From NCBI GenBank assembly GCA_965204725.1, contig OZ242005.1, forward strand, positions 3,584,001 to 3,648,000: a DNA stretch of 64,000 nucleotides. The letters are read 5' to 3'. Within the stretch, counting starts at the first letter, position 1; every line of letters begins with the position of its first letter. The position numbers were made by a program, and so were the translations under genes. The notes beneath the pieces were generated by a model. The model saw only the letters and a program-made list of their open reading frames with translations, had not been told where the DNA came from and did not search any database. Below are positions 1-64,000 of the stretch, in pieces. The DNA comes from Candidatus Latescibacterota bacterium (GTDB lineage Bacteria; Latescibacterota; UBA2968; UBA8231).

Positions 1-1133
1 GTCATCGGCAAATTTTTGTACCCGGGCCTTAGGCCGTCGTTGAAGATCGCCACCGAGCTCTCGTCGAGCAGCGGGTTGCCTTCCTCATCCACGGCGACAT
101 TTCCCTCCTCGTCGAGTAGGTACACCGGCACGATCGGGCCTTGCAAAAAATCGTAGCCCGCGGCCGGCGGTGCCAGCCCAAAGTTCACGTAATGGGAGTC
201 GTCGTCAATTGAGTTATACACGTATCCGAGGCTCAAATCGACATCGGCGCCGGCAAAGTCGTCGCCAAAGTCGCCCAAGTCCGGGTCGGACCATTGGGCC
301 AAGTACATGTCCTCGACGCGCGCCGTGTCCGGCGTACTTTCAGTGCCCTTGTAAATGACCTTGTACTTCTTAAAAATCGCGTCGCCCAGCGCGTCCGTGC
401 GGGCGTACCCCCACAGCGTCACCTGCGTTTCCATGCCAATCGGCAGGGCGCCGTAGAGGCTGGCGACAGCCCCTTCGTCCAAGTCGTTGACCGCGAACCA
501 GATCACTTGGTCGGCATTGGCCAGCCCCGGCTCGTCCACCGCGGGGTCGTAGCTTCCGTCGCCGTTGTTGTCGTAAAAGGGAGCGCCCAACTCGGCCGGC
601 CATTCCATCCAGTCGCGCTCGTATTGGGCGCGCACGGCCTCCTCATCGGCCGCGGTGACTGCGCTCAGGCCCTTGTTGAGGACCTCAGAGGCGTCAAGGC
701 GCAAATCAGCGGTAGCATAGTCGCGGCGAATTCGGTACAGACGCGCTGTATCGCGGTCTTGGGCCACCCCCTTCGACTCAATGACGCCCGGGACCGTGCC
801 AATGGCATAGGTCTGGCCGCCAACTCGCAACTCCTGTGGGTTGCCGTCGAGGACCCGCCCGCCCCAAATCAAGCCGTCCTGATAGATGACTTGGTCGGTC
901 GAGCGCGGAAACGTCACGCCCGCGCCGCTCGTGATCGGGTGGTGGGCCGACGCGCCATTACTCTGGATCCACATGGCCATGTTGTTGATGTTGAGCATCG
1001 TCCACTCGGTCGAGACCTTAACGGCGTCTTCTTGGAGGGCTTTGGCCGCCCGGCCATAGAACGGGTCGCGTGCCTCGGCCGGGCCGATCGCCAGCCCAGC
1101 CGCAGCTATCATTCCAAAAATGAGTTTTCGCAT
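1..1133 (-). CDS. Secreted protein, partner of the TonB-dependent receptor (3' end runs off the window; missing from the ORF track)
   Basis: Open frame from ATG at 1133, read by hand: MRKLIFGMIAAAGLAIGPAEARDP...LNINNMAMWIQSNG...GVTFPRSTDQVIYQDGLIWGG...WMEWPAELGAPFYDNNGDGSYDP...DQVIWFAVND...WSDPDLGDFGDDFAGAD...APPAAGYDFLQGP. It has a signal peptide and DxNxDG Ca-binding-like motifs, and resembles the large secreted proteins that follow TBDRs in FCB-group genomes. Confidence 0.8.
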   Translation of the reverse strand, partial: MRKLIFGMIAAAGLAIGPAEARDPFYGRAAKALQEDAVKVSTEWTMLNINNMAMWIQSNGASAHHPITSGAGVTFPRSTDQVIYQDGLIWGGRVLDGNPQELRVGGQTYAIGTVPGVIESKGVAQDRDTARLYRIRRDYATADLRLDASEVLNKGLSAVTAADEEAVRAQYERDWMEWPAELGAPFYDNNGDGSYDPAVDEPGLANADQVIWFAVNDLDEGAVASLYGALPIGMETQVTLWGYARTDALGDAIFKKYKVIYKGTESTPDTARVEDMYLAQWSDPDLGDFGDDFAGADVDLSLGYVYNSIDDDSHYVNFGLAPPAAGYDFLQGPIVPVYLLDEEGNVAVDEEGNPLLDESSVAIFNDGLRPGYKNLPM

Positions 1134-1158
1134 GGTGTACTTCCTCGCTTTTAAGCGG

Positions 1159-4100
1159 CTAGAAGTCGAATTGCAAACCAAAGCGTATCTGCCGCGGTGA
1201 GTCGTAGATGTCGCCGCCTTCGGTGGACCAGTAGTGCTGGCGGTTGAGCAAGTTGACGGCCTCGTAGAGCTGCTGGTACTGCAAGCCGCCGCTGGCCTCG
1301 ACGATCTGCTGGCTCAGATCCGGGTTCGTCAAAAAGCCGTCGTCCTTGTCGTTGCCGGTCCGGCCGTACACGTTAATTACGTTCTGGCGGTTGAACAGGT
1401 TTTGCACGTACGCGTAAATCTGGGCATTGACCCCATAGAGCGAAAAGCCCTTGTCGATCCGCAAGCCGACCTCAAAGGTCCAAGGCGTCGCCGAGCGGTT
1501 GATGGACTCAACGGGCTTGCGCGAGCGCGGGTCGTCGCTGGCGAGGATGCCGCCTTCTTCCGGCCCGCGCTGGCCGATTGAGCCATCTACGAGCGTGAAG
1601 TTGTAGCCGCTGGCAAACCGCGCCAGCAGGTTGGCCCCCAAGCTGCGGAGGAACGGGTTCGCTTCGTTGTCGGCAAAGCGGTAGTCCAAAAGCAGGGAGC
1701 CGCGGTGCGTCTGGTTGAAGTCGAGCGGGGAGATGATCGTCGGCACGTCCGTGTCGTTCTCCACGCCCGACTGCGCCGATGTCAGGGTCGAACCGGTGCC
1801 GCGCGCGTCGGACAGGGTGTAGTTCAACTCGGCCCGCACGCGGTTGATCCGCCGCACCTTGAACTGGAACTCAATGCCCTTGGTCGTGGCAAAATCGCCG
1901 TTCTGCAAGTACGTGAACGAGCCGGCCTCCCTTGCGTCGGCCGACACCTCTTGCCGCCGGATTTGGATCTGGCCCTTGACGTCGCGGTAGAAACTCGTCA
2001 CGTCAAACGAGGCAAAATCCGCGAACTGACGCTCAAAGCCGATCTCGTATTGGGTCGTGCGTACCGGCTCAACGTCAAAGGCTGTGGGCGTGAGGATGAA
2101 GTTTTGTCCCCCCAACTCTAGGGCCAGCCGCGCCCCGCCGGTGAACATCTCGCGCATGCGCGGCATCTGGGAGAAGCGCCCGTACTGCACGTGAAAGACC
2201 GTCAGGTCCGACACCGGGAACGAAAAGCCCAAGCGCGGGCTGACCTCCGTATAGGCCGCTGTCTTCTCCATGTAGGTGCCGGCCGAGTCTGCGATCACCA
2301 GAGTGCGCTCCTTTTCGTCAACCACCGGCGCCGCTTGATCGACAAAGCGCCAACTCGCCGCATCAAAGTAATCCAAGCGCAACCCGGCGTTGATGATCAG
2401 ATCATTGTATTCAATTTTGTCTTGGACGTAGGCCGAGCCGACCACGGGCTTGCGCGGGTCTTGCAGCGGGTCGGCCGACGAGTCAATGGAGCGGCCAAAC
2501 TCGTCGTAGCCAAAGAAGTCGCCCGAGCTGCGGCGTAGAAACCGCTTGAGGTCATCGAGGCTCCCCTCGCCTTCGGGCAGGCCCTCGGCGGTTTTGATGA
2601 GCTCGTCGAGGATCGCGCCCTCGGCGAGCTCGCCGCTGTAGTACCGCTGGTACACTTCGTCTAGCTCGGGGTAGGTCGCGGCGATGCCTGAGCGAATGGA
2701 CCCGTTGAAAATGCTGTGGCGGCGCGACGTCCACATCTGGTAGTCAAAGCCGGCCTTGAGCTGATGGACCGCGGTCTGCTTGGTAATGCTGCCGGCCAAG
2801 CCCCAATAGCGGTCCTGTTCCTTGCCGTACCAAGCGCCCGTGCTGTTGCCCGACCCAGAATTGGTAGGCGAACCCGGGCGGTTGAACGGAAACCCGCTCA
2901 GGTCATACGGCTCGGGAATCGACCCGTTGGCCGTATAGGGGGTGTACTCCGGGCCGCCTTCCAAGGCCCGCTGGACGGCCACGCTGTCGTTGTACACCCA
3001 CCAACGCTCTTTGAACAACCCGTCAAAACTCTCTCGTCCCTGATTGTAGAAACTGACGTTCATTTCGTAGAACAGGCTCGGGTCGAGCAAGTGGATGGCC
3101 TTTAGGTTGACCAAGCTCGACGAGAGCGTCTGCTCGTTGAGGCGTTCTTGGTTGAGGATGTTTTTGATGGGGTTGATATTGAGGTCGCGTTGCCCGGCCG
3201 AGTGCAGGCCCGTGACCCGGAACAGGATGGGGTTGTAGTTGAAGTGCAGGGTGCCGTTGAAGTCGGTGATATAGCTGCCGGTGTGCGGGATATTGCCCGG
3301 CTTGACCTCCAGCCGCTCGACCACGTCTGGGATGGGATTGCCTTCCTCGTCTTTGGCCCAATGCACGCGCCCTTGGCGATTGCCCGTATCCACCAGATTC
3401 TCGAATTCAAACCCCGACCAGAAGGTCGGTCGATACTCCCGGTACCACCGCTGACCGGCGAGAAAGGCGCGGATGTTTTGGTTGCCCGCGACCGGGCCGC
3501 CGGCCGTGATCACTTGGCTGGAATAGCCATAAGAGTACGTGCCAAAGCGCTCCTCAAAGTCGGAAGTGAAATTGTCCGACTCGGCAATGACCCTGAAGTC
3601 CCAATCGCGGCCTCCGGTGCGCAGCTCCTGCAAGACGATGCCGGCGTTGGCCCCGCCGTACTCGGCGTTGAAGCCGCCGGCCTGTAGCTGAATTTCTTCT
3701 AGGGCTTCGTCGATCAGGCCCACAGCGCTGCCGCCGGTGATTATGTTGCGGACGCTGGCCCCATCGACGTAGTAGCCAATTTCGTCGGAGCGCGAGCCGC
3801 GGATGTGCAACGCCCCCTCGTCTTCAACCACGCCGGCCTGCAAAGCCAAGACTTGGCCGACGCCTCGGAACGGCAGAATTTCTAGGTCCTCGGCCCCGAC
3901 AATCCGCACCGCATTGGTGGCGTTTTTGTCGATGATCGGCCGCTCGGCCCGGATGACCACTTCCTCGACTTGGATATCCGCAGAAGTCAGGTCAATGTCG
4001 AGGTTCGTAGTCAGGTCGGCCGAGACTCGCACATCCTCCACTGTATAGTCTGCGTAGCCGATGTACGTGGCCTTGAGTGTGTAGGTGCCCGCCGGCACGT

Positions 4101-4314
4101 TGAGAATAAAGAAGCGGCCCTTTTCATCGGCCGTGGTCCCCAGCTTGGTCCCGACCACTGCGACATTGGCTTGGGGCAGCCCATCCCCGGTGGTGGCATC
4201 CTTGACGACACCGGCTATTTTGCCGCCCGTACTAGCCCCGGCCGGCGCCAAGCTCAGCGCGAGCAGGACGCCCAGTGCGGTCACAACGCGAATAACGCCT
4301 GCGAATTTGGTCAT
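1159..4314 (-). CDS. TonB-dependent receptor with N-terminal carboxypeptidase-regulatory-like domain
   Basis: Signal peptide; GKIAGVVKDATTGDGLPQANV...GTTADEKGRFFILNVPAGTY domain; plug motif LHIRGSRSDEIGYYVDG and GGFNAEYG; barrel motifs NAGLRLDY and SPRLGFSFP; C-terminus RQIRFGLQFDF; SD AAGGAGGAG. Confidence 0.92.
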   Translation of the reverse strand: MTKFAGVIRVVTALGVLLALSLAPAGASTGGKIAGVVKDATTGDGLPQANVAVVGTKLGTTADEKGRFFILNVPAGTYTLKATYIGYADYTVEDVRVSADLTTNLDIDLTSADIQVEEVVIRAERPIIDKNATNAVRIVGAEDLEILPFRGVGQVLALQAGVVEDEGALHIRGSRSDEIGYYVDGASVRNIITGGSAVGLIDEALEEIQLQAGGFNAEYGGANAGIVLQELRTGGRDWDFRVIAESDNFTSDFEERFGTYSYGYSSQVITAGGPVAGNQNIRAFLAGQRWYREYRPTFWSGFEFENLVDTGNRQGRVHWAKDEEGNPIPDVVERLEVKPGNIPHTGSYITDFNGTLHFNYNPILFRVTGLHSAGQRDLNINPIKNILNQERLNEQTLSSSLVNLKAIHLLDPSLFYEMNVSFYNQGRESFDGLFKERWWVYNDSVAVQRALEGGPEYTPYTANGSIPEPYDLSGFPFNRPGSPTNSGSGNSTGAWYGKEQDRYWGLAGSITKQTAVHQLKAGFDYQMWTSRRHSIFNGSIRSGIAATYPELDEVYQRYYSGELAEGAILDELIKTAEGLPEGEGSLDDLKRFLRRSSGDFFGYDEFGRSIDSSADPLQDPRKPVVGSAYVQDKIEYNDLIINAGLRLDYFDAASWRFVDQAAPVVDEKERTLVIADSAGTYMEKTAAYTEVSPRLGFSFPVSDLTVFHVQYGRFSQMPRMREMFTGGARLALELGGQNFILTPTAFDVEPVRTTQYEIGFERQFADFASFDVTSFYRDVKGQIQIRRQEVSADAREAGSFTYLQNGDFATTKGIEFQFKVRRINRVRAELNYTLSDARGTGSTLTSAQSGVENDTDVPTIISPLDFNQTHRGSLLLDYRFADNEANPFLRSLGANLLARFASGYNFTLVDGSIGQRGPEEGGILASDDPRSRKPVESINRSATPWTFEVGLRIDKGFSLYGVNAQIYAYVQNLFNRQNVINVYGRTGNDKDDGFLTNPDLSQQIVEASGGLQYQQLYEAVNLLNRQHYWSTEGGDIYDSPRQIRFGLQFDF

Positions 4315-4345
4315 ATCTCCCTCCTTATGGAGTAGTTCGATACCC

Positions 4346-5059
4346 CTACATCAGATGCAGCCAATCCTCTAAAAGAAAGGTCACGCGCCCGATCAACAGC
4401 GAGACCCTCGCCATAATGGTGTACCCAAACGAAGCACCAAACGAGACCATCAAAAACCATATCCCCACCTTGGAGACATGGCCCGCCGCGCTGGTGTGCT
4501 CAACCGAAAAGAAAAAGTAAACCAACACCCCGACGACCCCGACTAGGACGATCAGCAGGTTGAGCCCTTCTACGCTCCAAGTGAGCGGCTGTAATGTAGG
4601 CTCAATTTGGGCGAGAATAAAGGAAGAAATATAGCGGGGAATCGTCCATCCGGCCCCGAGCCCTACGAAAAACGCAAACGCATAGCGGCTGAGCCAACCG
4701 AAGCGCAACGAAAAGCGCGTCAACATCAAAAGCCCGAGCACGGTCGGGGCCAACAGCCACCAGTTGGGCGTCTCCCCTTCCCCCGGATCGGTCCATTCGG
4801 CGATGAGCTCGCCGTAGATCGTCGGATACCAGTACTGGCCGAATACATAGGCCGCGGCCACGCCGACGAAGACGTGCTCGGCAAACTTGAAGAGCGGGTT
4901 GTCCTTGTAGAGGAAGCTATACAGCGCCAAGGTCATGCCAGCGGCGACTATGACGCCGAAACCGGTCCAGTCGGCCGCCAAGATCCCGCTGGCCACCAAG
5001 GCGATGTTGACGGCCGCAAACAGCAACACAAAACCCAACAAGACATACGTATCGCGCAT
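4346..5059 (-). CDS. Polytopic membrane protein of the GlmL/DUF6754 cluster
   Basis: About 7-8 hydrophobic segments; motifs YSFLYKDNPLFKFAEHVFVG, LVYFFFS and MVSFGASFGYTIMARVSLLIGR; 3-bp gap to the upstream gene. Confidence 0.8.
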   Translation of the reverse strand: MRDTYVLLGFVLLFAAVNIALVASGILAADWTGFGVIVAAGMTLALYSFLYKDNPLFKFAEHVFVGVAAAYVFGQYWYPTIYGELIAEWTDPGEGETPNWWLLAPTVLGLLMLTRFSLRFGWLSRYAFAFFVGLGAGWTIPRYISSFILAQIEPTLQPLTWSVEGLNLLIVLVGVVGVLVYFFFSVEHTSAAGHVSKVGIWFLMVSFGASFGYTIMARVSLLIGRVTFLLEDWLHLM

Positions 5060-5062
5060 GGC

Positions 5063-5881
5063 TCAGCACTCCTGCGGAGATCGGCCCCGCCGGGCGGCGA
5101 AGTACGCGATGTTGCCAAAAATCACGAAGGCGACAATGACCAGATGGGTCACCGACTGGGGCGACATGCTCTTGTTGGCCGCATCGCGGTGGTCGATCAG
5201 GACCTCGTATTCGGCGGCACCGGCCAAGCCGCCGAGCAGGCCCACGAGCTGGCCCGATCCGAGGAATGGGTAGAGATCCGGGGCCATTACTGCGGTGCAG
5301 CCGGCCGCAAAGGGGAAGCCGTACTTCTCCTGCCCGAAGGGGATCCACCAAAACTCAATCGAATCCCCGGCCCCTAAGTCAAAGACGAAGTCGAAATCGC
5401 GCAGCGAGCGCAAACCCCGCATCAGCTCCAAGTCGCCGACGCTTGTGCCCCAGTTGTCCTGCGGAAACGCGCCGGGTACGTCGTGCCCCATGTTGAGTAT
5501 GACGCTAGAGGTCCCGGGCTTATAGCCCAGAAAGGCGTACTCCACGCCGTAGGTCAAATCGAATTCGGCCGCCATCTCCTCGAGCACCGCTTGGGCTAGC
5601 CCGGTCGCTTCGGGCCACAGGCAGATGGCGACTACCTTGAGCTGGCGGCTAAATGCGTGGCGCAAAATCGCCCGCGCCATGGGCTGCATCTCCGGGGCCG
5701 TGCTGGCGCCGTAGGAGAAGGAGACTAATACGACCTGCCCGGCGGCGAGCTGTTCAAATTGGTCGTACGCCGCTCGTACTTGCTTGCTCGGCGTAATCGG
5801 CAGGTGCAGCCCGATCAAGAGCGGCCCGACCACGCCCAAAAACACCAAGGCGAAGAGAATGCGGCGGTCAATTTGGATCAT
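5063..5881 (-). CDS. Membrane-anchored alpha/beta-domain protein (N- and C-terminal TM helices), GlmL/DUF6754 cluster
   Basis: N-terminal TM, soluble domain (..YGVEYAFLGYKPG..GQLVGLLGGLAGAAEYE), C-terminal TM; ATGA overlap with the upstream gene. Confidence 0.8.
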   Translation of the reverse strand: MIQIDRRILFALVFLGVVGPLLIGLHLPITPSKQVRAAYDQFEQLAAGQVVLVSFSYGASTAPEMQPMARAILRHAFSRQLKVVAICLWPEATGLAQAVLEEMAAEFDLTYGVEYAFLGYKPGTSSVILNMGHDVPGAFPQDNWGTSVGDLELMRGLRSLRDFDFVFDLGAGDSIEFWWIPFGQEKYGFPFAAGCTAVMAPDLYPFLGSGQLVGLLGGLAGAAEYEVLIDHRDAANKSMSPQSVTHLVIVAFVIFGNIAYFAARRGRSPQEC

Positions 5882-6537
5882 TCGTCGCCTCCACCGCCCA
5901 AATACGAACGCTCAATGCCGAAAATGATTCGCAGCGAGGTCGCGATGGCCCCGAGCGACACCCCGAGCAGAATGCCGCGCTTGGCCGCTAAGTTCGGCAC
6001 ACTCATGAGCCAGTCGGTCGCCAGCGGAAAAAACTCCGAGATTTCTCGGCCAATGGGCACTCGGCCCAGCATGACGATCACCGCGGCGATCAGCAACAGC
6101 GCGGCCTCGGGCGTGCGGGCGCGAAAGGTCCGGTAGGCCGCCGAAGCGATGAAAAAGGCCAAGATCGAAAACATGGTGCCCGAACAAGGCAGGTGGACGT
6201 ACTGAAAGAGCCAGTTGTAGCCCCCGGCTTCGGCTTGGGCGACAAAGGGACCGCGGCCATCGTTGTACACGACGAAGAACATCATCAGCGCAAAGCTGGC
6301 GATGGCAACCAAGCTGTAGCCCCAACCGACGACGTGCTGGCGGATCCGCTGCCAATGCAGGTTGAGCAGGCTGTACAGGCCGAGCAGGTAGGCAAACGCG
6401 GAGATGATCCGCACCCACTTTGCCATTTCGCGCTCAAATCCTTGGGCATGGCTGTGCGGTATGTAGTAGATGGCAATGCCCAGCAGGCCAAAGACTAAGG
6501 CGATAGCCAGCGGCACGGTGCGGCTAAAAAACAGCAT
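5878..6537 (-). CDS. Polytopic membrane protein of the GlmL/DUF6754 cluster
   Basis: About 6 TM segments; motifs TMFSILAFFIASAAYRTFRAR and AAKRGILLGVSLG..LRIIFGIER; SD GAGGAGG. Confidence 0.8.
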   Translation of the reverse strand: MLFFSRTVPLAIALVFGLLGIAIYYIPHSHAQGFEREMAKWVRIISAFAYLLGLYSLLNLHWQRIRQHVVGWGYSLVAIASFALMMFFVVYNDGRGPFVAQAEAGGYNWLFQYVHLPCSGTMFSILAFFIASAAYRTFRARTPEAALLLIAAVIVMLGRVPIGREISEFFPLATDWLMSVPNLAAKRGILLGVSLGAIATSLRIIFGIERSYLGGGGDE

Positions 6538-6546
6538 GGCCCCTCC

Positions 6547-7794
6547 TCAATAGGGAGTAAAGAAGTAGGTTAGCTGGGGGAACAGCCCGGCCGTTGCCAA
6601 GAGCGTACCCAACGCCAAGACGGCCAAAATAAGGGCCTTGCCGGCGTCTTGGCCCTTGAGAGTGCCCAGCATCCGCGGCTCACCGGATAGATAGGCACTG
6701 GCGGCGTAGAGCTCTTCGCCGAGCAGTGTATAGTCGCAGGTAGTAATGAAGAACGGCAACTGGGTGAAGGCGTCGGTGCCGGCGATCTGGATCGCCCCAG
6801 TAGTAGAACCTGTCTCGGCCAACAGCAGGGACTCGGCGTAGAAATATCCCATCATAATGTGGGCGGCTGGCCGGTCGCGGAGCATGAGGCCCTCGACAGC
6901 GGCTGCATAGCTAAACTGCTCGGCCCCGGCGATGAAGACGTGATCGGGGTTGAAGGCATCGGGCCGCCCCGCCTCGATGTACGAGGCTTTCACCGTCTCC
7001 TGACTCACGGACATGACCACTGGATCGGGCGCGACCACCCGCAGCGCGGTGTCGTATTCGGCCGTGCGCCGCGCGACCCGCCCCAAGATGTTGACCGCGG
7101 CAATGGTCGAAATCTGGCTCATGTCGCGCAGGCCGTGGATGAAAAGCACCGGCTTGCCCATCTCGGTCGCCCGCCCCAACGCTTCGTCAAGGGCTTCTAG
7201 CCCGGCAATGCGGCGAATTTTGAGTTCGCGGCGACGCGCAATGCCAATGTAGCCCATGATAAGCCCTGAAAACAGGAGGCATAACACCAGATTATTGGCC
7301 TTGGCGCGATTGAAGAAATTGCCGGCCGACTCGGCTTGGACGATCACTTTGCCGCGGATCGCGCCCCCGGCCGACCGCACATCCACGTGAAAGTAGTACG
7401 TCTTGCCGTCTTCCAACGGGGTCTTTCCGCCCGCGCCCGCAAATTCTTCGACGTTGACGTAATGGCGATTCGCTAGCTCGTCCCCGTGCCCAAAGAGCGC
7501 CGGGGCCTCGGCCATCAAATTCTCCGTGGCCGCGACCTCGGCCGCGACGCGAAAAGGCCCGTTGGGCGAGTCGGCGATAGCTACCTGATAAATCGCGTTT
7601 TCACTGATTTGACGGTCCCGCGGCCAAGTCAGGGTAATACTGCCCCCGTCGTCGTTGGGGGTGTCAAAGGCTTGGACCTCAATCGGCGGCTTAGGGTGGG
7701 CCAGCAGTGTGCCCAGCCCTTGTTCTGCATTTTCCGCCGCGCTCGCCAACGGCCAAGCCAAGACGAGTGTAGATAGCCAGCTTTTTGCGCTCAT
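6547..7794 (-). CDS. DUF6754-like protein with N-terminal FN3-like extracytoplasmic domain
   Basis: Signal peptide; DTPNDDGGSITLTW...LEDGKTYYF FN3-like module; TM; then IRRIAGLEALDEALGRATEMGKPV...GYFYAESLLLAETG..GAIQIAGT..QLPFFITTCDYTLLGEELYAASAYL; C-terminal TM. Start moved to ATG 7794. Confidence 0.75.
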   Translation of the reverse strand: MSAKSWLSTLVLAWPLASAAENAEQGLGTLLAHPKPPIEVQAFDTPNDDGGSITLTWPRDRQISENAIYQVAIADSPNGPFRVAAEVAATENLMAEAPALFGHGDELANRHYVNVEEFAGAGGKTPLEDGKTYYFHVDVRSAGGAIRGKVIVQAESAGNFFNRAKANNLVLCLLFSGLIMGYIGIARRRELKIRRIAGLEALDEALGRATEMGKPVLFIHGLRDMSQISTIAAVNILGRVARRTAEYDTALRVVAPDPVVMSVSQETVKASYIEAGRPDAFNPDHVFIAGAEQFSYAAAVEGLMLRDRPAAHIMMGYFYAESLLLAETGSTTGAIQIAGTDAFTQLPFFITTCDYTLLGEELYAASAYLSGEPRMLGTLKGQDAGKALILAVLALGTLLATAGLFPQLTYFFTPY

Positions 7795-7798
7795 GCCT

Positions 7799-8914
7799 TT
7801 ATCCTTCAATCAACTCCACATTCGCCCGCGGGACTACGGCCTGCTCTCCGCCTTCAAACTCGACAGCCAACACCCGCACCCGCGCCCCGGACTCTACCTC
7901 GCACAACTCGGTCGGCAAGTCTCTGACGCGCCCAACCCGCCCAAAATAGGGCATCCGAATCACGCGCAACAAATCGCCCACCTGCAACCCGGTCTCGCCC
8001 GGCCGCCCCTCTTCTTCCCCTGTGTCAGCGGCTGCGGGGATGATGATTTCCGGCCGCAACACGCCGGCGCGAATCTGAGTCGCGCCGGCCATAGACGCAT
8101 CCATGCCAGCACACGCTTGTAGAATGTCAAAGGGCTTGCGGGCCATGGCGACGCGGCCAAAGCCCTCGGTCGCTACCACGGTCAGGCCGATTTGCTCGGT
8201 CCCGGTGATGGCCACGCCCAAGTCGCGCCCGAGCAGGTCTCGTAGGTCGCGGTCGCGCAGGCCGCCGCCAATCAACCCCACGGCCCCGGCCTGCCGGGCC
8301 TGTTCTACGGTCTCCGCGCTAATCAGGCTGCCGACCACTGCGATCTTGCCCGCCACTTCGGGACCCAGCGGCCCGACGAGGGCGTCCGGGGCATCAACCG
8401 CCAAGTGCAGCGCACCCCAGCACTCACCCCCCACGCCGAAAATGCCTTGGATATACGCACCGCACGCTGCGACGCGCACTCCCTCCGCGGCAAAGACCTC
8501 CTCTACGACCCCATCGACGTACGCCAGCACTTCAACCGGCTTAGGTGCTTGGCGCAAAATCACCTGCCCCGTAACCGGCGAAATGCTTTCGACCGTGCCG
8601 CGGACCGGGGATTCAATGGTGGTCTTGAACCACCGAATAAACGGCTTGGTCGCGGCGAGCGGCTCGCCGGCTTCGACTCGGTCGCCTTCTTTTTTGAGCA
8701 TGTAGCCGGATAGTTCGCGCGGCGCGATGCCCAAGCGGTTGACCAAGTTGAGAGTCGCCACCTCGCCCGGCAGTTCGGTGCGCGCCACGACTTGGTCGCG
8801 GCGCACCGCTTGGCCGCGCTCGACGACCACTTCGCCTTTGAGGGGCAACCGCCGCTCTTTGTGGACGACTGCGCGTTGCGTCACGCGCAGCCCAGGGGTA
8901 TAAGCGTGGGCCAT
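7799..8914 (-). CDS. Conserved soluble protein with barrel-sandwich-hybrid-like repeats and a C-terminal KOW-like motif
   Basis: RRLPLKGEVVVERGQAV, LKKEGDRVEAGEPLA..IESPVRGTVESISPVTGQV (hybrid-motif-like), GIFGVGGE, and LQVGDLLRVIRMPYFGRVGRV..VPRANVELI (KOW-like). Confidence 0.75.
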   Translation of the reverse strand: MAHAYTPGLRVTQRAVVHKERRLPLKGEVVVERGQAVRRDQVVARTELPGEVATLNLVNRLGIAPRELSGYMLKKEGDRVEAGEPLAATKPFIRWFKTTIESPVRGTVESISPVTGQVILRQAPKPVEVLAYVDGVVEEVFAAEGVRVAACGAYIQGIFGVGGECWGALHLAVDAPDALVGPLGPEVAGKIAVVGSLISAETVEQARQAGAVGLIGGGLRDRDLRDLLGRDLGVAITGTEQIGLTVVATEGFGRVAMARKPFDILQACAGMDASMAGATQIRAGVLRPEIIIPAAADTGEEEGRPGETGLQVGDLLRVIRMPYFGRVGRVRDLPTELCEVESGARVRVLAVEFEGGEQAVVPRANVELIEG

Positions 8915-8917
8915 GAG

Positions 8918-10699
8918 TTACTCGTATAGGTTTAACGCCCGCTGCCAGTCGCTTATCTGACGCCGGCGGTCGCGGTCAGTCGCCATGTCTATGGGTCGCC
9001 CGCGACCATCGAGCACGAGCCCTACGGCCCCACCGCGCACCCGCGCATTGAGCGCGTGGCCCGGGCCGGCACCCACATCCCACCGCCGCGCCGGCTGGAG
9101 TGCGATTTCGACCTCCTCGCCGTCGGCCAAGGGCAGCCACTGTAGCTCGCCGACCTCCAACTGGCCGGTTCGCCGCCCGCTGGGCAGGTCTAGTTCGTAT
9201 TGGAGGCACACCTCGCCGCCCTTGCCCGCGCCGACCGGGGCCACACACGTACCCAAGTAGATCAGGCAATCGCGCTCAAAAACCTCGGTGGCAGCCCGCT
9301 CGTCAACGGTCGAGAGCACCCCCAAGTGAGGCATCATAAAGATGCTATCGACCGCCAAGCGGGTGACGCCTTCGGGCTGGAAGGCATCTATGAGCATGGC
9401 GCAACTCTGCGCTCGGCGGGGCGCGTGCGAGAGTACGCCGCCGCTGCCGACTAGCATGTCCAGCGTCATCATCTCGACTAAACTCTCGCCGGTGGCACCC
9501 TGCTCAAAGACATCGGCCAGCGTGCGCTTGCTCTGCACCCCCTTTAATCCCACCGCCAACGCCCGGTGCTGGTCAAAGGCCAAGCGCAGGGCCTCGCGGG
9601 CAATGGCTTGCTCGACTTGCAGTTCCTGCATGAGCTGCGGGATGGTCGTCGGGCGGATCATCTTGTTTTTGATCCGGTCGCGGAGGTCGGCCTCCTCAAT
9701 GTCAAAGGGAACCCAGCGCATGATCTGGTCGAGGCCAGCCTCGGCCAGCACGTTGGCGACGCTATAGGACATGCCGAGGTTGGCGCTGACCGTGCGGTTG
9801 AACACGCCATCGAAAACGCTGAACACATCGGTCGTCGCTCCGCCAATATCTACGCCGACGACGTTGATTTCCTGCTGACGGGCAATGGTCTGCATGATCT
9901 GGCCTACGGCCCCGGGCGTGGGCATAATCGGCGCGCTGGTCCAGCCCATCAGCTTGCGGTAGCCCGGGGCCTGCGCCATGACGTGGTCGAGGAAGAGGTC
10001 GTGAATGACGTGCCGCGCCGGGTCCAGATTTTCCCTTTCGAGCACGGGGCGGATGTTCTCGGTAACGGTCAGGGCCATCTTGCCCCCTAGTGCTTTTTCG
10101 ACCTCCTCGCGTGCGTCTTTGTTACCCGCAAAAATAACCGGCAGCTTAAAGCCCGCGCCAAAGCGGGGCTTGGGGTCGGCCGCGCTGATGAATTCGGCCA
10201 ATTCGACCACGTGGCTGACCGTACCGCCATCCGTGCCGCCCGACAGCAGCACCATGTCGGGGCGCAACTGGCGGATGCGTTCTATTTTTTCGTGCGGCAA
10301 GCGCCCGTCGTTGGCCGCGAGCGCGTCCATGACGATGGCCCCGGCGCCCAAGGCGCAGCGCTGCGCGCTCTCGCCGGTCATCGCCAGCACCACGCCGGCC
10401 ACCACCATCTGCAACCCGCCGCCCGCACTGCTCGTCGAGATGTACATATCGGCCCCGACATCGCCAGCGGCTGGGGCAATAATCCGCTCGCCATCGAGAA
10501 TTTGCCGCCCGGACAGTTCCTCGACCTCTTGAATGGCGTTGAGCACCCCCCGGGTGACGTCCTCAAAGGGGGCCTCAACCGTGGTGGGGGCCTCGCCGCG
10601 AAAGGTCTGGCGATACCCCTCGTCCTTCTTTTCGATGAGGATCGCCTTCGTCGTCGTACTGCCGCAGTCCGTGGCGATAACTACGTTGAGGTCATCCAT
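8918..10699 (-). CDS. Glutamate mutase L (GlmL/MutL)-like actin-fold ASKHA ATPase with a C-terminal extension
   Basis: Phosphate-1 DCGSTTTK, SSAGGGL, LLSGGTDGG, phosphate-2 DIGGATTDVFS, RTVSANLGM, adenosine motif GSGGVL, C-terminal GLVLDGRGRP. Start set at ATG 10699, overlapping the upstream stop. Confidence 0.85.
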   Translation of the reverse strand: MDDLNVVIATDCGSTTTKAILIEKKDEGYRQTFRGEAPTTVEAPFEDVTRGVLNAIQEVEELSGRQILDGERIIAPAAGDVGADMYISTSSAGGGLQMVVAGVVLAMTGESAQRCALGAGAIVMDALAANDGRLPHEKIERIRQLRPDMVLLSGGTDGGTVSHVVELAEFISAADPKPRFGAGFKLPVIFAGNKDAREEVEKALGGKMALTVTENIRPVLERENLDPARHVIHDLFLDHVMAQAPGYRKLMGWTSAPIMPTPGAVGQIMQTIARQQEINVVGVDIGGATTDVFSVFDGVFNRTVSANLGMSYSVANVLAEAGLDQIMRWVPFDIEEADLRDRIKNKMIRPTTIPQLMQELQVEQAIAREALRLAFDQHRALAVGLKGVQSKRTLADVFEQGATGESLVEMMTLDMLVGSGGVLSHAPRRAQSCAMLIDAFQPEGVTRLAVDSIFMMPHLGVLSTVDERAATEVFERDCLIYLGTCVAPVGAGKGGEVCLQYELDLPSGRRTGQLEVGELQWLPLADGEEVEIALQPARRWDVGAGPGHALNARVRGGAVGLVLDGRGRPIDMATDRDRRRQISDWQRALNLYE

Positions 10700-11027
10700 G
10701 CTTTTGGCTTTCGCGCTGGGCAATGGCCTCTGCGAGCAAGTCTATGCACTGGCGGCGCTCCAACATGCGCGTAAAGCGCTGGTACTCGGTGCGCGAAAAA
10801 ACCAGCGTGGCAAACGGGGCCAAAAAGGCCAAGGCTTGGCTCCCCAAAAAGTTGAGCGGGCGACAGGCCTCCAGCGCCATGGCCGCAGCCGCTCCCATGC
10901 GGCGACTCACTATAAACTCGGCCAGCCGCTCGACGAGGGCGCGCTCGTCTTCAGACCAACCCGCCGCGGGGTCTTCGAGGGCAAAGGCGTGCCGCCACTG
11001 CGCTTTTAAGTTATTGAATCGGAACAT
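10692..11027 (-). CDS. Small conserved hypothetical protein (amphipathic or membrane-associated)
   Basis: ERLAEFIVSRRMG..ALEACRPLNFLGSQAL.FLAPF..YQRFTRMLERR; overlaps both neighbours. Confidence 0.65.
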   Translation of the reverse strand: MFRFNNLKAQWRHAFALEDPAAGWSEDERALVERLAEFIVSRRMGAAAAMALEACRPLNFLGSQALAFLAPFATLVFSRTEYQRFTRMLERRQCIDLLAEAIAQRESQKHG

Positions 11028-11427
11028 GGCACCGGACGAAACGCGCAACTTCTTCGCGGTTTTGATCGAAGCGCAAAAAAACGCCGCGAAAGGAATCGAG
11101 CCGACCCGGGCGGGCGGATGGACGCAAAAAAATGCCGTCTCGCTGTTCGTCAGCCCGGCGGAACTCCACCCAAAAACGGCGTTGTTTGAGGCCGAGGTGT
11201 TCGCTACGGATCCCTTCGCTGTTGAGTACGTAGCGCGTGGGAAAGAAATAGCGCGACAGCGAGGCGGTCAATGCTCCGAGTGAAAATAGTCCGTAAAACC
11301 AATGCTCAAAACCAACGGCCGCTGCCGCTGAGGAAGCGACGATCAGCGCGACCAACAGCATTGACTTGGCCGGCTTCTCTCGGCGCAGGGGGAGGCTCTC
11401 CCAGCGGAGGGTGTCTGCACAGGACAC
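11011..11427 (-). CDS. Small membrane protein (2 TM plus a small beta domain)
   Basis: LRWESLPLRREKP, two hydrophobic helices, then FFPTRYVLNSEGI..RLDSFRGVFLRF; sits 6 bp after the SBP gene. Confidence 0.65.
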   Translation of the reverse strand: MSCADTLRWESLPLRREKPAKSMLLVALIVASSAAAAVGFEHWFYGLFSLGALTASLSRYFFPTRYVLNSEGIRSEHLGLKQRRFWVEFRRADEQRDGIFLRPSARPGRLDSFRGVFLRFDQNREEVARFVRCHVPIQ

Positions 11428-11433
11428 GAGCTG

Positions 11434-13269
11434 CTAGTACATCTGCTCTTCCTGCGCGACCCACCAGTCTTGCAAGCGGACGCCGGGGGGATACCAAGTG
11501 ATGCCGCTGAAGCGGCGGCTGTAGGCTTGGGGCGAGCGCGGCTTCCACATGAAGGTGTATGGCTGTTCCTCGTGCAGGATTTCTTGAAAGCGGCGGTAGA
11601 GCGCGATGCGCTTGTCCGCGTCGAACTCGCGGCGATAGGACTCCAAGATGTGGTCCACTTCGTCGTTGATAAAGACTACGTGGTTGGAGCCGTTCTCTAC
11701 GGCTTGGGAGGAATGCCAGATCTGGTAGCCATCGGGCGCAAAGCGCAAACTGCCGGTCCAAGCCAGCACCGTGGCGTCGAAGTTTTTGCGCCTGATCCTT
11801 TGCAGAAAGATCGACCAGTCCAATTCGCGCACTCGGCAGTCAATGCCGATGTCTTGCAGCTCGTATTGGACCGTTAGGGCGATGTCTTTGCGGATCTGGT
11901 TGCCCGAATTGACCAAGATCTCAAAGCGAAACGGCACCAACTCCTCATCGATGACCTTGTCGAGGATGCCGTCCTCGTCGGCGTCTGCCCAGCCCGCCTC
12001 CGCGAGCAGGTCGAGGGCGCGGTCGGGGTCGTAGGGGTACGGCGCGAGGTCGTGGTTGTATTCGGGGCGGAATTTGTGAATCGGCCCCTCTACCGCCTCG
12101 GCCAAGCCGAACATGATGTTCTCCACCATGCCCTCGCGGTCCGTCAAATAGGTCATGGCTTGGCGCACCCGCTTATCGCCGAAAATCGGGTGGTTGTTGT
12201 TCCACCCGATGTACACATAGCCGCTGGAGTAGCTAACCCCTTTGAGGAAGCGGCGGTTAAAGTCGTCGGACCAGCTCTTTTCCCTGAATTCCAGCGGGCG
12301 CAAGCTGTGGTAATCGAGGTGGCCGTTGGTCAACTCAATGAACGCCGCGTCGGTGTTGTTGATGATCTTAAAAACCACCTTATCGACAAACCCGGGCGGC
12401 AGCAGCCCTTCGACATCCCGGCCCCAGTAGTTTGCATTCCGCGTCAGCACGACTTTCTGCTGAGTGACCAAATCGCGCTCTGGGTCTTCAATCCGGTACG
12501 GCCCCGACCCGAGGGCCTGGCGATTGAAGTTTTGGTTGAACTGCTCGGCAAAGCGCTGGACCCGGTCCTTGTGAGGCCCCGCCTCCCAAGAGCCATCCAC
12601 CAAGCTGGTGAGCTCGACCGGGTCCATCAGCCCCTCCGGGTCGTAGAAGTGTTTGGGCAGGATGGAAAAGCCGCCCAAGATCAAGTCGTTGCGGAAATAC
12701 GGCTCGCGGCAAAGGAAGCGAATTTTGTTGGTCTCTACGATCTGCACGTCGCGGACGGTGGCGTAGTAGTTGCGCAGGTGCGGAGCGAGTACTTGGGGAT
12801 TGTGGATGACCTTCATGCTGAAGACGACGTCCGCGGCCGTCAGCGGCTTGCCGTCTGAGAAGTAAACCCCATCGCGCAACTCAAACGTGTACGCGAGTTT
12901 GTCCGCGGAAACCTTCGGGTACTCTTTGGCGATCTGACCCCGCAGGTTGTACGGCGGATCGTGCTCGGCGTCGAGCAGGCCCTCAAAGATATGCTCCAGC
13001 ACCCTACTGGTGCCGGCATCGCTGGAGGTGTACGGGTTGAGTCTTTCGGGGTCGGACAGCAGATGGCGCACCATCCAGTCGCCGTGGGTGGGCTCGTCTT
13101 CCCCCTCGTAGCGCAGGGGTGCCTTCTCAGTGCCGTCGAGTACGACAATATCCTTGGTACTCATGAGGATTTTCTGCACCACCTCCCACGCCCCTTCCTC
13201 AGCGGCGGCATGGCCGACGACGCAAAGGGCCAACCAAGCGGCCACTACGGACATTCTACACTTAGGCAT
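11434..13269 (-). CDS. Peptide/oligopeptide-binding protein (ABC solute-binding family 5)
   Basis: Signal peptide; DPERLNPYTS, YTFELRDGVYFSDGKPLTAADVVFS, LGSGPY, RVRQAM, YDPDRALDLLAEAGWADADEDGILDK. Start ATG 13269 has SD AAGGAG. Confidence 0.9.
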   Translation of the reverse strand: MPKCRMSVVAAWLALCVVGHAAAEEGAWEVVQKILMSTKDIVVLDGTEKAPLRYEGEDEPTHGDWMVRHLLSDPERLNPYTSSDAGTSRVLEHIFEGLLDAEHDPPYNLRGQIAKEYPKVSADKLAYTFELRDGVYFSDGKPLTAADVVFSMKVIHNPQVLAPHLRNYYATVRDVQIVETNKIRFLCREPYFRNDLILGGFSILPKHFYDPEGLMDPVELTSLVDGSWEAGPHKDRVQRFAEQFNQNFNRQALGSGPYRIEDPERDLVTQQKVVLTRNANYWGRDVEGLLPPGFVDKVVFKIINNTDAAFIELTNGHLDYHSLRPLEFREKSWSDDFNRRFLKGVSYSSGYVYIGWNNNHPIFGDKRVRQAMTYLTDREGMVENIMFGLAEAVEGPIHKFRPEYNHDLAPYPYDPDRALDLLAEAGWADADEDGILDKVIDEELVPFRFEILVNSGNQIRKDIALTVQYELQDIGIDCRVRELDWSIFLQRIRRKNFDATVLAWTGSLRFAPDGYQIWHSSQAVENGSNHVVFINDEVDHILESYRREFDADKRIALYRRFQEILHEEQPYTFMWKPRSPQAYSRRFSGITWYPPGVRLQDWWVAQEEQMY

Positions 13270-13279
13270 ATTCTCTCCT

Positions 13280-14200
13280 TCACACAAACGTCAACCATCC
13301 GTGCCGATCCTCAACTTCGACGCGAACCACGGCGAAAAAGCCCTTTTGGATCTGCGCGGTGATCGGCCCGCACTTGCCGCAGCCGATCGGCACTTGGTCT
13401 ATGGCGCGGATCGGCGTGATTTCGGCCGCCGTACCCGTGAAAAATACCTCGTCGGCGATGTAGAGGAACTCGCGCGGAATTCCGCGTTGCTCGACCCGCA
13501 TCCCCAGATCGCGGATCAGGGTAATGGCGGTGTGGCGGGTGACCCCCGGCAGGATGGCAAAATTAGACGCGGGGGTATAGATCGAGCCGTTTTTGATCAC
13601 AAAGAGGTTCTCGCCGCTGCCCTCGCTGACCAATCCATCCGTTCCCAAGACAATGCCCTCGTCGTAGCCGTTCATATTGGCTTCAATCCGCACGAGCTGG
13701 GAGTTGAGGTAGTTGCCGCCGGCCTTGGCCAAGGCCGGAAACGTATTCGGTGCCATGCGATTCCACGACGAGGTGCAGACCGAAACGCCGTTTTTGAGCG
13801 CGGCCTCGCCGAGGTACTCTCCCCACTCCCAAACGGCGATTACTACGTCAACCGGGCACTCCATCGGATCAACTCCGAGGTTGTCGTAGCCGCGGAAGAC
13901 GACCGGGCGGATGTAGCAAGCCGCGAGTTGATTGACGCGGATCGTCTCGAGGATGGCCTCGCTGATTTCCGCTGGCGTATAGGGAATTTCCATGCGGTAG
14001 ATCTTGGCGGAGTCAAACAGCCTGTTGACGTGCTCGTCGAGGCGGAATACGGCCGAGCCTTTCGCCGTCTTATAACAGCGAATGCCTTCAAAGACGCTCG
14101 ATCCGTAGTGTACTACATGGGAGAGCACGTGGATCTTGGCGTCATCCCAATCGACCAATTGGCCATTGAACCAAATTTTATCGCATTTGGGTAGGGGCAT
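13280..14200 (-). CDS. ilvE: Branched-chain amino acid aminotransferase
   Basis: [40 protein letters not shown] (PLP lysine), [30 protein letters not shown]; start ATG 14200 with SD AAGGAG. Confidence 0.95.
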
Positions 14201-14281
14201 GCAGAACATCTCCTTGGGCAAGTATGCGAGTAATTAAGGTAACACCACTGCGAAATCGTTACCAGTGTTAAGGTTAAGCTA

Positions 14282-16252
14282 CTACAGCGAGCGCGTATAG
14301 GTCACCGCAAAGCTGTCGAACGTGCCGCTGCGCTGGTGATTGCGGCTGCCTCGTACGGTGAGCTTGTTGTCGCTGCCGACCGGGTTGTAGTTGAGGTTCG
14401 CCGATAGGGTCCGATGCCTATTGCGGCGGTTGAGGGAGCGCGGCTGGGCGAGCGCAGCGTAGTCGTAATCCCACTGGCGGGCCAGCTTGTAGGTGTAGCT
14501 CGCGCCGGCCGAGTAGTCGGCACTGGGCGAGTAGGTCATGCCGAAGCGGAGGGAGTAGCGGGCGTTTTCCTCTTCGACAATCTGGGCCCCGTTTTCCAAG
14601 ATCAAGGCGCCGTCATCGTCGGCCGAGTACTCGTAGCGGGCGTTGACCGAGAGGTCGTCGTCAATTTTGCGCCGGAGCGCGTGTGACATGCTCCAGCCGC
14701 GGCGGATTTTGCTTTTGCGCGACGACTCGCGGCTGTTGACTTGGCGGTCGAAATCAAAAATAGTGCGCTTGGCGGACACGCTGAACCGATGCGAAAAGGA
14801 CGCCCCCAAGCGCTCGTAATTGGTGCCGATATTGAGCGAGAGGTCGCGGTTGCGCGAGTTGTTCCCGGCGCGGGTGGCGTGCAGGTTCACGCGGTGCAAA
14901 AAGCTGTTTTTGAGATCGACGCGCAGCTTGGCCCCCGAGCGCAGCGTGCCGTTGTAGCTGAGGGTAATGCTGTTGTTAAAGGTGTCGCGGTCCTGATCGG
15001 GCCTCCCCGGGTTTTCCGAGCGTTTGATGTCGCCAAAGGTCGTCAGCCGCAGCGAGTGTGCATCGGATAGGGGCCAGTTAAGCGAGCCGTTGAGAAAGAG
15101 GTTGCGGTCGCTCAGGTCAGAGGTTGGGTCGCGGCACGTTCCGTCCGCCGAGCGCGTGAAGTGGCTGTCGCAGCGGCTGGTATCGAGCACCCGCACCGCC
15201 AGCCGGCGCACGTCGCTGCCCTTGAAGCGCACGTTGGCGGTGAAGATCAGCTTCTCGATTAGCTTGCCCGAAAGGGAGGCGTCCCAGCTAAAGTTCTCGC
15301 TGAGGCGGTCCTTGCCGAAGAAGCGGTTGTTTAAGTCTTGGGCCGCGTTGGCAGTGTTGGTGTGCTCGTTCTGGCTATAAGAGGCGCGGTTTTTGATCTT
15401 GAATCGCCCTAGATCGAACTCCACGTTGGAGGATAGGCTGGTGCCGCGCGTTTCTGATAGCTCGGCGCTGACTACCGTATCGCGCACCGCGGTTTCCCCT
15501 ACTATGTCCTCGCTGATGATGCGGCGCGGGAGGCCGCGCTGCGAGCGATTCTCAGACATGCTCAGACCAACGCGGATGTCGCCGGGGAAGGTATAGCTCA
15601 CGTTGCCGCTCAGTCGGTCGCTGCGATTCTTGTTGTGCTCGAGCGTATCGTCCGTTTTGCTCAGCGAAATCGAGTTGCTCAGTTTTTTGCCGGCAATCTC
15701 GACATCGGGCGAGACCCTCAGCGAAGCATTGTAGCGGATCCCGGTTTCCTTGATGGTGCTGTCGAGGTTGGCGCGGGTAGCGCGGGTGGCCGTGATTAGG
15801 CTCGGGGTTAGGTTCGCACTCAGGCTCTTGAACGGGCCGCTGCTCAATGGCTTGGACCTAAATCCAAAGTTAAAAGACTGGCTGCGCGTCTTCTGCTTTT
15901 GGAGCGTTACGTTGCGCGTACTCATGGTGGCGCCGAGGCTGATGGTGGCCTTTGGACCGAGAATGGGATAGTTGATCGAAGTTCGGCCCGAGGCATTGTC
16001 CTGCCAACTCTTGCCGCCGCTACGATCGTCGAGGGTAAACCCCATGTTCGCCGAGGCGGTAATCGTCAGCTTGGAAGTCGAGTCCCCCACCGCTGAAAAA
16101 CGCACGGGCGTCGAATAGTTCCAGCTAGGCAATCGGTGGTTCCAAGAGGTTCGGCTGCTGGAGCGGCTGAAGTTGAGCGAGTATTGCTGGGCATCGGCCA
16201 CCGCCCAGGCAGCCAAGACGAGCCAACCCACGTGCCACAAGACCGGCTTCAC
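14282..16252 (-). CDS. Putative large outer-membrane beta-barrel protein of unknown function
   Basis: GTG start overlapping the rsmA stop gives a signal peptide (MKPVLWHVGWLVLAAWAVADA). The rest is S/T/N/R-rich with alternating hydrophobic strand pattern throughout and ends FDSFAVTYTRSL. Confidence 0.6.
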   Translation of the reverse strand: MKPVLWHVGWLVLAAWAVADAQQYSLNFSRSSSRTSWNHRLPSWNYSTPVRFSAVGDSTSKLTITASANMGFTLDDRSGGKSWQDNASGRTSINYPILGPKATISLGATMSTRNVTLQKQKTRSQSFNFGFRSKPLSSGPFKSLSANLTPSLITATRATRANLDSTIKETGIRYNASLRVSPDVEIAGKKLSNSISLSKTDDTLEHNKNRSDRLSGNVSYTFPGDIRVGLSMSENRSQRGLPRRIISEDIVGETAVRDTVVSAELSETRGTSLSSNVEFDLGRFKIKNRASYSQNEHTNTANAAQDLNNRFFGKDRLSENFSWDASLSGKLIEKLIFTANVRFKGSDVRRLAVRVLDTSRCDSHFTRSADGTCRDPTSDLSDRNLFLNGSLNWPLSDAHSLRLTTFGDIKRSENPGRPDQDRDTFNNSITLSYNGTLRSGAKLRVDLKNSFLHRVNLHATRAGNNSRNRDLSLNIGTNYERLGASFSHRFSVSAKRTIFDFDRQVNSRESSRKSKIRRGWSMSHALRRKIDDDLSVNARYEYSADDDGALILENGAQIVEEENARYSLRFGMTYSPSADYSAGASYTYKLARQWDYDYAALAQPRSLNRRNRHRTLSANLNYNPVGSDNKLTVRGSRNHQRSGTFDSFAVTYTRSL

Positions 16253-17076
16253 GGCTCTTCCTTTCCCAAGCGTGAGCAGGCGTCGCTCAGCCGGATGAAT
16301 TCTTCTATCGACAACTCCTCCGGGCGGCGCGTTAGGTCGATTCCCGCCTGTTGGGCCACCTCTTTTAGCCAAGGCCGCCCGCCTGCGGGGTTGAGGCCGA
16401 GGAGCGAGTTGCGCAGCATCTTGCGCCGCTGGCCAAAGGCTCGGCGCACCAAGCGGTCAAACCCAGTCACGTCCTGTACTGCGTAGCGGAGCTTGGGGGC
16501 AAAGCGCAACTCAACTACGGACGAATCCACAGCCGGGACCGGTCGGAAGCAGTCGCGGCCCACCTGCAAGCGCAGCTCTGCTTCGGCGCGCAGGGCTACC
16601 AGCACGGACAACAGGCTGTAATCCTTTGATCCGGGACGGGCGACTAAGCGCTGAGCCACTTCGCGTTGGACCATGACGATGGCCCGGCTGATGCAATCGG
16701 CGTGGGCGAGGAGGTGAAAGATCAGCGGAGCAGTGATGTTGTAGGGAAGATTGCCGACCATCAGCAGCCGGCATCCGCCCGCGGCCCGCAAGACCTCCCT
16801 GAGATCGATCTGCAGAATATCTCCTTCAATCAAGTCTAGCTTACTCGTGCTTAGGCGCGTACGTAGCAAGGCCACCAAGTCGCGGTCGATTTCTACGGCC
16901 ACTAGGCGGTCCACAACAGCGAGCAGTGCCTCGGTCAACGCCCCTCGACCTGGGCCGATCTCGACGACCACCTCGCCAGTGGCCGGGCGCACCAGCTCCG
17001 CAATGGCCTCTGTAACCTCCCGGGCGACGAGGAAGTGCTGGGCGAAGCGCGGTCGCGGGCGGCGAGCATCTACCAA
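16249..17076 (-). CDS. rsmA: 16S rRNA adenine(1518/1519) dimethyltransferase KsgA
   Basis: FAQHFL, VVEIGPGRGALT, VEIDRDL, VGNLPYNIT, MVQREVAQRL, F.PVPAVDS, FGQRRKMLRNSL. Confidence 0.95.
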   Translation of the reverse strand: MVDARRPRPRFAQHFLVAREVTEAIAELVRPATGEVVVEIGPGRGALTEALLAVVDRLVAVEIDRDLVALLRTRLSTSKLDLIEGDILQIDLREVLRAAGGCRLLMVGNLPYNITAPLIFHLLAHADCISRAIVMVQREVAQRLVARPGSKDYSLLSVLVALRAEAELRLQVGRDCFRPVPAVDSSVVELRFAPKLRYAVQDVTGFDRLVRRAFGQRRKMLRNSLLGLNPAGGRPWLKEVAQQAGIDLTRRPEELSIEEFIRLSDACSRLGKEEP

Positions 17077-18209
17077 CGCCGCACCCTCGCCAAGCTAGGG
17101 TCAGGCGGCGGTTCCAGCGCGGAGCCTCCGCGGCGCAAGCCGCGCCACAGGTCGGTCAGCACTAGCTGCGGACTCGCGTTGTGCCCCAAGGTCGCGGCGG
17201 CGCGGTCCATCTCTAAGGCCGCTTGGGCCGCGTCTATTTTATTGAGCAGGTTTTCTAAATAAGGACGTCGATCTACTTGGATGACCGACTCGGCGCGGCC
17301 GTGTGCCAGCAGGAAGAGATCGCGTAGATACAGGCCGCAGACTTGCAAAAAACGCTCTAGCTGGGCGCGATCGGCCCCCAATTCGTGGAGGACGCTCCAA
17401 TAGACCTCGTCTTGTTGCTCTGAGCCGCCGGTGAGAAACGACTCAACCAACCGTCGCGTTCCGTCAAACTCCCCAGCCGCCACCTCTTTGGCCTGCTGCA
17501 ACGAACCCGCTCCCATGCGCACGGCAAGCTCTAGGCGATCCTCGGCCACGCCCTCCTGTTCGAGCTGCGCCCGCAAGGTCGCGGGATCTAAGGGACTCAA
17601 AATCATGCGCTGACAGCGCGAGAGCACGGTGGGCAAAAGGCGCTCCGGCGCCGCCGAAACCAGCGCGACGACCGCCCGGGCTGGCGGCTCTTCCAAGAGC
17701 TTGAGCAGCGAATTGGCACCGGCCGGGTGCATCCGCTCGGCGGCGAAGATCAGGCCGACTTTGCGCGGCGATTCGGTCGGCGCAAACGCCAACTCCTTTT
17801 GCAACAGGCGCAGGTAGTCAACCGCGATATTGGCATTGCTGGGCAGCGCGGCACTCGCGCCGCGGACGTACTCTATTGCGAACTCGCGCAAGTCCGCCAG
17901 CGAAGGTTTTTGCTTGCTTCGGCTAGGCGGGCGCGGCAATGCGATGTGGAGGTCGGGGTGCATGAACGAGGCGACTTTGCGGCAGCTCGGGCAGCGGTTG
18001 CAGGCCGCAGGGCCGCTGCCAGTGCATAACAAGGCTTTCGCCCATGTGATCGCAAAGTTCCGTTTGCCGATGCCCTCGGCCCCGCAGATGAGAACCGCAT
18101 GGGGAATGCGGCCCGATTCGAGCCAAGCTGCGGCCACGGCCCCAGCCCGATCGCGACGAGCCAGCTCGCTAAACTCCTCGGAGTGCGGGGTGCCGCTCAT
18201 GCTGTACAA
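17070..18209 (-). CDS. holB: DNA polymerase III delta-prime subunit
   Basis: RIPHAVLICGAEGIGK, Zn motif C..ACNRCPSC, HPDL, ANSLLKLLEEPP, LLPTVLSRCQ. Confidence 0.88.
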   Translation of the reverse strand: MYSMSGTPHSEEFSELARRDRAGAVAAAWLESGRIPHAVLICGAEGIGKRNFAITWAKALLCTGSGPAACNRCPSCRKVASFMHPDLHIALPRPPSRSKQKPSLADLREFAIEYVRGASAALPSNANIAVDYLRLLQKELAFAPTESPRKVGLIFAAERMHPAGANSLLKLLEEPPARAVVALVSAAPERLLPTVLSRCQRMILSPLDPATLRAQLEQEGVAEDRLELAVRMGAGSLQQAKEVAAGEFDGTRRLVESFLTGGSEQQDEVYWSVLHELGADRAQLERFLQVCGLYLRDLFLLAHGRAESVIQVDRRPYLENLLNKIDAAQAALEMDRAAATLGHNASPQLVLTDLWRGLRRGGSALEPPPDPSLARVRRW

Positions 18210-18217
18210 GCCAATCC

Positions 18218-19327
18218 TTATTTCTGCAACAGACTCTCTTGATTGTCCAGAGCAAAAAAGTGGGCTTTGTCTATCTCAACGGCCAATTTTACCGTTTGAT
18301 CAACCTGCGGCATGTGCAGCGGATCGACGCGGGCGACGAAAGCGGTCTTGCCGGTGGTCAGGTTGAGGAAAACTTCGTTGCCCATGGGCTCGACCACTTC
18401 GACTTTGGCCGCGATTTCGACCGTCTCGACGTTGCGGCCAATGGTATCCGGGTCGTGGATGTCTTCCGGGCGGATGCCCAACGTCACTTCCCGACCCAAG
18501 TAGCTGCCTAGCTGTTGGCCGTGGTCGGTGGGCAAGGCGAGCTGCACATTGCCTTCGTCGAAGACCAGACCGCTGCCGTTGGCGGACAGCTTGCCGCGGA
18601 TGAAGTTCATGGAGGGGCTGCCGATAAAGCCGGCGACGAACTGGTTGACGGGTTTGTTGTAGAGATGGAGGGGCTTGTCAATCTGCTGGATTAGGCCATC
18701 GCGCATGACCACGATGCGGTCTCCCATGGTCATGGCCTCGACTTGGTCGTGCGTCACGTACACCATGGTGGCCCCTAGGCGGGTGTGCAACTTACTGATC
18801 TCGGTGCGCATCTGCACCCTTAGCTTGGCGTCGAGGTTGGAGAGCGGTTCGTCAAAGAGGAATACCTTGGGCTTGCGGACGATGGCGCGCCCCACCGCCA
18901 CGCGCTGGCGCTGACCTCCCGAAAGCGCTTTGGGTTTGCGCTCTAGCAGGTCTTGGATGCCGAGTATATCGGCCGCTTCTTGCACCCGCGCCTCAATCTC
19001 GTCTTTGGGATATTTCCGCAGTTTGAGCCCAAAGGCCATGTTTTGATAGACGTTCATGTGAGGATAGAGCGCGTAGTTCTGGAAGACCATGGCGATGTCG
19101 CGGTCCTTGGGGGGGACATCGTTGACGATCGTCCCATCTATTGAAATCTCGCCGCCGGTGATTTCCTCGAGCCCGGCAATCATCCGCAGCGTCGTGGACT
19201 TGCCACAGCCCGAAGGGCCGACTAGTACCACGAATTCTTGGTCCTTGATCTCGATATTGGCGTTTTCTACCGCCACTACGTCTTTGTCGTACACCTTGCG
19301 GATATTCTTCAGAATTACTTCAGCCAT
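18218..19327 (-). CDS. Carbohydrate ABC transporter ATP-binding subunit (MalK/UgpC/MsmX family)
   Basis: [56 protein letters not shown]-terminal TOBE region. Confidence 0.95.
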
Positions 19328-19396
19328 CGCGTCCCTCTTCTGCTGTTATGAGCTTTGGCGGTTATTTGTCGAGGAGGAGTTAGTATAATAAATAAA

Positions 19397-19852
19397 TTAC
19401 AAAATCTCTATGTTGCGTTCCATTAGAACGGCGTCGTCCGGGGGGGCTTTGTAGTACGCCGCCCGCCGCCCTACGACCCGGAACCCCGCCTTGCGGTAGA
19501 GCGCCCGTGCGGCCCGATTTGCCGCACGCACTTCAAGCACACAACAGCGAGCACCCTGCGCTGCGGCCAAGCGCAATATCCGCTCCAACAACTGCCCGGC
19601 TCGGCCCCGCTTCCGACATGCCGGATCCACCGCGAGGTTGGCGAGGTGAAAATTGCGGCCGGCAAAATAACCGAGCGCGTAGCCGATGAGTTCGCCGCGG
19701 TGCAAAAGCCCCAAACACAGGGCCTCTCTATCTGCCAGTAAATAGCAAAAATCAGCCTCGCTCCACGGATTGGCAAAAGAGCATTGCTCAATCTCCATCA
19801 AGCGCGGTAGGTGGATTGGCTCTAGCGGAACGAAGCTCCTCTCGCCGCTCAT
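19397..19852 (-). CDS. rimI: Ribosomal-protein-alanine N-acetyltransferase RimI (GNAT)
   Basis: IEQCSFANPWS, HLANLAVDPACRKRGRA, LEVRAANRAARALYRKAGF..GRRAAYY..DDAVLM; follows tsaB. Confidence 0.88.
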   Translation of the reverse strand: MSGERSFVPLEPIHLPRLMEIEQCSFANPWSEADFCYLLADREALCLGLLHRGELIGYALGYFAGRNFHLANLAVDPACRKRGRAGQLLERILRLAAAQGARCCVLEVRAANRAARALYRKAGFRVVGRRAAYYKAPPDDAVLMERNIEIL

Positions 19853-20547
19853 GCCCGCGCTAGGGGACGAGCATCGGGCGAGCGCAAGTACTCGGGTTCT
19901 ACTGAACCCAAGTCCGCAGTCTGGCTCTTTTTTAGCTTGGACAGGGCCAGCCAGCCAATCGCGCCGGCGTCGGGGCGGGCGCAGGGCAGGGGAGCAAATT
20001 GGGCGGCCGAGTTGGCGGCCAATAGCTCGCGATAGGCCGTGGCGCCGTCGCCGGTGTAAAGCGTCGCCGCGTTGGCTCGCTCTCGGGCCAACTGCGCTGG
20101 AGCGATGGCCCGGGGCGGCGCTAATTTGACCGGAACGCCCGTGGCCGTGTCGTAGAGGGCGGCATAGACTTCGCGCCGACGGGCGTCAAGGACCGCACAG
20201 ACGGGCAGGCGAGCAAAGGGCAGGCGAGCAGCGAGGGCTTCGAGCGTTGAGACGGTCACTAGATCCTTGGCCGCGGCTAAACACAAGCCCTTCGCGGCAC
20301 TCAGGCCGATCCGCAGCCCGGTAAACGACCCCGGCCCAATCGCGACCGCTACGGCCCGTACTGCCCCGACCTCCATGCCTGCGGCCTCTAGCGCTGATTC
20401 CATCTCGCTGAACAGTCGCTGTGAATGTTGCAATCCCACATCGAAATAGCGGCTGACGACGATCCCTTCTGCTGTGCAGAGTGCCACGCTGCCGACCTCG
20501 GTCGCCGTGTCCAACGCCAGAATCGCGTCGCGGCCGGGCGCGCTCAT
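19849..20547 (-). CDS. tsaB: tRNA threonylcarbamoyladenosine biosynthesis protein TsaB
   Basis: ILALDTAT, HSQRL, GPGSFTGLRIG, DARRREVY, EPEYLR; ATG 20547 overlaps the ruvB stop. Confidence 0.93.
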   Translation of the reverse strand: MSAPGRDAILALDTATEVGSVALCTAEGIVVSRYFDVGLQHSQRLFSEMESALEAAGMEVGAVRAVAVAIGPGSFTGLRIGLSAAKGLCLAAAKDLVTVSTLEALAARLPFARLPVCAVLDARRREVYAALYDTATGVPVKLAPPRAIAPAQLARERANAATLYTGDGATAYRELLAANSAAQFAPLPCARPDAGAIGWLALSKLKKSQTADLGSVEPEYLRSPDARPLARA

Positions 20548-21569
20548 AAAAGCCCCAACTGCTCGCCGGCGCTCGGCGGTGGCTTGAGGCCGAGGCGATC
20601 CCACGCGCGCGGCATGGCCATGCGGCCCTTGGGGGTGCGCTTAATAAACCCTTCCTTGATCAAATAAGGCTCGACCACTTCCTCGATGGTCTCGGCTTCC
20701 TCGCCGATTGTGGCCGCCAGATTGCTCAGGCCGACCGGGCCGCCGCTGAATTTTTCAACAACGGCCCGCAGCAACGTGATATCCATTTTGTCGAGCCCCA
20801 TCTCGTCAACATCTTGGATGACGAGTGCCTTTTGCACCACCTCGGCATCGATCTCGCTTTCTCCTTTCACTTGGGCAAAATCGCGCGCTCGGCGCAGCCA
20901 GCGCTTGGCAATCCGCGCCGTACCGCGAGAGCGGCGGGCAATTTCCATCGCGCCCGACTCTGAGACCGATAAATTCAGCAGCCGAGCGTCGCGCTTGACA
21001 ATCGCGGCGAGTTCGGCGACCGAGTAGTAGTCGAGGTGGGCATTAAGCCCAAAGCGCGCCCGCATTGGCGAAGTCAATAGGCCCTGGCGCGTCGTGGCCC
21101 CGATCAGGGTAAAAGGCTCCAGTGGTACGGTGACCGAGCGGGCGGCCGGGCCTTGGTCGATGATGATGTCAATTTTGAAGTCTTCCATCGCCGAGTACAG
21201 GTATTCCTCAACCACGCGGTTGACGCGGTGAACCTCGTCGATGAAGAGCACATCGCGTGGCTCTAGGGTCGTGAGCATGCCTGCCAAGTCGCTCGGACGC
21301 TCGAGTAACGGCCCTGAAGTGGGATAGATTTCAACGCCTAGCTCTTTGGCAACCACGTAAGAAAGCGTCGTCTTGCCCAGACCGGGCGGACCGTATAGCA
21401 GCACGTGATCCATGGCTTCGCCGCGCTGCCGAGCGGCTTCAATGGCAATGCCTAGCTGCTGCTTGGTTTTGTCTTGACCCAGCATCTCGGCCAGAGACTG
21501 AGGACGCAGCGTATGGTCGAACTGCAGGTCGTCGTCTCCGCCACTAGGATCTACGGGGCGATGGTCCAT
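20544..21569 (-). CDS. ruvB: Holliday junction branch migration helicase RuvB
   Basis: LRPQSL, DHVLLYGPPGLGKTT, FIDEVHR, LYSAMEDF, FTLIGATTR, EPYL..GFIKRTPKGR. Confidence 0.97.
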   Translation of the reverse strand: MDHRPVDPSGGDDDLQFDHTLRPQSLAEMLGQDKTKQQLGIAIEAARQRGEAMDHVLLYGPPGLGKTTLSYVVAKELGVEIYPTSGPLLERPSDLAGMLTTLEPRDVLFIDEVHRVNRVVEEYLYSAMEDFKIDIIIDQGPAARSVTVPLEPFTLIGATTRQGLLTSPMRARFGLNAHLDYYSVAELAAIVKRDARLLNLSVSESGAMEIARRSRGTARIAKRWLRRARDFAQVKGESEIDAEVVQKALVIQDVDEMGLDKMDITLLRAVVEKFSGGPVGLSNLAATIGEEAETIEEVVEPYLIKEGFIKRTPKGRMAMPRAWDRLGLKPPPSAGEQLGLL

Positions 21570-21579
21570 AGCCGAGCTT

Positions 21580-22170
21580 TCAGCGCTCCCTGAGTGCCAG
21601 TCTGATTAGCTGCTCCACGCTCAGGTCGGTGCCGTGCTTTTCGACGGCCTTGTGCACCGCTTGGCGAGCAGCAGGTGCTGCGTACCCCAACGCCATTAGT
21701 GCCCTTGCCGCCTCCTCGCTCGCGTCAAGTTTGGCCTCCGAGGCCGCTTCGCCGGCCGCCGGGACACTCACGCGGATCTTGTCCTTTAGATCGAGCACCA
21801 AGCGTTCCGCCGTCTTGCGACCAATGCCCTTGATCGCCGTCAATTCGGCTACGCGCTCCTGTAAGATGGCCTCCTGCAAACCGCGCAGGGTCATGCCCGA
21901 CAGCACGGTCAACGCCGAATGAGGGCCGATGCCCGAAACGCCGATCAGCAACTCGAAGGTCGCCCGCTCTTCCTCATCGGCAAAGCCGAAAAGTTCCATG
22001 CGGTCTTCGCGCACGTAGAGATAAGTAGATAAATGGACCGCCTCAGAGGCTGGGGGTAGTTGGTCGGAAGTTGTCAGGGATATGGCCAAGCCATAACCCA
22101 CGCCCCCGACATCGATGACGGCATGGGTAGGAGATTTAGACCGGAGTGTTCCGCGCAGATGGGTTATCAC
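21580..22170 (-). CDS. ruvA: Holliday junction branch migration protein RuvA
   Basis: (M)ITHLRGTL, DVGGVGY, VRED..LFGF, LIGVSGIGP, IKGIGRKTAERLVLDLKDK, ALMALGY; start set at GTG 22170. Confidence 0.95.
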   Translation of the reverse strand: MITHLRGTLRSKSPTHAVIDVGGVGYGLAISLTTSDQLPPASEAVHLSTYLYVREDRMELFGFADEEERATFELLIGVSGIGPHSALTVLSGMTLRGLQEAILQERVAELTAIKGIGRKTAERLVLDLKDKIRVSVPAAGEAASEAKLDASEEAARALMALGYAAPAARQAVHKAVEKHGTDLSVEQLIRLALRER

Positions 22171-22178
22171 GGAGATAC

Positions 22179-22718
22179 CTAACGCCGGACCATGCGGCTG
22201 AGCAAGGCTTCTACCTCGGGTTTGCGCTGCCCTCGGCTCTCGCGTAAGACCCGACCGGACTGCTGGGTGTGGCATAGCGCGATAGCCAAGGCGTCTGACG
22301 CATCGAAGGGCTTGGGCCGTTCTTTCAGACCCAAGGTGCGGGCTACCATGAACTGGACCTGTTGCTTGGTCGCTTGGCCATTCCCGGTCACCGATCTTTT
22401 AACCATCGTCGGCGCATAGTGGGCAATGGGCAAGCCGGCTTTGCGCATGGCGATGATCAGGCCCCCTCTCGCTTGGCCCAGCTTGGCCACCGCTTTGGCG
22501 TCCTTGCCGAAGAACGTGGTTTCGAGTGCCCCCTCGTCTGGGGCGTATTCGCCGATGAGCCGCGTCATCTCGTCAAACATGTAAACCAGCCGATCCTCAA
22601 ACTCACCTTCCCGAGGGCGGATACAGCCACAGGCAACATAGCGGGCCTTGCGCTTGCTATATTCGACGAAGCCGTAGCCAGTGCTCGTGCTGCTAGGATC
22701 TACGCCAAGAACGAGCAA
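22179..22718 (-). CDS. ruvC: Holliday junction resolvase RuvC
   Basis: VLGVDPS..TGYG, LETTFF, LGQARG, VKRSVTGNGQATKQQV, DASDALAIALCH. Confidence 0.95.
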   Translation of the reverse strand: MLVLGVDPSSTSTGYGFVEYSKRKARYVACGCIRPREGEFEDRLVYMFDEMTRLIGEYAPDEGALETTFFGKDAKAVAKLGQARGGLIIAMRKAGLPIAHYAPTMVKRSVTGNGQATKQQVQFMVARTLGLKERPKPFDASDALAIALCHTQQSGRVLRESRGQRKPEVEALLSRMVRR

Positions 22719-22730
22719 AGCGAAGCCCCC

Positions 22731-23489
22731 CTAGGCCTGAGCTATAAGTTTTTCGAGCTCGTCTTCTTGGAGATCGAAATTGGAAAAAACCTTCTGTACG
22801 TCGTCTATATCCTCCAATGCCTCGATGAGGCGGATGATTTTCTCGGCCTCTTCGCCTCGTACTTCGAGCACATTTTCGCTTTTGGGCGTCCAAGCCAATG
22901 TCGCCCGGGCAAAGGCAATGCCGTGGTCCTCCAGTGCCTTTTTAACCGGCTCCAAGTCGGCAACCGGGGTCATTACTTCGTGGACTTGGTCTCCGTCCAG
23001 AATGTCCTCGCCCCCCGCATCTACGACCGCCAATAGGAGGTCGTCTTCGGAAACATCGGCCTTGTCCACTTCGATAAGGCCCTTGTGTTCAAACATCCAA
23101 GCTACCGCTCCGCTCTCTGCGAGATTGCCGTTGTACTTAGTGAATACGTGGCGGATTTCGGAAACCGTGCGGTTGCGGTTGTCCGATAGGGTTTCGACTA
23201 TGATGGCCACCCCACCGGGGCCATAGCCTTCAAAGAGCCCTTCCTCGTATATCACCCCCGGCTCGTCGCCGGTACCGCGGCGTATGGCGCGCTCAATTGT
23301 TGCCGCGGGCATATTGGCCGCTTTGGCATTCTGGACTGCCGTGCGGAGGCTCGGGTTGGTCGCCTCGTCGCCTCCGCTACGGGCAGCCACGGAAAGCTCG
23401 CGGATCAACTTCGTAAAAATCTTGCCGCGCTTGGCGTCGTTAGCACCTTTTTTGCGCTTGATCGTACTCCATTTGGAGTGGCCGGACAT
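22731..23489 (-). CDS. yebC: YebC/PmpR family protein
   Basis: MSGHSKWSTIKRKKG..DAKRGKIFTKL, EGYGPGGVA, DNRNRT, LEDIDDVQKVFSN; canonical start at 23489. Confidence 0.95.
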   Translation of the reverse strand: MSGHSKWSTIKRKKGANDAKRGKIFTKLIRELSVAARSGGDEATNPSLRTAVQNAKAANMPAATIERAIRRGTGDEPGVIYEEGLFEGYGPGGVAIIVETLSDNRNRTVSEIRHVFTKYNGNLAESGAVAWMFEHKGLIEVDKADVSEDDLLLAVVDAGGEDILDGDQVHEVMTPVADLEPVKKALEDHGIAFARATLAWTPKSENVLEVRGEEAEKIIRLIEALEDIDDVQKVFSNFDLQEDELEKLIAQA

Positions 23490-23543
23490 CGGCTTTATCC
23501 CTTTTCTTATGACGATATTAAGATAAAAAAACCCACGCAATCC

Positions 23544-23584
23544 AAAAAGCAAAGGGCCGCCGACCGCTTGGCCGACCGCCCTTC
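23544..23584 (-). terminator. Possible intrinsic terminator after the EF-G paralog
   Basis: Minus strand AAGGGC...GCCCTTTGCTTTTT: an imperfect GC stem followed by a U-rich tail. Confidence 0.4.
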
Positions 23585-23606
23585 ACAACGAGTAAAAGCA
23601 AGTCGC

Positions 23607-25676
23607 TTACGCTGCTTCTTTGCCTTTGTCTTTCTGCGAACTCTCGATGATTTTAGCCATGATGTCCCCGGGTACGTCCTCGTAGCGGTCGAATCTCTGC
23701 GCGTGGAATCCCTTGCCCTGCGTCATTGAGCGTAGAAACGTCGCGTAACGGTCTATTTCGGCCAAAGGAGCTTCGGCGTGGATGACTTGGAAATGGCCCG
23801 CTACGTCCATACCGCTAATCCGCCCCCGCCGCGACGAGAGATCGCCCATTACGTCTCCCATAAATTCCTCGGGCACTGTAATCTCTAGCTGATAAATCGG
23901 TTCTAGCAGGATCGGTTTGGCTTTGAGGAAGGCGTCCTTGAAGGCGTGGGAACTGGCTAGCTTAAAAGAAACTTCGTCCGAGTCAACTGGGTGGTGCTTA
24001 CCGTCGTATACAGTAACAGCCACATCGACGACTTGGTAGCCGGCCACCGGCCCCTGGCTCAGCGTCTCGACGATGCCCTTCTCCACCGCAGGAATGAAGT
24101 TGCTCGGGATATTGCCGCCGACGACCTCGTTGAGAAACTCAAAACCTTCACCGCGCCTCTTGGGAGCAATGCGTAGCAACACTTCGCCAAACTGCCCCCG
24201 TCCGCCCGACTGCTTCTTGTGCCGGTATTGCGCGTCGGCGTTGCCGCGGATCGTTTCTCGATAAGGAATCCGCGGCACCTCCATATCAATCTCCACGCTA
24301 AAGCGCTTTTTCAGGCGACTAATGATCGTTTCCAGATGCAACTCGCCTTGGGTAAGGAGAATCGTTTGGCCGACCTCGCCGTCGTATTTTCGGATGAAGC
24401 TCGGATCTTCCTCGTGCAACTGAGAAAGCCCGGTAGCAACGCGATCCTCGCCGCCTTGCTCCTTGGCGTGGATAGCCACGCGAATTAGCGGCTCGGGGAA
24501 TTCAATGCCCGGAAGTTGTAGCGACTCGCCCTTGGCGCAAAGCGTATCGGCCGTATGGGTGTCTTTGAGTTTGACTAAGGCGACGATATCGCCAGCCTCG
24601 GCACTTTCGACTTCGGTGCGCCTATTGCCGTTGAGGTGGTAGATTTGACCGATGCGCTCAGTGGTTCGATTGCTTGAGTTGGCCACTTCGTCGCCGGGCT
24701 TGAGCACTCCAGAGAAGAGGCGCAGCAGAGAAAGCTCACCTACGTGCTGTTCAGCCAAGGTCTTGAACACCAGAGCAGCCAAGGGCGCAGTAGCGGTACC
24801 TGCAAGCTCAACCTCCTGTTTCTCGCCATCTTGGAACCTGAGTCCTGCTGCTTCGGCCGGCGACGGCCCGTATTGTACCAAGGCGTCCAGCAGCCGATCG
24901 ATGCCGACGTTATTGTACGCATCGCCGAAAAAGACCGGAAAAATTTCGAGCCGTAATACGGCCTGGCGCAGGCCAGCAACCATATCTTCTGTGGTCAATT
25001 CGCCCTCGCTAAAATACTTCTCCATCAATTTTTCGTCGGTCTCGGCGATGGATTCTACCAGTTGCTCGTGCAACTCTTCGGCGCGACTCTGTACTTCGGC
25101 CGGTATGTCTCCTTCAGTGGCTTTGCCATCTTGGTACGCATAGCCTCTCATGGTAACCAAATCGACAATATGATTGAAGCCCTCATTGGGGTTTACCGCC
25201 ATTTGCAAAGGCACGACTTGGCGCCCGAAACGCTCTTGAACCATTTCTAAGACTTGGTCGGCGTCCGCATCGGCGCGGTCCATCTTGTTGATGAATAGTA
25301 CCCGGGGCAAATTGTAATCGGCCGCAAAATTCCAAGTCCGCTCGGTGCCAATCTCTACTCCGGTAATCGAATCAACGACAGCGACTGCCGCGTCGGACAC
25401 GCGCAGTGCCGCCTTGGCCTCGGAGATAAAATCTGCATAGCCCGGCGTATCAATTATGTTGAGTTGGTGATCCTGCCAGTGACCATTTAGCAAAGAGACC
25501 TTCAGCGAAATCTGACGCTCAATCTCGGCCGAATCGCAATCTGATGTCGTCGTCCCGTCGTCAATGCGTCCCAAGCGGTTTACGACGCCCATGTTGAATA
25601 ACATTGCCTCCGACAGTGCTGTTTTGCCCGCGCCGCTATGGCCACACAGCGAAAAATTCCTAGTTTGTTCGCTCAA
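23607..25676 (-). CDS. fusA: Elongation factor G paralog (EF-G II-like)
   Basis: GHSGAGKT, DTPGYADF, NKMD, PYRETI, KKQSGGRGQFG, DGKHHPVDS, LRSMTQG; G2 reads ERQISL rather than ERGITI; TTG start with SD AGGAGG. Confidence 0.9.
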   Translation of the reverse strand: MSEQTRNFSLCGHSGAGKTALSEAMLFNMGVVNRLGRIDDGTTTSDCDSAEIERQISLKVSLLNGHWQDHQLNIIDTPGYADFISEAKAALRVSDAAVAVVDSITGVEIGTERTWNFAADYNLPRVLFINKMDRADADADQVLEMVQERFGRQVVPLQMAVNPNEGFNHIVDLVTMRGYAYQDGKATEGDIPAEVQSRAEELHEQLVESIAETDEKLMEKYFSEGELTTEDMVAGLRQAVLRLEIFPVFFGDAYNNVGIDRLLDALVQYGPSPAEAAGLRFQDGEKQEVELAGTATAPLAALVFKTLAEQHVGELSLLRLFSGVLKPGDEVANSSNRTTERIGQIYHLNGNRRTEVESAEAGDIVALVKLKDTHTADTLCAKGESLQLPGIEFPEPLIRVAIHAKEQGGEDRVATGLSQLHEEDPSFIRKYDGEVGQTILLTQGELHLETIISRLKKRFSVEIDMEVPRIPYRETIRGNADAQYRHKKQSGGRGQFGEVLLRIAPKRRGEGFEFLNEVVGGNIPSNFIPAVEKGIVETLSQGPVAGYQVVDVAVTVYDGKHHPVDSDEVSFKLASSHAFKDAFLKAKPILLEPIYQLEITVPEEFMGDVMGDLSSRRGRISGMDVAGHFQVIHAEAPLAEIDRYATFLRSMTQGKGFHAQRFDRYEDVPGDIMAKIIESSQKDKGKEAA

Positions 25677-25706
25677 TTTGACCCCTCCTGAATTAAGAGA
25701 AGTGCT

Positions 25707-25736
25707 TAATTAATTGGGCCGCCTTAGCGTTGTCAA
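25707..25736 (-). promoter_or_regulatory. Putative sigma70 promoter for the EF-G paralog
   Basis: Perfect TTGACA (25731-25736) followed 17-18 nt later by AT-rich TTAATT/TAATTA, just past the rRNA terminator. Confidence 0.45.
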
Positions 25737-25755
25737 GATATTTCCATAAAGACAC

Positions 25756-25786
25756 AAAAAAAGCCCACCCCTAAAGAGGTGGGCTT
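25756..25786 (-). terminator. rRNA operon intrinsic terminator
   Basis: AAGCCCACC-loop-GGTGGGCTT hairpin followed by a T-tract on the minus strand, about 15 nt past the 5S 3' end. Confidence 0.85.
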
Positions 25787-25801
25787 CAAAACAATAAAAA
25801 A

Positions 25802-25917
25802 TCCGGCGGCGTCCTACTCTCCCACTAGGCGACCCAGCAGTACCATCGGCGCAAGAGGGCTTAACGGCTCTGTTCGGAATGGGAAGAGGTGTTTCCCCTC
25901 CGCTATGACCACCGGAA
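25802..25917 (-). rRNA. rrf: 5S rRNA
   Basis: TCCGGTGGTCATAGCG..CCCATTCCGAAC..GTTAAGC..GCCGATGGTACT..GGGAGAGTAGG..CCGCCGGA; the ends pair. Confidence 0.95.
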
Positions 25918-25997
25918 AACTTAAATTCTCTTCAACAACCGAATACAGGCCCATACCAAAAGTGATGCAAAACTCCAGTATTGCTGCGACAATAAAT

Positions 25998-29023
<3,026 letters not shown>

Positions 29024-29139
29024 AAAATCACTGTCACAACACTACTAGAGGTATGCATCACGGTGTATCGAGTAGTAAGCACATAACGCACTTCCACTCG
29101 GTAAACCTTGATTATTAACTGATATGAACCTGTATTCGA

Positions 29140-29152
29140 TTGTCAAAGAGCA
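29140..29152 (-). promoter_or_regulatory. Spacer boxA antitermination site
   Basis: TGCTCTTTGACAA between tRNA-Ile and 23S (consensus TGCTCTTTAACA); a related TGATCTTTGAAAA lies in the leader at 30968-30980. Confidence 0.7.
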
Positions 29153-29163
29153 AAAAGCCTGAA

Positions 29164-29240
<77 letters not shown>

Positions 29241-29329
29241 GAAAATCGAATAACGCACATGAAGGGAGGTCGAAAAGTAAAACATTGACCTAGGCGGATA
29301 ATGTCAGGAGCCTAAACTCCCAATAATCC

Positions 29330-30893
<1,564 letters not shown>

Positions 30894-30947
30894 AAAAATT
30901 TGATTACTACTTTTTGATTCTGAAAATCCAAGCTCTTCGACGCTGGA

Positions 30948-30972
30948 CCCTCATGTACGTTATTCGATTTTC
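30948..30972 (-). other. 5' arm of the 16S processing (RNase III-type) stem; pairs with 29241-29266
   Basis: Leader GAAAATCGAATAACGTACATGAGGG is complementary to spacer CCCTTCATGTGCGTTATTCGATTTTC; the analogous 23S arms are 29129-29143 and 25935-25949. Confidence 0.75.
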
Positions 30973-31010
30973 AAAGATCAATATTGCTCAGGTATCGAGC
31001 GTAACTGTTA

Positions 31011-31039
31011 AAACTATTCTCCAATTCCCTCTCTGTCAA
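31011..31039 (-). promoter_or_regulatory. rRNA operon sigma70 promoter
   Basis: TTGACA (31034-31039), 17-nt spacer, TAGTTT (31011-31016), upstream of the leader boxA. Confidence 0.7.
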
Positions 31040-31097
31040 GAGGAGAGGCAAAATATCGGCACTAAAGGCAGTATCAATACAACGCTCCCATATCAAA

Positions 31098-32336
31098 TCA
31101 ACCCCAGCTAGCGGCTCCCTTCAATTCGCCTTGCCTTTCTAGGGCAATATGCTCAAAGTAACCGCTGCGATGATAGGCCCCCAAGGGATCGGCTTCGGCC
31201 CCCAGTTCCCGGCGCACAACCGCCAGCAAGGACCGCACATCAGTGTCGTAGGCATTGCGCAAAACTTCTTCGCATCCCACTGCGTCGTCCTCCGCCTGAG
31301 CCTCAGCTAGTGCCGTGCGGTCAACCAGCAATGCACGGGCATAGGCCATCTGGATATTGAGCACTGACTGGATCATCGCCTCGACTTTGGGCTTGATAAT
31401 ATGACTTTGGTCAATCATGTAGGCAATATTAGCCGCTGCGGCACCGCGCCGCTCAGCGTTGAGGATCTCGTGGTAAATCAGGAAGACCTCATAGAGGTTG
31501 ACCGAGCCGGTCGTCACATCGTCATCGGCGTATTTGCGATTATTGAAGTGAAACCCTCCCATTCGCCCCTCGTCGAGGAGTAGGGCCACAAGATGCTCAA
31601 TATTGGTAGAAAGGGGATGATGCCCTAGATCAACCAGCACTTCGGCCTTAGTCCCAGCCTTAATGGCGAAATTTAGTGCCATACCCCAGTCGGCAATGTC
31701 AGTATGGTAAAACGCTGGCTCAAAGAATTTGTACTCTATGAGCATCCGCGCCCCTTCGGGCAGCATGGCGTGCGTCTCACTCAGACACTCCTCAAACCGC
31801 CGCTTGCGTTCGACGATATCGTCCTGTCCTGGGTAGTTCGTACCGTCGGCAAACCAAAGGCTCAGTACTGTGGACCCTGTCTGCTGCATGATATCTATGC
31901 ACTCATGAATATGAGCGAGTGCTTTGCGACGCACAGCCGGGTCCCGATGGCCGAAACTGCCCAATTTGTATTCAGGCTCTTGGAAGACATTGGGATTGAT
32001 CGCCCCAACGCACAAACCCAATTCCGTCGCTTCTTGTCGCAGGGCATCGTAGTCATCCACCTTATCCCAAGGGATGTGCAAAGCCACGCCGGGACAAACG
32101 CCCGTCATCTTATGCACTTGGGCCGCGTCGGAAAGCCGCTCGTGGACGTCGCGAGCGGCACCAGGCTGCTTGAAAACGCCAAAGCGCGTCCCAGAATTGC
32201 CATATCCCCAAGAGGGCGTCTCAATCTCTTGGGCTTTGAGCTTGGCTTTGACTGCTTCTACTTCTATCCCTTGACTTGAGAGCATCTCAGCTAAAGCTGC
32301 GAATTGGTCTTCTATATTATGCTCTGGAATTCCCAT
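31098..32336 (-). CDS. rhaI: L-rhamnose isomerase (RhaI type, xylose-isomerase-like TIM barrel)
   Basis: [78 protein letters not shown]. Confidence 0.88.
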
Positions 32337-32413
32337 TCTGCGTCTCCTGCAATTATCGGGCAGTCGGGACGGCGGTTAAGCTCAGCCGTTGCGGTCCGCG
32401 CCCGCGCTTGCTC

Positions 32414-33376
32414 TTAGGCGTTCTGCAGAACTTGTAGCTGCAGTTCGAGGTTGCGCAACCCGACTTCGCCGGATATAAGCGGCACTCGTGTGGGCTGTAC
32501 TGCCGCCTCAGCAAACCGGGCGATAAGCAGCGACATAAAATCATCGCCGATTAGCTCTGATTCACCGGTGCTGAGTACCGAGCAATAGGTCCCGTCGGGT
32601 GCCGACCGCCCCGTGCAATCAACTAAAAAGCCATTGACGCCGAATCGCCGCAGGGGTTGGCCTGCGTGTAGGTCGCGGACGATGATTTCGCAACGGCAAC
32701 TTCCGGTCGAGTCGGCAAAACTAAAACGGGCCTGCACTTCCCCACTCCCGGACGCCACTTCTAGCGACGCCGGCTCAATGACCCCGTCTGGCATCCAAGC
32801 CAAGAGCATGCTCAAAGGATGCGGGGCCATATCGGTCCACACCTCCTCAGCGCAGCGGCGACGCCCCCGGGCCAAGGTCTCCATTTCCGCGTAAAAGGAT
32901 TCTATGGTAGCGAGCGAACCCCGGGCCTTTTCGTATAACTGCCGGTAGTAGAACAGCGCGGCAGCGTATTGAGTACAAACGCCCAAGTGCAGATTGGTTT
33001 GCCTCGCCAAATCAACCAAGGCCCGCGCCTGCATCTGCGTCTGCTCGGCCCCATCCGAATGCCAGACTAAGGGCTTTTCACAGAGGACGTGACAACCCCG
33101 CTCGAGAGCGCATTTGACACAGTCGAAATGGGCTTCATTCGGCAAACAAACATCGACCACATCGGGCACTTCTTTGGTCAGTAGCTGGTCCAAGTCCCAA
33201 TAGCCTTGGCCCGAAAAGGGGAAAATATCGCGTAGAACGCGCTCTGTAGCCGCCACACTTTCCCGACTGCGGCCCAAAAAGCCAACGACTTGCGCTCCAA
33301 CCCGGTGGAACCACTTGGCGTGATGCTTGCCGATACCGCTGGCACCGGCGATGGCGACGCGCAGGTCCCTTTCCAT
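32414..33376 (-). CDS. Gfo/Idh/MocA family NAD(P)-dependent oxidoreductase
   Basis: VAIAGASGIG..H, DVVDVCLPNEAH, HVLCEKP, DMAPH; start ATG 33376 with SD GGAGG. Confidence 0.88.
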   Translation of the reverse strand: MERDLRVAIAGASGIGKHHAKWFHRVGAQVVGFLGRSRESVAATERVLRDIFPFSGQGYWDLDQLLTKEVPDVVDVCLPNEAHFDCVKCALERGCHVLCEKPLVWHSDGAEQTQMQARALVDLARQTNLHLGVCTQYAAALFYYRQLYEKARGSLATIESFYAEMETLARGRRRCAEEVWTDMAPHPLSMLLAWMPDGVIEPASLEVASGSGEVQARFSFADSTGSCRCEIIVRDLHAGQPLRRFGVNGFLVDCTGRSAPDGTYCSVLSTGESELIGDDFMSLLIARFAEAAVQPTRVPLISGEVGLRNLELQLQVLQNA

Positions 33377-33390
33377 TCTTCCTCCAATAC

Positions 33391-33419
33391 AAAAAAGCCG
33401 ACAACCCATCTGTCGGCTC
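33391..33419 (-). terminator. Intrinsic terminator after the small basic protein gene
   Basis: AGCCGACA-GATGGGT-TGTCGGCT followed by TTTTT on the minus strand. Confidence 0.75.
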
Positions 33420-33457
33420 TCCCAAGCAAGGCCGGTGGCCTCCTAGCTTTTAGCTAT

Positions 33458-33574
33458 TTACCTCTTCCGCGGCGCCTGCTTCGCCTCCTGAGCGCGCTGC
33501 TTCAAGCGTTTTTTGCGCCGCTGTCGCCGACTCCTCAATTCCTTATCCCTCATTCTGCCTTTACTCGACCCCAT
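33458..33574 (-). CDS. 38-aa highly basic small protein (DUF6800-like); below the ORF-track cutoff
   Basis: SD AGGAGG, 8 nt, ATG; MGSSKGRMRDKELRSRRQRRKKRLKQRAQEAKQAPRKR*; followed by a terminator. Confidence 0.7.
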   Translation of the reverse strand: MGSSKGRMRDKELRSRRQRRKKRLKQRAQEAKQAPRKR

Positions 33575-33636
33575 CTGTGTATCCTCCTAAGAATAAGAAG
33601 CAATTGGCGGCAATATATCGGGCGGCACCACTGAGG

Positions 33637-34560
33637 TCAAGCGAGGATCATCCGCAAAAGGGCCATGCGCACGTAAAGCCCGTTGTGAACTTGGCGAAAA
33701 TAGGCCGCCCGCGGATCTGCATCCACTGCCGGGTCAATCTCGTCAACGCGGGGCAGGGGGTGCATGACAACAGCGTGTTCCTGCATGCAGTCCATCACCG
33801 AGCGATCGACGATATACTTGCCCCGGGCCTGCTCGTATTCTCTAGTGCGGTCGCCGAAGCGTTCCTTTTGGATCCGCGTCTGATAGACGACATCGGCCTG
33901 CCTTGCCACCTCGTGTAAGTCATCTACCTCCTCGAAAGGGACCTGGTGCCGCTGCAAATACTCCTTTATGTCGTCCTTCATTTTCACTATCTCAGGCGCG
34001 ACGAAGTACATCTTAACACCCTCGTATTTAGCCAACAGGTAGCACAGCGAACGCACCGTCCGTCCATTGGCCAGATCGCCCACCAGAGCAATTGTAATTT
34101 TTTTGAGGCGTCCGATCTCACGTTGGATAGTAAACAGGTCCAACAGGGCTTGAGTCGGGTGCTGTCCGGCTCCATCGCCGGCATTGATCACCGGGATGCC
34201 GGCGACAGCAGCCGCTCGGTTGCTAGCTCCGCTTTCGTAGTGGCGCAACACGATCACGTCCGAGTACCCAGCGACGACGCGAATGGTGTCCTCAAGGGTC
34301 TCCCCCTTGGCCGCCGAAGAGAATTCCTGTGCGCTCTCGGTTGTAATGACGGCCCCGCCCAATCGCGTCATCGCCGATTCAAAGGACAGCCGCGTCCGCG
34401 TACTAGGCTCGTAGAACAGCGTAGCCATGACCCGGCGATTGAGAATATTGGAGCCGTAGTGCTGAACGACTTGCTCCATCTCTTGGGCCGTGGCGAAAAT
34501 GGCGTCGAGCAAGTCGCGATCGAATTGCTGCGCTTCGAGGACGTGATAGAGGCGAGCCAT
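33637..34560 (-). CDS. pyrB: Aspartate carbamoyltransferase catalytic subunit
   Basis: FYEPSTRTRLSF, KGETLEDT, INAGDGAGQHPTQALLD, GDLANGRTVRSL, YQTRIQKERF, MHPLPR. Confidence 0.96.
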   Translation of the reverse strand: MARLYHVLEAQQFDRDLLDAIFATAQEMEQVVQHYGSNILNRRVMATLFYEPSTRTRLSFESAMTRLGGAVITTESAQEFSSAAKGETLEDTIRVVAGYSDVIVLRHYESGASNRAAAVAGIPVINAGDGAGQHPTQALLDLFTIQREIGRLKKITIALVGDLANGRTVRSLCYLLAKYEGVKMYFVAPEIVKMKDDIKEYLQRHQVPFEEVDDLHEVARQADVVYQTRIQKERFGDRTREYEQARGKYIVDRSVMDCMQEHAVVMHPLPRVDEIDPAVDADPRAAYFRQVHNGLYVRMALLRMILA

Positions 34561-34570
34561 CAGGTCCCCC

Positions 34571-35008
34571 TCAACGGCCTTCCCGCTCCCCCAATACCGC
34601 CATAATCTCCGCCTCGGCCGCCACTTCCTCGCCGACCAGTGCTCGCCCTTGCAACTTACAAGATCCGCCCCGCTGCCTGAGCACCTTTAGCTCCAGTCGC
34701 AACTGGTCCCCCGGCACTACCGGGCGGCGAAACTTGCAGCGATCTATTCCAGCGAAAAAAGGCACCTTGGATTCAGGATGCTCCACGCCGCTCAGCATCA
34801 TGGCGCAACCCGCTTGCGCCAATGCCTCGACGATCAGCACGCCGGGCATGACCGGATACCCGGGAAAATGTCCTTGGAAAAACGATTCGTTGGCCGTCAC
34901 GTTCTTCAAGGCCACGATGCGTTCCCCCGGCACCAATTCGAGGACGCGGTCGATGAGCAGCAGCGGATAGCGGTGCGGCAACAGCTTGAGAATCTCCGTT
35001 AAATTCAC
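34571..35008 (-). CDS. fabZ: 3-hydroxyacyl-ACP dehydratase (stand-alone)
   Basis: LPHRYPLLLIDRV, KNVTANESFFQGHFPGYPVMPGVLIVEALAQ, KFRRPVVPGDQL; GTGA overlap with skp. Confidence 0.95.
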   Translation of the reverse strand: MNLTEILKLLPHRYPLLLIDRVLELVPGERIVALKNVTANESFFQGHFPGYPVMPGVLIVEALAQAGCAMMLSGVEHPESKVPFFAGIDRCKFRRPVVPGDQLRLELKVLRQRGGSCKLQGRALVGEEVAAEAEIMAVLGEREGR

Positions 35009-35538
35009 TCCTGCTCTTCCTTTTCCTTTTCCATCAGTTCCAGTAACTGGTCGGTTAGATCGTACTGCTCTTTAGCAAAGACCAAACCGCTTGAAGGCGA
35101 CGCGGCGTCGAAAATGAAGTCGTAGTCCTCTTCCTCGGCCATGCCCTGAATGGCATCGTTGATCCTTTTGAAGATCGGCTCGGAAAGCTCGATATTCTTG
35201 CGCATCAACTCGCCTTCGGGGCCAAATTTCTCTTGGGTAAACTGCTGCAACTGCTGAACTTTCGCCTCGAATTCGGCCTGCATTTCCGCCTTGCGGGCCT
35301 CGCTCATCAGCAACTCCTGCCGCCGAAAGTCCTCCTGAAACTTGAGCAACTTGGCCTCGCGGTCCTTGGCTTGGTTCTCGTAGTCCTGACTTAGCTGCTC
35401 CAACGTGCGCTGCACATCCCGAAATTCGGGCAGGCGCTCTTTGAGCACTTCTGAATCGATATAGCCTATTTTTAGCTGAGCCGAGGCACTCGTGGCGCAA
35501 CAAGCCACGACGAGGGCGAACAATAGGGCGCGTCTCAT
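35005..35538 (-). CDS. skp: OmpH/Skp periplasmic chaperone
   Basis: Signal peptide, LKIGYIDS, coiled coil, YDFIFD..LVFAKEQYDLT; follows bamA. Confidence 0.9.
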   Translation of the reverse strand: MRRALLFALVVACCATSASAQLKIGYIDSEVLKERLPEFRDVQRTLEQLSQDYENQAKDREAKLLKFQEDFRRQELLMSEARKAEMQAEFEAKVQQLQQFTQEKFGPEGELMRKNIELSEPIFKRINDAIQGMAEEEDYDFIFDAASPSSGLVFAKEQYDLTDQLLELMEKEKEEQE

Positions 35539-35646
35539 AGATACTCCTCTTTATGGACGAAAATCAATTGGATTGAGTCTGTATAACTCGCTGTTTTCTT
35601 TCATTATATAAGATACGACTTGGCATAAATTTGTGAAACATTGGAC

Positions 35647-35684
35647 ATAAGAAGGCCCAAGATGCCGGATGACACCTTGGGCTC
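35647..35684 (-). terminator. Hairpin (possible terminator or processing site) between bamA and skp
   Basis: GCCCAAGGTG-loop-CATCTTGGGC then CTTCTTATGT; a TATAAT hexamer lies further on at 35603-35608. Confidence 0.4.
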
Positions 35685-35709
35685 CGTCTTTTGCCCCTGC
35701 AATCGGGCA

Positions 35710-38094
35710 CTAGTAAAACTGCGGTCCAAACTGGAAGTGCGTCTTCCAGCCGGCCGGTGCGCCATCGACCCTCTTGCGGTCAAAACCATAGCCGAAGTCG
35801 AAGCCGATCATCCCCAGCATCGGCGTCTGGACGCGAAAACCAAAGCCCAGCGAACGCCGGAGGTCTAGGGGATTGAGATCGGGAATCGTCCTCCACGCGT
35901 TGCCCGCATCGGCGAAGAGGATGCCGTACACTTGCTGCTCGGCTATCGGAAAGCGGTACTCTAGGTTCAACACCATCATCGAGCGACCGCCGAGGGAAAT
36001 CCCGTCGGCCCTCTTCGGACCCAAGGAGTAATCTGGATAACCCCGGACCTGTCCGTCCCAGTAATCAATGCCGCCCGGCGTAAACAGGTCATAGTGCGAA
36101 ATGTGGTTGTCGTCCCAGTCGGAAAAACCATCTATAACCGCGACTTTGGTCTCCAAACTCCAGACGAACTTCCACCAACTCGGCCGATAGTAATTGAATT
36201 TCACTTCGTGGTTGTGGTAGTCCACATCGCCGGCCACAATCGAGGTGGCGATCGATGGCGTGTAGCTAAAAACCGTCCCCTTGGTCGGGAACTCGGCCCG
36301 GTCGCGCGTATCGCGCGTATAGATCAACTCAAAGCGGCTCGTAAGCCGATCGTCAAAGCGGGGATCTCGTGTAGCGTTGGTTGCAAAGTCGGAATAGCCT
36401 TGGCTATGAAGGCGATAGCCGAGCGAAAGGCTGGAATTGGCCGGCTTCTTCAAGCGCCGACCGACCCGCACATTGATCGACTTGCTGTTGGATTTCCACA
36501 GGATCGAATTGCGATGGGCCTGCCGGTAGTCGTAGTACTGGAGGTTTCGCGTATAAGCGCGGGCCGACAAACTAGTCGGGGTGTCAAAAAGCCAAGGCTC
36601 GGTAAAACCAACTAGGAACTGATCGCGCCGAGTGCCGAACTCCCAGTTAAAGTCTAGACTCTGGCCCATTCCGCGGAAATTGGGAATCTGCAAGCCAATT
36701 TGGCCCACCATCTTGTCGCGGTCTGAATATCCCGCCCCCACAGACGCGGATCCCGTGGGCCGCTCATCGACGTTAAAGACCATATCCACCAGCCGCTCTC
36801 CCTCGCCCGAGCTATATTGAGGCTGGATTTGCACATCTTTGAAGAAGTTTAACAGGGCTATGCGCCGCTGACTTTCTTGGACGAGATTCTGTTGATAAAT
36901 ATCGCCCGGACGCAATTCGATCTCGCGCCGAATCACCTTCTCCCGCGTCTTGGTATTGCCGGCAATCTCGACCCTGCGAATCGTCCACGGTTGGCCTTCA
37001 AACACCTGAAACGACACGTCAATCGAGTCGTTGCGAATCGCCTCCTGCGGCACCACGCGCGTGTCCAAGTAGCCCTTCTCGTAATAGACAAAGCGCGCCA
37101 AGTCGGCTAGCTCGGGTCCCGAGCGCCCATATACCATCCCCTCTTGCAGGTCCAGCTTCTCGACTAACTCGTCGCCGCCAAAGAGCGCGTTGCCCTCCCA
37201 AGCGACTTGGCCCAACCGGTACTGGAGCCCTTCGTCAATTTCCACGTCGATGAACAAGTGCCGCCGCGTCGAGTCGTAATAGACGCTGTCGCGCACGATG
37301 GCGGCCTGCTGAAACCCCAAACTGCGATAGTATGCCAGTAGCTTCTGCTTGTCCTCCTCGTACGTATCGCCGCTGAACTCGCCCTTGCGCCACCAGCGCT
37401 TCTCTTTGGTCTCCATCAACGACACCAAGCGGCGCGGCTCTGGGCCTTGGCTGTCCCACTTTTGTGGACGCCGGGGGCTGCGGGCTGGTAGCTGTTGGCT
37501 GTCGATCACCGTGCCGTCGGCGTGGTGCTGGATCAAGCGGATCTGCTTGATCTGCACCTTGGACCCCTCGTTGATGTCGTATTGGAGGAATACCTCGCCC
37601 TCTTCCGCGCCGGCAAAGGTCTGGCCTTTGACTTCGGCGCGCAGATAGCCCTTCTCGCGGTACAGGTCAAGGATTTTCTGCTCGCCCCGCACCACATCCC
37701 GCGGCGCGATCACCTGACCGGTGATCAAACTCAGCGCTTCCTTGAAATCCTTCTCTTTGAGGTTTTTATGACCCTTGAACTGCAAGCCCTCTAAGGCCGG
37801 GTATTCTTCAACCATGATGATCAGGTTGATGCCTTCGGGGCCGGGATCGCCCCAGATCTGAATATCCTCAAAGACGTTGAGCCCTTGGAGATCGCGCACC
37901 GCCTGCTGCACGTTCTCTTGCGACAACTCAACTCCAGGCTCTAAGCCCACCGTGGTCAGGATCAGCGACTTGGCCACCTTGCGCAGCTCGCCCTGCACCT
38001 CGACCGAGACCACCTGCTGGGCCTCGGCGGTACTCCCCATCAGCCCCACAGAGACGACGGCAAAAAGTATGGTGCGGACCCTGTTCATTATCAT
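35710..38094 (-). CDS. bamA: Outer membrane protein assembly factor BamA
   Basis: Signal peptide, POTRA repeats (YREKGY, GNTKTREKVIRRE), NFRGMGQ, FTEPWLFD, VRGY motif, PMLGMIGFDFGYGFD, terminal HFQFGPQFY. Confidence 0.95.
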   Translation of the reverse strand: MIMNRVRTILFAVVSVGLMGSTAEAQQVVSVEVQGELRKVAKSLILTTVGLEPGVELSQENVQQAVRDLQGLNVFEDIQIWGDPGPEGINLIIMVEEYPALEGLQFKGHKNLKEKDFKEALSLITGQVIAPRDVVRGEQKILDLYREKGYLRAEVKGQTFAGAEEGEVFLQYDINEGSKVQIKQIRLIQHHADGTVIDSQQLPARSPRRPQKWDSQGPEPRRLVSLMETKEKRWWRKGEFSGDTYEEDKQKLLAYYRSLGFQQAAIVRDSVYYDSTRRHLFIDVEIDEGLQYRLGQVAWEGNALFGGDELVEKLDLQEGMVYGRSGPELADLARFVYYEKGYLDTRVVPQEAIRNDSIDVSFQVFEGQPWTIRRVEIAGNTKTREKVIRREIELRPGDIYQQNLVQESQRRIALLNFFKDVQIQPQYSSGEGERLVDMVFNVDERPTGSASVGAGYSDRDKMVGQIGLQIPNFRGMGQSLDFNWEFGTRRDQFLVGFTEPWLFDTPTSLSARAYTRNLQYYDYRQAHRNSILWKSNSKSINVRVGRRLKKPANSSLSLGYRLHSQGYSDFATNATRDPRFDDRLTSRFELIYTRDTRDRAEFPTKGTVFSYTPSIATSIVAGDVDYHNHEVKFNYYRPSWWKFVWSLETKVAVIDGFSDWDDNHISHYDLFTPGGIDYWDGQVRGYPDYSLGPKRADGISLGGRSMMVLNLEYRFPIAEQQVYGILFADAGNAWRTIPDLNPLDLRRSLGFGFRVQTPMLGMIGFDFGYGFDRKRVDGAPAGWKTHFQFGPQFY

Positions 38095-38095
38095 A

Positions 38096-40558
38096 TTAGC
38101 TCGTGGTTGCGCGCTTCTTCTTGACCGCTCCACCTACTCGACGCTCCTCGTCGAACACTAGTTCCTCGCCTTTTTTGGTGACGCGAATGTGACTGCCCTC
38201 GCCAAAGCGGCCTTGGAGAATCTCCTCGGCCAGCGGGTCTTCGAGCATCTTTTGGATGGTCCGCTCCAAATAGCGCGCGCCATAGGCCTGATCAAAGCCC
38301 TTGTCGGCGAGTAGCGTTTTGGCTCCGGGCGTAACTCGCACATGGATGTCTTGCGGAGCCAAGCGCGCTTTGAATTCCTCCAAGCGAATATCTATGATGG
38401 CGGCGATGTGCTCTTTGTCGAGCGCGTGGAAAATGATGGTGTCGTCAACGCGATTGAGGAATTCGGGATTGAAGGTCTTTTTTAAGGCGTCGTTGATCTT
38501 GCCTTCCATCAGCGCGTACCGCGAGTCGGAATCGGACTTTTGAAAGCCCAATACACCGCCCGTGCCCACATCCCGGCTCCCGGCGTTGGAGGTCATAATC
38601 AGCACGGTGTTGCAGAAATCCACTTTGCGGCCCGTGCTATCGGTGAGGCGTCCCTCGTCGAAAATCTGCAACAGGATGTTGAAGACATCGGGATGGGCTT
38701 TCTCGACCTCGTCTAGCAGCACCACTGAATAGGGACGGCGGCGAACTCGCTCGGTGAGCTGGCCCCCTTCGTCAAAACCCACGTAGCCCGGAGGGGCGCC
38801 AATTAGGCGCGACACTGCGAATTTCTCCATGTACTCAGACATATCAACCGCAATCAACGCATCGGCATCGTCAAAGAGAAATTCGGCTAGCCGCTTAGCC
38901 AACTCGGTCTTGCCCACACCCGTCGGGCCGAGAAAGATAAACGAGCCAATGGGCCGCTTGGGATCCTGTAGGCCCGCCCGACTGCGGCGGATGGCCCGCG
39001 CAACCGCAGTGACCGCCTGCTGCTGACCGACAATGTTCTTGGTGAGCGCCTCTTCCATGGCCAGCAGACGCTCGGTCTCGGTCTTGGCCAGCCGCGAGAT
39101 GGGGATGCCGGTCATACTCGCGATGACCTCAGCAATATCGTCCGTCGTCACCTCGACTACTTCGTCGCGGACCGATTCCTCCCACACTTGGCGTTTGGTT
39201 TGTAGCTGCTCATTCAATTGGAGCGCCTTGTCGCGCAACACGGCGGCGTCCTCGAAATCTTGGCGCTCGGACGCTTCGTTTTTTTGGCGGTTTATCTCCT
39301 GTATCTCGGCTTCGATCCGGCCAATTTCTTCCGGCGGGCTGAGCCGAGCGAGATGGACGCGCGATCCCGTCTCGTCAATCACATCAATGGCTTTGTCGGG
39401 TAAGTAGCGGTCGCTTATATAGCGGTCGGCTTGGCGCACGGCATAGGCAACGACGCCGTCGGCAAACTCCACGTGATGGTGGTTCTCGTAGCTGGAGCGC
39501 AACCCCTTGACGATCTCAATGGTGTCCTCAACCGAGGGCGGATCAACCATGATGCTCTGAAAACGCCGTTCAAGAGCACCGTCCTTTTCGATGTGCTTGC
39601 GGTACTCGTCGAGGGTGGTCGCCCCAATGCACTGCAATTCGCCACGGGCCAAGGCCGGCTTGAACATATTGGAAGCGTCCAACGTGCCCTCGGCGCTGCC
39701 AGCACCAACAATCGTGTGCAGCTCGTCAATGAAAATGATGACTTCGGAGTTTTGCTGGAGCTCGTTCATCACCGCCTTAATGCGCTCTTCAAACTGGCCC
39801 CGGTATTTGGTGCCGGCTACCACGCCGCCCATGTCGAGGGTGACCAAGCGCTTGTCGAGGAGGATCTGCGGCACGCGCTTTTCAATGATGCGCTGGGCCA
39901 GCCCTTCGACAATGGCCGTCTTGCCGACGCCCGGGTCGCCGATGAGAATGGGATTGTTCTTCTTGCGGCGGCTCAGCACTTGCGTGACGCGCTCAATCTC
40001 CTTTTGGCGGCCAATCACCGGATCTAGCTTGGCCTCGCGCGCCAACTGGGTCAGGTCGCGGCCAAAGTGATCGAGGAAAGGCGTCTTGCTCTTCTTGCCC
40101 TTTTCTTTGCGCCCGGTGGTCTTGCCTTCGAGCACGGCCAAGGTCTCTTCCATGGCCGTTTTGTAATCGACGCCAAAGGCGGCCAGAATCTGCGCGGCAA
40201 CCCCCTCCTTGTCCTTGAGTAGGGCCAAGAGCAGGTGTTCGACGTCGATGAACTGGGTCTTCATCTCCTTGGCCTCGTTGGCCGCTACCTCGAGGATCTG
40301 TTTGGCACGAGGAGTATAGGGCACCTCGCCAATGGTCATGGTGCCGCCCGTGGTCGTCACGTAGTCCTCAACCGACTGCTTGACCGTCTCCAAGCTCAAC
40401 CCCAAGTTCGTCAGCACGGCCACGGCCTTGCCCTTGCCGTCCTTGATAATGCCCAACAGCAGATGCTCAGTGCCAATGTAGTTGTGACCTAAGCGCGCCG
40501 ACTCCTCACGCGCTAGCTTCATTACCTGTTTTACATTCTCGGTGAACATGTTGTTCAT
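38096..40558 (-). CDS. clpC: ATP-dependent Clp protease ATP-binding subunit ClpC
   Basis: Double Clp-N domain, GDPGVGKT and GPTGVGKT Walker A motifs, UVR-type middle domain ([11 protein letters not shown]), [11 protein letters not shown] ClpP-docking loop. Confidence 0.95.
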
Positions 40559-40659
40559 CTAGGGGTCCTCCACAATCCGCCTATGTATGTAAGGAAGTTT
40601 GATTCTCGACAATTCGAAGAGCGTGAATTGAATATCGAGCACTATGAAATTCGGTTTTG

Positions 40660-40688
40660 AACGTACCAAACGAGCAGATGGTTGTCAA
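40660..40688 (-). promoter_or_regulatory. Putative internal sigma70 promoter for clpC-bamA
   Basis: TTGACA (40683-40688, overlapping the mcsB stop), 17 nt, TACGTT (40660-40665), in a 126-bp AT-richer gap. Confidence 0.5.
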
Positions 40689-41749
40689 GGTGAACTCCCC
40701 TGCTCGGCCCAGCACCGCCTCACTCGTTCGGCGCGGCGCACATCGCGGTCGGCTGGCGAGAGCGTCGTGCGGGATTCGGCCTGCAAATGCGAGGGCTGGG
40801 TAATGATCATTAACTGGTTGATAAAGCCCAGCGGCAGGCCATCGATCAGCCCCAAACTACACCCTAAACGCACCGCCGAGAGCAAATCCATAAACTCCTT
40901 GCCACTCAATACCCGCGCATGGCGCAAGATCCCATAGGCTCGCCAAACCTTGTCCTCCACTTGCGCCGAGGCGTCGGCCAGCAGGGCGGCCTGCGCCTCC
41001 CTTTCGTGGCCTATAATCTGTTGGGTCACGGCCGAGAGCTTCTCGACGATCTCCCCTTCAGGTACGCCCATGGTGACTTGGTTGGATATCTGAAATAGGT
41101 TGCCGACCGCATTGGTGCCTTCTCCGTAGAAACCGCGCACCGCAAAAGTCATTCGGGTCAAACCGCGCATCACCCGCTCCATATCCTCGGTCAGGACTAA
41201 GGCCGGCAGGTGGATGAGCACCGATAGGCGCAAGCCCGTCCCCGTATTGGTGGGGCAGGCCGTCAAAAAGCCCCAGCGCTCGGATTGCGCCCACTCCAAT
41301 TCGCTCCTCAGCGCGTCGTCAAGCGCGTCAACCCGCTGCCACGCCGCGTGCGTTTGCAAACCCGGCAAGATGGCCTGCAAGCGGAGGTGATCCTCCTCGT
41401 TGATCATCACGCTGAGCGATTCATCCGCATTAAAGAGCACGCCGCGCTGGCCCTTGCTTTTGGCCAGCGCCGGACTAATCAGGTGGCGCTCCACCAGCAA
41501 CTGGCGTTGGTTGGCCTGCAGGGCGTTCATTTGGAAAAAGGCCGCATCGCACATAGAGCGACACTTTTGCGACGCACTCAGGACCTGTGCAATGATTTTC
41601 TCTTGATCCTCAAGCGTGGTCTTCGGTGCGAAGGGCCACGCTGCGAGATTGCGCGCTAGGCGGGCGCGACAGCTAACGACCATGCCGTCGGCACTCCCTT
41701 CGCCGCTGAGCCAGCTAGCCGCATTGTACACGAGATCCTCGATATTCAC
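40685..41749 (-). CDS. mcsB: Protein arginine kinase McsB
   Basis: VVSCRARLARN, LVERHLISP, MINEEDHLR, GFLTACPTNTGTGLR, VRGFYGEGT, FQISNQVT, QPSHLQ, RDVRRA. Confidence 0.95.
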   Translation of the reverse strand: MNIEDLVYNAASWLSGEGSADGMVVSCRARLARNLAAWPFAPKTTLEDQEKIIAQVLSASQKCRSMCDAAFFQMNALQANQRQLLVERHLISPALAKSKGQRGVLFNADESLSVMINEEDHLRLQAILPGLQTHAAWQRVDALDDALRSELEWAQSERWGFLTACPTNTGTGLRLSVLIHLPALVLTEDMERVMRGLTRMTFAVRGFYGEGTNAVGNLFQISNQVTMGVPEGEIVEKLSAVTQQIIGHEREAQAALLADASAQVEDKVWRAYGILRHARVLSGKEFMDLLSAVRLGCSLGLIDGLPLGFINQLMIITQPSHLQAESRTTLSPADRDVRRAERVRRCWAEQGSSP

Positions 41750-41751
41750 GG

Positions 41752-42264
41752 CTATTTTCCCTCGAGGACGCGGATGCGGTCCCTGAGTTGAGCGGCCTTT
41801 TCAAAGGCCTCCTCCGCCACGGCTTGGGCCAACTCTTCGCGCAATCCCTCCAGATCGTCGGTCGCCTCGACACGTTGGGCCGCTTCCATCGGCCCCTTGC
41901 CCCGGTGCTCGTCGTCGCCGTGGATGCGCTTGAGCAGGCGTTCTAGCTGGGGGGCGAAGGCATCGTAGCAATCCGGGCAACCGAGACGACCAATTTTCTT
42001 GAACTCCTCGTAGGCCATCTCGCAGGTTGGACAGCGCACACCCCCGTCGCCTTCGGCCCCGGCCAACTTGGCCAATTCTATCTTGACTTCCTTTACCAGC
42101 ACGGGCACTTCTTTGACCGAGACCGCCGGGCCTACCCGCACCTTGATGTTTTTTTTGCTGGCGCACTCACCGCAGAGAAAGAGCGTCTGTTTTGCGTCCT
42201 CGACGATATGCGTATAAGCCACCACGGCTTCGCGCTTGGCGCACACTCCGCATTTCATGTTCAT
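41752..42264 (-). CDS. mcsA: McsA (CXXC motifs plus UVR domain), McsB activator
   Basis: CGVC, LCGECA, CPTC, GRLGCPDCYDAF, RIHG..H.GK.P, AVAEEAFEKAAQLRDRI; ATG 42264 overlaps the lolD stop. Confidence 0.93.
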   Translation of the reverse strand: MNMKCGVCAKREAVVAYTHIVEDAKQTLFLCGECASKKNIKVRVGPAVSVKEVPVLVKEVKIELAKLAGAEGDGGVRCPTCEMAYEEFKKIGRLGCPDCYDAFAPQLERLLKRIHGDDEHRGKGPMEAAQRVEATDDLEGLREELAQAVAEEAFEKAAQLRDRIRVLEGK

Positions 42265-42953
42265 GTCGAGCCGCCTTCCATCTGCAATACACCTGCTTCT
42301 ATGCGCCCCCGGCGATCCATGCTCTGGGCCAATTTGCGGTCGTGCGTCATCACCACAAAAGCCTGCCCGCGCTCCCGCGCCAACTCGGCGAGCAGTTGGT
42401 GCAAAGACTCGCTGGCCCGCTCGTCGAGATTGCCCGACGGCTCGTCGGCCAGCACGACCAAGGGCTGGGTAACGAGTGCTCGCACCATGGCCACCCGCTG
42501 GCACTCGCCGCCGGACAGCGACCCGGGCCGGTGATCCAAGCGGTCTGCTAGTCCGACGAAATCCATCAGTTCCAAGACCTCCTTGCGGCGATCGACGCCA
42601 GCGACCCGCGCCGGCAGTAAGACATTTTCCAACGCGGTAAATTCCGGCAGTAGGTAGTGAAACTGGAATACGAAGCCAATGTGCCGATTGCGAAAGCGCG
42701 ACAGGGCCTGATCGCCGAGATTGAGCACGTCGGTGCCAGCGATCTGCAACTGGCCGGCCGTCGGCCGGTCGAGCGTACCCAACAGGTGTAGCAAGGTGCT
42801 TTTGCCAACACCCGACTCGCCCATGACCGCGACCAATTCGCCCGCACGCACGGCTAAATCTACGCCTTTGAGAACCTCCAAGCCCTCGCCGCCGGTGTTG
42901 AATACCTTGCGCAAACCGTGCGCTTGGAGGATGATGTCGGCTTTTTGCACCAT
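42261..42953 (-). CDS. lolD: Lipoprotein-releasing system ATP-binding protein
   Basis: GESGVGKSTLLHLLGTLDRPT, GFVFQFHYLLPEFTALENV, LSGGECQR, LADEPSGNLD. Confidence 0.9.
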   Translation of the reverse strand: MVQKADIILQAHGLRKVFNTGGEGLEVLKGVDLAVRAGELVAVMGESGVGKSTLLHLLGTLDRPTAGQLQIAGTDVLNLGDQALSRFRNRHIGFVFQFHYLLPEFTALENVLLPARVAGVDRRKEVLELMDFVGLADRLDHRPGSLSGGECQRVAMVRALVTQPLVVLADEPSGNLDERASESLHQLLAELARERGQAFVVMTHDRKLAQSMDRRGRIEAGVLQMEGGST

Positions 42954-42959
42954 ATCACA

Positions 42960-44225
42960 TCACATTATATATCGAATCGCTTCTACCGGCATTAACCCAG
43001 CGGCCTTGCGCGCCGGATAAATCGACGTCGCCAAGCAGATGACCATGCTGATTGCCGCGACCAGTGCGAAATCCACAACATTCATATCCACGGGCAACGA
43101 GCTGATGAAATACATGTCCCCGGGAATGGAAATTAGGGCAAAGTGTTGTTGGGCCAAGCAGAGCGCGAAGCCGATCAAGCAGCCCAATAGAGTACCGATG
43201 CCGCCAATGACCAAGCCCTGATAAATAAAAATGCGATAAATCTCGCCCACTGTGCAACCTATCGTCCGCAAGATGCCGATCTCGGGCGTCTTGATCAGCA
43301 CCGACATGACCAAGATCGACATGATATTAAAGGCCGCGACCAGCACGATGAGGCTCAGCGCGAGGAAAATTGCCCATTTTTCCAACTCGATCCAGCGGAA
43401 GAACTCGGGAAAAAGCTGGGTCCAATCGCGCACTTGGTAGGGATAGCCCAGCTCCTCGGCTAGGAGGTCGCGGATCTCAGGTGCTTGGTAGATGTCTTCG
43501 ACGCGGATGTGAATATCGGTAATCGCATCGCCCAATTCGAGCATGCGCTGGGCGTCTTCCAAAAGAATAAAAGCATAGTTGTCGTCGTACTGGTACATGC
43601 CGCTTTTGAAGTGATCGGTCACGAAAAAGGACCAAGGACGCGGTGAGAAGCCATCCATCACGGCTGCTTCCACATCGAGATTTTGCACCGTCATCAGCAA
43701 CACCTCAGAACCCGGCCCCACGTGCAAGCGCCGCGCCAAGTACTCGCCGAGGACAATCCCCCGCTTATTTAGCTCGGCGAGCAAGCCGAGGCGCAGTTGC
43801 CCTTTTGGATCGGCGTAGCGCAGGTGTTCGGTTAGGTCGGAGACTTCGCGAAAAGTCGCCGGATCAATGCCCCACACCGGAATGCCATCGACCCGGCCCA
43901 AGTCGAGCTGCGAGGCAATGATGACCTTGGAATCCACGACCGGGGCCGCGCCCACGACCCCGACCGCCCCTTTCACCTGTTGCAGCAGCGCGTCCCAGCC
44001 CGCGATGGGGCCGCCGTCGAAGCGGCGAACATTGACGTGGGCGTTCATGCCGATCAGCCGATTTTTGACTTCGCCGGCAAAACCATTGGTCACCGACAGG
44101 ATGATCACCAAAGCCGCGACCCCCAAAATAACCCCACCGACCGCCATATAGGCGATGACGGAGAAGAAGCCGGTGCGCTGCTTGGAGCGCAGGTAGCGGC
44201 CGGCGACGAACAAGGCAATGCTCAC
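42960..44225 (-). CDS. lolC: Lipoprotein-releasing system permease (LolC/E family)
   Basis: RYLRSK..GVAALVIILSVTNGF, IVLVAAFNI, EIGILRTIG, YFISSLP, YPARKAA; GTG 44225 overlaps the prfB stop. Confidence 0.88.
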   Translation of the reverse strand: MSIALFVAGRYLRSKQRTGFFSVIAYMAVGGVILGVAALVIILSVTNGFAGEVKNRLIGMNAHVNVRRFDGGPIAGWDALLQQVKGAVGVVGAAPVVDSKVIIASQLDLGRVDGIPVWGIDPATFREVSDLTEHLRYADPKGQLRLGLLAELNKRGIVLGEYLARRLHVGPGSEVLLMTVQNLDVEAAVMDGFSPRPWSFFVTDHFKSGMYQYDDNYAFILLEDAQRMLELGDAITDIHIRVEDIYQAPEIRDLLAEELGYPYQVRDWTQLFPEFFRWIELEKWAIFLALSLIVLVAAFNIMSILVMSVLIKTPEIGILRTIGCTVGEIYRIFIYQGLVIGGIGTLLGCLIGFALCLAQQHFALISIPGDMYFISSLPVDMNVVDFALVAAISMVICLATSIYPARKAAGLMPVEAIRYIM

Positions 44226-45317
44226 GGCTGGCCCTCGGTCCAATAGGCCCGGATGAATCGGTCGATGTCTCCGTCCATTACCGCTTGGGCATTGGCCGTT
44301 TCGCAAGCGGTGCGGTGGTCCTTGACTATGGTGTAGGGATGGAACACGTAGGAGCGGATCTGCGAGCCGAAGTCAATGCTCTTTTTAGTGCTCTCCACCG
44401 CGAGCTGCTTCTGCTTCTGTTCGTTTTTGAAGTACTGGTACAGGCGCGACTTCAGCACCTTAAACGCAGTGGCCTTGTTCTTGAACTGCGAGCGCTCGTT
44501 TTGGCATTGGACGACAATGCCGGTGGGCCGATGCGTGACTCGCACGGCCGAGGCGGTTTTGTTCACGTGTTGGCCGCCCGCGCCCCCGGAGCGGTAGGTT
44601 TCGACCTTCACGTCCTCGTCGTTGAGCTCCACCTCGATATCGTCTTCGATTTCTGGATAGACAAACACCGAAGCAAACGAAGTATGCCGGCGGCGACTGG
44701 TGTCAAAAGGCGAGAGCCGCACCAAGCGATGGACGCCGGCCTCGGCCTTGAGGTAGCCATAGGCATAATCCCCCTTAACCTCAATGGTCGCGCCCTTGAT
44801 GCCCGCTTCCTCGGCCTGCTGTAGCTCTACAACCGCGCACTCCATGTCGTGGCGCTCGGCCCAGCGCATGTACAGGCGCATCAACATCGACGCCCATTCG
44901 GCCGCGTCTGTGCCCCCGGCCCCCGAGTGAATGACGAGAATCGCGTTCTTGGGGTCGTCCTCGTCGTTGAGCATCGTGCGGAACTCCAATTCGCCAATGC
45001 CCTGCATGGCGGCCTCGACCTCGGCCTCGACCTCCGTCAGGGCCTCGGCGTCGTCCTCTTCGGCCGCCATCTGATGCAGTTGGTCCAAGTCCTCCAACTG
45101 CGCGTTCAAGGACTCCCAATCCGCAATGGTGTCTCTGAGGATGCGCACTGTTTTGCCGACCGATTCGGCCTGCCGCCGGTCGTTCCAAAAGCCCGCGGCC
45201 GCCATGCGCTTTTCCAGGGCGGCCAGCTCTTCCTGCTTACCGCTTATGTCAAAGATACCCTCGCAGCCGCTCTAGTTGCTGCTGCCCGCTCGCCAACTGT
45301 TCCTCAATCGTGGCCAT
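44222..45317 (-). CDS. prfB: Peptide chain release factor 2 with programmed +1 frameshift at CTT-TGA-C (45248-45254)
   Basis: MATIEEQLASGQQQLERLRGYL | DISGKQEELAALEKRMAAAGFWND...; SD-like GAGGG 3 nt before CTT TGA C; SPF and GGQ motifs present. Confidence 0.95.
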
Positions 45318-45837
45318 GGTCGTCTTCCTCGGTTTCGTTATCGTTATAGCGATCAAAAAGGAGGCTGTCGTGCGTGTTCTCAGCCGGTATTTCAAAGAGT
45401 AAGTCCCCCTCGTAAACCGCGCCGCGCGCTCCTTTGAGCTCGTCGCTGTGGGCAATGAAAAATGGCGATCGCGATCGCGGATAATACCGCTGGCCGCGGT
45501 CATCAACGAGTTGAAAACACCGCGGCACAATCGCCCAAGCGAGTTGTAGGTTCACCTGCAAGCGCACGTTGATGAGTACGAATTTGTGCCCCTCGTCGGG
45601 CGCGCCGTGAAAAAAGTACATATAGCGCACCCCGTCGGGCGGCACCGTCAGCGCAACTTGGTTGTTGATGTTGGCGAACAAGTCGGTCAGGTTTTCGAGC
45701 TTGTCCGCCGATTCGCCCGTCAGGCTCACCCCGATGTAAATCGGCACGAACAGGGTTACGCCGCCCAAAATGACGCGGTTGAGCAGCCGCATGCGTCTGT
45801 TAAACTGCTTCTTGCGCTCGCTTGCTGAAATCACCAC
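45304..45837 (-). CDS. Membrane-anchored hypothetical protein (DUF4352-like Ig fold)
   Basis: One N-terminal TM, then PDEGHKFVLINV..FQLVDDRGQRY..YEGDLLFEIP; overlaps the prfB start. Confidence 0.55.
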   Translation of the reverse strand: MVISASERKKQFNRRMRLLNRVILGGVTLFVPIYIGVSLTGESADKLENLTDLFANINNQVALTVPPDGVRYMYFFHGAPDEGHKFVLINVRLQVNLQLAWAIVPRCFQLVDDRGQRYYPRSRSPFFIAHSDELKGARGAVYEGDLLFEIPAENTHDSLLFDRYNDNETEEDDHGHD

Positions 45838-45859
45838 GGCGTTTTCCCAGAACCCACCC

Positions 45860-47527
45860 CTAGCGTACTAGGGCAATTTTGCCCAAGTGCCGGCGGTTGG
45901 GCAACCGCAGTTTGTAGAAGTATATCCCGCTGGCTATAGCCGCACCCGGCGTCCAGCGCGGTGCCCGGCCCGGCTGGTCGTGGTGCCCCGGCCACAGCAG
46001 CCAACGCTCGGAAAATACCAACCGACCCGCCACGTCAAAAACCGTCAGCTCGACCGGGCCGCGCTCGGCCAACTGCACCGGAAAATGCACCGACCCGCCC
46101 CGCGCTGGATTGGGAAAGGGGGCCAACAGCCGGTCCTCCCCCGGCAGGTCCTCGGACAGACCACTAGCCGCCAGCGCGTTTATCTGCCCCCAGCCATACA
46201 CTGTGTCGGGACCGGCCGCGCCCAAGTCCAGCGCGGTTGAGCGCAAAGCCTCCAGCACTTGGTGCGGCGTCCATTCGGGGTGGGCTTGCAACAACAGGGC
46301 ACACACCCCGCTCACCAAGGGGGCCGCAAAGGAAGTGCCGCTCTGGCCCACATAGCCGCCGCGCCGCGGGTCCGCTACTACGACGCCGCGGCCGGGCGCG
46401 ACCACATCCGGCTTAATGCGGCCATCGGCCGTCGGCCCCCGCGAGCTAAAGGCGGCAATCTGCGGCCAGCGCTCGCCACGGCCGGGCACATCAACCGCCC
46501 CTACCGCAATCGCGCCATTCGCATCGGCCGGCGCCGTTATGTAGTGCCAATCTCGGTCGGCCTCATTGCCGGCGGCCACCACCACGACGATGCCGCGCCG
46601 CACCGCCAGCGCCGCGGCCACGCTCGTCAGCGCGGTTGCCCCGTCCAGATCCGCTGGCGAGTAGCCAGTGCCGTCGTCCCACCGATTGTACCCCAACGAG
46701 CTGTTGACCACCTGCGCCCCCAAGCTGTCCGCCCATTCCAAGCCGGCGATCCAGCGATCTTCCTCCGCGGGCAACTCGGGCAAGGTGTCGTCTAGTTCGG
46801 TCTTGGCCAGAATGTACTCGGCGTCGGGTGCCACGCCGACGAAGTGGTCGGGGTGGTTGCCGGCCAGCAGGGAAAGGACTTGCGCGCCATGCAGGTTTTG
46901 GCTGCCGCTCATTTCGTCGCCTGTGATGGGTTGATTGGCCTCGTCGCCGACGACTCCGTCGCCATTGACAAAGTCGCGCTGGGCCACCACGCGCATTGAG
47001 TCGAAGGCTGCGTGCTCGGCGTAGTGAAAGCCGTTGTCGAGCAAGGCTATATGCACCCCAGCACCGGTAAAACCTCGGTCGTGGAGGAGGGGAACGGCGA
47101 TTTGGGCCAACGGCTCCAAGGCGAGGCCATAACGGCTTTGGAGCAACTTGGGGCTGGCAAGCGGCGCCGGCGGCGGTGGGCTGGGCCGCTGCAAGCGCTG
47201 CACGGGCCGCGTTGCAACGACAAAGTCCGCGGCTTGCACTCGGCGCTGCACCTCGGGCGAGACGCGCGCACTAACGGCGTTGAGCCAACGCGAGGAAAAG
47301 CGCACGGCCACCTCCATCTCCCGCAGGCGTTCGATATAGCCCGCGCTGACGGGCAGGTCTAGCTCTGCGTCCGAATGACCGGCCCCCAAATCCGTCCAAG
47401 CGACGCGCTGTCCATTGGCGTCTGTTTTGTCGCGCAACAGAATCCAGATATTCTGATCCGCTGCGACCGCCAAGGCCCCCGCGTGCATCAGCAGGGCCGC
47501 GCACCCCCACCGCAGCCCCTTATTCAA
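45860..47527 (-). CDS. Secreted S8 (subtilisin-like) serine peptidase with FCB-type C-terminal sorting domain
   Basis: Signal peptide; triad LLDNG / LHGAQV / GTSFAAP; AAGNE; FSSRGPTADGRIKPDVVAPG; CTD PFPNPAR..VFDVAGRLV..ASGIYFYKL..KIALVR. Confidence 0.92.
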   Translation of the reverse strand: MNKGLRWGCAALLMHAGALAVAADQNIWILLRDKTDANGQRVAWTDLGAGHSDAELDLPVSAGYIERLREMEVAVRFSSRWLNAVSARVSPEVQRRVQAADFVVATRPVQRLQRPSPPPPAPLASPKLLQSRYGLALEPLAQIAVPLLHDRGFTGAGVHIALLDNGFHYAEHAAFDSMRVVAQRDFVNGDGVVGDEANQPITGDEMSGSQNLHGAQVLSLLAGNHPDHFVGVAPDAEYILAKTELDDTLPELPAEEDRWIAGLEWADSLGAQVVNSSLGYNRWDDGTGYSPADLDGATALTSVAAALAVRRGIVVVVAAGNEADRDWHYITAPADANGAIAVGAVDVPGRGERWPQIAAFSSRGPTADGRIKPDVVAPGRGVVVADPRRGGYVGQSGTSFAAPLVSGVCALLLQAHPEWTPHQVLEALRSTALDLGAAGPDTVYGWGQINALAASGLSEDLPGEDRLLAPFPNPARGGSVHFPVQLAERGPVELTVFDVAGRLVFSERWLLWPGHHDQPGRAPRWTPGAAIASGIYFYKLRLPNRRHLGKIALVR

Positions 47528-48164
47528 CGGGGGGTTCCCTCGTGTCTAGCACCTCCACCCCTTCGGGGACCTGAAAGGAAAAGACCTCGTCGGCTATCTT
47601 CTTGTTGACGCGGTGATCCCTGAGCACGTACGCGGTGCGATTGCCATTGGCCTCGCGCTTCTCCACTTGCAGGAGAAACCACCTCCTCGGCTCCACCCAG
47701 ACCCGCATCTGTTCGACCGCTGAGGCTTTGTTTTCCGGGGCCATGATCAGCAAATAGCAGGGCCATCCCCCCAACGCGCTTTCCTCCACCGCAATGGACA
47801 CATAGCGCTCTGTATAGTCGAAAAACACCTGCCAAGGGGTCTTTACTTCGGCTTCGTAGGGGCTGATGACCACTTGGCCGTTATGCACGACATAGGACCA
47901 CACGGCCTCGCCATCGGCCACGACCACATCGCCGCCTTCCAGCTCGATGCGAAAGCGGTTCGGGCGGCGCAAATAGATTCGGCCCTCGCGGCTGCGGTAC
48001 TTGTCGAGCACCGCCCAGTAGAATTGCTTTTCAAAGCGGGCGGAAAACGTCTTGTAGCTAGAAAGACGTTTTTGCACCCTAGCGATGATTTCTTCGCCGC
48101 TCTGCCCGAGGGCCGCGCTGGCCGTCAGGCCCAAACAAAAAGCGGCCCACAACAACAATCTCAT
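47520..48164 (-). CDS. lolA: Outer-membrane lipoprotein carrier LolA family protein
   Basis: Signal peptide, FSARFEKQ, GRIYLRRPNRFRIE, VVADGEAVWSY..GQV, FSFQVPEGVEVLD; canonical position after ftsK. Confidence 0.85.
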   Translation of the reverse strand: MRLLLWAAFCLGLTASAALGQSGEEIIARVQKRLSSYKTFSARFEKQFYWAVLDKYRSREGRIYLRRPNRFRIELEGGDVVVADGEAVWSYVVHNGQVVISPYEAEVKTPWQVFFDYTERYVSIAVEESALGGWPCYLLIMAPENKASAVEQMRVWVEPRRWFLLQVEKREANGNRTAYVLRDHRVNKKIADEVFSFQVPEGVEVLDTREPPVE

Positions 48165-48174
48165 CCGTTCCCCT

Positions 48175-50496
48175 TTAGGCGTCAGACGCTTCTGCGTCCT
48201 CCGCACTTTCGACCAAAATCTGGCGCGGCTTAGCCCCCTCGATCGGCCCGACGATACCGGCGGCCTCCAACTCGTCCATCAGACGCGCGGCCCGGGAGTA
48301 CCCAACCTTCAAGCGCCGCTGCAAAAACGACGTGGAAGCCTGCTGGTGTTCGCAGACTAAGCGCACGGCCTCGTCAAAGAGGTCGTCGCGCATATTGGCA
48401 TCCGCGTTAATATCCGCCTGCTCGGAAAACACCGCAACTTCCTCGGCCTCGTACTGGTTCTCCTTCAATGCCCCAACCAAGCGCTCGGTTTCCTCGCCCG
48501 AAATAAAGGCCCCGTGGACGCGGATTGGCTCGCCTTGGCCGCTCGGCAGAAAGAGCATATCGCCCATCCCCAAAAGCCGCTCGGCCCCATTGAGATCGAG
48601 AATAGTGCGCGAGTCCGTCTTCGACGCCACTTGGAAGGCAATGCGCGAAGGAAAGTTGGCCTTGATTACCCCGGTGATCACGTTCACCGAAGGCCGCTGG
48701 GTCGCCAAGATGATGTGAATGCCCACGGCCCGCGACTTCTGCGCCAAACCCATCAGGGAGGTCTCCACATCGGCCGGGGCCGTCAGCATCAAATCGGCGA
48801 ATTCGTCAATTATTATCACAATGTACGCCAGCGGCTTTTCAGGCTCGACGCCGGCTTCTTCGGCCTCGACCTCGCCCTCGGCTTGGGCGCGCACCAGCTT
48901 GGCATTGTAGTCGGACAGGCTCCGCACTCCGAGCTTGGCCAGCTTCTGGTAGCGAGATTCCATTTCGGCCACGGCCCACTTCAGGGCCTGCGCCGCCTTC
49001 TTAGGCTCGGTGATGACCGGCACCAGCAAGTGCGGTATATCATTGTACATGGTCAACTCGACGACCTTGGGATCAACCATGATAAAGCGCACTTCGTCGG
49101 GCGTGGCCTTGAAGAGAATGCTGCAAATCAGGCTGTTTAGGCACACGCTCTTGCCGGCTCCGGTGGCACCGGCGACCAACAGATGGGGCATTTTGGTCAA
49201 ATCTGCGGCACACGGCTCGCCCGCAATCGTCTTGCCCAACGCCATGACCAGCTTAGAATCCGACCGGCTGAACACCTCGTCTTCAATGATCTCGCGCAAG
49301 TACACGGTCTCCCGCTCCTGATTGGCAATCTCCACCCCCACCACGGATTTCCCCGGCACCGGGGCTTGAATGCGAATGCCCTTCGCGCTCATCACGCGCG
49401 CGAGATCGTCTGAGAGCGCGGCGATGCGATTGACCTTGACGCCCGGGGCGGGCTCCACCTCGTAGCGCGTCACTACCGGCCCAGGGCTGACCTCTACGAC
49501 CTTGCCAACCACGTCGAAGTTTTCCAAAGCATCCTCTAGCAGCTTGGCGTTTTCCAGCAAGGTCTCCTTAGAAATCTGGTTGCGGTCGGCCGGCACTTCC
49601 TCTAGCAACGCAATGCTCGGGTGCTGGTAGCGCGCCCCGGCCGGCTTGCAGACAGGCTCAACCTGCTCGGGTTGGGGCACCGGCTCGGGCGCGACCGCAT
49701 CTTCAACCGCCGATTTCTTTTTCTTCTTCTTTTTGCGCTCTCGTCGCTCAACGCGCACCGGCTCGGGCTCCCGAGGCTCGGCTGCGGGGGCCTCTTCAAC
49801 CATTGGCTTCCAAGACGCACCAGCTGCATCCTCAACCTGAGGTTGCGGGCTAATCTCAGACCGCGTTTCTCGCACCATGGCTACTTCGTTTGCCGCTTTA
49901 CTCTTGGGCCTAGCCCGGCGGGGGAGGCGCAGACGCCCGAGCCATTGCCAACCAGCCGCCACGCCCGCGCCCAGCCATGCCAGCAGCCGCCAGTTGAGGC
50001 CGGGAGTCAAAATCATCGCAACCGCAAAGAGCGCGCTCAGCAACACGGCCGACCCCAGCCTGCCTAGGTAGGGTATGAGCAATTCCAAACTAATCTGGGT
50101 CCCCAGTACGCCGCCCAGTGCGTAGGCCGTGTGCGGCGAATAGTCGGGCAGGCCCGTAGCGACGCTGATGAAGACGGCCATAAACAAAAGACCCACACTG
50201 CGATGGATCGCAAAAGCCACTGGCTGGGAACGCACCCTATTCCAACCCCAGAGCAATAACAGCATGGGCCAGACGTACGCGGCCAAGCCCATGCCGGCAA
50301 AGGCCCCATAGGATGTGTACGCACCGATCCAGCCGCCCCAATTCAAACTCTCGGCCACCGACCGACTCGAATTGGGAGGATCAAGCGGCGAGTGGGACAG
50401 CAAACAGACGAGCAAAAACGCGCCGAGGCCGAGGAAGAGCACCCCTAAAACTTGGGGCCTTTTCTCGCCTTTGGGCATGAGCACAAACTCGGACAT
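48175..50496 (-). CDS. ftsK: DNA translocase FtsK
   Basis: N-terminal TM domain, GPVVTRYE, PHLLVAGATGAGKS, IIDEFADLM, LATQRPSV, GAERLLGMGDMLF, gamma domain LQRRLKVGYSRAARL. Confidence 0.96.
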   Translation of the reverse strand: MSEFVLMPKGEKRPQVLGVLFLGLGAFLLVCLLSHSPLDPPNSSRSVAESLNWGGWIGAYTSYGAFAGMGLAAYVWPMLLLLWGWNRVRSQPVAFAIHRSVGLLFMAVFISVATGLPDYSPHTAYALGGVLGTQISLELLIPYLGRLGSAVLLSALFAVAMILTPGLNWRLLAWLGAGVAAGWQWLGRLRLPRRARPKSKAANEVAMVRETRSEISPQPQVEDAAGASWKPMVEEAPAAEPREPEPVRVERRERKKKKKKKSAVEDAVAPEPVPQPEQVEPVCKPAGARYQHPSIALLEEVPADRNQISKETLLENAKLLEDALENFDVVGKVVEVSPGPVVTRYEVEPAPGVKVNRIAALSDDLARVMSAKGIRIQAPVPGKSVVGVEIANQERETVYLREIIEDEVFSRSDSKLVMALGKTIAGEPCAADLTKMPHLLVAGATGAGKSVCLNSLICSILFKATPDEVRFIMVDPKVVELTMYNDIPHLLVPVITEPKKAAQALKWAVAEMESRYQKLAKLGVRSLSDYNAKLVRAQAEGEVEAEEAGVEPEKPLAYIVIIIDEFADLMLTAPADVETSLMGLAQKSRAVGIHIILATQRPSVNVITGVIKANFPSRIAFQVASKTDSRTILDLNGAERLLGMGDMLFLPSGQGEPIRVHGAFISGEETERLVGALKENQYEAEEVAVFSEQADINADANMRDDLFDEAVRLVCEHQQASTSFLQRRLKVGYSRAARLMDELEAAGIVGPIEGAKPRQILVESAEDAEASDA

Positions 50497-50605
50497 AGAG
50501 CCACAGACTCCGCTAGTACATGTTGAGAAGCGATCAATCGGATGGGATTGGAGAGGGGATGCACTAAAATAAACAAAAACGCGATTTTTTGCACCTTGCG
50601 GCGCG

Positions 50606-52744
50606 TCAGATCATGCCGTTGCGCTTGCGGCCAAACCACTCGGCGGCCAACAGGGCGACAGCCAAAAGCGCGGGCCACAGCGGCCCCCACAGCGGCAGAA
50701 CCTCGGCCTTCTCGACCCAGCGCTGGCGCGGCGCGAGCTCCTCCAGCATGTCCTCCCAATCTACGAGCGGATAGGCACGGCCACCGCTGGCGCGGGCCAA
50801 CTCGCCCAAGAGCAACCGATCGGCGTGTAAATCCCCCAGCTCAATGCTATACGCTTCGACGACAAAGCGGCCCGTAACCGCGCCCACGGCGGCTTGATCC
50901 ACGGCGGCCCGGACCTCGTATTCATAGGTGCCGGGGGCCAGCCCACTAGCGACGCCTCGGTAGTGACCGGCCCCTTGGGATTGCAGGTCAAACGCTTCCC
51001 GCCCGGCCAGCGCGACCTGCACCGTCGCCCCCGGCTGCGGTCTCAGCAACTCGTCGAAGACCTGCACCGCGAAAACCACTTCCTCGCCCGCTCGGTACAC
51101 GGGCCGCTCGGTCGCGGCGCGGACCCGGCCGCTCGGAGCACTGAGCGCGAGCCACTTGGCCGCGGCCCGCCAGAACGTCCGAATGGTCTGCGGCTGACCA
51201 TCAACGCCGCTGCTCATCAAGTCGAGCCGCCAAAAAGACGTGGACAGGGCCGCAATGACCTTGCCCTCGCGGTATGCGCCCGCAGCTATGACCGGCTGGC
51301 CGGCCGTGCTCTCGACGAGCACGGTGGTCCCCGGCCGCTGCTGAGACGTGCGAAAGTAGCCCGGCAGCGGCGGCAACCTCAGCCACAAATCGTCCGCGCT
51401 CACCGGCTGGCGCACGACCGGATGGCGGCGGCCGGCCGCGCTGAGCCTCAACAAGACCTCGCCCGATACGAAGGGCGCGGGGCCAGCCACTTGCAGCGGC
51501 ATGAGGGCGGCTAGCGGCGAGTCGGGCCGCCAAGCCCGCGCCATCTTGGGGCCACCGACGACGAGCAAACCCGCGCCCGCCTGCACGTGCTGGACCAACG
51601 CGGTGGCGGGCGGGCCGTTGAGCAGCCACGCGCCCGGATTGACCAGCGCCACCACGTCCCTCCCCTGTAAAACAGCCGGATTCCACGCCCCTCCGTAGAA
51701 CGAGCTTGGCTCCCGCTGGATCAGGGCCTCAACGACCCAGCTCGAATCCGCGCTTAAACTGCGGCGCAGAAAGGCCAGATCCTCGCTGGGGCCTCCGGCC
51801 AGCAGCAGCACCCGGGTGCGCCCGGCGAGAATGTGGGTAGCCGCGAGCGCTTCGTTGTCAGCCGTCGCGAACTCCCCGGGCACGGGCGCGACGACGACGC
51901 GGAAAATGCGCGGGCCGGCCTGCTGAGGGGTCACCGCAAACGAGACGCGCTGCACCTGCCCATCGCTCTCCAACAGTAGGGATTGTCTCTGAAGCAACCG
52001 CTCGCCCTCGTAGAGCTGGACTTCCACGCGCTGTCCCTCATAGCCCCAACTCCGCACCTTCGCGTCGATTTGCTGGCGTAGGCCGACGTATCCGGTCTCA
52101 GGGATATGCACATCTACGAGCTGGACATCGACGGGGACCTCCGCGCCCCCTACGCCGAGCGCGTACACCGGTACGCCCAGTTCCGCGCTTAGCTGCACCG
52201 GGTCGCGGCCCAAGTTGTGGCCTCCGTCGGAAAATAGGACCACGCCTTGCACGCGCTCCTGCTCGGCGACCGCCTCCAAGCTGGCAGCGAGGGCGCGGCC
52301 TATGTCGGTTGCCTGACCGCGCGTACTGGCGGCCGCGACCGTATCGAGCGCGAGCGGATACGCGGACTCGGCAAACCCCCAAGCGCGGACTTCGGCCTGC
52401 TGCAAGCGCTCCGACCAACGCTCGTCTTCTAGCACGGCCACAGCCTGTTGCAGGCGTGTGGAAGCCCCGGCCACCCTCATACTCGGGCTCGTATCGACTA
52501 ACACCAGCACCAGCGGCCGGATGACCCGCTGGTGCCACCACGTCAAAACCGGCTCGCACAACACGGTGACCAGCAAGGCCACGGCCGCGCCGCGCAACAC
52601 CACGAGCACCATGCGGTTCTTGGGCGCAACATCCGGGTACGTCCGCTGATATACCCAATAGACGAATGCGAGTAGGAAGGGCAGCAGGACGAGGAATGCG
52701 CGGGGTCCTGCTAGCTGGAGCTGGCTATCTGACCACTCAGACAC
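50606..52744 (-). CDS. Membrane-anchored vWA-domain protein with Ig-like and GATase-like domains
   Basis: Two N-terminal TMs, MIDAS-like DTSPSM..TDIG..FSDG, GAGLLVVGGP, C-terminal TM LLAAEWFGRKRNGM. Confidence 0.75.
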   Translation of the reverse strand: MSEWSDSQLQLAGPRAFLVLLPFLLAFVYWVYQRTYPDVAPKNRMVLVVLRGAAVALLVTVLCEPVLTWWHQRVIRPLVLVLVDTSPSMRVAGASTRLQQAVAVLEDERWSERLQQAEVRAWGFAESAYPLALDTVAAASTRGQATDIGRALAASLEAVAEQERVQGVVLFSDGGHNLGRDPVQLSAELGVPVYALGVGGAEVPVDVQLVDVHIPETGYVGLRQQIDAKVRSWGYEGQRVEVQLYEGERLLQRQSLLLESDGQVQRVSFAVTPQQAGPRIFRVVVAPVPGEFATADNEALAATHILAGRTRVLLLAGGPSEDLAFLRRSLSADSSWVVEALIQREPSSFYGGAWNPAVLQGRDVVALVNPGAWLLNGPPATALVQHVQAGAGLLVVGGPKMARAWRPDSPLAALMPLQVAGPAPFVSGEVLLRLSAAGRRHPVVRQPVSADDLWLRLPPLPGYFRTSQQRPGTTVLVESTAGQPVIAAGAYREGKVIAALSTSFWRLDLMSSGVDGQPQTIRTFWRAAAKWLALSAPSGRVRAATERPVYRAGEEVVFAVQVFDELLRPQPGATVQVALAGREAFDLQSQGAGHYRGVASGLAPGTYEYEVRAAVDQAAVGAVTGRFVVEAYSIELGDLHADRLLLGELARASGGRAYPLVDWEDMLEELAPRQRWVEKAEVLPLWGPLWPALLAVALLAAEWFGRKRNGMI

Positions 52745-53747
52745 GCCAACTCAGGCGGGGGGCGACATCTACATCAAGACTATCGCAGACGCCGCGGCTG
52801 AGGTAGAAGGCTCCCACGGCTCCCACCATGGCGGCATTGTCCGTACACAAATCGTACGCCGGGCAATGGAACGATAGGCCGCGGGCCTCCACTGCGGAGC
52901 GCAGGCACTGGCGCAACCGCTGGTTGGCGGCCACGCCGCCGGCGAGGCAAACAGTCGCAACATCGGCTCGATCCAAGGCCAACAGGGTCTTGGCGACTAA
53001 GGCATCTACCACGGCTTCTTGGAAGCTGGCGGCAATATGGGCGAGTTGCTGCGCACGCGCTTGCGGGGTAAGCGAGCGCACGTAGTGCAACACCGAGGTT
53101 TTTAGGCCGCTGAAGCTGAAATCCATCTCGCCCGCGAGGGCGCGGGGAAAGTCAATGGCGTCGGGGTCGCCGTCCACAGCCAGCTCGGCGACGAGCCGGC
53201 CACCGGCCACGGCCCCCTCCTCGGGCAGGAGCCCCAGCAGCTTGGCGACTTTGTCAAATGCCTCGCCGGCCGCGTCGTCGCGCGTCCGGCCCAAGACCTC
53301 GTATGAGCCGAGGGTACGCACCAAGATCAACTCGGTGTGCCCGCCCGAAACCAGCAGCGTTAGGAAGGGGACTCCGACTTGCGTGGCGATCAAGTTGGAA
53401 AACACGTGGGCCTCTAGGTGGTGGACGCCTACTAGCGGCTTATTGCGCGCCAACGCCACCCCCTTGGCCAGCGACAGCCCCACGATCAACGAACCAACCA
53501 AGCCCGGCCCTCGCGTCGCCGCCACCCCATCCACATCTTCCCAGCCAATGCCCGCGGTCGCCAGAGCTTGCTGGACGACCGGGACCAACGCGCGTATATG
53601 GGCACGCGAGGCCAGCTCGGGCACCACGCCCCCATATTGCGCGTGATCTTGCTGCGAGAAGATGATATTGGAATGCACGGCGTACGACTCATCGACGACC
53701 GCGGCGGCCGTCTCATCGCAGGAGGTCTCCAGCCCCAGTACCAACAT
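52737..53747 (-). CDS. tsaD: tRNA N6-adenosine threonylcarbamoyltransferase TsaD
   Basis: LGLETSCDET, GGVVPELASRAH, GPGLVGSL, HHLEAH, LLVSGGHT, DDAAGEAFDK, FSFSGLKT, CTDNAAM. Confidence 0.97.
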   Translation of the reverse strand: MLVLGLETSCDETAAAVVDESYAVHSNIIFSQQDHAQYGGVVPELASRAHIRALVPVVQQALATAGIGWEDVDGVAATRGPGLVGSLIVGLSLAKGVALARNKPLVGVHHLEAHVFSNLIATQVGVPFLTLLVSGGHTELILVRTLGSYEVLGRTRDDAAGEAFDKVAKLLGLLPEEGAVAGGRLVAELAVDGDPDAIDFPRALAGEMDFSFSGLKTSVLHYVRSLTPQARAQQLAHIAASFQEAVVDALVAKTLLALDRADVATVCLAGGVAANQRLRQCLRSAVEARGLSFHCPAYDLCTDNAAMVGAVGAFYLSRGVCDSLDVDVAPRLSWRV

Positions 53748-53748
53748 C

Positions 53749-54696
53749 CTAATAGCTCACCAAATCAACGTATGCCGGCGAGATATGGCGCACCTCAAAA
53801 ACCGACGTCTCCGCGCTATACACCGGTAGTGCATCCCCCTGATACTCGGCGTAATCCACGTATAGCTCTATGTCGCGGGCTGGGTCGAGTTGGGTGATCA
53901 CGCCAATTCCGCCGCGCACCTTGACTTGGGCGGTGGCCGGCTCGGGCCGCAGGCGCGTCTCGCCGACATGGCGCACGGCAATCGGCACTCCAATTAAATC
54001 GTCCTCCGCGAGCATCTGCACGGCGGCATGCACGCGCACGGCTTCGGGCACAAACGCGAGTTGCGTGTGCTCGGGATGCCGCAAGGGCCATTCTACCGCT
54101 ACGTCTTCCCGGACATCTTGCAAAATTAGCGAATCCGTCTCCACATAACGCAATGCTGCGACTTGCTGCTGAGGGCCGATCACCCGCACGAGCGCGGGCT
54201 CGGCTCGTACCGGCGTCACCTGCACGTGGGCCGGTGCGGCCGCTATACTCGCTTGCACCCGCACCGGCACGTCCCGTTCCATTCTCGGCGCTAGGGCGAT
54301 TGCAACTTCTTTTGGTTCGAGGATTTCCTTGACTTCGGCGTCCAAGTCGGCCGCCCGTTTTGTGATTTGGGAAGGGGTCAAACGGTGGATCCGGTCCTTG
54401 CCTTCGGCCCGCAGCTTTAGAACAAAGGAATCGTCGTCTAAGTCAAATAGCAGGTCTTTGCCTCCCCCTGTGACCAAAACGCGAACTGTGGAAGGCACTT
54501 CGCTGGCCAGCACCATATCCCCTTCCACTCCCTCGCCCGGCGGGGGGACTTCAACCCAGAGGCGCACTGCAATTTCTTTATCGTAATACTTCTCTGTTAC
54601 CGCGTGTAGCCACAGCGCACAAGATAGCACGAGTGCGCCGGCCCTGATTCCCCAACTGCTTATACTGATGTTGGCCAACAATGGACCCCATAACAT
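53749..54696 (-). CDS. YbbR/CdaR-like membrane-anchored protein
   Basis: ALVLSCALWLHA TM followed by three YbbR-like repeats (PSTVRVLVTG, EPALVRVIGP, EPATAQVKVRG). Confidence 0.7.
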   Translation of the reverse strand: MLWGPLLANISISSWGIRAGALVLSCALWLHAVTEKYYDKEIAVRLWVEVPPPGEGVEGDMVLASEVPSTVRVLVTGGGKDLLFDLDDDSFVLKLRAEGKDRIHRLTPSQITKRAADLDAEVKEILEPKEVAIALAPRMERDVPVRVQASIAAAPAHVQVTPVRAEPALVRVIGPQQQVAALRYVETDSLILQDVREDVAVEWPLRHPEHTQLAFVPEAVRVHAAVQMLAEDDLIGVPIAVRHVGETRLRPEPATAQVKVRGGIGVITQLDPARDIELYVDYAEYQGDALPVYSAETSVFEVRHISPAYVDLVSY

Positions 54697-54732
54697 AAGA
54701 AGAAGAGGCTCCGCAAAAGGGGGCCTCTTCTC
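54697..54732 (-). terminator. Hairpin terminator after the small Zn-ribbon gene
   Basis: Minus strand GAAGAGGCCCC-loop-GGAGCCTCTTC then TTCTTATGT. Confidence 0.5.
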
Positions 54733-54778
54733 GTAATCTACTGCTTTTACCGCACGTCAAAAGCGAAGACGGGACCGC

Positions 54779-54973
54779 TTACTTAAACGACCTCTTGATT
54801 TCCTCGCCGATACTCAACTCGCCGTTGTCTATTCGGATATGGTATCCGCAACTTGGATTCATGCAGGCCCACGCTTTATAGTGAATAGCCGCGCCGTCTC
54901 TTCCATAGTCGGAAAGCGGGATTAAAACGCCTTCCTTGCACTTCAAACATTCAGGAAAATCAATTCTTTCCAT
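54779..54973 (-). CDS. Small Zn-ribbon-like protein (64 aa)
   Basis: Strong SD GGAGGGAGG; CLKC ... CMNPSC; own downstream hairpin. Confidence 0.75.
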   Translation of the reverse strand: MERIDFPECLKCKEGVLIPLSDYGRDGAAIHYKAWACMNPSCGYHIRIDNGELSIGEEIKRSFK

Positions 54974-55055
54974 CCGACCCTCCCTCCAGTTTTAGCGTAT
55001 AATTCATTCTAGGGAACTACGCTTTCGTTCAATGTAATCGGGCCGCCCTACTATG

Positions 55056-55541
55056 TCAATTAACGGGGGATCGCATTTGCCCAAGATGCGCGGCGTATTC
55101 ATAGACAGCTCGTTCTTGGGCGGCTGTTTCTACCGACCCGGGGCGCAGGTTCCGCACCTGCGCCAAGGCGGCCGCCGCGCTGCTGCCCATCCTCACCAAA
55201 TAACTCGCCAACATCGTGCCCGTGCGCCCCAACCCCGCGCTGCAATGGACCATCACGGGCCGTCCCTGCTCGACCGCCTTATCGACGAATTGGACAAACG
55301 CCCGTATATCCCTGAGCGAAGGCGGCTGCATATCTCGTATGGGCAAGTGCAAGTACTCCATATTGCGCGCCGCCACCTCACTCGGCTGTAGCGCATCCGC
55401 AGTCAGCGACACAATCGCCTGTACGCCCTGCGCCGCCAGCAAATCGAGATCGTCCTCTAGCTGCTCGTCCCCCTCCCAACCACCGATCTGCCCAGCGCCT
55501 GCCAGCCGACCTTCTAACAGCCAACCAAAATTGAACACCAT
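55056..55541 (-). CDS. Dual-specificity (Cys-based PTP superfamily) protein phosphatase
   Basis: NFGWLLEGRLAG, GVQAIVSLT, HLPIRDMQPP, catalytic VHCSAGLGRTG, VRNLRPGSVET..Q; start 1 nt after the moaE stop. Confidence 0.9.
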   Translation of the reverse strand: MVFNFGWLLEGRLAGAGQIGGWEGDEQLEDDLDLLAAQGVQAIVSLTADALQPSEVAARNMEYLHLPIRDMQPPSLRDIRAFVQFVDKAVEQGRPVMVHCSAGLGRTGTMLASYLVRMGSSAAAALAQVRNLRPGSVETAAQERAVYEYAAHLGQMRSPVN

Positions 55542-55542
55542 A

Positions 55543-55971
55543 CTAACACCCCTCGTAGGCTCCCTGCGGCCCTTCAACCCAACTCTCACCCTCGACCCCC
55601 ACTTCCTTCTTCCATATTGGCACGATCTGTTTGAGCCGATCAATGGCGTACTGACACGCGGCTAGGGCCTCGGCCCGATGGGGGCTAGCCACGGCAATCA
55701 ACACACTGATCTCCCCGATTTCGAGCTTCCCCACTCGGTGAATCATCGCAACATCCACGACGCCCCACCGCGCCTTTAGCTCGTCGCCAATCGCCGCCAT
55801 CTTCTTCTCGGCCATAGCCGGATACGCTTCGTACACCAAGTAATCGGTTTGCTTGTCCCCGGAGTGATTGCGCACGACCCCGGCAAACGTGGCCACCGCA
55901 CCATTTTCATCGCGCACCACATGGACAAACAAAGCACCGGGTTCAATCGGCTCTTCGGTAATTCTGAACAC
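55543..55971 (-). CDS. moaE: Molybdopterin synthase catalytic subunit
   Basis: GAVATFAGVVRNH, LVYEAYPAMA, HRVGKLEIGE, SPHRAEA, IDRLKQIVPIWKKE. Confidence 0.93.
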   Translation of the reverse strand: MFRITEEPIEPGALFVHVVRDENGAVATFAGVVRNHSGDKQTDYLVYEAYPAMAEKKMAAIGDELKARWGVVDVAMIHRVGKLEIGEISVLIAVASPHRAEALAACQYAIDRLKQIVPIWKKEVGVEGESWVEGPQGAYEGC

Positions 55972-55972
55972 C

Positions 55973-56218
55973 TCAGCCCCCACTTACCGGCGGAATAAGA
56001 GCCACCTCGTCGCCCGCTTTTAAGACGGTGTGCTTTCCCGCGTACTCGGAATTGACCGCAATCGACAACACCTGCTGCACGGCACCGAGTTGCGGATACG
56101 CGGCCACGAGCTCCCGCTGCAAATCCGCGACCCGGTAGCCTGCCGAAATTTCCCAGTCGCAGCTTCTGTGGCCGACTGCATCGCGGCAGGAAGCAAAAAA
56201 CAAGACCCTGATTTTCAT
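55973..56218 (-). CDS. moaD: Molybdopterin synthase sulfur-carrier subunit (ubiquitin-like)
   Basis: MKIRVLFFA, IAVNSEY, LKAGDEVALIPPVSGG C-terminus. Confidence 0.92.
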   Translation of the reverse strand: MKIRVLFFASCRDAVGHRSCDWEISAGYRVADLQRELVAAYPQLGAVQQVLSIAVNSEYAGKHTVLKAGDEVALIPPVSGG

Positions 56219-56264
56219 ATCCAAGTACAATAACGCCGCGGCCTTGTACAACAGGCCGTGACAG

Positions 56265-56299
56265 AAAAAGGAAATGGGACCCTTTTGAGGCCCCATTTC
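56265..56299 (-). terminator. Intrinsic terminator after the 681-aa secreted protein gene
   Basis: Minus strand GAAATGGGGCCTC-AAAA-GGGTCCCATTTC followed by CTTTTT. Confidence 0.7.
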
Positions 56300-56341
56300 A
56301 CGTACTAACTACTGCTGTTGTCCACCTAAGTAAGTAAGGAA

Positions 56342-58387
56342 CTACCTGAGCAGCACCATCTTGCGCTTAGCCACGTAATCGCCGGCACGGAGCAAGTAAA
56401 AATACATGCCGCTGGCGACACGAGCACCGCTTTCGTTCCGGCCATCCCATACGGCTTGGTACTGACCTGCGGCCAGCGCCTCGCCGTCAACCAGCAGGCG
56501 CACGACCTGACCCGCGATGTTGTAAACCGCCAAGGAGACGATAGCGTCGCTGCTCAGATCGTAGCGAATCGTGGTTTCTGGATTGAAAGGGTTGGGATAG
56601 TTCTGACCCAGGGAATTGGCCAAAGGCACGGCCGCTAGCGGCTTGGCAGCAGCCCAAGCCGCACTGAAGTCAACCGCCAAGTTGAGGGTCTTGCCAGCAG
56701 CATTCTCAGTGATGGTACTCGCCTGAATGCTGAGGAAAGACACGACCTCGGCGTCAACCTCAATGGACGAATTGCCGGCCGCATCGGTGGTAGTCCGCAA
56801 GAACGCGCTACCGCCGGAGGGAATCGTGCCGATGCCGATCACAGACACCGACTGGGCACTCCGGTTGTAGAGGTCCCACGAGACGAGTTGACCCTCACCC
56901 GGATCGCCCCAGCGATCGGTGAAATGGACCGAGTACGCAATCTCACCGGGGCTGCCGTCATCAACCGCTCCCGTCTCGGCTCCAGAAATCAACGCGTTGC
57001 CAACGAGCGGCGCCGTGGCCACCAGCGTCGGATCCGGCCGGTTGAGGTACACGCTGAGACCCAACAACTCGGCATCCAAGGCATCGCGCATATCGGACGC
57101 CGACCCGAGCGATACGCTGTGGACCACAATCTCGGCCTCGGTCTCTTTGCTAAAATCGTCCGCTGTGACGAGGGTGAACGCCCCCAGCCCGCCATCGCCA
57201 TCTACGGCGGCATCAATCACCACCGCGCCGCCCTGCACCTCGGCCGCGGCAACTTCCACGGCCGGGGCCGACAGGTTAAACGCATCGGAACCCGCAAACG
57301 TGGTGGCCGCTAGGTCAAAGGCATCGGCCGGCGACACGCTCAGGGTAACTGCAACCTGCTCTACGCCGACTAGCCCGGCCGCCGACAGCACCACCGGGAT
57401 TTGTTCCCCCGCACCCGCGACTATCTCGGCCGCGCTATCGAGGGAAACCTGCGAGACAAACATCAATTGGTCGGCATCCGGCACCGCCCAAGTGGCGTTG
57501 AAGTCAACCGCTAGGTCGCTAGACTCACCGGCCGAATTCCCCGCGGTCGTGCGGGCTCGCACACCGAGCGACGTGGCCGCCGCTTTTAGGTTGCCCTCGC
57601 TATCAAACTGAATGGCCGTATTGCCGGCCGCATCGGTCACACTCTGTAGGCTTACACTCACCCCAGAGGGCACCTCCGCAACTCCGAGCAGATAGACCGA
57701 CTTAGGCCCATCATTGGTGATGTCCCAAGCAATGGCCTGGCCCTTGGTCGGCCTTCCCTTATAGTCCGTGAGATTGACCGCGAATTCGAGTTCGCCCGGG
57801 CTACCATCGGCCACCGCGCCCGCGCCGACTGGAGAATAGGCTGGATTCGCAGCAACCGACGAAGTGGCTACTAGTGCCGGCTGGTACACCGGCAGATTGA
57901 CGATCAGTTTAAGCCCCAACGGCTCGAGGACATCCCGGTCCACAGACGACGACCCCAAGGACACGCTAATCACCACAACCGCCCCAGAGTCACTTTGGCT
58001 AAAACTACTCGACGTCGTGATGGTAAAAACACCCAAAGCACTATCGCCATCTATGGTCTCACCGAGAGTAGCCACACCGCTTTTGATCTGCCCACCCCCT
58101 AGCAATTCCACGCCGGGCGAAAAGCCAAAAGCCGGGGTAAAGGTCGTCGCCTCCAGATCAAAGGCGTCAGCCGGCGATGCCGTCAGGGTAACTTCAAACT
58201 GCTTGACCCCGACCATCCCAGCAGCCGATAGGGCCACCTGAATTTGTTCGCTAGAACCAGCGGCGACATGCTCCCCACTGTCCAGCGAAATGACGACATT
58301 CGCGTTGTCCCCGGCGATAGCGGTGCCACAAAGTGCGAGCAACAGGGAGATGGCAAGAGGCAACATCTTGCGCACGCTGTTCTGCAT
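56342..58387 (-). CDS. Secreted protein with a duplicated beta-sandwich unit and FlgD-Ig/T9SS type A-like C-terminal domain
   Basis: Signal peptide; two homologous units (SLDS..AG..EQI.V.LSAAG.VGV.Q..VTL..SPADAFDL.ATTF); CTD QNYPNPFNPETTIRY..WDGRNESG..VASGMYFY..KRKMVLLR. Confidence 0.85.
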   Translation of the reverse strand: MQNSVRKMLPLAISLLLALCGTAIAGDNANVVISLDSGEHVAAGSSEQIQVALSAAGMVGVKQFEVTLTASPADAFDLEATTFTPAFGFSPGVELLGGGQIKSGVATLGETIDGDSALGVFTITTSSSFSQSDSGAVVVISVSLGSSSVDRDVLEPLGLKLIVNLPVYQPALVATSSVAANPAYSPVGAGAVADGSPGELEFAVNLTDYKGRPTKGQAIAWDITNDGPKSVYLLGVAEVPSGVSVSLQSVTDAAGNTAIQFDSEGNLKAAATSLGVRARTTAGNSAGESSDLAVDFNATWAVPDADQLMFVSQVSLDSAAEIVAGAGEQIPVVLSAAGLVGVEQVAVTLSVSPADAFDLAATTFAGSDAFNLSAPAVEVAAAEVQGGAVVIDAAVDGDGGLGAFTLVTADDFSKETEAEIVVHSVSLGSASDMRDALDAELLGLSVYLNRPDPTLVATAPLVGNALISGAETGAVDDGSPGEIAYSVHFTDRWGDPGEGQLVSWDLYNRSAQSVSVIGIGTIPSGGSAFLRTTTDAAGNSSIEVDAEVVSFLSIQASTITENAAGKTLNLAVDFSAAWAAAKPLAAVPLANSLGQNYPNPFNPETTIRYDLSSDAIVSLAVYNIAGQVVRLLVDGEALAAGQYQAVWDGRNESGARVASGMYFYLLRAGDYVAKRKMVLLR

Positions 58388-58434
58388 GGTTGCTTCTCCT
58401 TCTATTGTAATCGGAACCCGTTGATTTATATAGT

Positions 58435-58473
58435 GAAATGGGACCCCAAATTTGAGGTTTGAGGTCCCATTTC
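58435..58473 (-). repeat. Palindromic element related to the 56271-56299 hairpin
   Basis: Minus strand GAAATGGGACCTC-AAACCTCAAATTTG-GGGTCCCATTTC; same arms as the downstream terminator. Confidence 0.7.
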
Positions 58474-58502
58474 TCTAACGCGCTGTGCAGTAGTAGGGTC
58501 GC

Positions 58503-61500
58503 TTACTTGAGCAACAGCATCTTCTTGACTTGGCGGAACGAATCGCCCGCCTGCAAGCGGTAGAAATACATCCCCGACGACACACTGTACCCGCGGTCAT
58601 CGGTCGCGTCCCACTCTACCACATAACGACCTGCGCTCTGCGCCTCAGCTACCAGCGTCCGAACCGGCTGACCAACCACGTTATACACGGTCAGTTCCAC
58701 GTCCGCAGCCTGCGGCAACGCATACCGAATCGTCGTCGCCGGGTTGAACGGGTTCGGGTAGTTGTCAACCAGCGAAAAGACTTCCGGCCGCGTCTGCAAC
58801 GACACCGGCACCGGCAGTGCCAGTCGGTTGATAGCCAATGCGCCGTCGGCCAACTCGCTGGCGGTAATCTCAACGACCGTGTTCTCGATCTCGGTCGCAG
58901 CGCGGAACACCAAGTGCAACCCGACTTCGCCATCGGACAACACCTCGCCGTGCGCCGCCAGCGTCAACACCCCGCCCGCGTCGGACAACACCTGCGGAGA
59001 GGCCAACTCACCACCGCCCAACGGACGATCGGTTGACACCTCGACAAACGTCAGCTTGTCGGCCTCATACTGCACCTGCAAGCCGTAGCCCTGCACCTCG
59101 ACGAAATCCGCCAACCGCACGTCGAGCACGAAGTCTTCACCCACGCTCGGCAGTGCCGTCTGCGCCGCCAGATACAACCGCGCATCCGCATTCAAACCGG
59201 CCTGCATGGGTACGCGCTTGGCAGCGCCGCCCGTGCTGCGGCCAAAGTTATCGGCAAAGACGAAGAAGTCGTCGAAGTCGATCTGCGGCTGAGCACTCGA
59301 CACGAGGTCAAACGCCGGGTCAAACGCCGGATCCTCGGCCGTCAAACCGAACATATCGGCCAAGAGGAAGAAGTCGTCGAAGCCAACGCGGTTGTCCGCG
59401 CCGAACAGACCATACAGCACCCGGCCTTCGCTATCGACAACTTGGTTGCGCACGGCCAGCGCCGTCTGCTCAACCGAAGCCGTCTCGTTGTCCGCGTCGT
59501 AGGCACGCACCTGATAGGTATAGCGCACGCCGTTGAGCGCCGTTTCATCGACAAACGACGTAGCCCCAGCATTGACCCGCCCGACTAAGACGAACTCGTC
59601 GGAACCCGCAGCTTGGCGATAGATGCCGTAGCCATGGACGCCAGCGACAGGCGAGGCCGCGGCCGGACCTAAGGCCCCGGCAACGACGCCCTGCAACAAC
59701 TGATCCGAAGGCGACAGCGCCCACGTCAGCGCGATGCGACCGCCGGCGTCGCCGGGCGCGTCCAATACCTGAAGCGTCGGCACTGCTACCGGAGCGATGT
59801 TGTCGATAGCGCGCACTGCCTCTTCCGTAATGGTCAGGGCTGAACGCTCAGTCCCCGCGGCAACGAGATTGAACTTGGGAGCCACACCCTCGGCGAAAGC
59901 GAGGGCTTCCGGCAGCAGCGCGGCGAACACCGGCGCGTCACCGGCTTGGGCCGCCTCGCGGCTGGCCAGTAGCGTCTCGGCCATCTGCTCGTAGGCGTGA
60001 TTCACCGCGTCGGCGCGGACAAACGCAGCCTTAGCCGCGCCGTGCGTGGTCAGATTACCGCGCTCGGCCGCAATGCCCCAGTTGGTCTCAGCATTGTCGA
60101 GCGTCGCAACGATGGCGCGGGCGATAGAAACTCCCGGTACTGCATCCACCATCGCCCAAGGCATCATCTCGCCACCCAGCGCGGGCATTTCGCGAAAGAC
60201 GCGATAGCCATCAAGCGTGGCGTGATCGGCCGACAAGTCCCACGTCAGCAGGACGAAGCCGCCTTGGTCTCCCGAACCGTCAGCACCCGTGTAGTCTTGG
60301 GCTACGACCGCGTCCGGTGCGTCCAAAGAAGGCGGCACGACCGCGAAGTTGAACGGCACGGAACTCGAAGCACCTGCGGCGTCCGTAACCGTGTAGGTTA
60401 CTTCGACCGATCCGTCGGTGACCGCGTCGGGCGTACCCGAAATCGTCCGCGTGGCCGGGTCAAACGACAGGCCCGCCGGCAGCCCCGACACGCTATACGT
60501 CAGCGGCGGGGTGCCGCCCATGACCTCGGGCAGCGTCAGCGTGTACGACTCACCAACGACAGCCCGGATAACTCCGTCCTCCTCGTGATTAGTCGCGGGA
60601 TTGGCCTTGCCAGCACCCTCACCTTCGAGGAACATGCCAAAGAGTCCGCTCAGATCGAGTTCGTCGAGCGGTGCATTGACCGTGATGGAGAAGGTCAGGG
60701 TTACGGTCGCTTCGCCAGACGTCGCCGTGTAGGTGACTTCGACTGCTCCGTCGCTGGCCGCTTCGGGCGTACCCGAAATCGTCCGCGTGTCTGCGTCAAA
60801 CGACAGACCCGCCGGCAGTTCGGAGACGCTATACGTAATGTCGCCCGTACCGACCGATGCCTCCGGCAGTACCATGTCGGCAATCGCCGTACCAGCGGTG
60901 TACTCCTGATCATCAACAGAAGCTCCCTCGGCAAAAGCGAGCGGTTCCTCTCCCGGCTCAGGTGGCCCAGGCGTGTGATCGGAGATGGTGATTTGGGCGG
61001 AGCCGCTCGTCAGGCCCGGAGTCGATGCGGTGAGCGTGATCGTCTCGTTGCCCTCGTCAGCGGTGTCGGCCGTCGGGTCGATCAGCAAAGCAGCCGAACC
61101 GGACGTCGAACCAGCCGCAATCGTCAGCAGCGGATTGAACAGCGCCGAATAATCCACATCGCGGGTAGCCGCCGAATTTGGATCAACGGCAATGGTTACG
61201 ACCGCGTCCTCGTCCAACACCTTGCCGTCCAAGGTCGCCGTGAGCGTAACCTCGGTCACCGCAGCGTCCTCGCTTAAGGTGTGCGGCGACGCCGACAGCG
61301 AGACAGACGTACTCGGCGTTTCGTCGTCGGCAATTTTGATGTCCGTCTGCGCCGAGCCACCCGAAGCCGACGCCTGCACCCCAAAGTACTTATTGCCATC
61401 GACTGCATCGTTGTCGAGGGGGGTGAGGTTAAGCATCGTGCTTCCTTGGAGATCGCCAGCCGCAACGACGACCGATCCACCTAATGCTGCGGTGTAATCG

Positions 61501-63932
61501 ACATCGCGCACGGCAGGCGTACCCGAGCTAGGACCGACAATCGTGAAGCGGATGGTCTCAGCTTTCTCCGAGGCAGAGGCCAACGTCGCCGTTATGGCGA
61601 TGGCCGTCGTCGCCCCGTTCTCGCGCACGGATGAGTGTGTCGAGGCCACGCTGGAGACCGCAACCGTGGGTGCCGGTGCGGGCTCGACCTCAATGGTGAA
61701 GGTCGTTGCCGCACTGTTGGCACCGCCCTCTTTGCTGTCGATGACCGTGTAAACGACTTTGGACGTACCGGCCGTCGTCGGCGTACCCGTAATCGTCCGC
61801 GTGGCCGGGTCAAACGACAGACCCGCTGGCAAGGTGGCCGACACGCTGTACGTCTTGTCGCCCTCACCGCCCTCAGCTTCCGGCAGTTCCTCCGGCTCAA
61901 TCGCCGTGCCCGCCGTGTAGGTGAAGACTGTGGCCCCCAAGTCCGTAGTGCCGAAACTAAGGGCACCCGGTGCGGTCGGCGTCGCCGCCGCGTCCGCATT
62001 TTTCAGCGTTATCGTCGCGGTGGAGACCGTGACGTCTTCGTCATCATCATTCTTGACCGGGCTTTTCAGCGCTCTCAAGAAGATCTTCTTATCCCCGCCT
62101 TGGAGCGGAGTGATGAAGACGGTCGTCTCGCCACTAACTTCGCCGGCCGGAATCGTCAGCGAACGGAGGGTAGCGGTGTAGTCGGTGTCGCGCTGCGCCG
62201 CATTATCATCCGCGGCGTCTCCATCATCCGGCCCATCCCTGCTAATGACCAAGGTCACCGTAACGTCCTCGTCAAAGACCTTGCCGTTTAAGGCTCCGGT
62301 CACCGTAACGTCTTGCTGACCCGACTCGGCCTTTAGCTCAGTCGGACTCACCGACAGCGTGATCGCATCGGTAAGCGTCTCGTCGTCAACGATGGTGATA
62401 TTCGCTCGGCCCGCAGTGTCACCCGCTCCGACCTGAGCTGTTACCTGAAAACCTAGCGAACCACCCGCTCCGTCGTTGTCCACGGGGGTCAGGACGAGCG
62501 TCGTCGTCGCCGAGGTCTCGCCGGATGGAATGGTGAGATCACTCACATCCACAGTGTAATCTATATCGCGACGCCCGGCACAATCAAAATCACCCGCACA
62601 ACCGGTGGTCAAAACAGTGAACCGGACACGCTGGTCATTCGTAACGGCAGCCTTCAAGGTAACTTTCAGCTCGATTTCCGTCCGCCCAGCATTCTCGCGT
62701 ACCATCGAAGGAGTCGCGGTCAGCCCATCGTCTTTAACATCAGCAATGGGGGCGTCCTTGATCAGGAAGAAAGCCGGCGGCTTACTAACCAAGAACTTCA
62801 AGTCTGCTTCCCTCAGGACAGCGTTTGCCGCACCGAAGATACAATCATCACCCCCCGATTGAGCTTGATCCGCTGCAGCCCCTGCCAAGCCATCAAGGTC
62901 TATGTCAATTCCGACGTCGCTTTCGCAAAGGTTATGACTAGCAGAAGGATCGGTGCCAGGAACACCACCAGCTGAATAGTCAAGGCCTACCTCGGTTTCA
63001 GTTAACTGCCCAGAAGCATTAAGCGTAAAGCTGTCGCCCGTATCCCCATCGAGGTTTAGGTCAATGCCTTTGAGGGTATCCGGCCCCACAGCCTCCACCG
63101 CGATATAGGCACCATACTCTTTGGTCTCTTTGGGATCAATGGAGATCGTCGCCTTCCCCGACACCCTTCTCCTTTTCAGGGATAGGGAGGCCGCCGTCGC
63201 CGAGTAATCCGAATCGCGCGCCAGTACATACTTGTTGACACTGTCCTGGTTAGCACCTTTCGAAGTAGCCGTATTGAACGCGGCCAAATCGTCAGCCCCA
63301 GTGATGCTAGTGGCATTCCTAAAAGCCAAGGTATAGTTATGGAGCCCCAATGAAAGGCTTCCATCCAAGGTGCCGGTCACGACGACAGAAGTCGAAGTCG
63401 CCTCATTGCTTAGATCGCCCGGAGCAAACGAAAGATCGAACGAACTGCTTATCTTGTCGTCGTCGATCAAGTTAAGCGTCACCCCCGATACCGGGGTGCC
63501 AGTCGGGTTGACGGAGTGAGAAGAACCGGCATTCCCTAGAATACCAATAGCAAGATCGTCAGCCCCTTGCCCATGGTTTGTACCGCGCAGCTTATCATTT
63601 ATGGGCGTGAAGGTGATCGTCCCGGTTGCCTCTTTCTTGCCCTTGGGAATTTTGATAGTGGGCAGTGCGATGCGGTAGCGCGTGTTTTGAGCGTTAGCCG
63701 CGGCCCCGGCTTCAATACTCAAGGTCACAACAATATCCGCCGCCGCATCAGCCGCGACTTTGGCTTTCGCCGTGATCTCGGTCTCACCAGCGTCCTCGCG
63801 CACACTGGTTTTGTCCAACGACAGGGTGACTGTCACGGCTGACGCAACACCAGCCCATCCCAGCACCAAACCAGCCGCCAGTAACCAAGAGCCGCCAGCC
63901 AACCGCCGGATAAACGACTTCATGTGTAGCAT
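58503..63932 (-). CDS. Large modular secreted or surface protein (Calx-beta-like repeats, three putative-Ig (He_PIG) repeats, two FN3-like modules, EF-hand/dockerin-like pair, cohesin-like domain, FlgD-Ig/T9SS-like CTD)
   Basis: SD GGAGG and signal peptide; repeats S(V/M)REN(A/G)..RD(V/T/I)DY..LTIP.G; 3x LPAGLSFD..TRTI(S/T)GTP; GFDDFFLLADMFG / DFDDFFVFADNFG; CTD NYPNPFNPATTIRY..SSGMYFYRL..KKMLLLK. Confidence 0.88.
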   Translation of the reverse strand: MLHMKSFIRRLAGGSWLLAAGLVLGWAGVASAVTVTLSLDKTSVREDAGETEITAKAKVAADAAADIVVTLSIEAGAAANAQNTRYRIALPTIKIPKGKKEATGTITFTPINDKLRGTNHGQGADDLAIGILGNAGSSHSVNPTGTPVSGVTLNLIDDDKISSSFDLSFAPGDLSNEATSTSVVVTGTLDGSLSLGLHNYTLAFRNATSITGADDLAAFNTATSKGANQDSVNKYVLARDSDYSATAASLSLKRRRVSGKATISIDPKETKEYGAYIAVEAVGPDTLKGIDLNLDGDTGDSFTLNASGQLTETEVGLDYSAGGVPGTDPSASHNLCESDVGIDIDLDGLAGAAADQAQSGGDDCIFGAANAVLREADLKFLVSKPPAFFLIKDAPIADVKDDGLTATPSMVRENAGRTEIELKVTLKAAVTNDQRVRFTVLTTGCAGDFDCAGRRDIDYTVDVSDLTIPSGETSATTTLVLTPVDNDGAGGSLGFQVTAQVGAGDTAGRANITIVDDETLTDAITLSVSPTELKAESGQQDVTVTGALNGKVFDEDVTVTLVISRDGPDDGDAADDNAAQRDTDYTATLRSLTIPAGEVSGETTVFITPLQGGDKKIFLRALKSPVKNDDDEDVTVSTATITLKNADAAATPTAPGALSFGTTDLGATVFTYTAGTAIEPEELPEAEGGEGDKTYSVSATLPAGLSFDPATRTITGTPTTAGTSKVVYTVIDSKEGGANSAATTFTIEVEPAPAPTVAVSSVASTHSSVRENGATTAIAITATLASASEKAETIRFTIVGPSSGTPAVRDVDYTAALGGSVVVAAGDLQGSTMLNLTPLDNDAVDGNKYFGVQASASGGSAQTDIKIADDETPSTSVSLSASPHTLSEDAAVTEVTLTATLDGKVLDEDAVVTIAVDPNSAATRDVDYSALFNPLLTIAAGSTSGSAALLIDPTADTADEGNETITLTASTPGLTSGSAQITISDHTPGPPEPGEEPLAFAEGASVDDQEYTAGTAIADMVLPEASVGTGDITYSVSELPAGLSFDADTRTISGTPEAASDGAVEVTYTATSGEATVTLTFSITVNAPLDELDLSGLFGMFLEGEGAGKANPATNHEEDGVIRAVVGESYTLTLPEVMGGTPPLTYSVSGLPAGLSFDPATRTISGTPDAVTDGSVEVTYTVTDAAGASSSVPFNFAVVPPSLDAPDAVVAQDYTGADGSGDQGGFVLLTWDLSADHATLDGYRVFREMPALGGEMMPWAMVDAVPGVSIARAIVATLDNAETNWGIAAERGNLTTHGAAKAAFVRADAVNHAYEQMAETLLASREAAQAGDAPVFAALLPEALAFAEGVAPKFNLVAAGTERSALTITEEAVRAIDNIAPVAVPTLQVLDAPGDAGGRIALTWALSPSDQLLQGVVAGALGPAAASPVAGVHGYGIYRQAAGSDEFVLVGRVNAGATSFVDETALNGVRYTYQVRAYDADNETASVEQTALAVRNQVVDSEGRVLYGLFGADNRVGFDDFFLLADMFGLTAEDPAFDPAFDLVSSAQPQIDFDDFFVFADNFGRSTGGAAKRVPMQAGLNADARLYLAAQTALPSVGEDFVLDVRLADFVEVQGYGLQVQYEADKLTFVEVSTDRPLGGGELASPQVLSDAGGVLTLAAHGEVLSDGEVGLHLVFRAATEIENTVVEITASELADGALAINRLALPVPVSLQTRPEVFSLVDNYPNPFNPATTIRYALPQAADVELTVYNVVGQPVRTLVAEAQSAGRYVVEWDATDDRGYSVSSGMYFYRLQAGDSFRQVKKMLLLK
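60431..61820. repeat. Intragenic direct repeats encoding the He_PIG cores (copies near 60431-60470, 60763-60818 and 61781-61820)
   Basis: 60431-60470 and 61781-61820 match at 39 of 40 nt; 60763-60789 is identical to 60427-60453. Confidence 0.85.
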
Positions 63933-64000
63933 TACTCAACCTCCCCAGGGAAAGCATCCCTGATTGTGAAAGAAAAATTAAAAGATGGATTTGCCTTAAA

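What the first reader, a model, noticed from the sequence alone, without database searches (positions are those of the whole stretch)
4346..11427. Candidate undescribed membrane machine: orphan GlmL-type actin-fold ATPase + barrel-hybrid/KOW protein + DUF6754-like protein + membrane proteins
Seen: eight co-oriented genes that overlap or are at most 9 bp apart. They encode a 2-TM protein, a small amphipathic protein, an ATPase with intact ASKHA motifs (DCGSTTTK, DIGGATTD, GSGG), a soluble hybrid-motif/KOW protein, a DUF6754-like protein with an extracytoplasmic FN3-like domain, and three more membrane proteins. Known: GlmL/MutL was described as an accessory ATPase encoded beside the B12-dependent glutamate mutase subunits. 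No mutase subunit, B12-binding DxHxxG domain or methylaspartate ammonia-lyase gene is in this 64 kb, and the ATPase carries an extra C-terminal domain. Inference: the ATPase has been repurposed as the cytoplasmic motor of a multi-subunit inner-membrane complex (transporter or energy transducer) that is neither ABC nor TRAP type.
Basis: partly seen in the sequence, partly recalled or inferred. Interest (0 to 1): 0.85.

Follow-up and report, generated by a model that had tools for sequence, protein, structure and literature searches.

The report
Conserved ATPase-linked membrane gene cluster, function unknown
Seven to eight tightly packed genes encode an actin-fold ATPase, a partner protein that some bacteria fuse to it, and four membrane proteins; the same set recurs in many bacterial phyla, including nitrite oxidisers and anammox bacteria, has no described function, and looks like an undescribed membrane machine.

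Summary
Eight co-oriented minus-strand genes at 4346-11427 overlap or lie at most 9 nt apart.

g3 matches Pfam MutL, and g5 matches DUF6754. g4 has a hybrid barrel, a swivelling domain and a KOW-like domain. g1, g2, g6, g7 and g8 match no family.

The ATPase is not a glutamate-mutase accessory protein:
- It scores 234 bits against the GlmL cut-off of 475.
- It carries an extra C-terminal domain.
- Its genome shows no GlmE and no methylaspartate ammonia-lyase match, and its only B12-binding domain is in a corrinoid methyltransferase protein.

The order g2-g3-g4-g5-g6-g7-g8 recurs in Latescibacterota, Nitrospirota, Planctomycetota (including anammox lineages), Methylomirabilis, Ignavibacteria and others.
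- In 117 of 118 phylum genomes with both markers on one contig, MutL lies upstream on the same strand.
- In a 121-genome Nitrospirota sample, the same 19 genomes carry both markers.

The system has two modules, g2-g4 (soluble) and g5-g8 (membrane).
- g3 and g4 are one fused protein in a marine lineage.
- g4 stays beside g5 when the cluster is split.
- One soluble module can accompany two or three tandem membrane modules.

Function is unknown. My best reading is an ATP-driven inner-membrane machine. Contact between the two modules rests on gene arrangement only.

The parts
11011..11427 (-). g1: 138-aa small membrane protein (one clear and one weaker hydrophobic segment, then a ~70-aa soluble tail). 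An optional, lineage-restricted member of the cluster.
   Evidence: ORF. Hydropathy. No credible Pfam or NCBIfam match. Relatives were found in 19 of 80 loci with the iterated profile, always upstream of g2.
10692..11048 (-). g2: 118-aa protein with no clear transmembrane segment and an alanine-rich, moderately hydrophobic middle. First gene of the conserved soluble module.
   Evidence: No family. Relatives in 52 of 80 loci, directly upstream of g3. It stays with g3 when that module is unlinked from g5-g8 (L117, L119). In L107 it sits with g1 directly upstream of g5.
8918..10723 (-). g3: 601-aa ASKHA (actin-fold) ATPase of the Pfam MutL family. It belongs to a distinct long subfamily with a ~115-aa C-terminal beta-rich extension and is not GlmL.
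   Evidence: PF13941 at 425.6 bits over residues 15-486. NCBIfam GlmL 234.3 bits against cut-off 475, Or-4 213.4 against 600, TIGR01319 162.5 against 204. It is 62-80% identical across phyla and 33% identical to a true GlmL, which lacks the C-terminal domain; nucleotide-binding motifs are invariant. It sits on a tight clade, far from the true GlmL, in the quick tree.
7799..8914 (-). g4: 371-aa soluble three-domain protein. It has a conserved N-terminal peptide (MAHAYTPGL), a barrel-sandwich hybrid domain (~49-123), a swivelling beta/beta/alpha domain (~131-297) and a KOW/SH3-like domain (~309-371). Proposed bridge between the ATPase and the membrane module.
   Evidence: Model pLDDT 85.9. VIA-align: PTS enzyme I 2wqd Z 9.1 (rmsd 3.0, 109 aligned); rifampin phosphotransferase Z 8.6; RraA Z 8.5; NqrA 4u9o Z 7.8; RnfC 8ahx Z 7.4; NusG KOW Z 8.5. 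Profile against PDB sequences: RraA at E 0.033. About 50% identity across phyla; there is no invariant His or Lys. Fused to the C-terminus of g3 in 38 of 40 longer relatives.
6547..7809 (-). g5: 420-aa DUF6754 protein. It has a signal-like helix, a periplasmic FN3-like domain (~45-160), a TM helix (~168-193), a cytoplasmic Rossmann-like domain (~204-375) and a C-terminal TM helix (~378-407). First gene of the membrane module.
   Evidence: PF20539 at 371.6 bits. Model pLDDT 87. FN3 matches at Z 10.5-10.8. The cytoplasmic domain gives only generic Rossmann matches at Z 9.5-10.5: phosphoglycerate kinase, transhydrogenase dIII, Sir2, RCK. 33 invariant columns, mostly in the cytoplasmic domain. The family has 2222 clusters at 50% identity, with N-terminal parts of very different length.
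5878..6537 (-). g6: 219-aa polytopic membrane protein (about 5-6 hydrophobic segments) with no known family.
   Evidence: No Pfam family among 32 relatives. No PDB sequence match. Always follows g5.
5063..5881 (-). g7: 272-aa protein with one TM helix at each end and a ~215-aa alpha/beta-looking domain between them. The domain is predicted periplasmic by the positive-inside rule (inference). No known family.
   Evidence: No Pfam family among 30 relatives. No meaningful PDB sequence match. Always follows g6.
4346..5059 (-). g8: 237-aa polytopic membrane protein with no known family. Last gene of the conserved unit.
   Evidence: No Pfam family among 31 relatives. No PDB sequence match. Always follows g7.
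11434..13287 (-). Context only, not core: 617-aa family-5 (peptide-type) solute-binding protein, ending 6 nt upstream of g1. Linked to the cluster only within Latescibacterota and close relatives.
   Evidence: SBP_bac_5 at 256 bits. The neighbour family occurs in 8 loci, all Latescibacterota/Gemmatimonadota-labelled. In L115 the SBP with OppB and OppC lies between g3 and g4, and OppD and OppF follow g8.
1159..4314 (-). Context only, not core: 1051-aa outer-membrane TonB-dependent-receptor-like protein, starting 31 nt downstream of g8.
   Evidence: CarboxypepD_reg plus Plug domains. The neighbour family occurs in 7 loci: 6 labelled Latescibacterota/Gemmatimonadota and 1 unclassified.

Best explanation
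The region encodes a conserved, self-contained system of seven genes, plus an optional g1, built from two modules.

The soluble module is g2, the long-form MutL-type actin-fold ATPase g3, and the three-domain protein g4. The membrane module is the DUF6754 protein g5 and three family-less membrane proteins, g6, g7 and g8.

I propose that the two modules form one ATP-dependent inner-membrane machine, working as follows:
1. g3 binds and hydrolyses ATP.
2. g4 is physically attached to g3 and carries a mobile (swivelling) domain. It docks on the cytoplasmic face of the membrane module, most likely on the strongly conserved Rossmann-like domain of g5.
3. Nucleotide-driven movements pass through the membrane helices to the periplasmic FN3-like domain of g5 and the periplasmic domain of g7.
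4. This either moves a substrate or does mechanical work on something in the envelope.

The variable outer part of g5 and the tandem copies of g5-g8 behind a single g2-g4 set suggest interchangeable, specificity-giving membrane modules served by one shared energising module.

Shown: the gene set, its conservation and order, the two-module behaviour, the g3-g4 fusion, the domain folds, and independence from B12 mutases.

Inferred: contact between the modules, ATP hydrolysis, the direction and nature of the work, and the topology of g7.
For: 1. Conserved unit.
- In 80 loci from species-level genomes of many phyla, 68 of 75 g5 copies with at least 3 kb downstream are followed by g6, g7 and g8 under a strict positional test. 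For the other 7, one search shows the gene present, but my ORF caller extended its start.
- 42 of 61 loci with at least 4 kb upstream have g3 and g4 directly upstream.

2. Co-occurrence.
- In the window's phylum, DUF6754 is in 143 of 168 genomes and MutL in 153 of 168.
- In 117 of the 118 genomes with both on one contig, MutL lies upstream on the same strand within 12 kb.
- In 121 Nitrospirota genomes the same 19 carry both, adjacent, and 102 carry neither.

3. Module behaviour.
- Where g5-g8 stands alone, a long-form MutL was found elsewhere in 4 of 5 genomes tested, with g4 beside it in L116 and L117 and g2 in L117 and L119.
- One g1-g4 set precedes three g5-g8 modules in L075. Triple modules also occur in L096 and L102.

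4. g3-g4 coupling.
- 38 of 40 longer relatives of g4 are g3-g4 fusions of about 990-1005 aa.
- 11 metagenome contigs carry the fused gene between g2 and g5-g8.

5. g4 as bridge.
- g4 stays next to g5 when opp genes split the cluster after g3 (L115, L042, L045).
- g4 and g5 also stay together in contigs that hold g4-g5 without g3 or g6-g8 nearby.
- g4 and g5 overlap by 11 nt in the window.

6. Strong constraint.
- g3 is 62-80% identical across phyla, with invariant nucleotide-binding motifs.
- g4 is about 50% identical across phyla.
- g5 has 33 invariant columns.
- g3 clades follow phyla in a quick tree.

7. Not a mutase helper.
Against: - There is no direct evidence that the soluble and membrane modules touch.
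- 14 of 61 loci have no g2-g4 within about 4 kb upstream of g5. In one of five such genomes (a 1.4 Mb assembly of unknown completeness) no MutL was found. The membrane module might therefore work alone.
- In the phylum, four DUF6754 genomes lack a MutL match and two genomes with a strong MutL match lack DUF6754. All six are 57-90% complete.
- No protein of the membrane module resembles a known transporter, channel or pump by Pfam or by PDB sequence search.
- The cytoplasmic domain of g5 gives only generic Rossmann matches.
- No neighbour family recurs across phyla that could name a substrate.
- ATPase activity is inferred from motifs only.
- Kin genomes are not independent, so the co-occurrence counts overstate the number of independent observations.
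Confidence: 0.55

Rival explanations
1. Maintenance or assembly factor. g5-g8 is a membrane enzyme or cofactor-bearing complex. g3-g4 is its ATP-dependent chaperone, which loads, exchanges or repairs a cofactor or subunit. This would resemble what GlmL/MutL is thought to do for glutamate mutase. It is not a motor that drives each working cycle.
For: - g3 belongs to the same Pfam family as the proposed glutamate-mutase reactivating chaperone. [quoted passage not shown]
- g4 supplies a swivelling domain. From recall, untested here, diol-dehydratase reactivase combines an actin-fold ATPase with a swivelling domain.
- One g2-g4 set serving several g5-g8 modules fits a shared helper.
- The soluble module can be encoded far from the membrane module.
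- The Rossmann-like domain of g5 could bind a nucleotide-type cofactor.
Against: - No cofactor-binding motif or enzyme family was recognised in g5-g8.
- The very high conservation of g3 (62-80% across phyla) and the usual strict adjacency and overlap of the genes are more typical of stoichiometric subunits. They do not exclude a helper.
Confidence: 0.2
2. Membrane-anchored scaffold. g3 acts like the actin-fold proteins PilM, GspL or FtsA. It is a nucleotide-dependent cytoplasmic platform, possibly polymerising, that organises bitopic membrane proteins (g5, g7) to build or position an envelope or surface structure.
For: - g3 has the actin fold with intact nucleotide motifs.
- g5 and g7 are anchored by terminal helices and have large outer domains.
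- The outer part of g5 is FN3-like and highly variable in length, 320-1276 aa among relatives, as adhesive or structural surface parts often are.
- g4 has a conserved, low-confidence N-terminal peptide, MAHAYTPGL. It could be a docking motif of the kind PilN gives to PilM. That analogy is recalled, not tested.
Against: - No pilus, secretin, division or cell-wall gene recurs beside the cluster across phyla.
- g3 is closest to the MutL and hydantoinase-type branches, not to PilM or FtsA. The only cytoskeleton-type Pfam hit is MreB-like_C at E 0.047.
Confidence: 0.12
3. In Latescibacterota specifically, the machine works with a peptide-type solute-binding protein and an outer-membrane receptor, as part of a peptide uptake route. 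It would be either a new binding-protein-dependent importer or an accessory of the Opp ABC importer.
For: - A family-5 binding-protein gene ends 6 nt upstream of g1, and a TonB-dependent-receptor-like gene starts 31 nt after g8.
- These neighbours recur in 8 and 7 related loci.
- In L115 the binding protein with OppB and OppC lies inside the cluster, between g3 and g4, and OppD and OppF follow g8.
- About 25 of 118 phylum genomes have a 5.9-9.4 kb gap between MutL and DUF6754 that would fit such an insert.
Against: - The link is confined to one phylum. Nitrospirota, Planctomycetota, WOR-3 and others have different neighbours.
- The nested set in L115 is a complete ABC importer that needs no further partner.
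- The window's genome has 11 family-5 binding-protein genes and four Opp-type ATPase pairs elsewhere, so lone binding-protein genes are common there.
Confidence: 0.07
4. g3 is an ordinary GlmL serving a B12-dependent mutase encoded elsewhere, and its place beside membrane genes is incidental.
For: It matches Pfam MutL. Public records name fused relatives 'glutamate mutase L'.
Against: - It scores below all three NCBIfam GlmL-type cut-offs.
- The genome shows no GlmE and no methylaspartate ammonia-lyase match. Its sole B12-binding domain belongs to a corrinoid methyltransferase protein.
- GlmE occurs in 3 of 168 phylum genomes, while the cluster marker occurs in 143.
- Genomes that do have a true GlmL keep it beside GlmS or GlmE as a separate paralogue.
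- The gene order with the membrane genes holds across phyla.
Confidence: 0.02

Closest known systems
GlmL/MutL, the accessory protein of coenzyme-B12-dependent glutamate (methylaspartate) mutase (NCBIfam NF040745; Pfam PF13941)
   Same: Same Pfam family and actin-fold ATPase core, with the same invariant nucleotide-binding motifs.
   Different: - About 33% identity to a true GlmL of the same phylum.
- 234 bits against the cut-off of 475.
- An extra ~115-aa C-terminal domain.
- Never beside glmS or glmE.
- Present in genomes without GlmE.
- Partnered, and sometimes fused, with g4 and encoded with four membrane proteins.
Mobile phosphohistidine ('swivelling') domain of PEP-utilising enzymes and PTS enzyme I; RraA-like proteins
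   Same: The middle domain of g4 has this fold: 2wqd Z 9.1, 5hv1 Z 8.6, 3c8o Z 8.5. RraA is also the best PDB sequence-profile hit, at E 0.033.
   Different: There is no invariant histidine anywhere in the domain in 25 sequences, so a phosphohistidine relay is not supported. No PEP-utilising or ATP-grasp partner domain is present.
N-terminal barrel-sandwich hybrid domain of NqrA and RnfC (cytoplasmic subunits of the Na+-NQR and Rnf membrane complexes)
   Same: Residues ~49-123 of g4 superpose on it: 4u9o Z 7.8, 8a1u Z 7.3, 8ahx Z 7.4, with 23-25% identity. Pfam hits to RnfC_N and NQRA_N are weak. As in those complexes, it belongs to a soluble protein encoded with membrane subunits.
   Different: - The Pfam scores are below cut-off, and NCBIfam NqrA gives 12.4 bits against 450.
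- No flavin, Fe-S or NADH-binding part is present.
- The membrane proteins are unrelated to Nqr or Rnf subunits.
Modular transporters with a shared energising module and exchangeable membrane parts, such as ECF-type importers; mechanotransmission ABC systems such as MacB, FtsEX and LolCDE. These are functional analogies from general knowledge.
   Same: One soluble ATPase module can accompany one to three tandem membrane modules whose outer domains vary. Large periplasmic domains sit on few transmembrane helices.
   Different: The ATPase has the actin fold, not the ABC fold, and no ABC, ECF or FtsX domain is detected. The analogy is about logic only and was not tested.
PilM-PilN-PilO, GspL and FtsA: actin-fold proteins docked on bitopic membrane proteins (recalled analogy)
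   Same: An actin-fold cytoplasmic protein is encoded with membrane proteins that carry periplasmic domains.
   Different: It belongs to a different branch of the actin-fold superfamily (MutL). No pilus, secretion or division genes lie nearby. Not tested structurally.

Membership tests
GlmL, methylaspartate mutase accessory protein (NCBIfam NF040745) | Score at or above the curated equivalog cut-off (475 bits) | tested here: not met
   234.3 bits. Cluster-type proteins from WOR-3 and Nitrospira score 223.2 and 233.6. A true GlmL of the same phylum scores 568.5.
GlmL, methylaspartate mutase accessory protein (NCBIfam NF040745) | Encoded beside glmS/glmE, in a genome that has glutamate mutase | tested here: not met
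   The own genome has no GlmE match, no methylaspartate ammonia-lyase match, and one B12-binding domain in a corrinoid methyltransferase protein. The genome is 94% complete. GlmE occurs in 3 of 168 phylum genomes.
GlmL family (TIGR01319 subfamily model) | Score at or above 204.05 bits | tested here: not met
   162.5 bits; 166.3 and 165.4 for two other phyla.
Pfam MutL (PF13941), actin-fold ATPase | Full-length match above the gathering score, with nucleotide-binding motifs present | tested here: met
   425.6 bits against 27, profile positions 1-450 of 450. D19, G21, T23, K26, D292, G294-D299 and G428-G429 are invariant in 18 of 18 sequences.
Pfam DUF6754 (PF20539) | Match above the gathering score | tested here: met
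   371.6 bits against 27, residues 163-409.
ABC transporter | ABC_tran ATPase and ABC-type permease domains among the cluster proteins | tested here: not met
   No such Pfam or NCBIfam match in g1-g8. Among 32, 30 and 31 relatives of g6, g7 and g8, only isolated single-member weak hits appeared.
TRAP transporter | DctQ- or DctM-type membrane domains and a DctP-type binding protein | tested here: not met
   No such match in g1-g8. The neighbouring binding protein is family 5, not DctP type.
PEP-utilising enzyme / PTS enzyme I phosphohistidine domain | Swivelling beta/beta/alpha fold | tested here: met
   2wqd Z 9.1, rmsd 3.0, 109 aligned; 5hv1 Z 8.6. These Z values are only moderately above the background the tool describes.
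PEP-utilising enzyme / PTS enzyme I phosphohistidine domain | Conserved phosphorylatable histidine | tested here: not met
   No invariant or near-invariant His between residues 131 and 297 in 25 sequences. The only near-invariant His is H3.
Biotinyl/lipoyl carrier domain | Conserved modifiable lysine at the hairpin tip | tested here: not met
   Biotin_lipoyl scores 26 bits over residues 73-118. No invariant or near-invariant Lys lies in that stretch in 25 sequences.
NqrA / RnfC | Whole-protein match, including the parts beyond the N-terminal hybrid domain | tested here: not met
   NCBIfam NqrA 12.4 bits against 450. RnfC_N 22.3 against 25.6 and NQRA_N 18.1 against 25. Only the ~65-residue hybrid domain superposes.
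Diol-dehydratase / ethanolamine-lyase reactivase type (actin-fold ATPase plus swivelling domain) | Sequence or structural match of g3+g4 to DdrA or EutA | not tested
   The resemblance is recalled, not computed. No such chain appeared among the 50 rows shown for g4, which does not exclude it.

The most novel reading that the evidence does not exclude
The cluster encodes a new class of primary (ATP-driven) inner-membrane transporter or force transducer. Its energising module is an actin-fold ATPase with a swivelling-domain partner, not an ABC, P-type or rotary ATPase. It serves exchangeable four-protein membrane modules whose variable periplasmic domains set the specificity. The system would be ancient, mostly vertically inherited, and present in key nitrogen-cycle bacteria.
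Probability: 0.25. Interest if true: 0.92.

Novelty: categorically new. Interest (0 to 1): 0.8.

Why it matters
A seven-gene system this widespread and this conserved, with no described function, is a clear gap.
- The DUF6754 family has 2222 clusters at 50% identity.
- The ATPase is 62-80% identical between phyla.

The system sits in organisms that run global nitrogen and carbon turnover and that lack genetic tools: Nitrospira, anammox bacteria, Methylomirabilis, and marine Marinimicrobia-type and Latescibacterota lineages.

If it is a machine powered by an actin-fold ATPase, it would add a new energising principle for work at the bacterial inner membrane. It would also correct the automatic name 'glutamate mutase L' that public records give these genes. 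Even if it proves to be an enzyme complex with a dedicated chaperone, four protein families without any annotation would gain a context.

The natural g3-g4 fusion and the compact operon make it directly testable by expression, pull-down and cryo-EM.

Tried and rejected
Predicted binding. One job with g4 against g5 residues 165-420, using my own alignments, returned 'no answer' with a score of 0.00 against a mark of 0.32. This is neither support nor evidence against binding.

Expression. The run search listed six holders of the stretch from four studies and no RNA holder.

Earlier notes of this scan.

Literature.
- Full-text searches for 'DUF6754' and 'PF13941' found no paper.
- 'GlmL' with 'actin', 'membrane' and 'operon' returned nothing relevant in its listing.
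- 'complexome' with 'Kuenenia stuttgartiensis' gave listings that I did not read further.
- 'GlmL' with 'glutamate mutase' found one paper, of which I read one figure legend.
- I therefore cannot say the cluster is undescribed under another name.
- Supplementary proteome or transcriptome tables of Nitrospira or anammox studies, which are closed, may list these genes.

Remote homology among the membrane proteins. A first hhalign run gave 98% probability for g5 against g6. This came from alignments contaminated by over-extended ORFs. With cleaned alignments the probability was 0.1%. The other five pairs tested scored 2.1% or less.

Fold and feature searches.
- Foldseek on g4 gave only KOW and other single-domain matches.
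- Foldseek on g5 put the Nir2 LNS2 domain first (E 6e-6), but with TM 0.2-0.3 and rmsd about 25. That domain did not appear in the VIA lists, so I draw nothing from it.
- The protein atlas returned only g4's own unnamed family and no usable hit for the g5 cytoplasmic domain.
- PDB sequence searches for g3, g4, g5, g6, g7 and g8 gave nothing significant.

Fusions linking the two modules.
- The 800-aa open frames over DUF6754 in some genomes are alternative-frame overlaps, not g4-g5 fusions.
- P0271 (707 aa, a single member) reads from g4 into a truncated g5. I regard it as a probable assembly or gene-calling artefact.
- No longer relatives of g2 were found.

Other negative results.
- The N-terminal extensions of ten long DUF6754 proteins have no Pfam match.
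- Promoter-like and terminator-like sites are no more frequent than in shuffles.
- No neighbour family recurs across phyla.

Tree. The careful search did not finish in time, so only the quick tree is reported.

Full report
**What is in the window**

Eight ORFs on the minus strand fill 4346-11427:

| Gene | Coordinates | Length |
|---|---|---|
| g1 | 11011-11427 | 138 aa |
| g2 | 10692-11048 | 118 aa |
| g3 | 8918-10723 | 601 aa |
| g4 | 7799-8914 | 371 aa |
| g5 | 6547-7809 | 420 aa |
| g6 | 5878-6537 | 219 aa |
| g7 | 5063-5881 | 272 aa |
| g8 | 4346-5059 | 237 aa |

Junctions are overlaps of 4-38 nt or gaps of 3-9 nt. Names given by public sources to close relatives of g5 place the organism in Latescibacterota. 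The window lies in a 5.43 Mb, two-contig genome that is 94% complete.

**Family assignments**

- g3 is a full-length Pfam MutL protein: 425.6 bits over residues 15-486, which leaves about 115 C-terminal residues outside the family model.
- g5 is DUF6754 (371.6 bits).
- g4 has only weak matches to Biotin_lipoyl, RnfC_N, NQRA_N and PA.
- g2, g6, g7 and g8 match nothing in Pfam or NCBIfam beyond chance-level hits, and g1 has only a chance-level hit.
- Scanning 32, 30 and 31 diverse relatives of g6, g7 and g8 one by one against Pfam found no shared family. Profiles of these families find nothing meaningful among PDB sequences.
- The four membrane-module proteins are not detectably related to each other. 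An earlier apparent g5-g6 match was an artefact of my alignments.

**The ATPase is not GlmL**

- It scores 234.3 bits on the NCBIfam GlmL equivalog (cut-off 475), 213.4 on the ornithine-pathway relative (cut-off 600) and 162.5 on the GlmL family model (cut-off 204).
- Cluster-type proteins from a WOR-3 genome and a Nitrospira genome behave the same way, at 223 and 234 bits.
- The window's genome gives no GlmE match and no methylaspartate ammonia-lyase match. It has a single B12-binding domain, in a 251-aa corrinoid protein beside a URO-D-type methyltransferase. That is a methyl-transfer system, not a carbon-skeleton mutase.
- Across the phylum, GlmE is found in 3 of 168 genomes, while DUF6754 is found in 143 and MutL in 153.
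- Some genomes hold a second MutL gene of 500-533 bits and about 470-530 aa. In the one I fetched (L114) it scores 568.5 bits as GlmL and directly follows a methylaspartate mutase S subunit. In two others it lies next to the GlmE match.
- True GlmL and the cluster-type protein are therefore separate paralogues. They share 33% identity and the same nucleotide-binding motifs, and true GlmL lacks the C-terminal domain. On a quick maximum-likelihood tree the true GlmL sits on a very long branch outside a tight cluster-type group.

**Conservation of the gene set**

581 of these were confirmed, and the best 80 loci were kept. They come from genomes labelled:

- Latescibacterota and Gemmatimonadota
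- Brocadiaceae, Scalindua and Anammoxibacter
- Phycisphaerae and Planctomycetaceae
- Nitrospirota
- Methylomirabilis
- Ignavibacteria
- WOR-3, Zixibacteria, Stahlbacteria, Edwardsbacteria and Sumerlaeota
- one Myxococcales bin

I built iterated profiles of the eight window proteins and mapped them on all ORFs of these loci.

- g5 is followed by g6, g7 and g8 in that order in 68 of 75 copies that have 3 kb of sequence downstream. The other 7 also have the gene, but with an over-extended ORF call.
- g3 and g4 lie directly upstream of the first g5 in 42 of 61 loci with 4 kb upstream. g2 precedes g3 in 52 loci.
- g1 is found in only 19 loci.
- No other neighbour family recurs across phyla.
- Lineage-specific neighbours include a Memo-like gene downstream in 25 Nitrospirota loci, a family-5 binding protein in 8 Latescibacterota-type loci and a TonB-dependent-receptor-like gene in 7 loci. 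AsmA/YhdP-like, PlsY and lipoate-ligase genes each occur in a few.

**Co-occurrence**

- In the window's phylum, 118 genomes have DUF6754 and MutL on the same contig. In 117 of them MutL lies upstream on the same strand within 12 kb, most often with about 2 kb between the two domain matches.
- Four genomes with DUF6754 but no MutL match, and two with a strong MutL match but no DUF6754, are all 57-90% complete. Roughly two dozen genomes lack both or have only weak MutL hits, including one whole family of 13.
- In a sample of 121 Nitrospirota genomes, the same 19 have both genes, adjacent on one strand, and 102 have neither.
- Related genomes are not independent observations, but the pattern repeats in separate phyla.

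**Two modules**

- In 14 of the 61 loci, no g2-g4 lies within about 4 kb upstream of g5. These are mainly WOR-3, Zixibacteria, Edwardsbacteria, Stahlbacteria and unclassified bins.
- I searched five such genomes. Four have a long-form MutL elsewhere (595-625-aa frames), with g4 beside it in L116 and L117 and g2 in L117 and L119. The fifth, a 1.4 Mb assembly, showed none.
- A Sumerlaeota genome has g1-g2 directly before g5-g8 and its MutL on another contig.
- The membrane module can also be multiplied. One g1-g4 set precedes three g5-g8 modules in an Ignavibacteria locus. Triple modules occur in a Zixibacteria and a WOR-3 genome. Eight of the 80 loci hold more than one g5.
- The outer, N-terminal part of DUF6754 proteins varies from almost nothing to about 1000 residues and has no Pfam match in ten long examples.

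**g3 and g4 act together, and g4 links to g5**

- Among proteins longer than 650 aa related to g4, 38 of 40 are single polypeptides of about 990-1005 aa (three of them shorter fragments). Each has a complete g3, C-terminal domain included, followed after 15-30 residues by a complete g4. Sources name some of them 'glutamate mutase L' from Neomarinimicrobiota and Planctomycetota bins.
- A metagenome scan with one such fusion found 11 contigs from different assemblies in which the fused gene sits between g2 and g5-g8. The fusion is therefore a real state of the operon.
- g4 also stays beside g5 when the cluster is split. In L115 (and, by spacing, in L042 and L045) a binding protein, OppB and OppC are inserted between g3 and g4, and OppD and OppF follow g8. 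About 25 of 118 phylum genomes have the matching 5.9-9.4 kb spacing.
- Four metagenome contigs hold g4-g5 pairs with neither g3 within 7 kb upstream nor g6-g8 downstream.
- g4 is thus fused to g3 in one lineage and genetically tied to g5 in others. This is why I propose it as the bridge between the modules.

**Folds**

The g4 model (pLDDT 85.9, 25-sequence alignment) has three domains:

- A barrel-sandwich hybrid domain like the N-termini of NqrA and RnfC (Z 7.3-7.8).
- A swivelling beta/beta/alpha domain like the phosphohistidine domains of PTS enzyme I and rifampin phosphotransferase, and like RraA (Z 8.5-9.1). RraA is also the best PDB sequence-profile hit, at E 0.033.
- A KOW/SH3-like domain (Z about 7-8.9).

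These Z values are only moderately above the background the tool reports, so they name folds, not functions. No histidine or lysine is invariant in g4, which argues against a phosphohistidine relay or a biotin/lipoyl carrier role. The first nine residues (MAHAYTPGL) are nearly invariant but modelled with low confidence. This is typical of a docking peptide, which is an inference.

The g5 model (pLDDT 87) shows these parts in order:

- a signal-like helix;
- an FN3 domain (Z 10.5-10.8);
- a transmembrane helix followed by a strongly positive stretch;
- a Rossmann-like domain of about 170 residues, with only generic matches at Z 9.5-10.5 (phosphoglycerate kinase, transhydrogenase domain III, Sir2, RCK);
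- a final transmembrane helix.

Most of the 33 invariant columns of the family lie in this cytoplasmic domain. g7 has a helix at each end with positive charges outside both. Its 215-residue domain is therefore probably periplasmic (inference).

**Degree of constraint**

- g3 is 62-80% identical between Latescibacterota, Nitrospirota, Planctomycetota, WOR-3, Ignavibacteria and Methylomirabilis.
- g4 is about 50% identical, and g6-g8 are 34-42% in mean column identity.
- In the quick tree, g3 clades follow the phylum labels. Nitrospirota group with Methylomirabilis as sister. Latescibacterota/Gemmatimonadota-labelled bins form one group, other FCB-type bins another, Phycisphaerae/Planctomycetaceae another, and the anammox lineages lie near the base.
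- This fits old, mainly vertical inheritance under strong purifying selection rather than recent spread. The careful tree did not finish and the root is arbitrary, so this point is provisional.

**Interpretation**

The evidence establishes a conserved functional unit of two modules, with g3 and g4 physically coupled, that is independent of B12 mutases. It does not establish what the unit does.

I commit to an ATP-driven inner-membrane machine: g3 is the nucleotide engine, g4 is the moving link, and g5-g8 is the membrane part that acts on the periplasmic side. The main reasons are the strict operon architecture, the bridging behaviour of g4, the one-to-many relation between soluble and membrane modules, and the large, variable outer domains.

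The chief rival is that g3-g4 is a dedicated ATP-dependent helper (chaperone or reactivase type) of a membrane enzyme. That would be closer to the presumed role of true GlmL, which a figure legend in PMC4682846 describes as a chaperone for reactivation of glutamate mutase. A scaffold role of the PilM or FtsA kind is also possible. In Latescibacterota, the repeated linkage to a peptide-type binding protein, a nested Opp importer and an outer-membrane receptor hints at peptide acquisition. This is lineage-specific, and lone binding-protein genes are common in this genome.

**Novelty**

Full-text searches for DUF6754 and PF13941 found no paper. Four of the seven conserved proteins have no family at all, and none has a solved relative by sequence. 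I found no described system that combines a MutL-type actin-fold ATPase with membrane proteins. I could not search by gene names used in individual genome papers or in supplements, so a description under another name cannot be excluded.

Noticed in passing
L115 (G056:C1:1160000-1178000), about 2889-17062: A complete Opp/Dpp-type ABC importer is interleaved with the cluster. The order is g1 g2 g3, then SBP_bac_5, OppB and OppC, then g4 g5 g6 g7 g8, then OppD and OppF. About 25 of 118 phylum genomes have the matching wide spacing between MutL and DUF6754.
   Followed up: partly
L075, L096, L102 (also L081, L094, L100, L103, L105): The g5-g6-g7-g8 module occurs in tandem double or triple copies. 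In L075 a single g1-g4 set precedes three modules. The paralogous g5 copies differ in their outer domains.
   Followed up: partly
L164, L167, L169, L171 (metagenome contigs): A variant in which g4 and g5 are adjacent, with no g3 within 7 kb upstream and no recognisable g6-g8 downstream. In L169 the neighbours are an MBOAT acyltransferase, a thioredoxin-like protein, a carbonic anhydrase and an Mrp/Nuo-type antiporter-like subunit.
   Followed up: partly
L114 (G056:C1:3446000-3463000), 7435-11377: glmS (149 aa) and a true glmL (470 aa) are followed by a 619-aa ORF with no Pfam or NCBIfam match. The genome-wide GlmE search found no GlmE match in this genome. Either the E subunit is divergent or missed, or the ORF call is wrong.
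   Followed up: no
L002 (G000:C1:2640259-2643588): The only B12-binding domain of the window's genome is a corrinoid protein (B12-binding_2 plus B12-binding) next to a URO-D-family methyltransferase. This suggests a methylotrophic-type methyl-transfer system in a Latescibacterota genome.
   Followed up: partly
window 14282-16372 (minus strand): A 696-aa Ser/Thr/Asn/Arg-rich protein with an N-terminal hydrophobic segment and no Pfam match. It is conserved upstream of the cluster in five close relatives and could be an outer-membrane protein.
   Followed up: no
Nitrospirota loci, e.g. L058 13386-14696 and L071 13542-14777: A Memo-like gene (PF01875) follows g8 on the same strand in 25 Nitrospirota loci. 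AsmA/YhdP-like and PlsY genes also recur nearby in that phylum.
   Followed up: partly
P0271 (707 aa; a Nitrospira-like contig of 221 kb): A single called protein reads from a complete g4 straight into the signal helix and FN3 domain of g5, and stops inside the DUF6754 domain. This is probably an assembly or frame error, but it would be a g4-g5 fusion if real.
   Followed up: partly
P0310 (876 aa): A distant relative: a MutL core (451 bits on my g3 profile) followed by two weak partial matches to g4 (30% identity to the window's g4). It may be a second, more divergent fused form.
   Followed up: no
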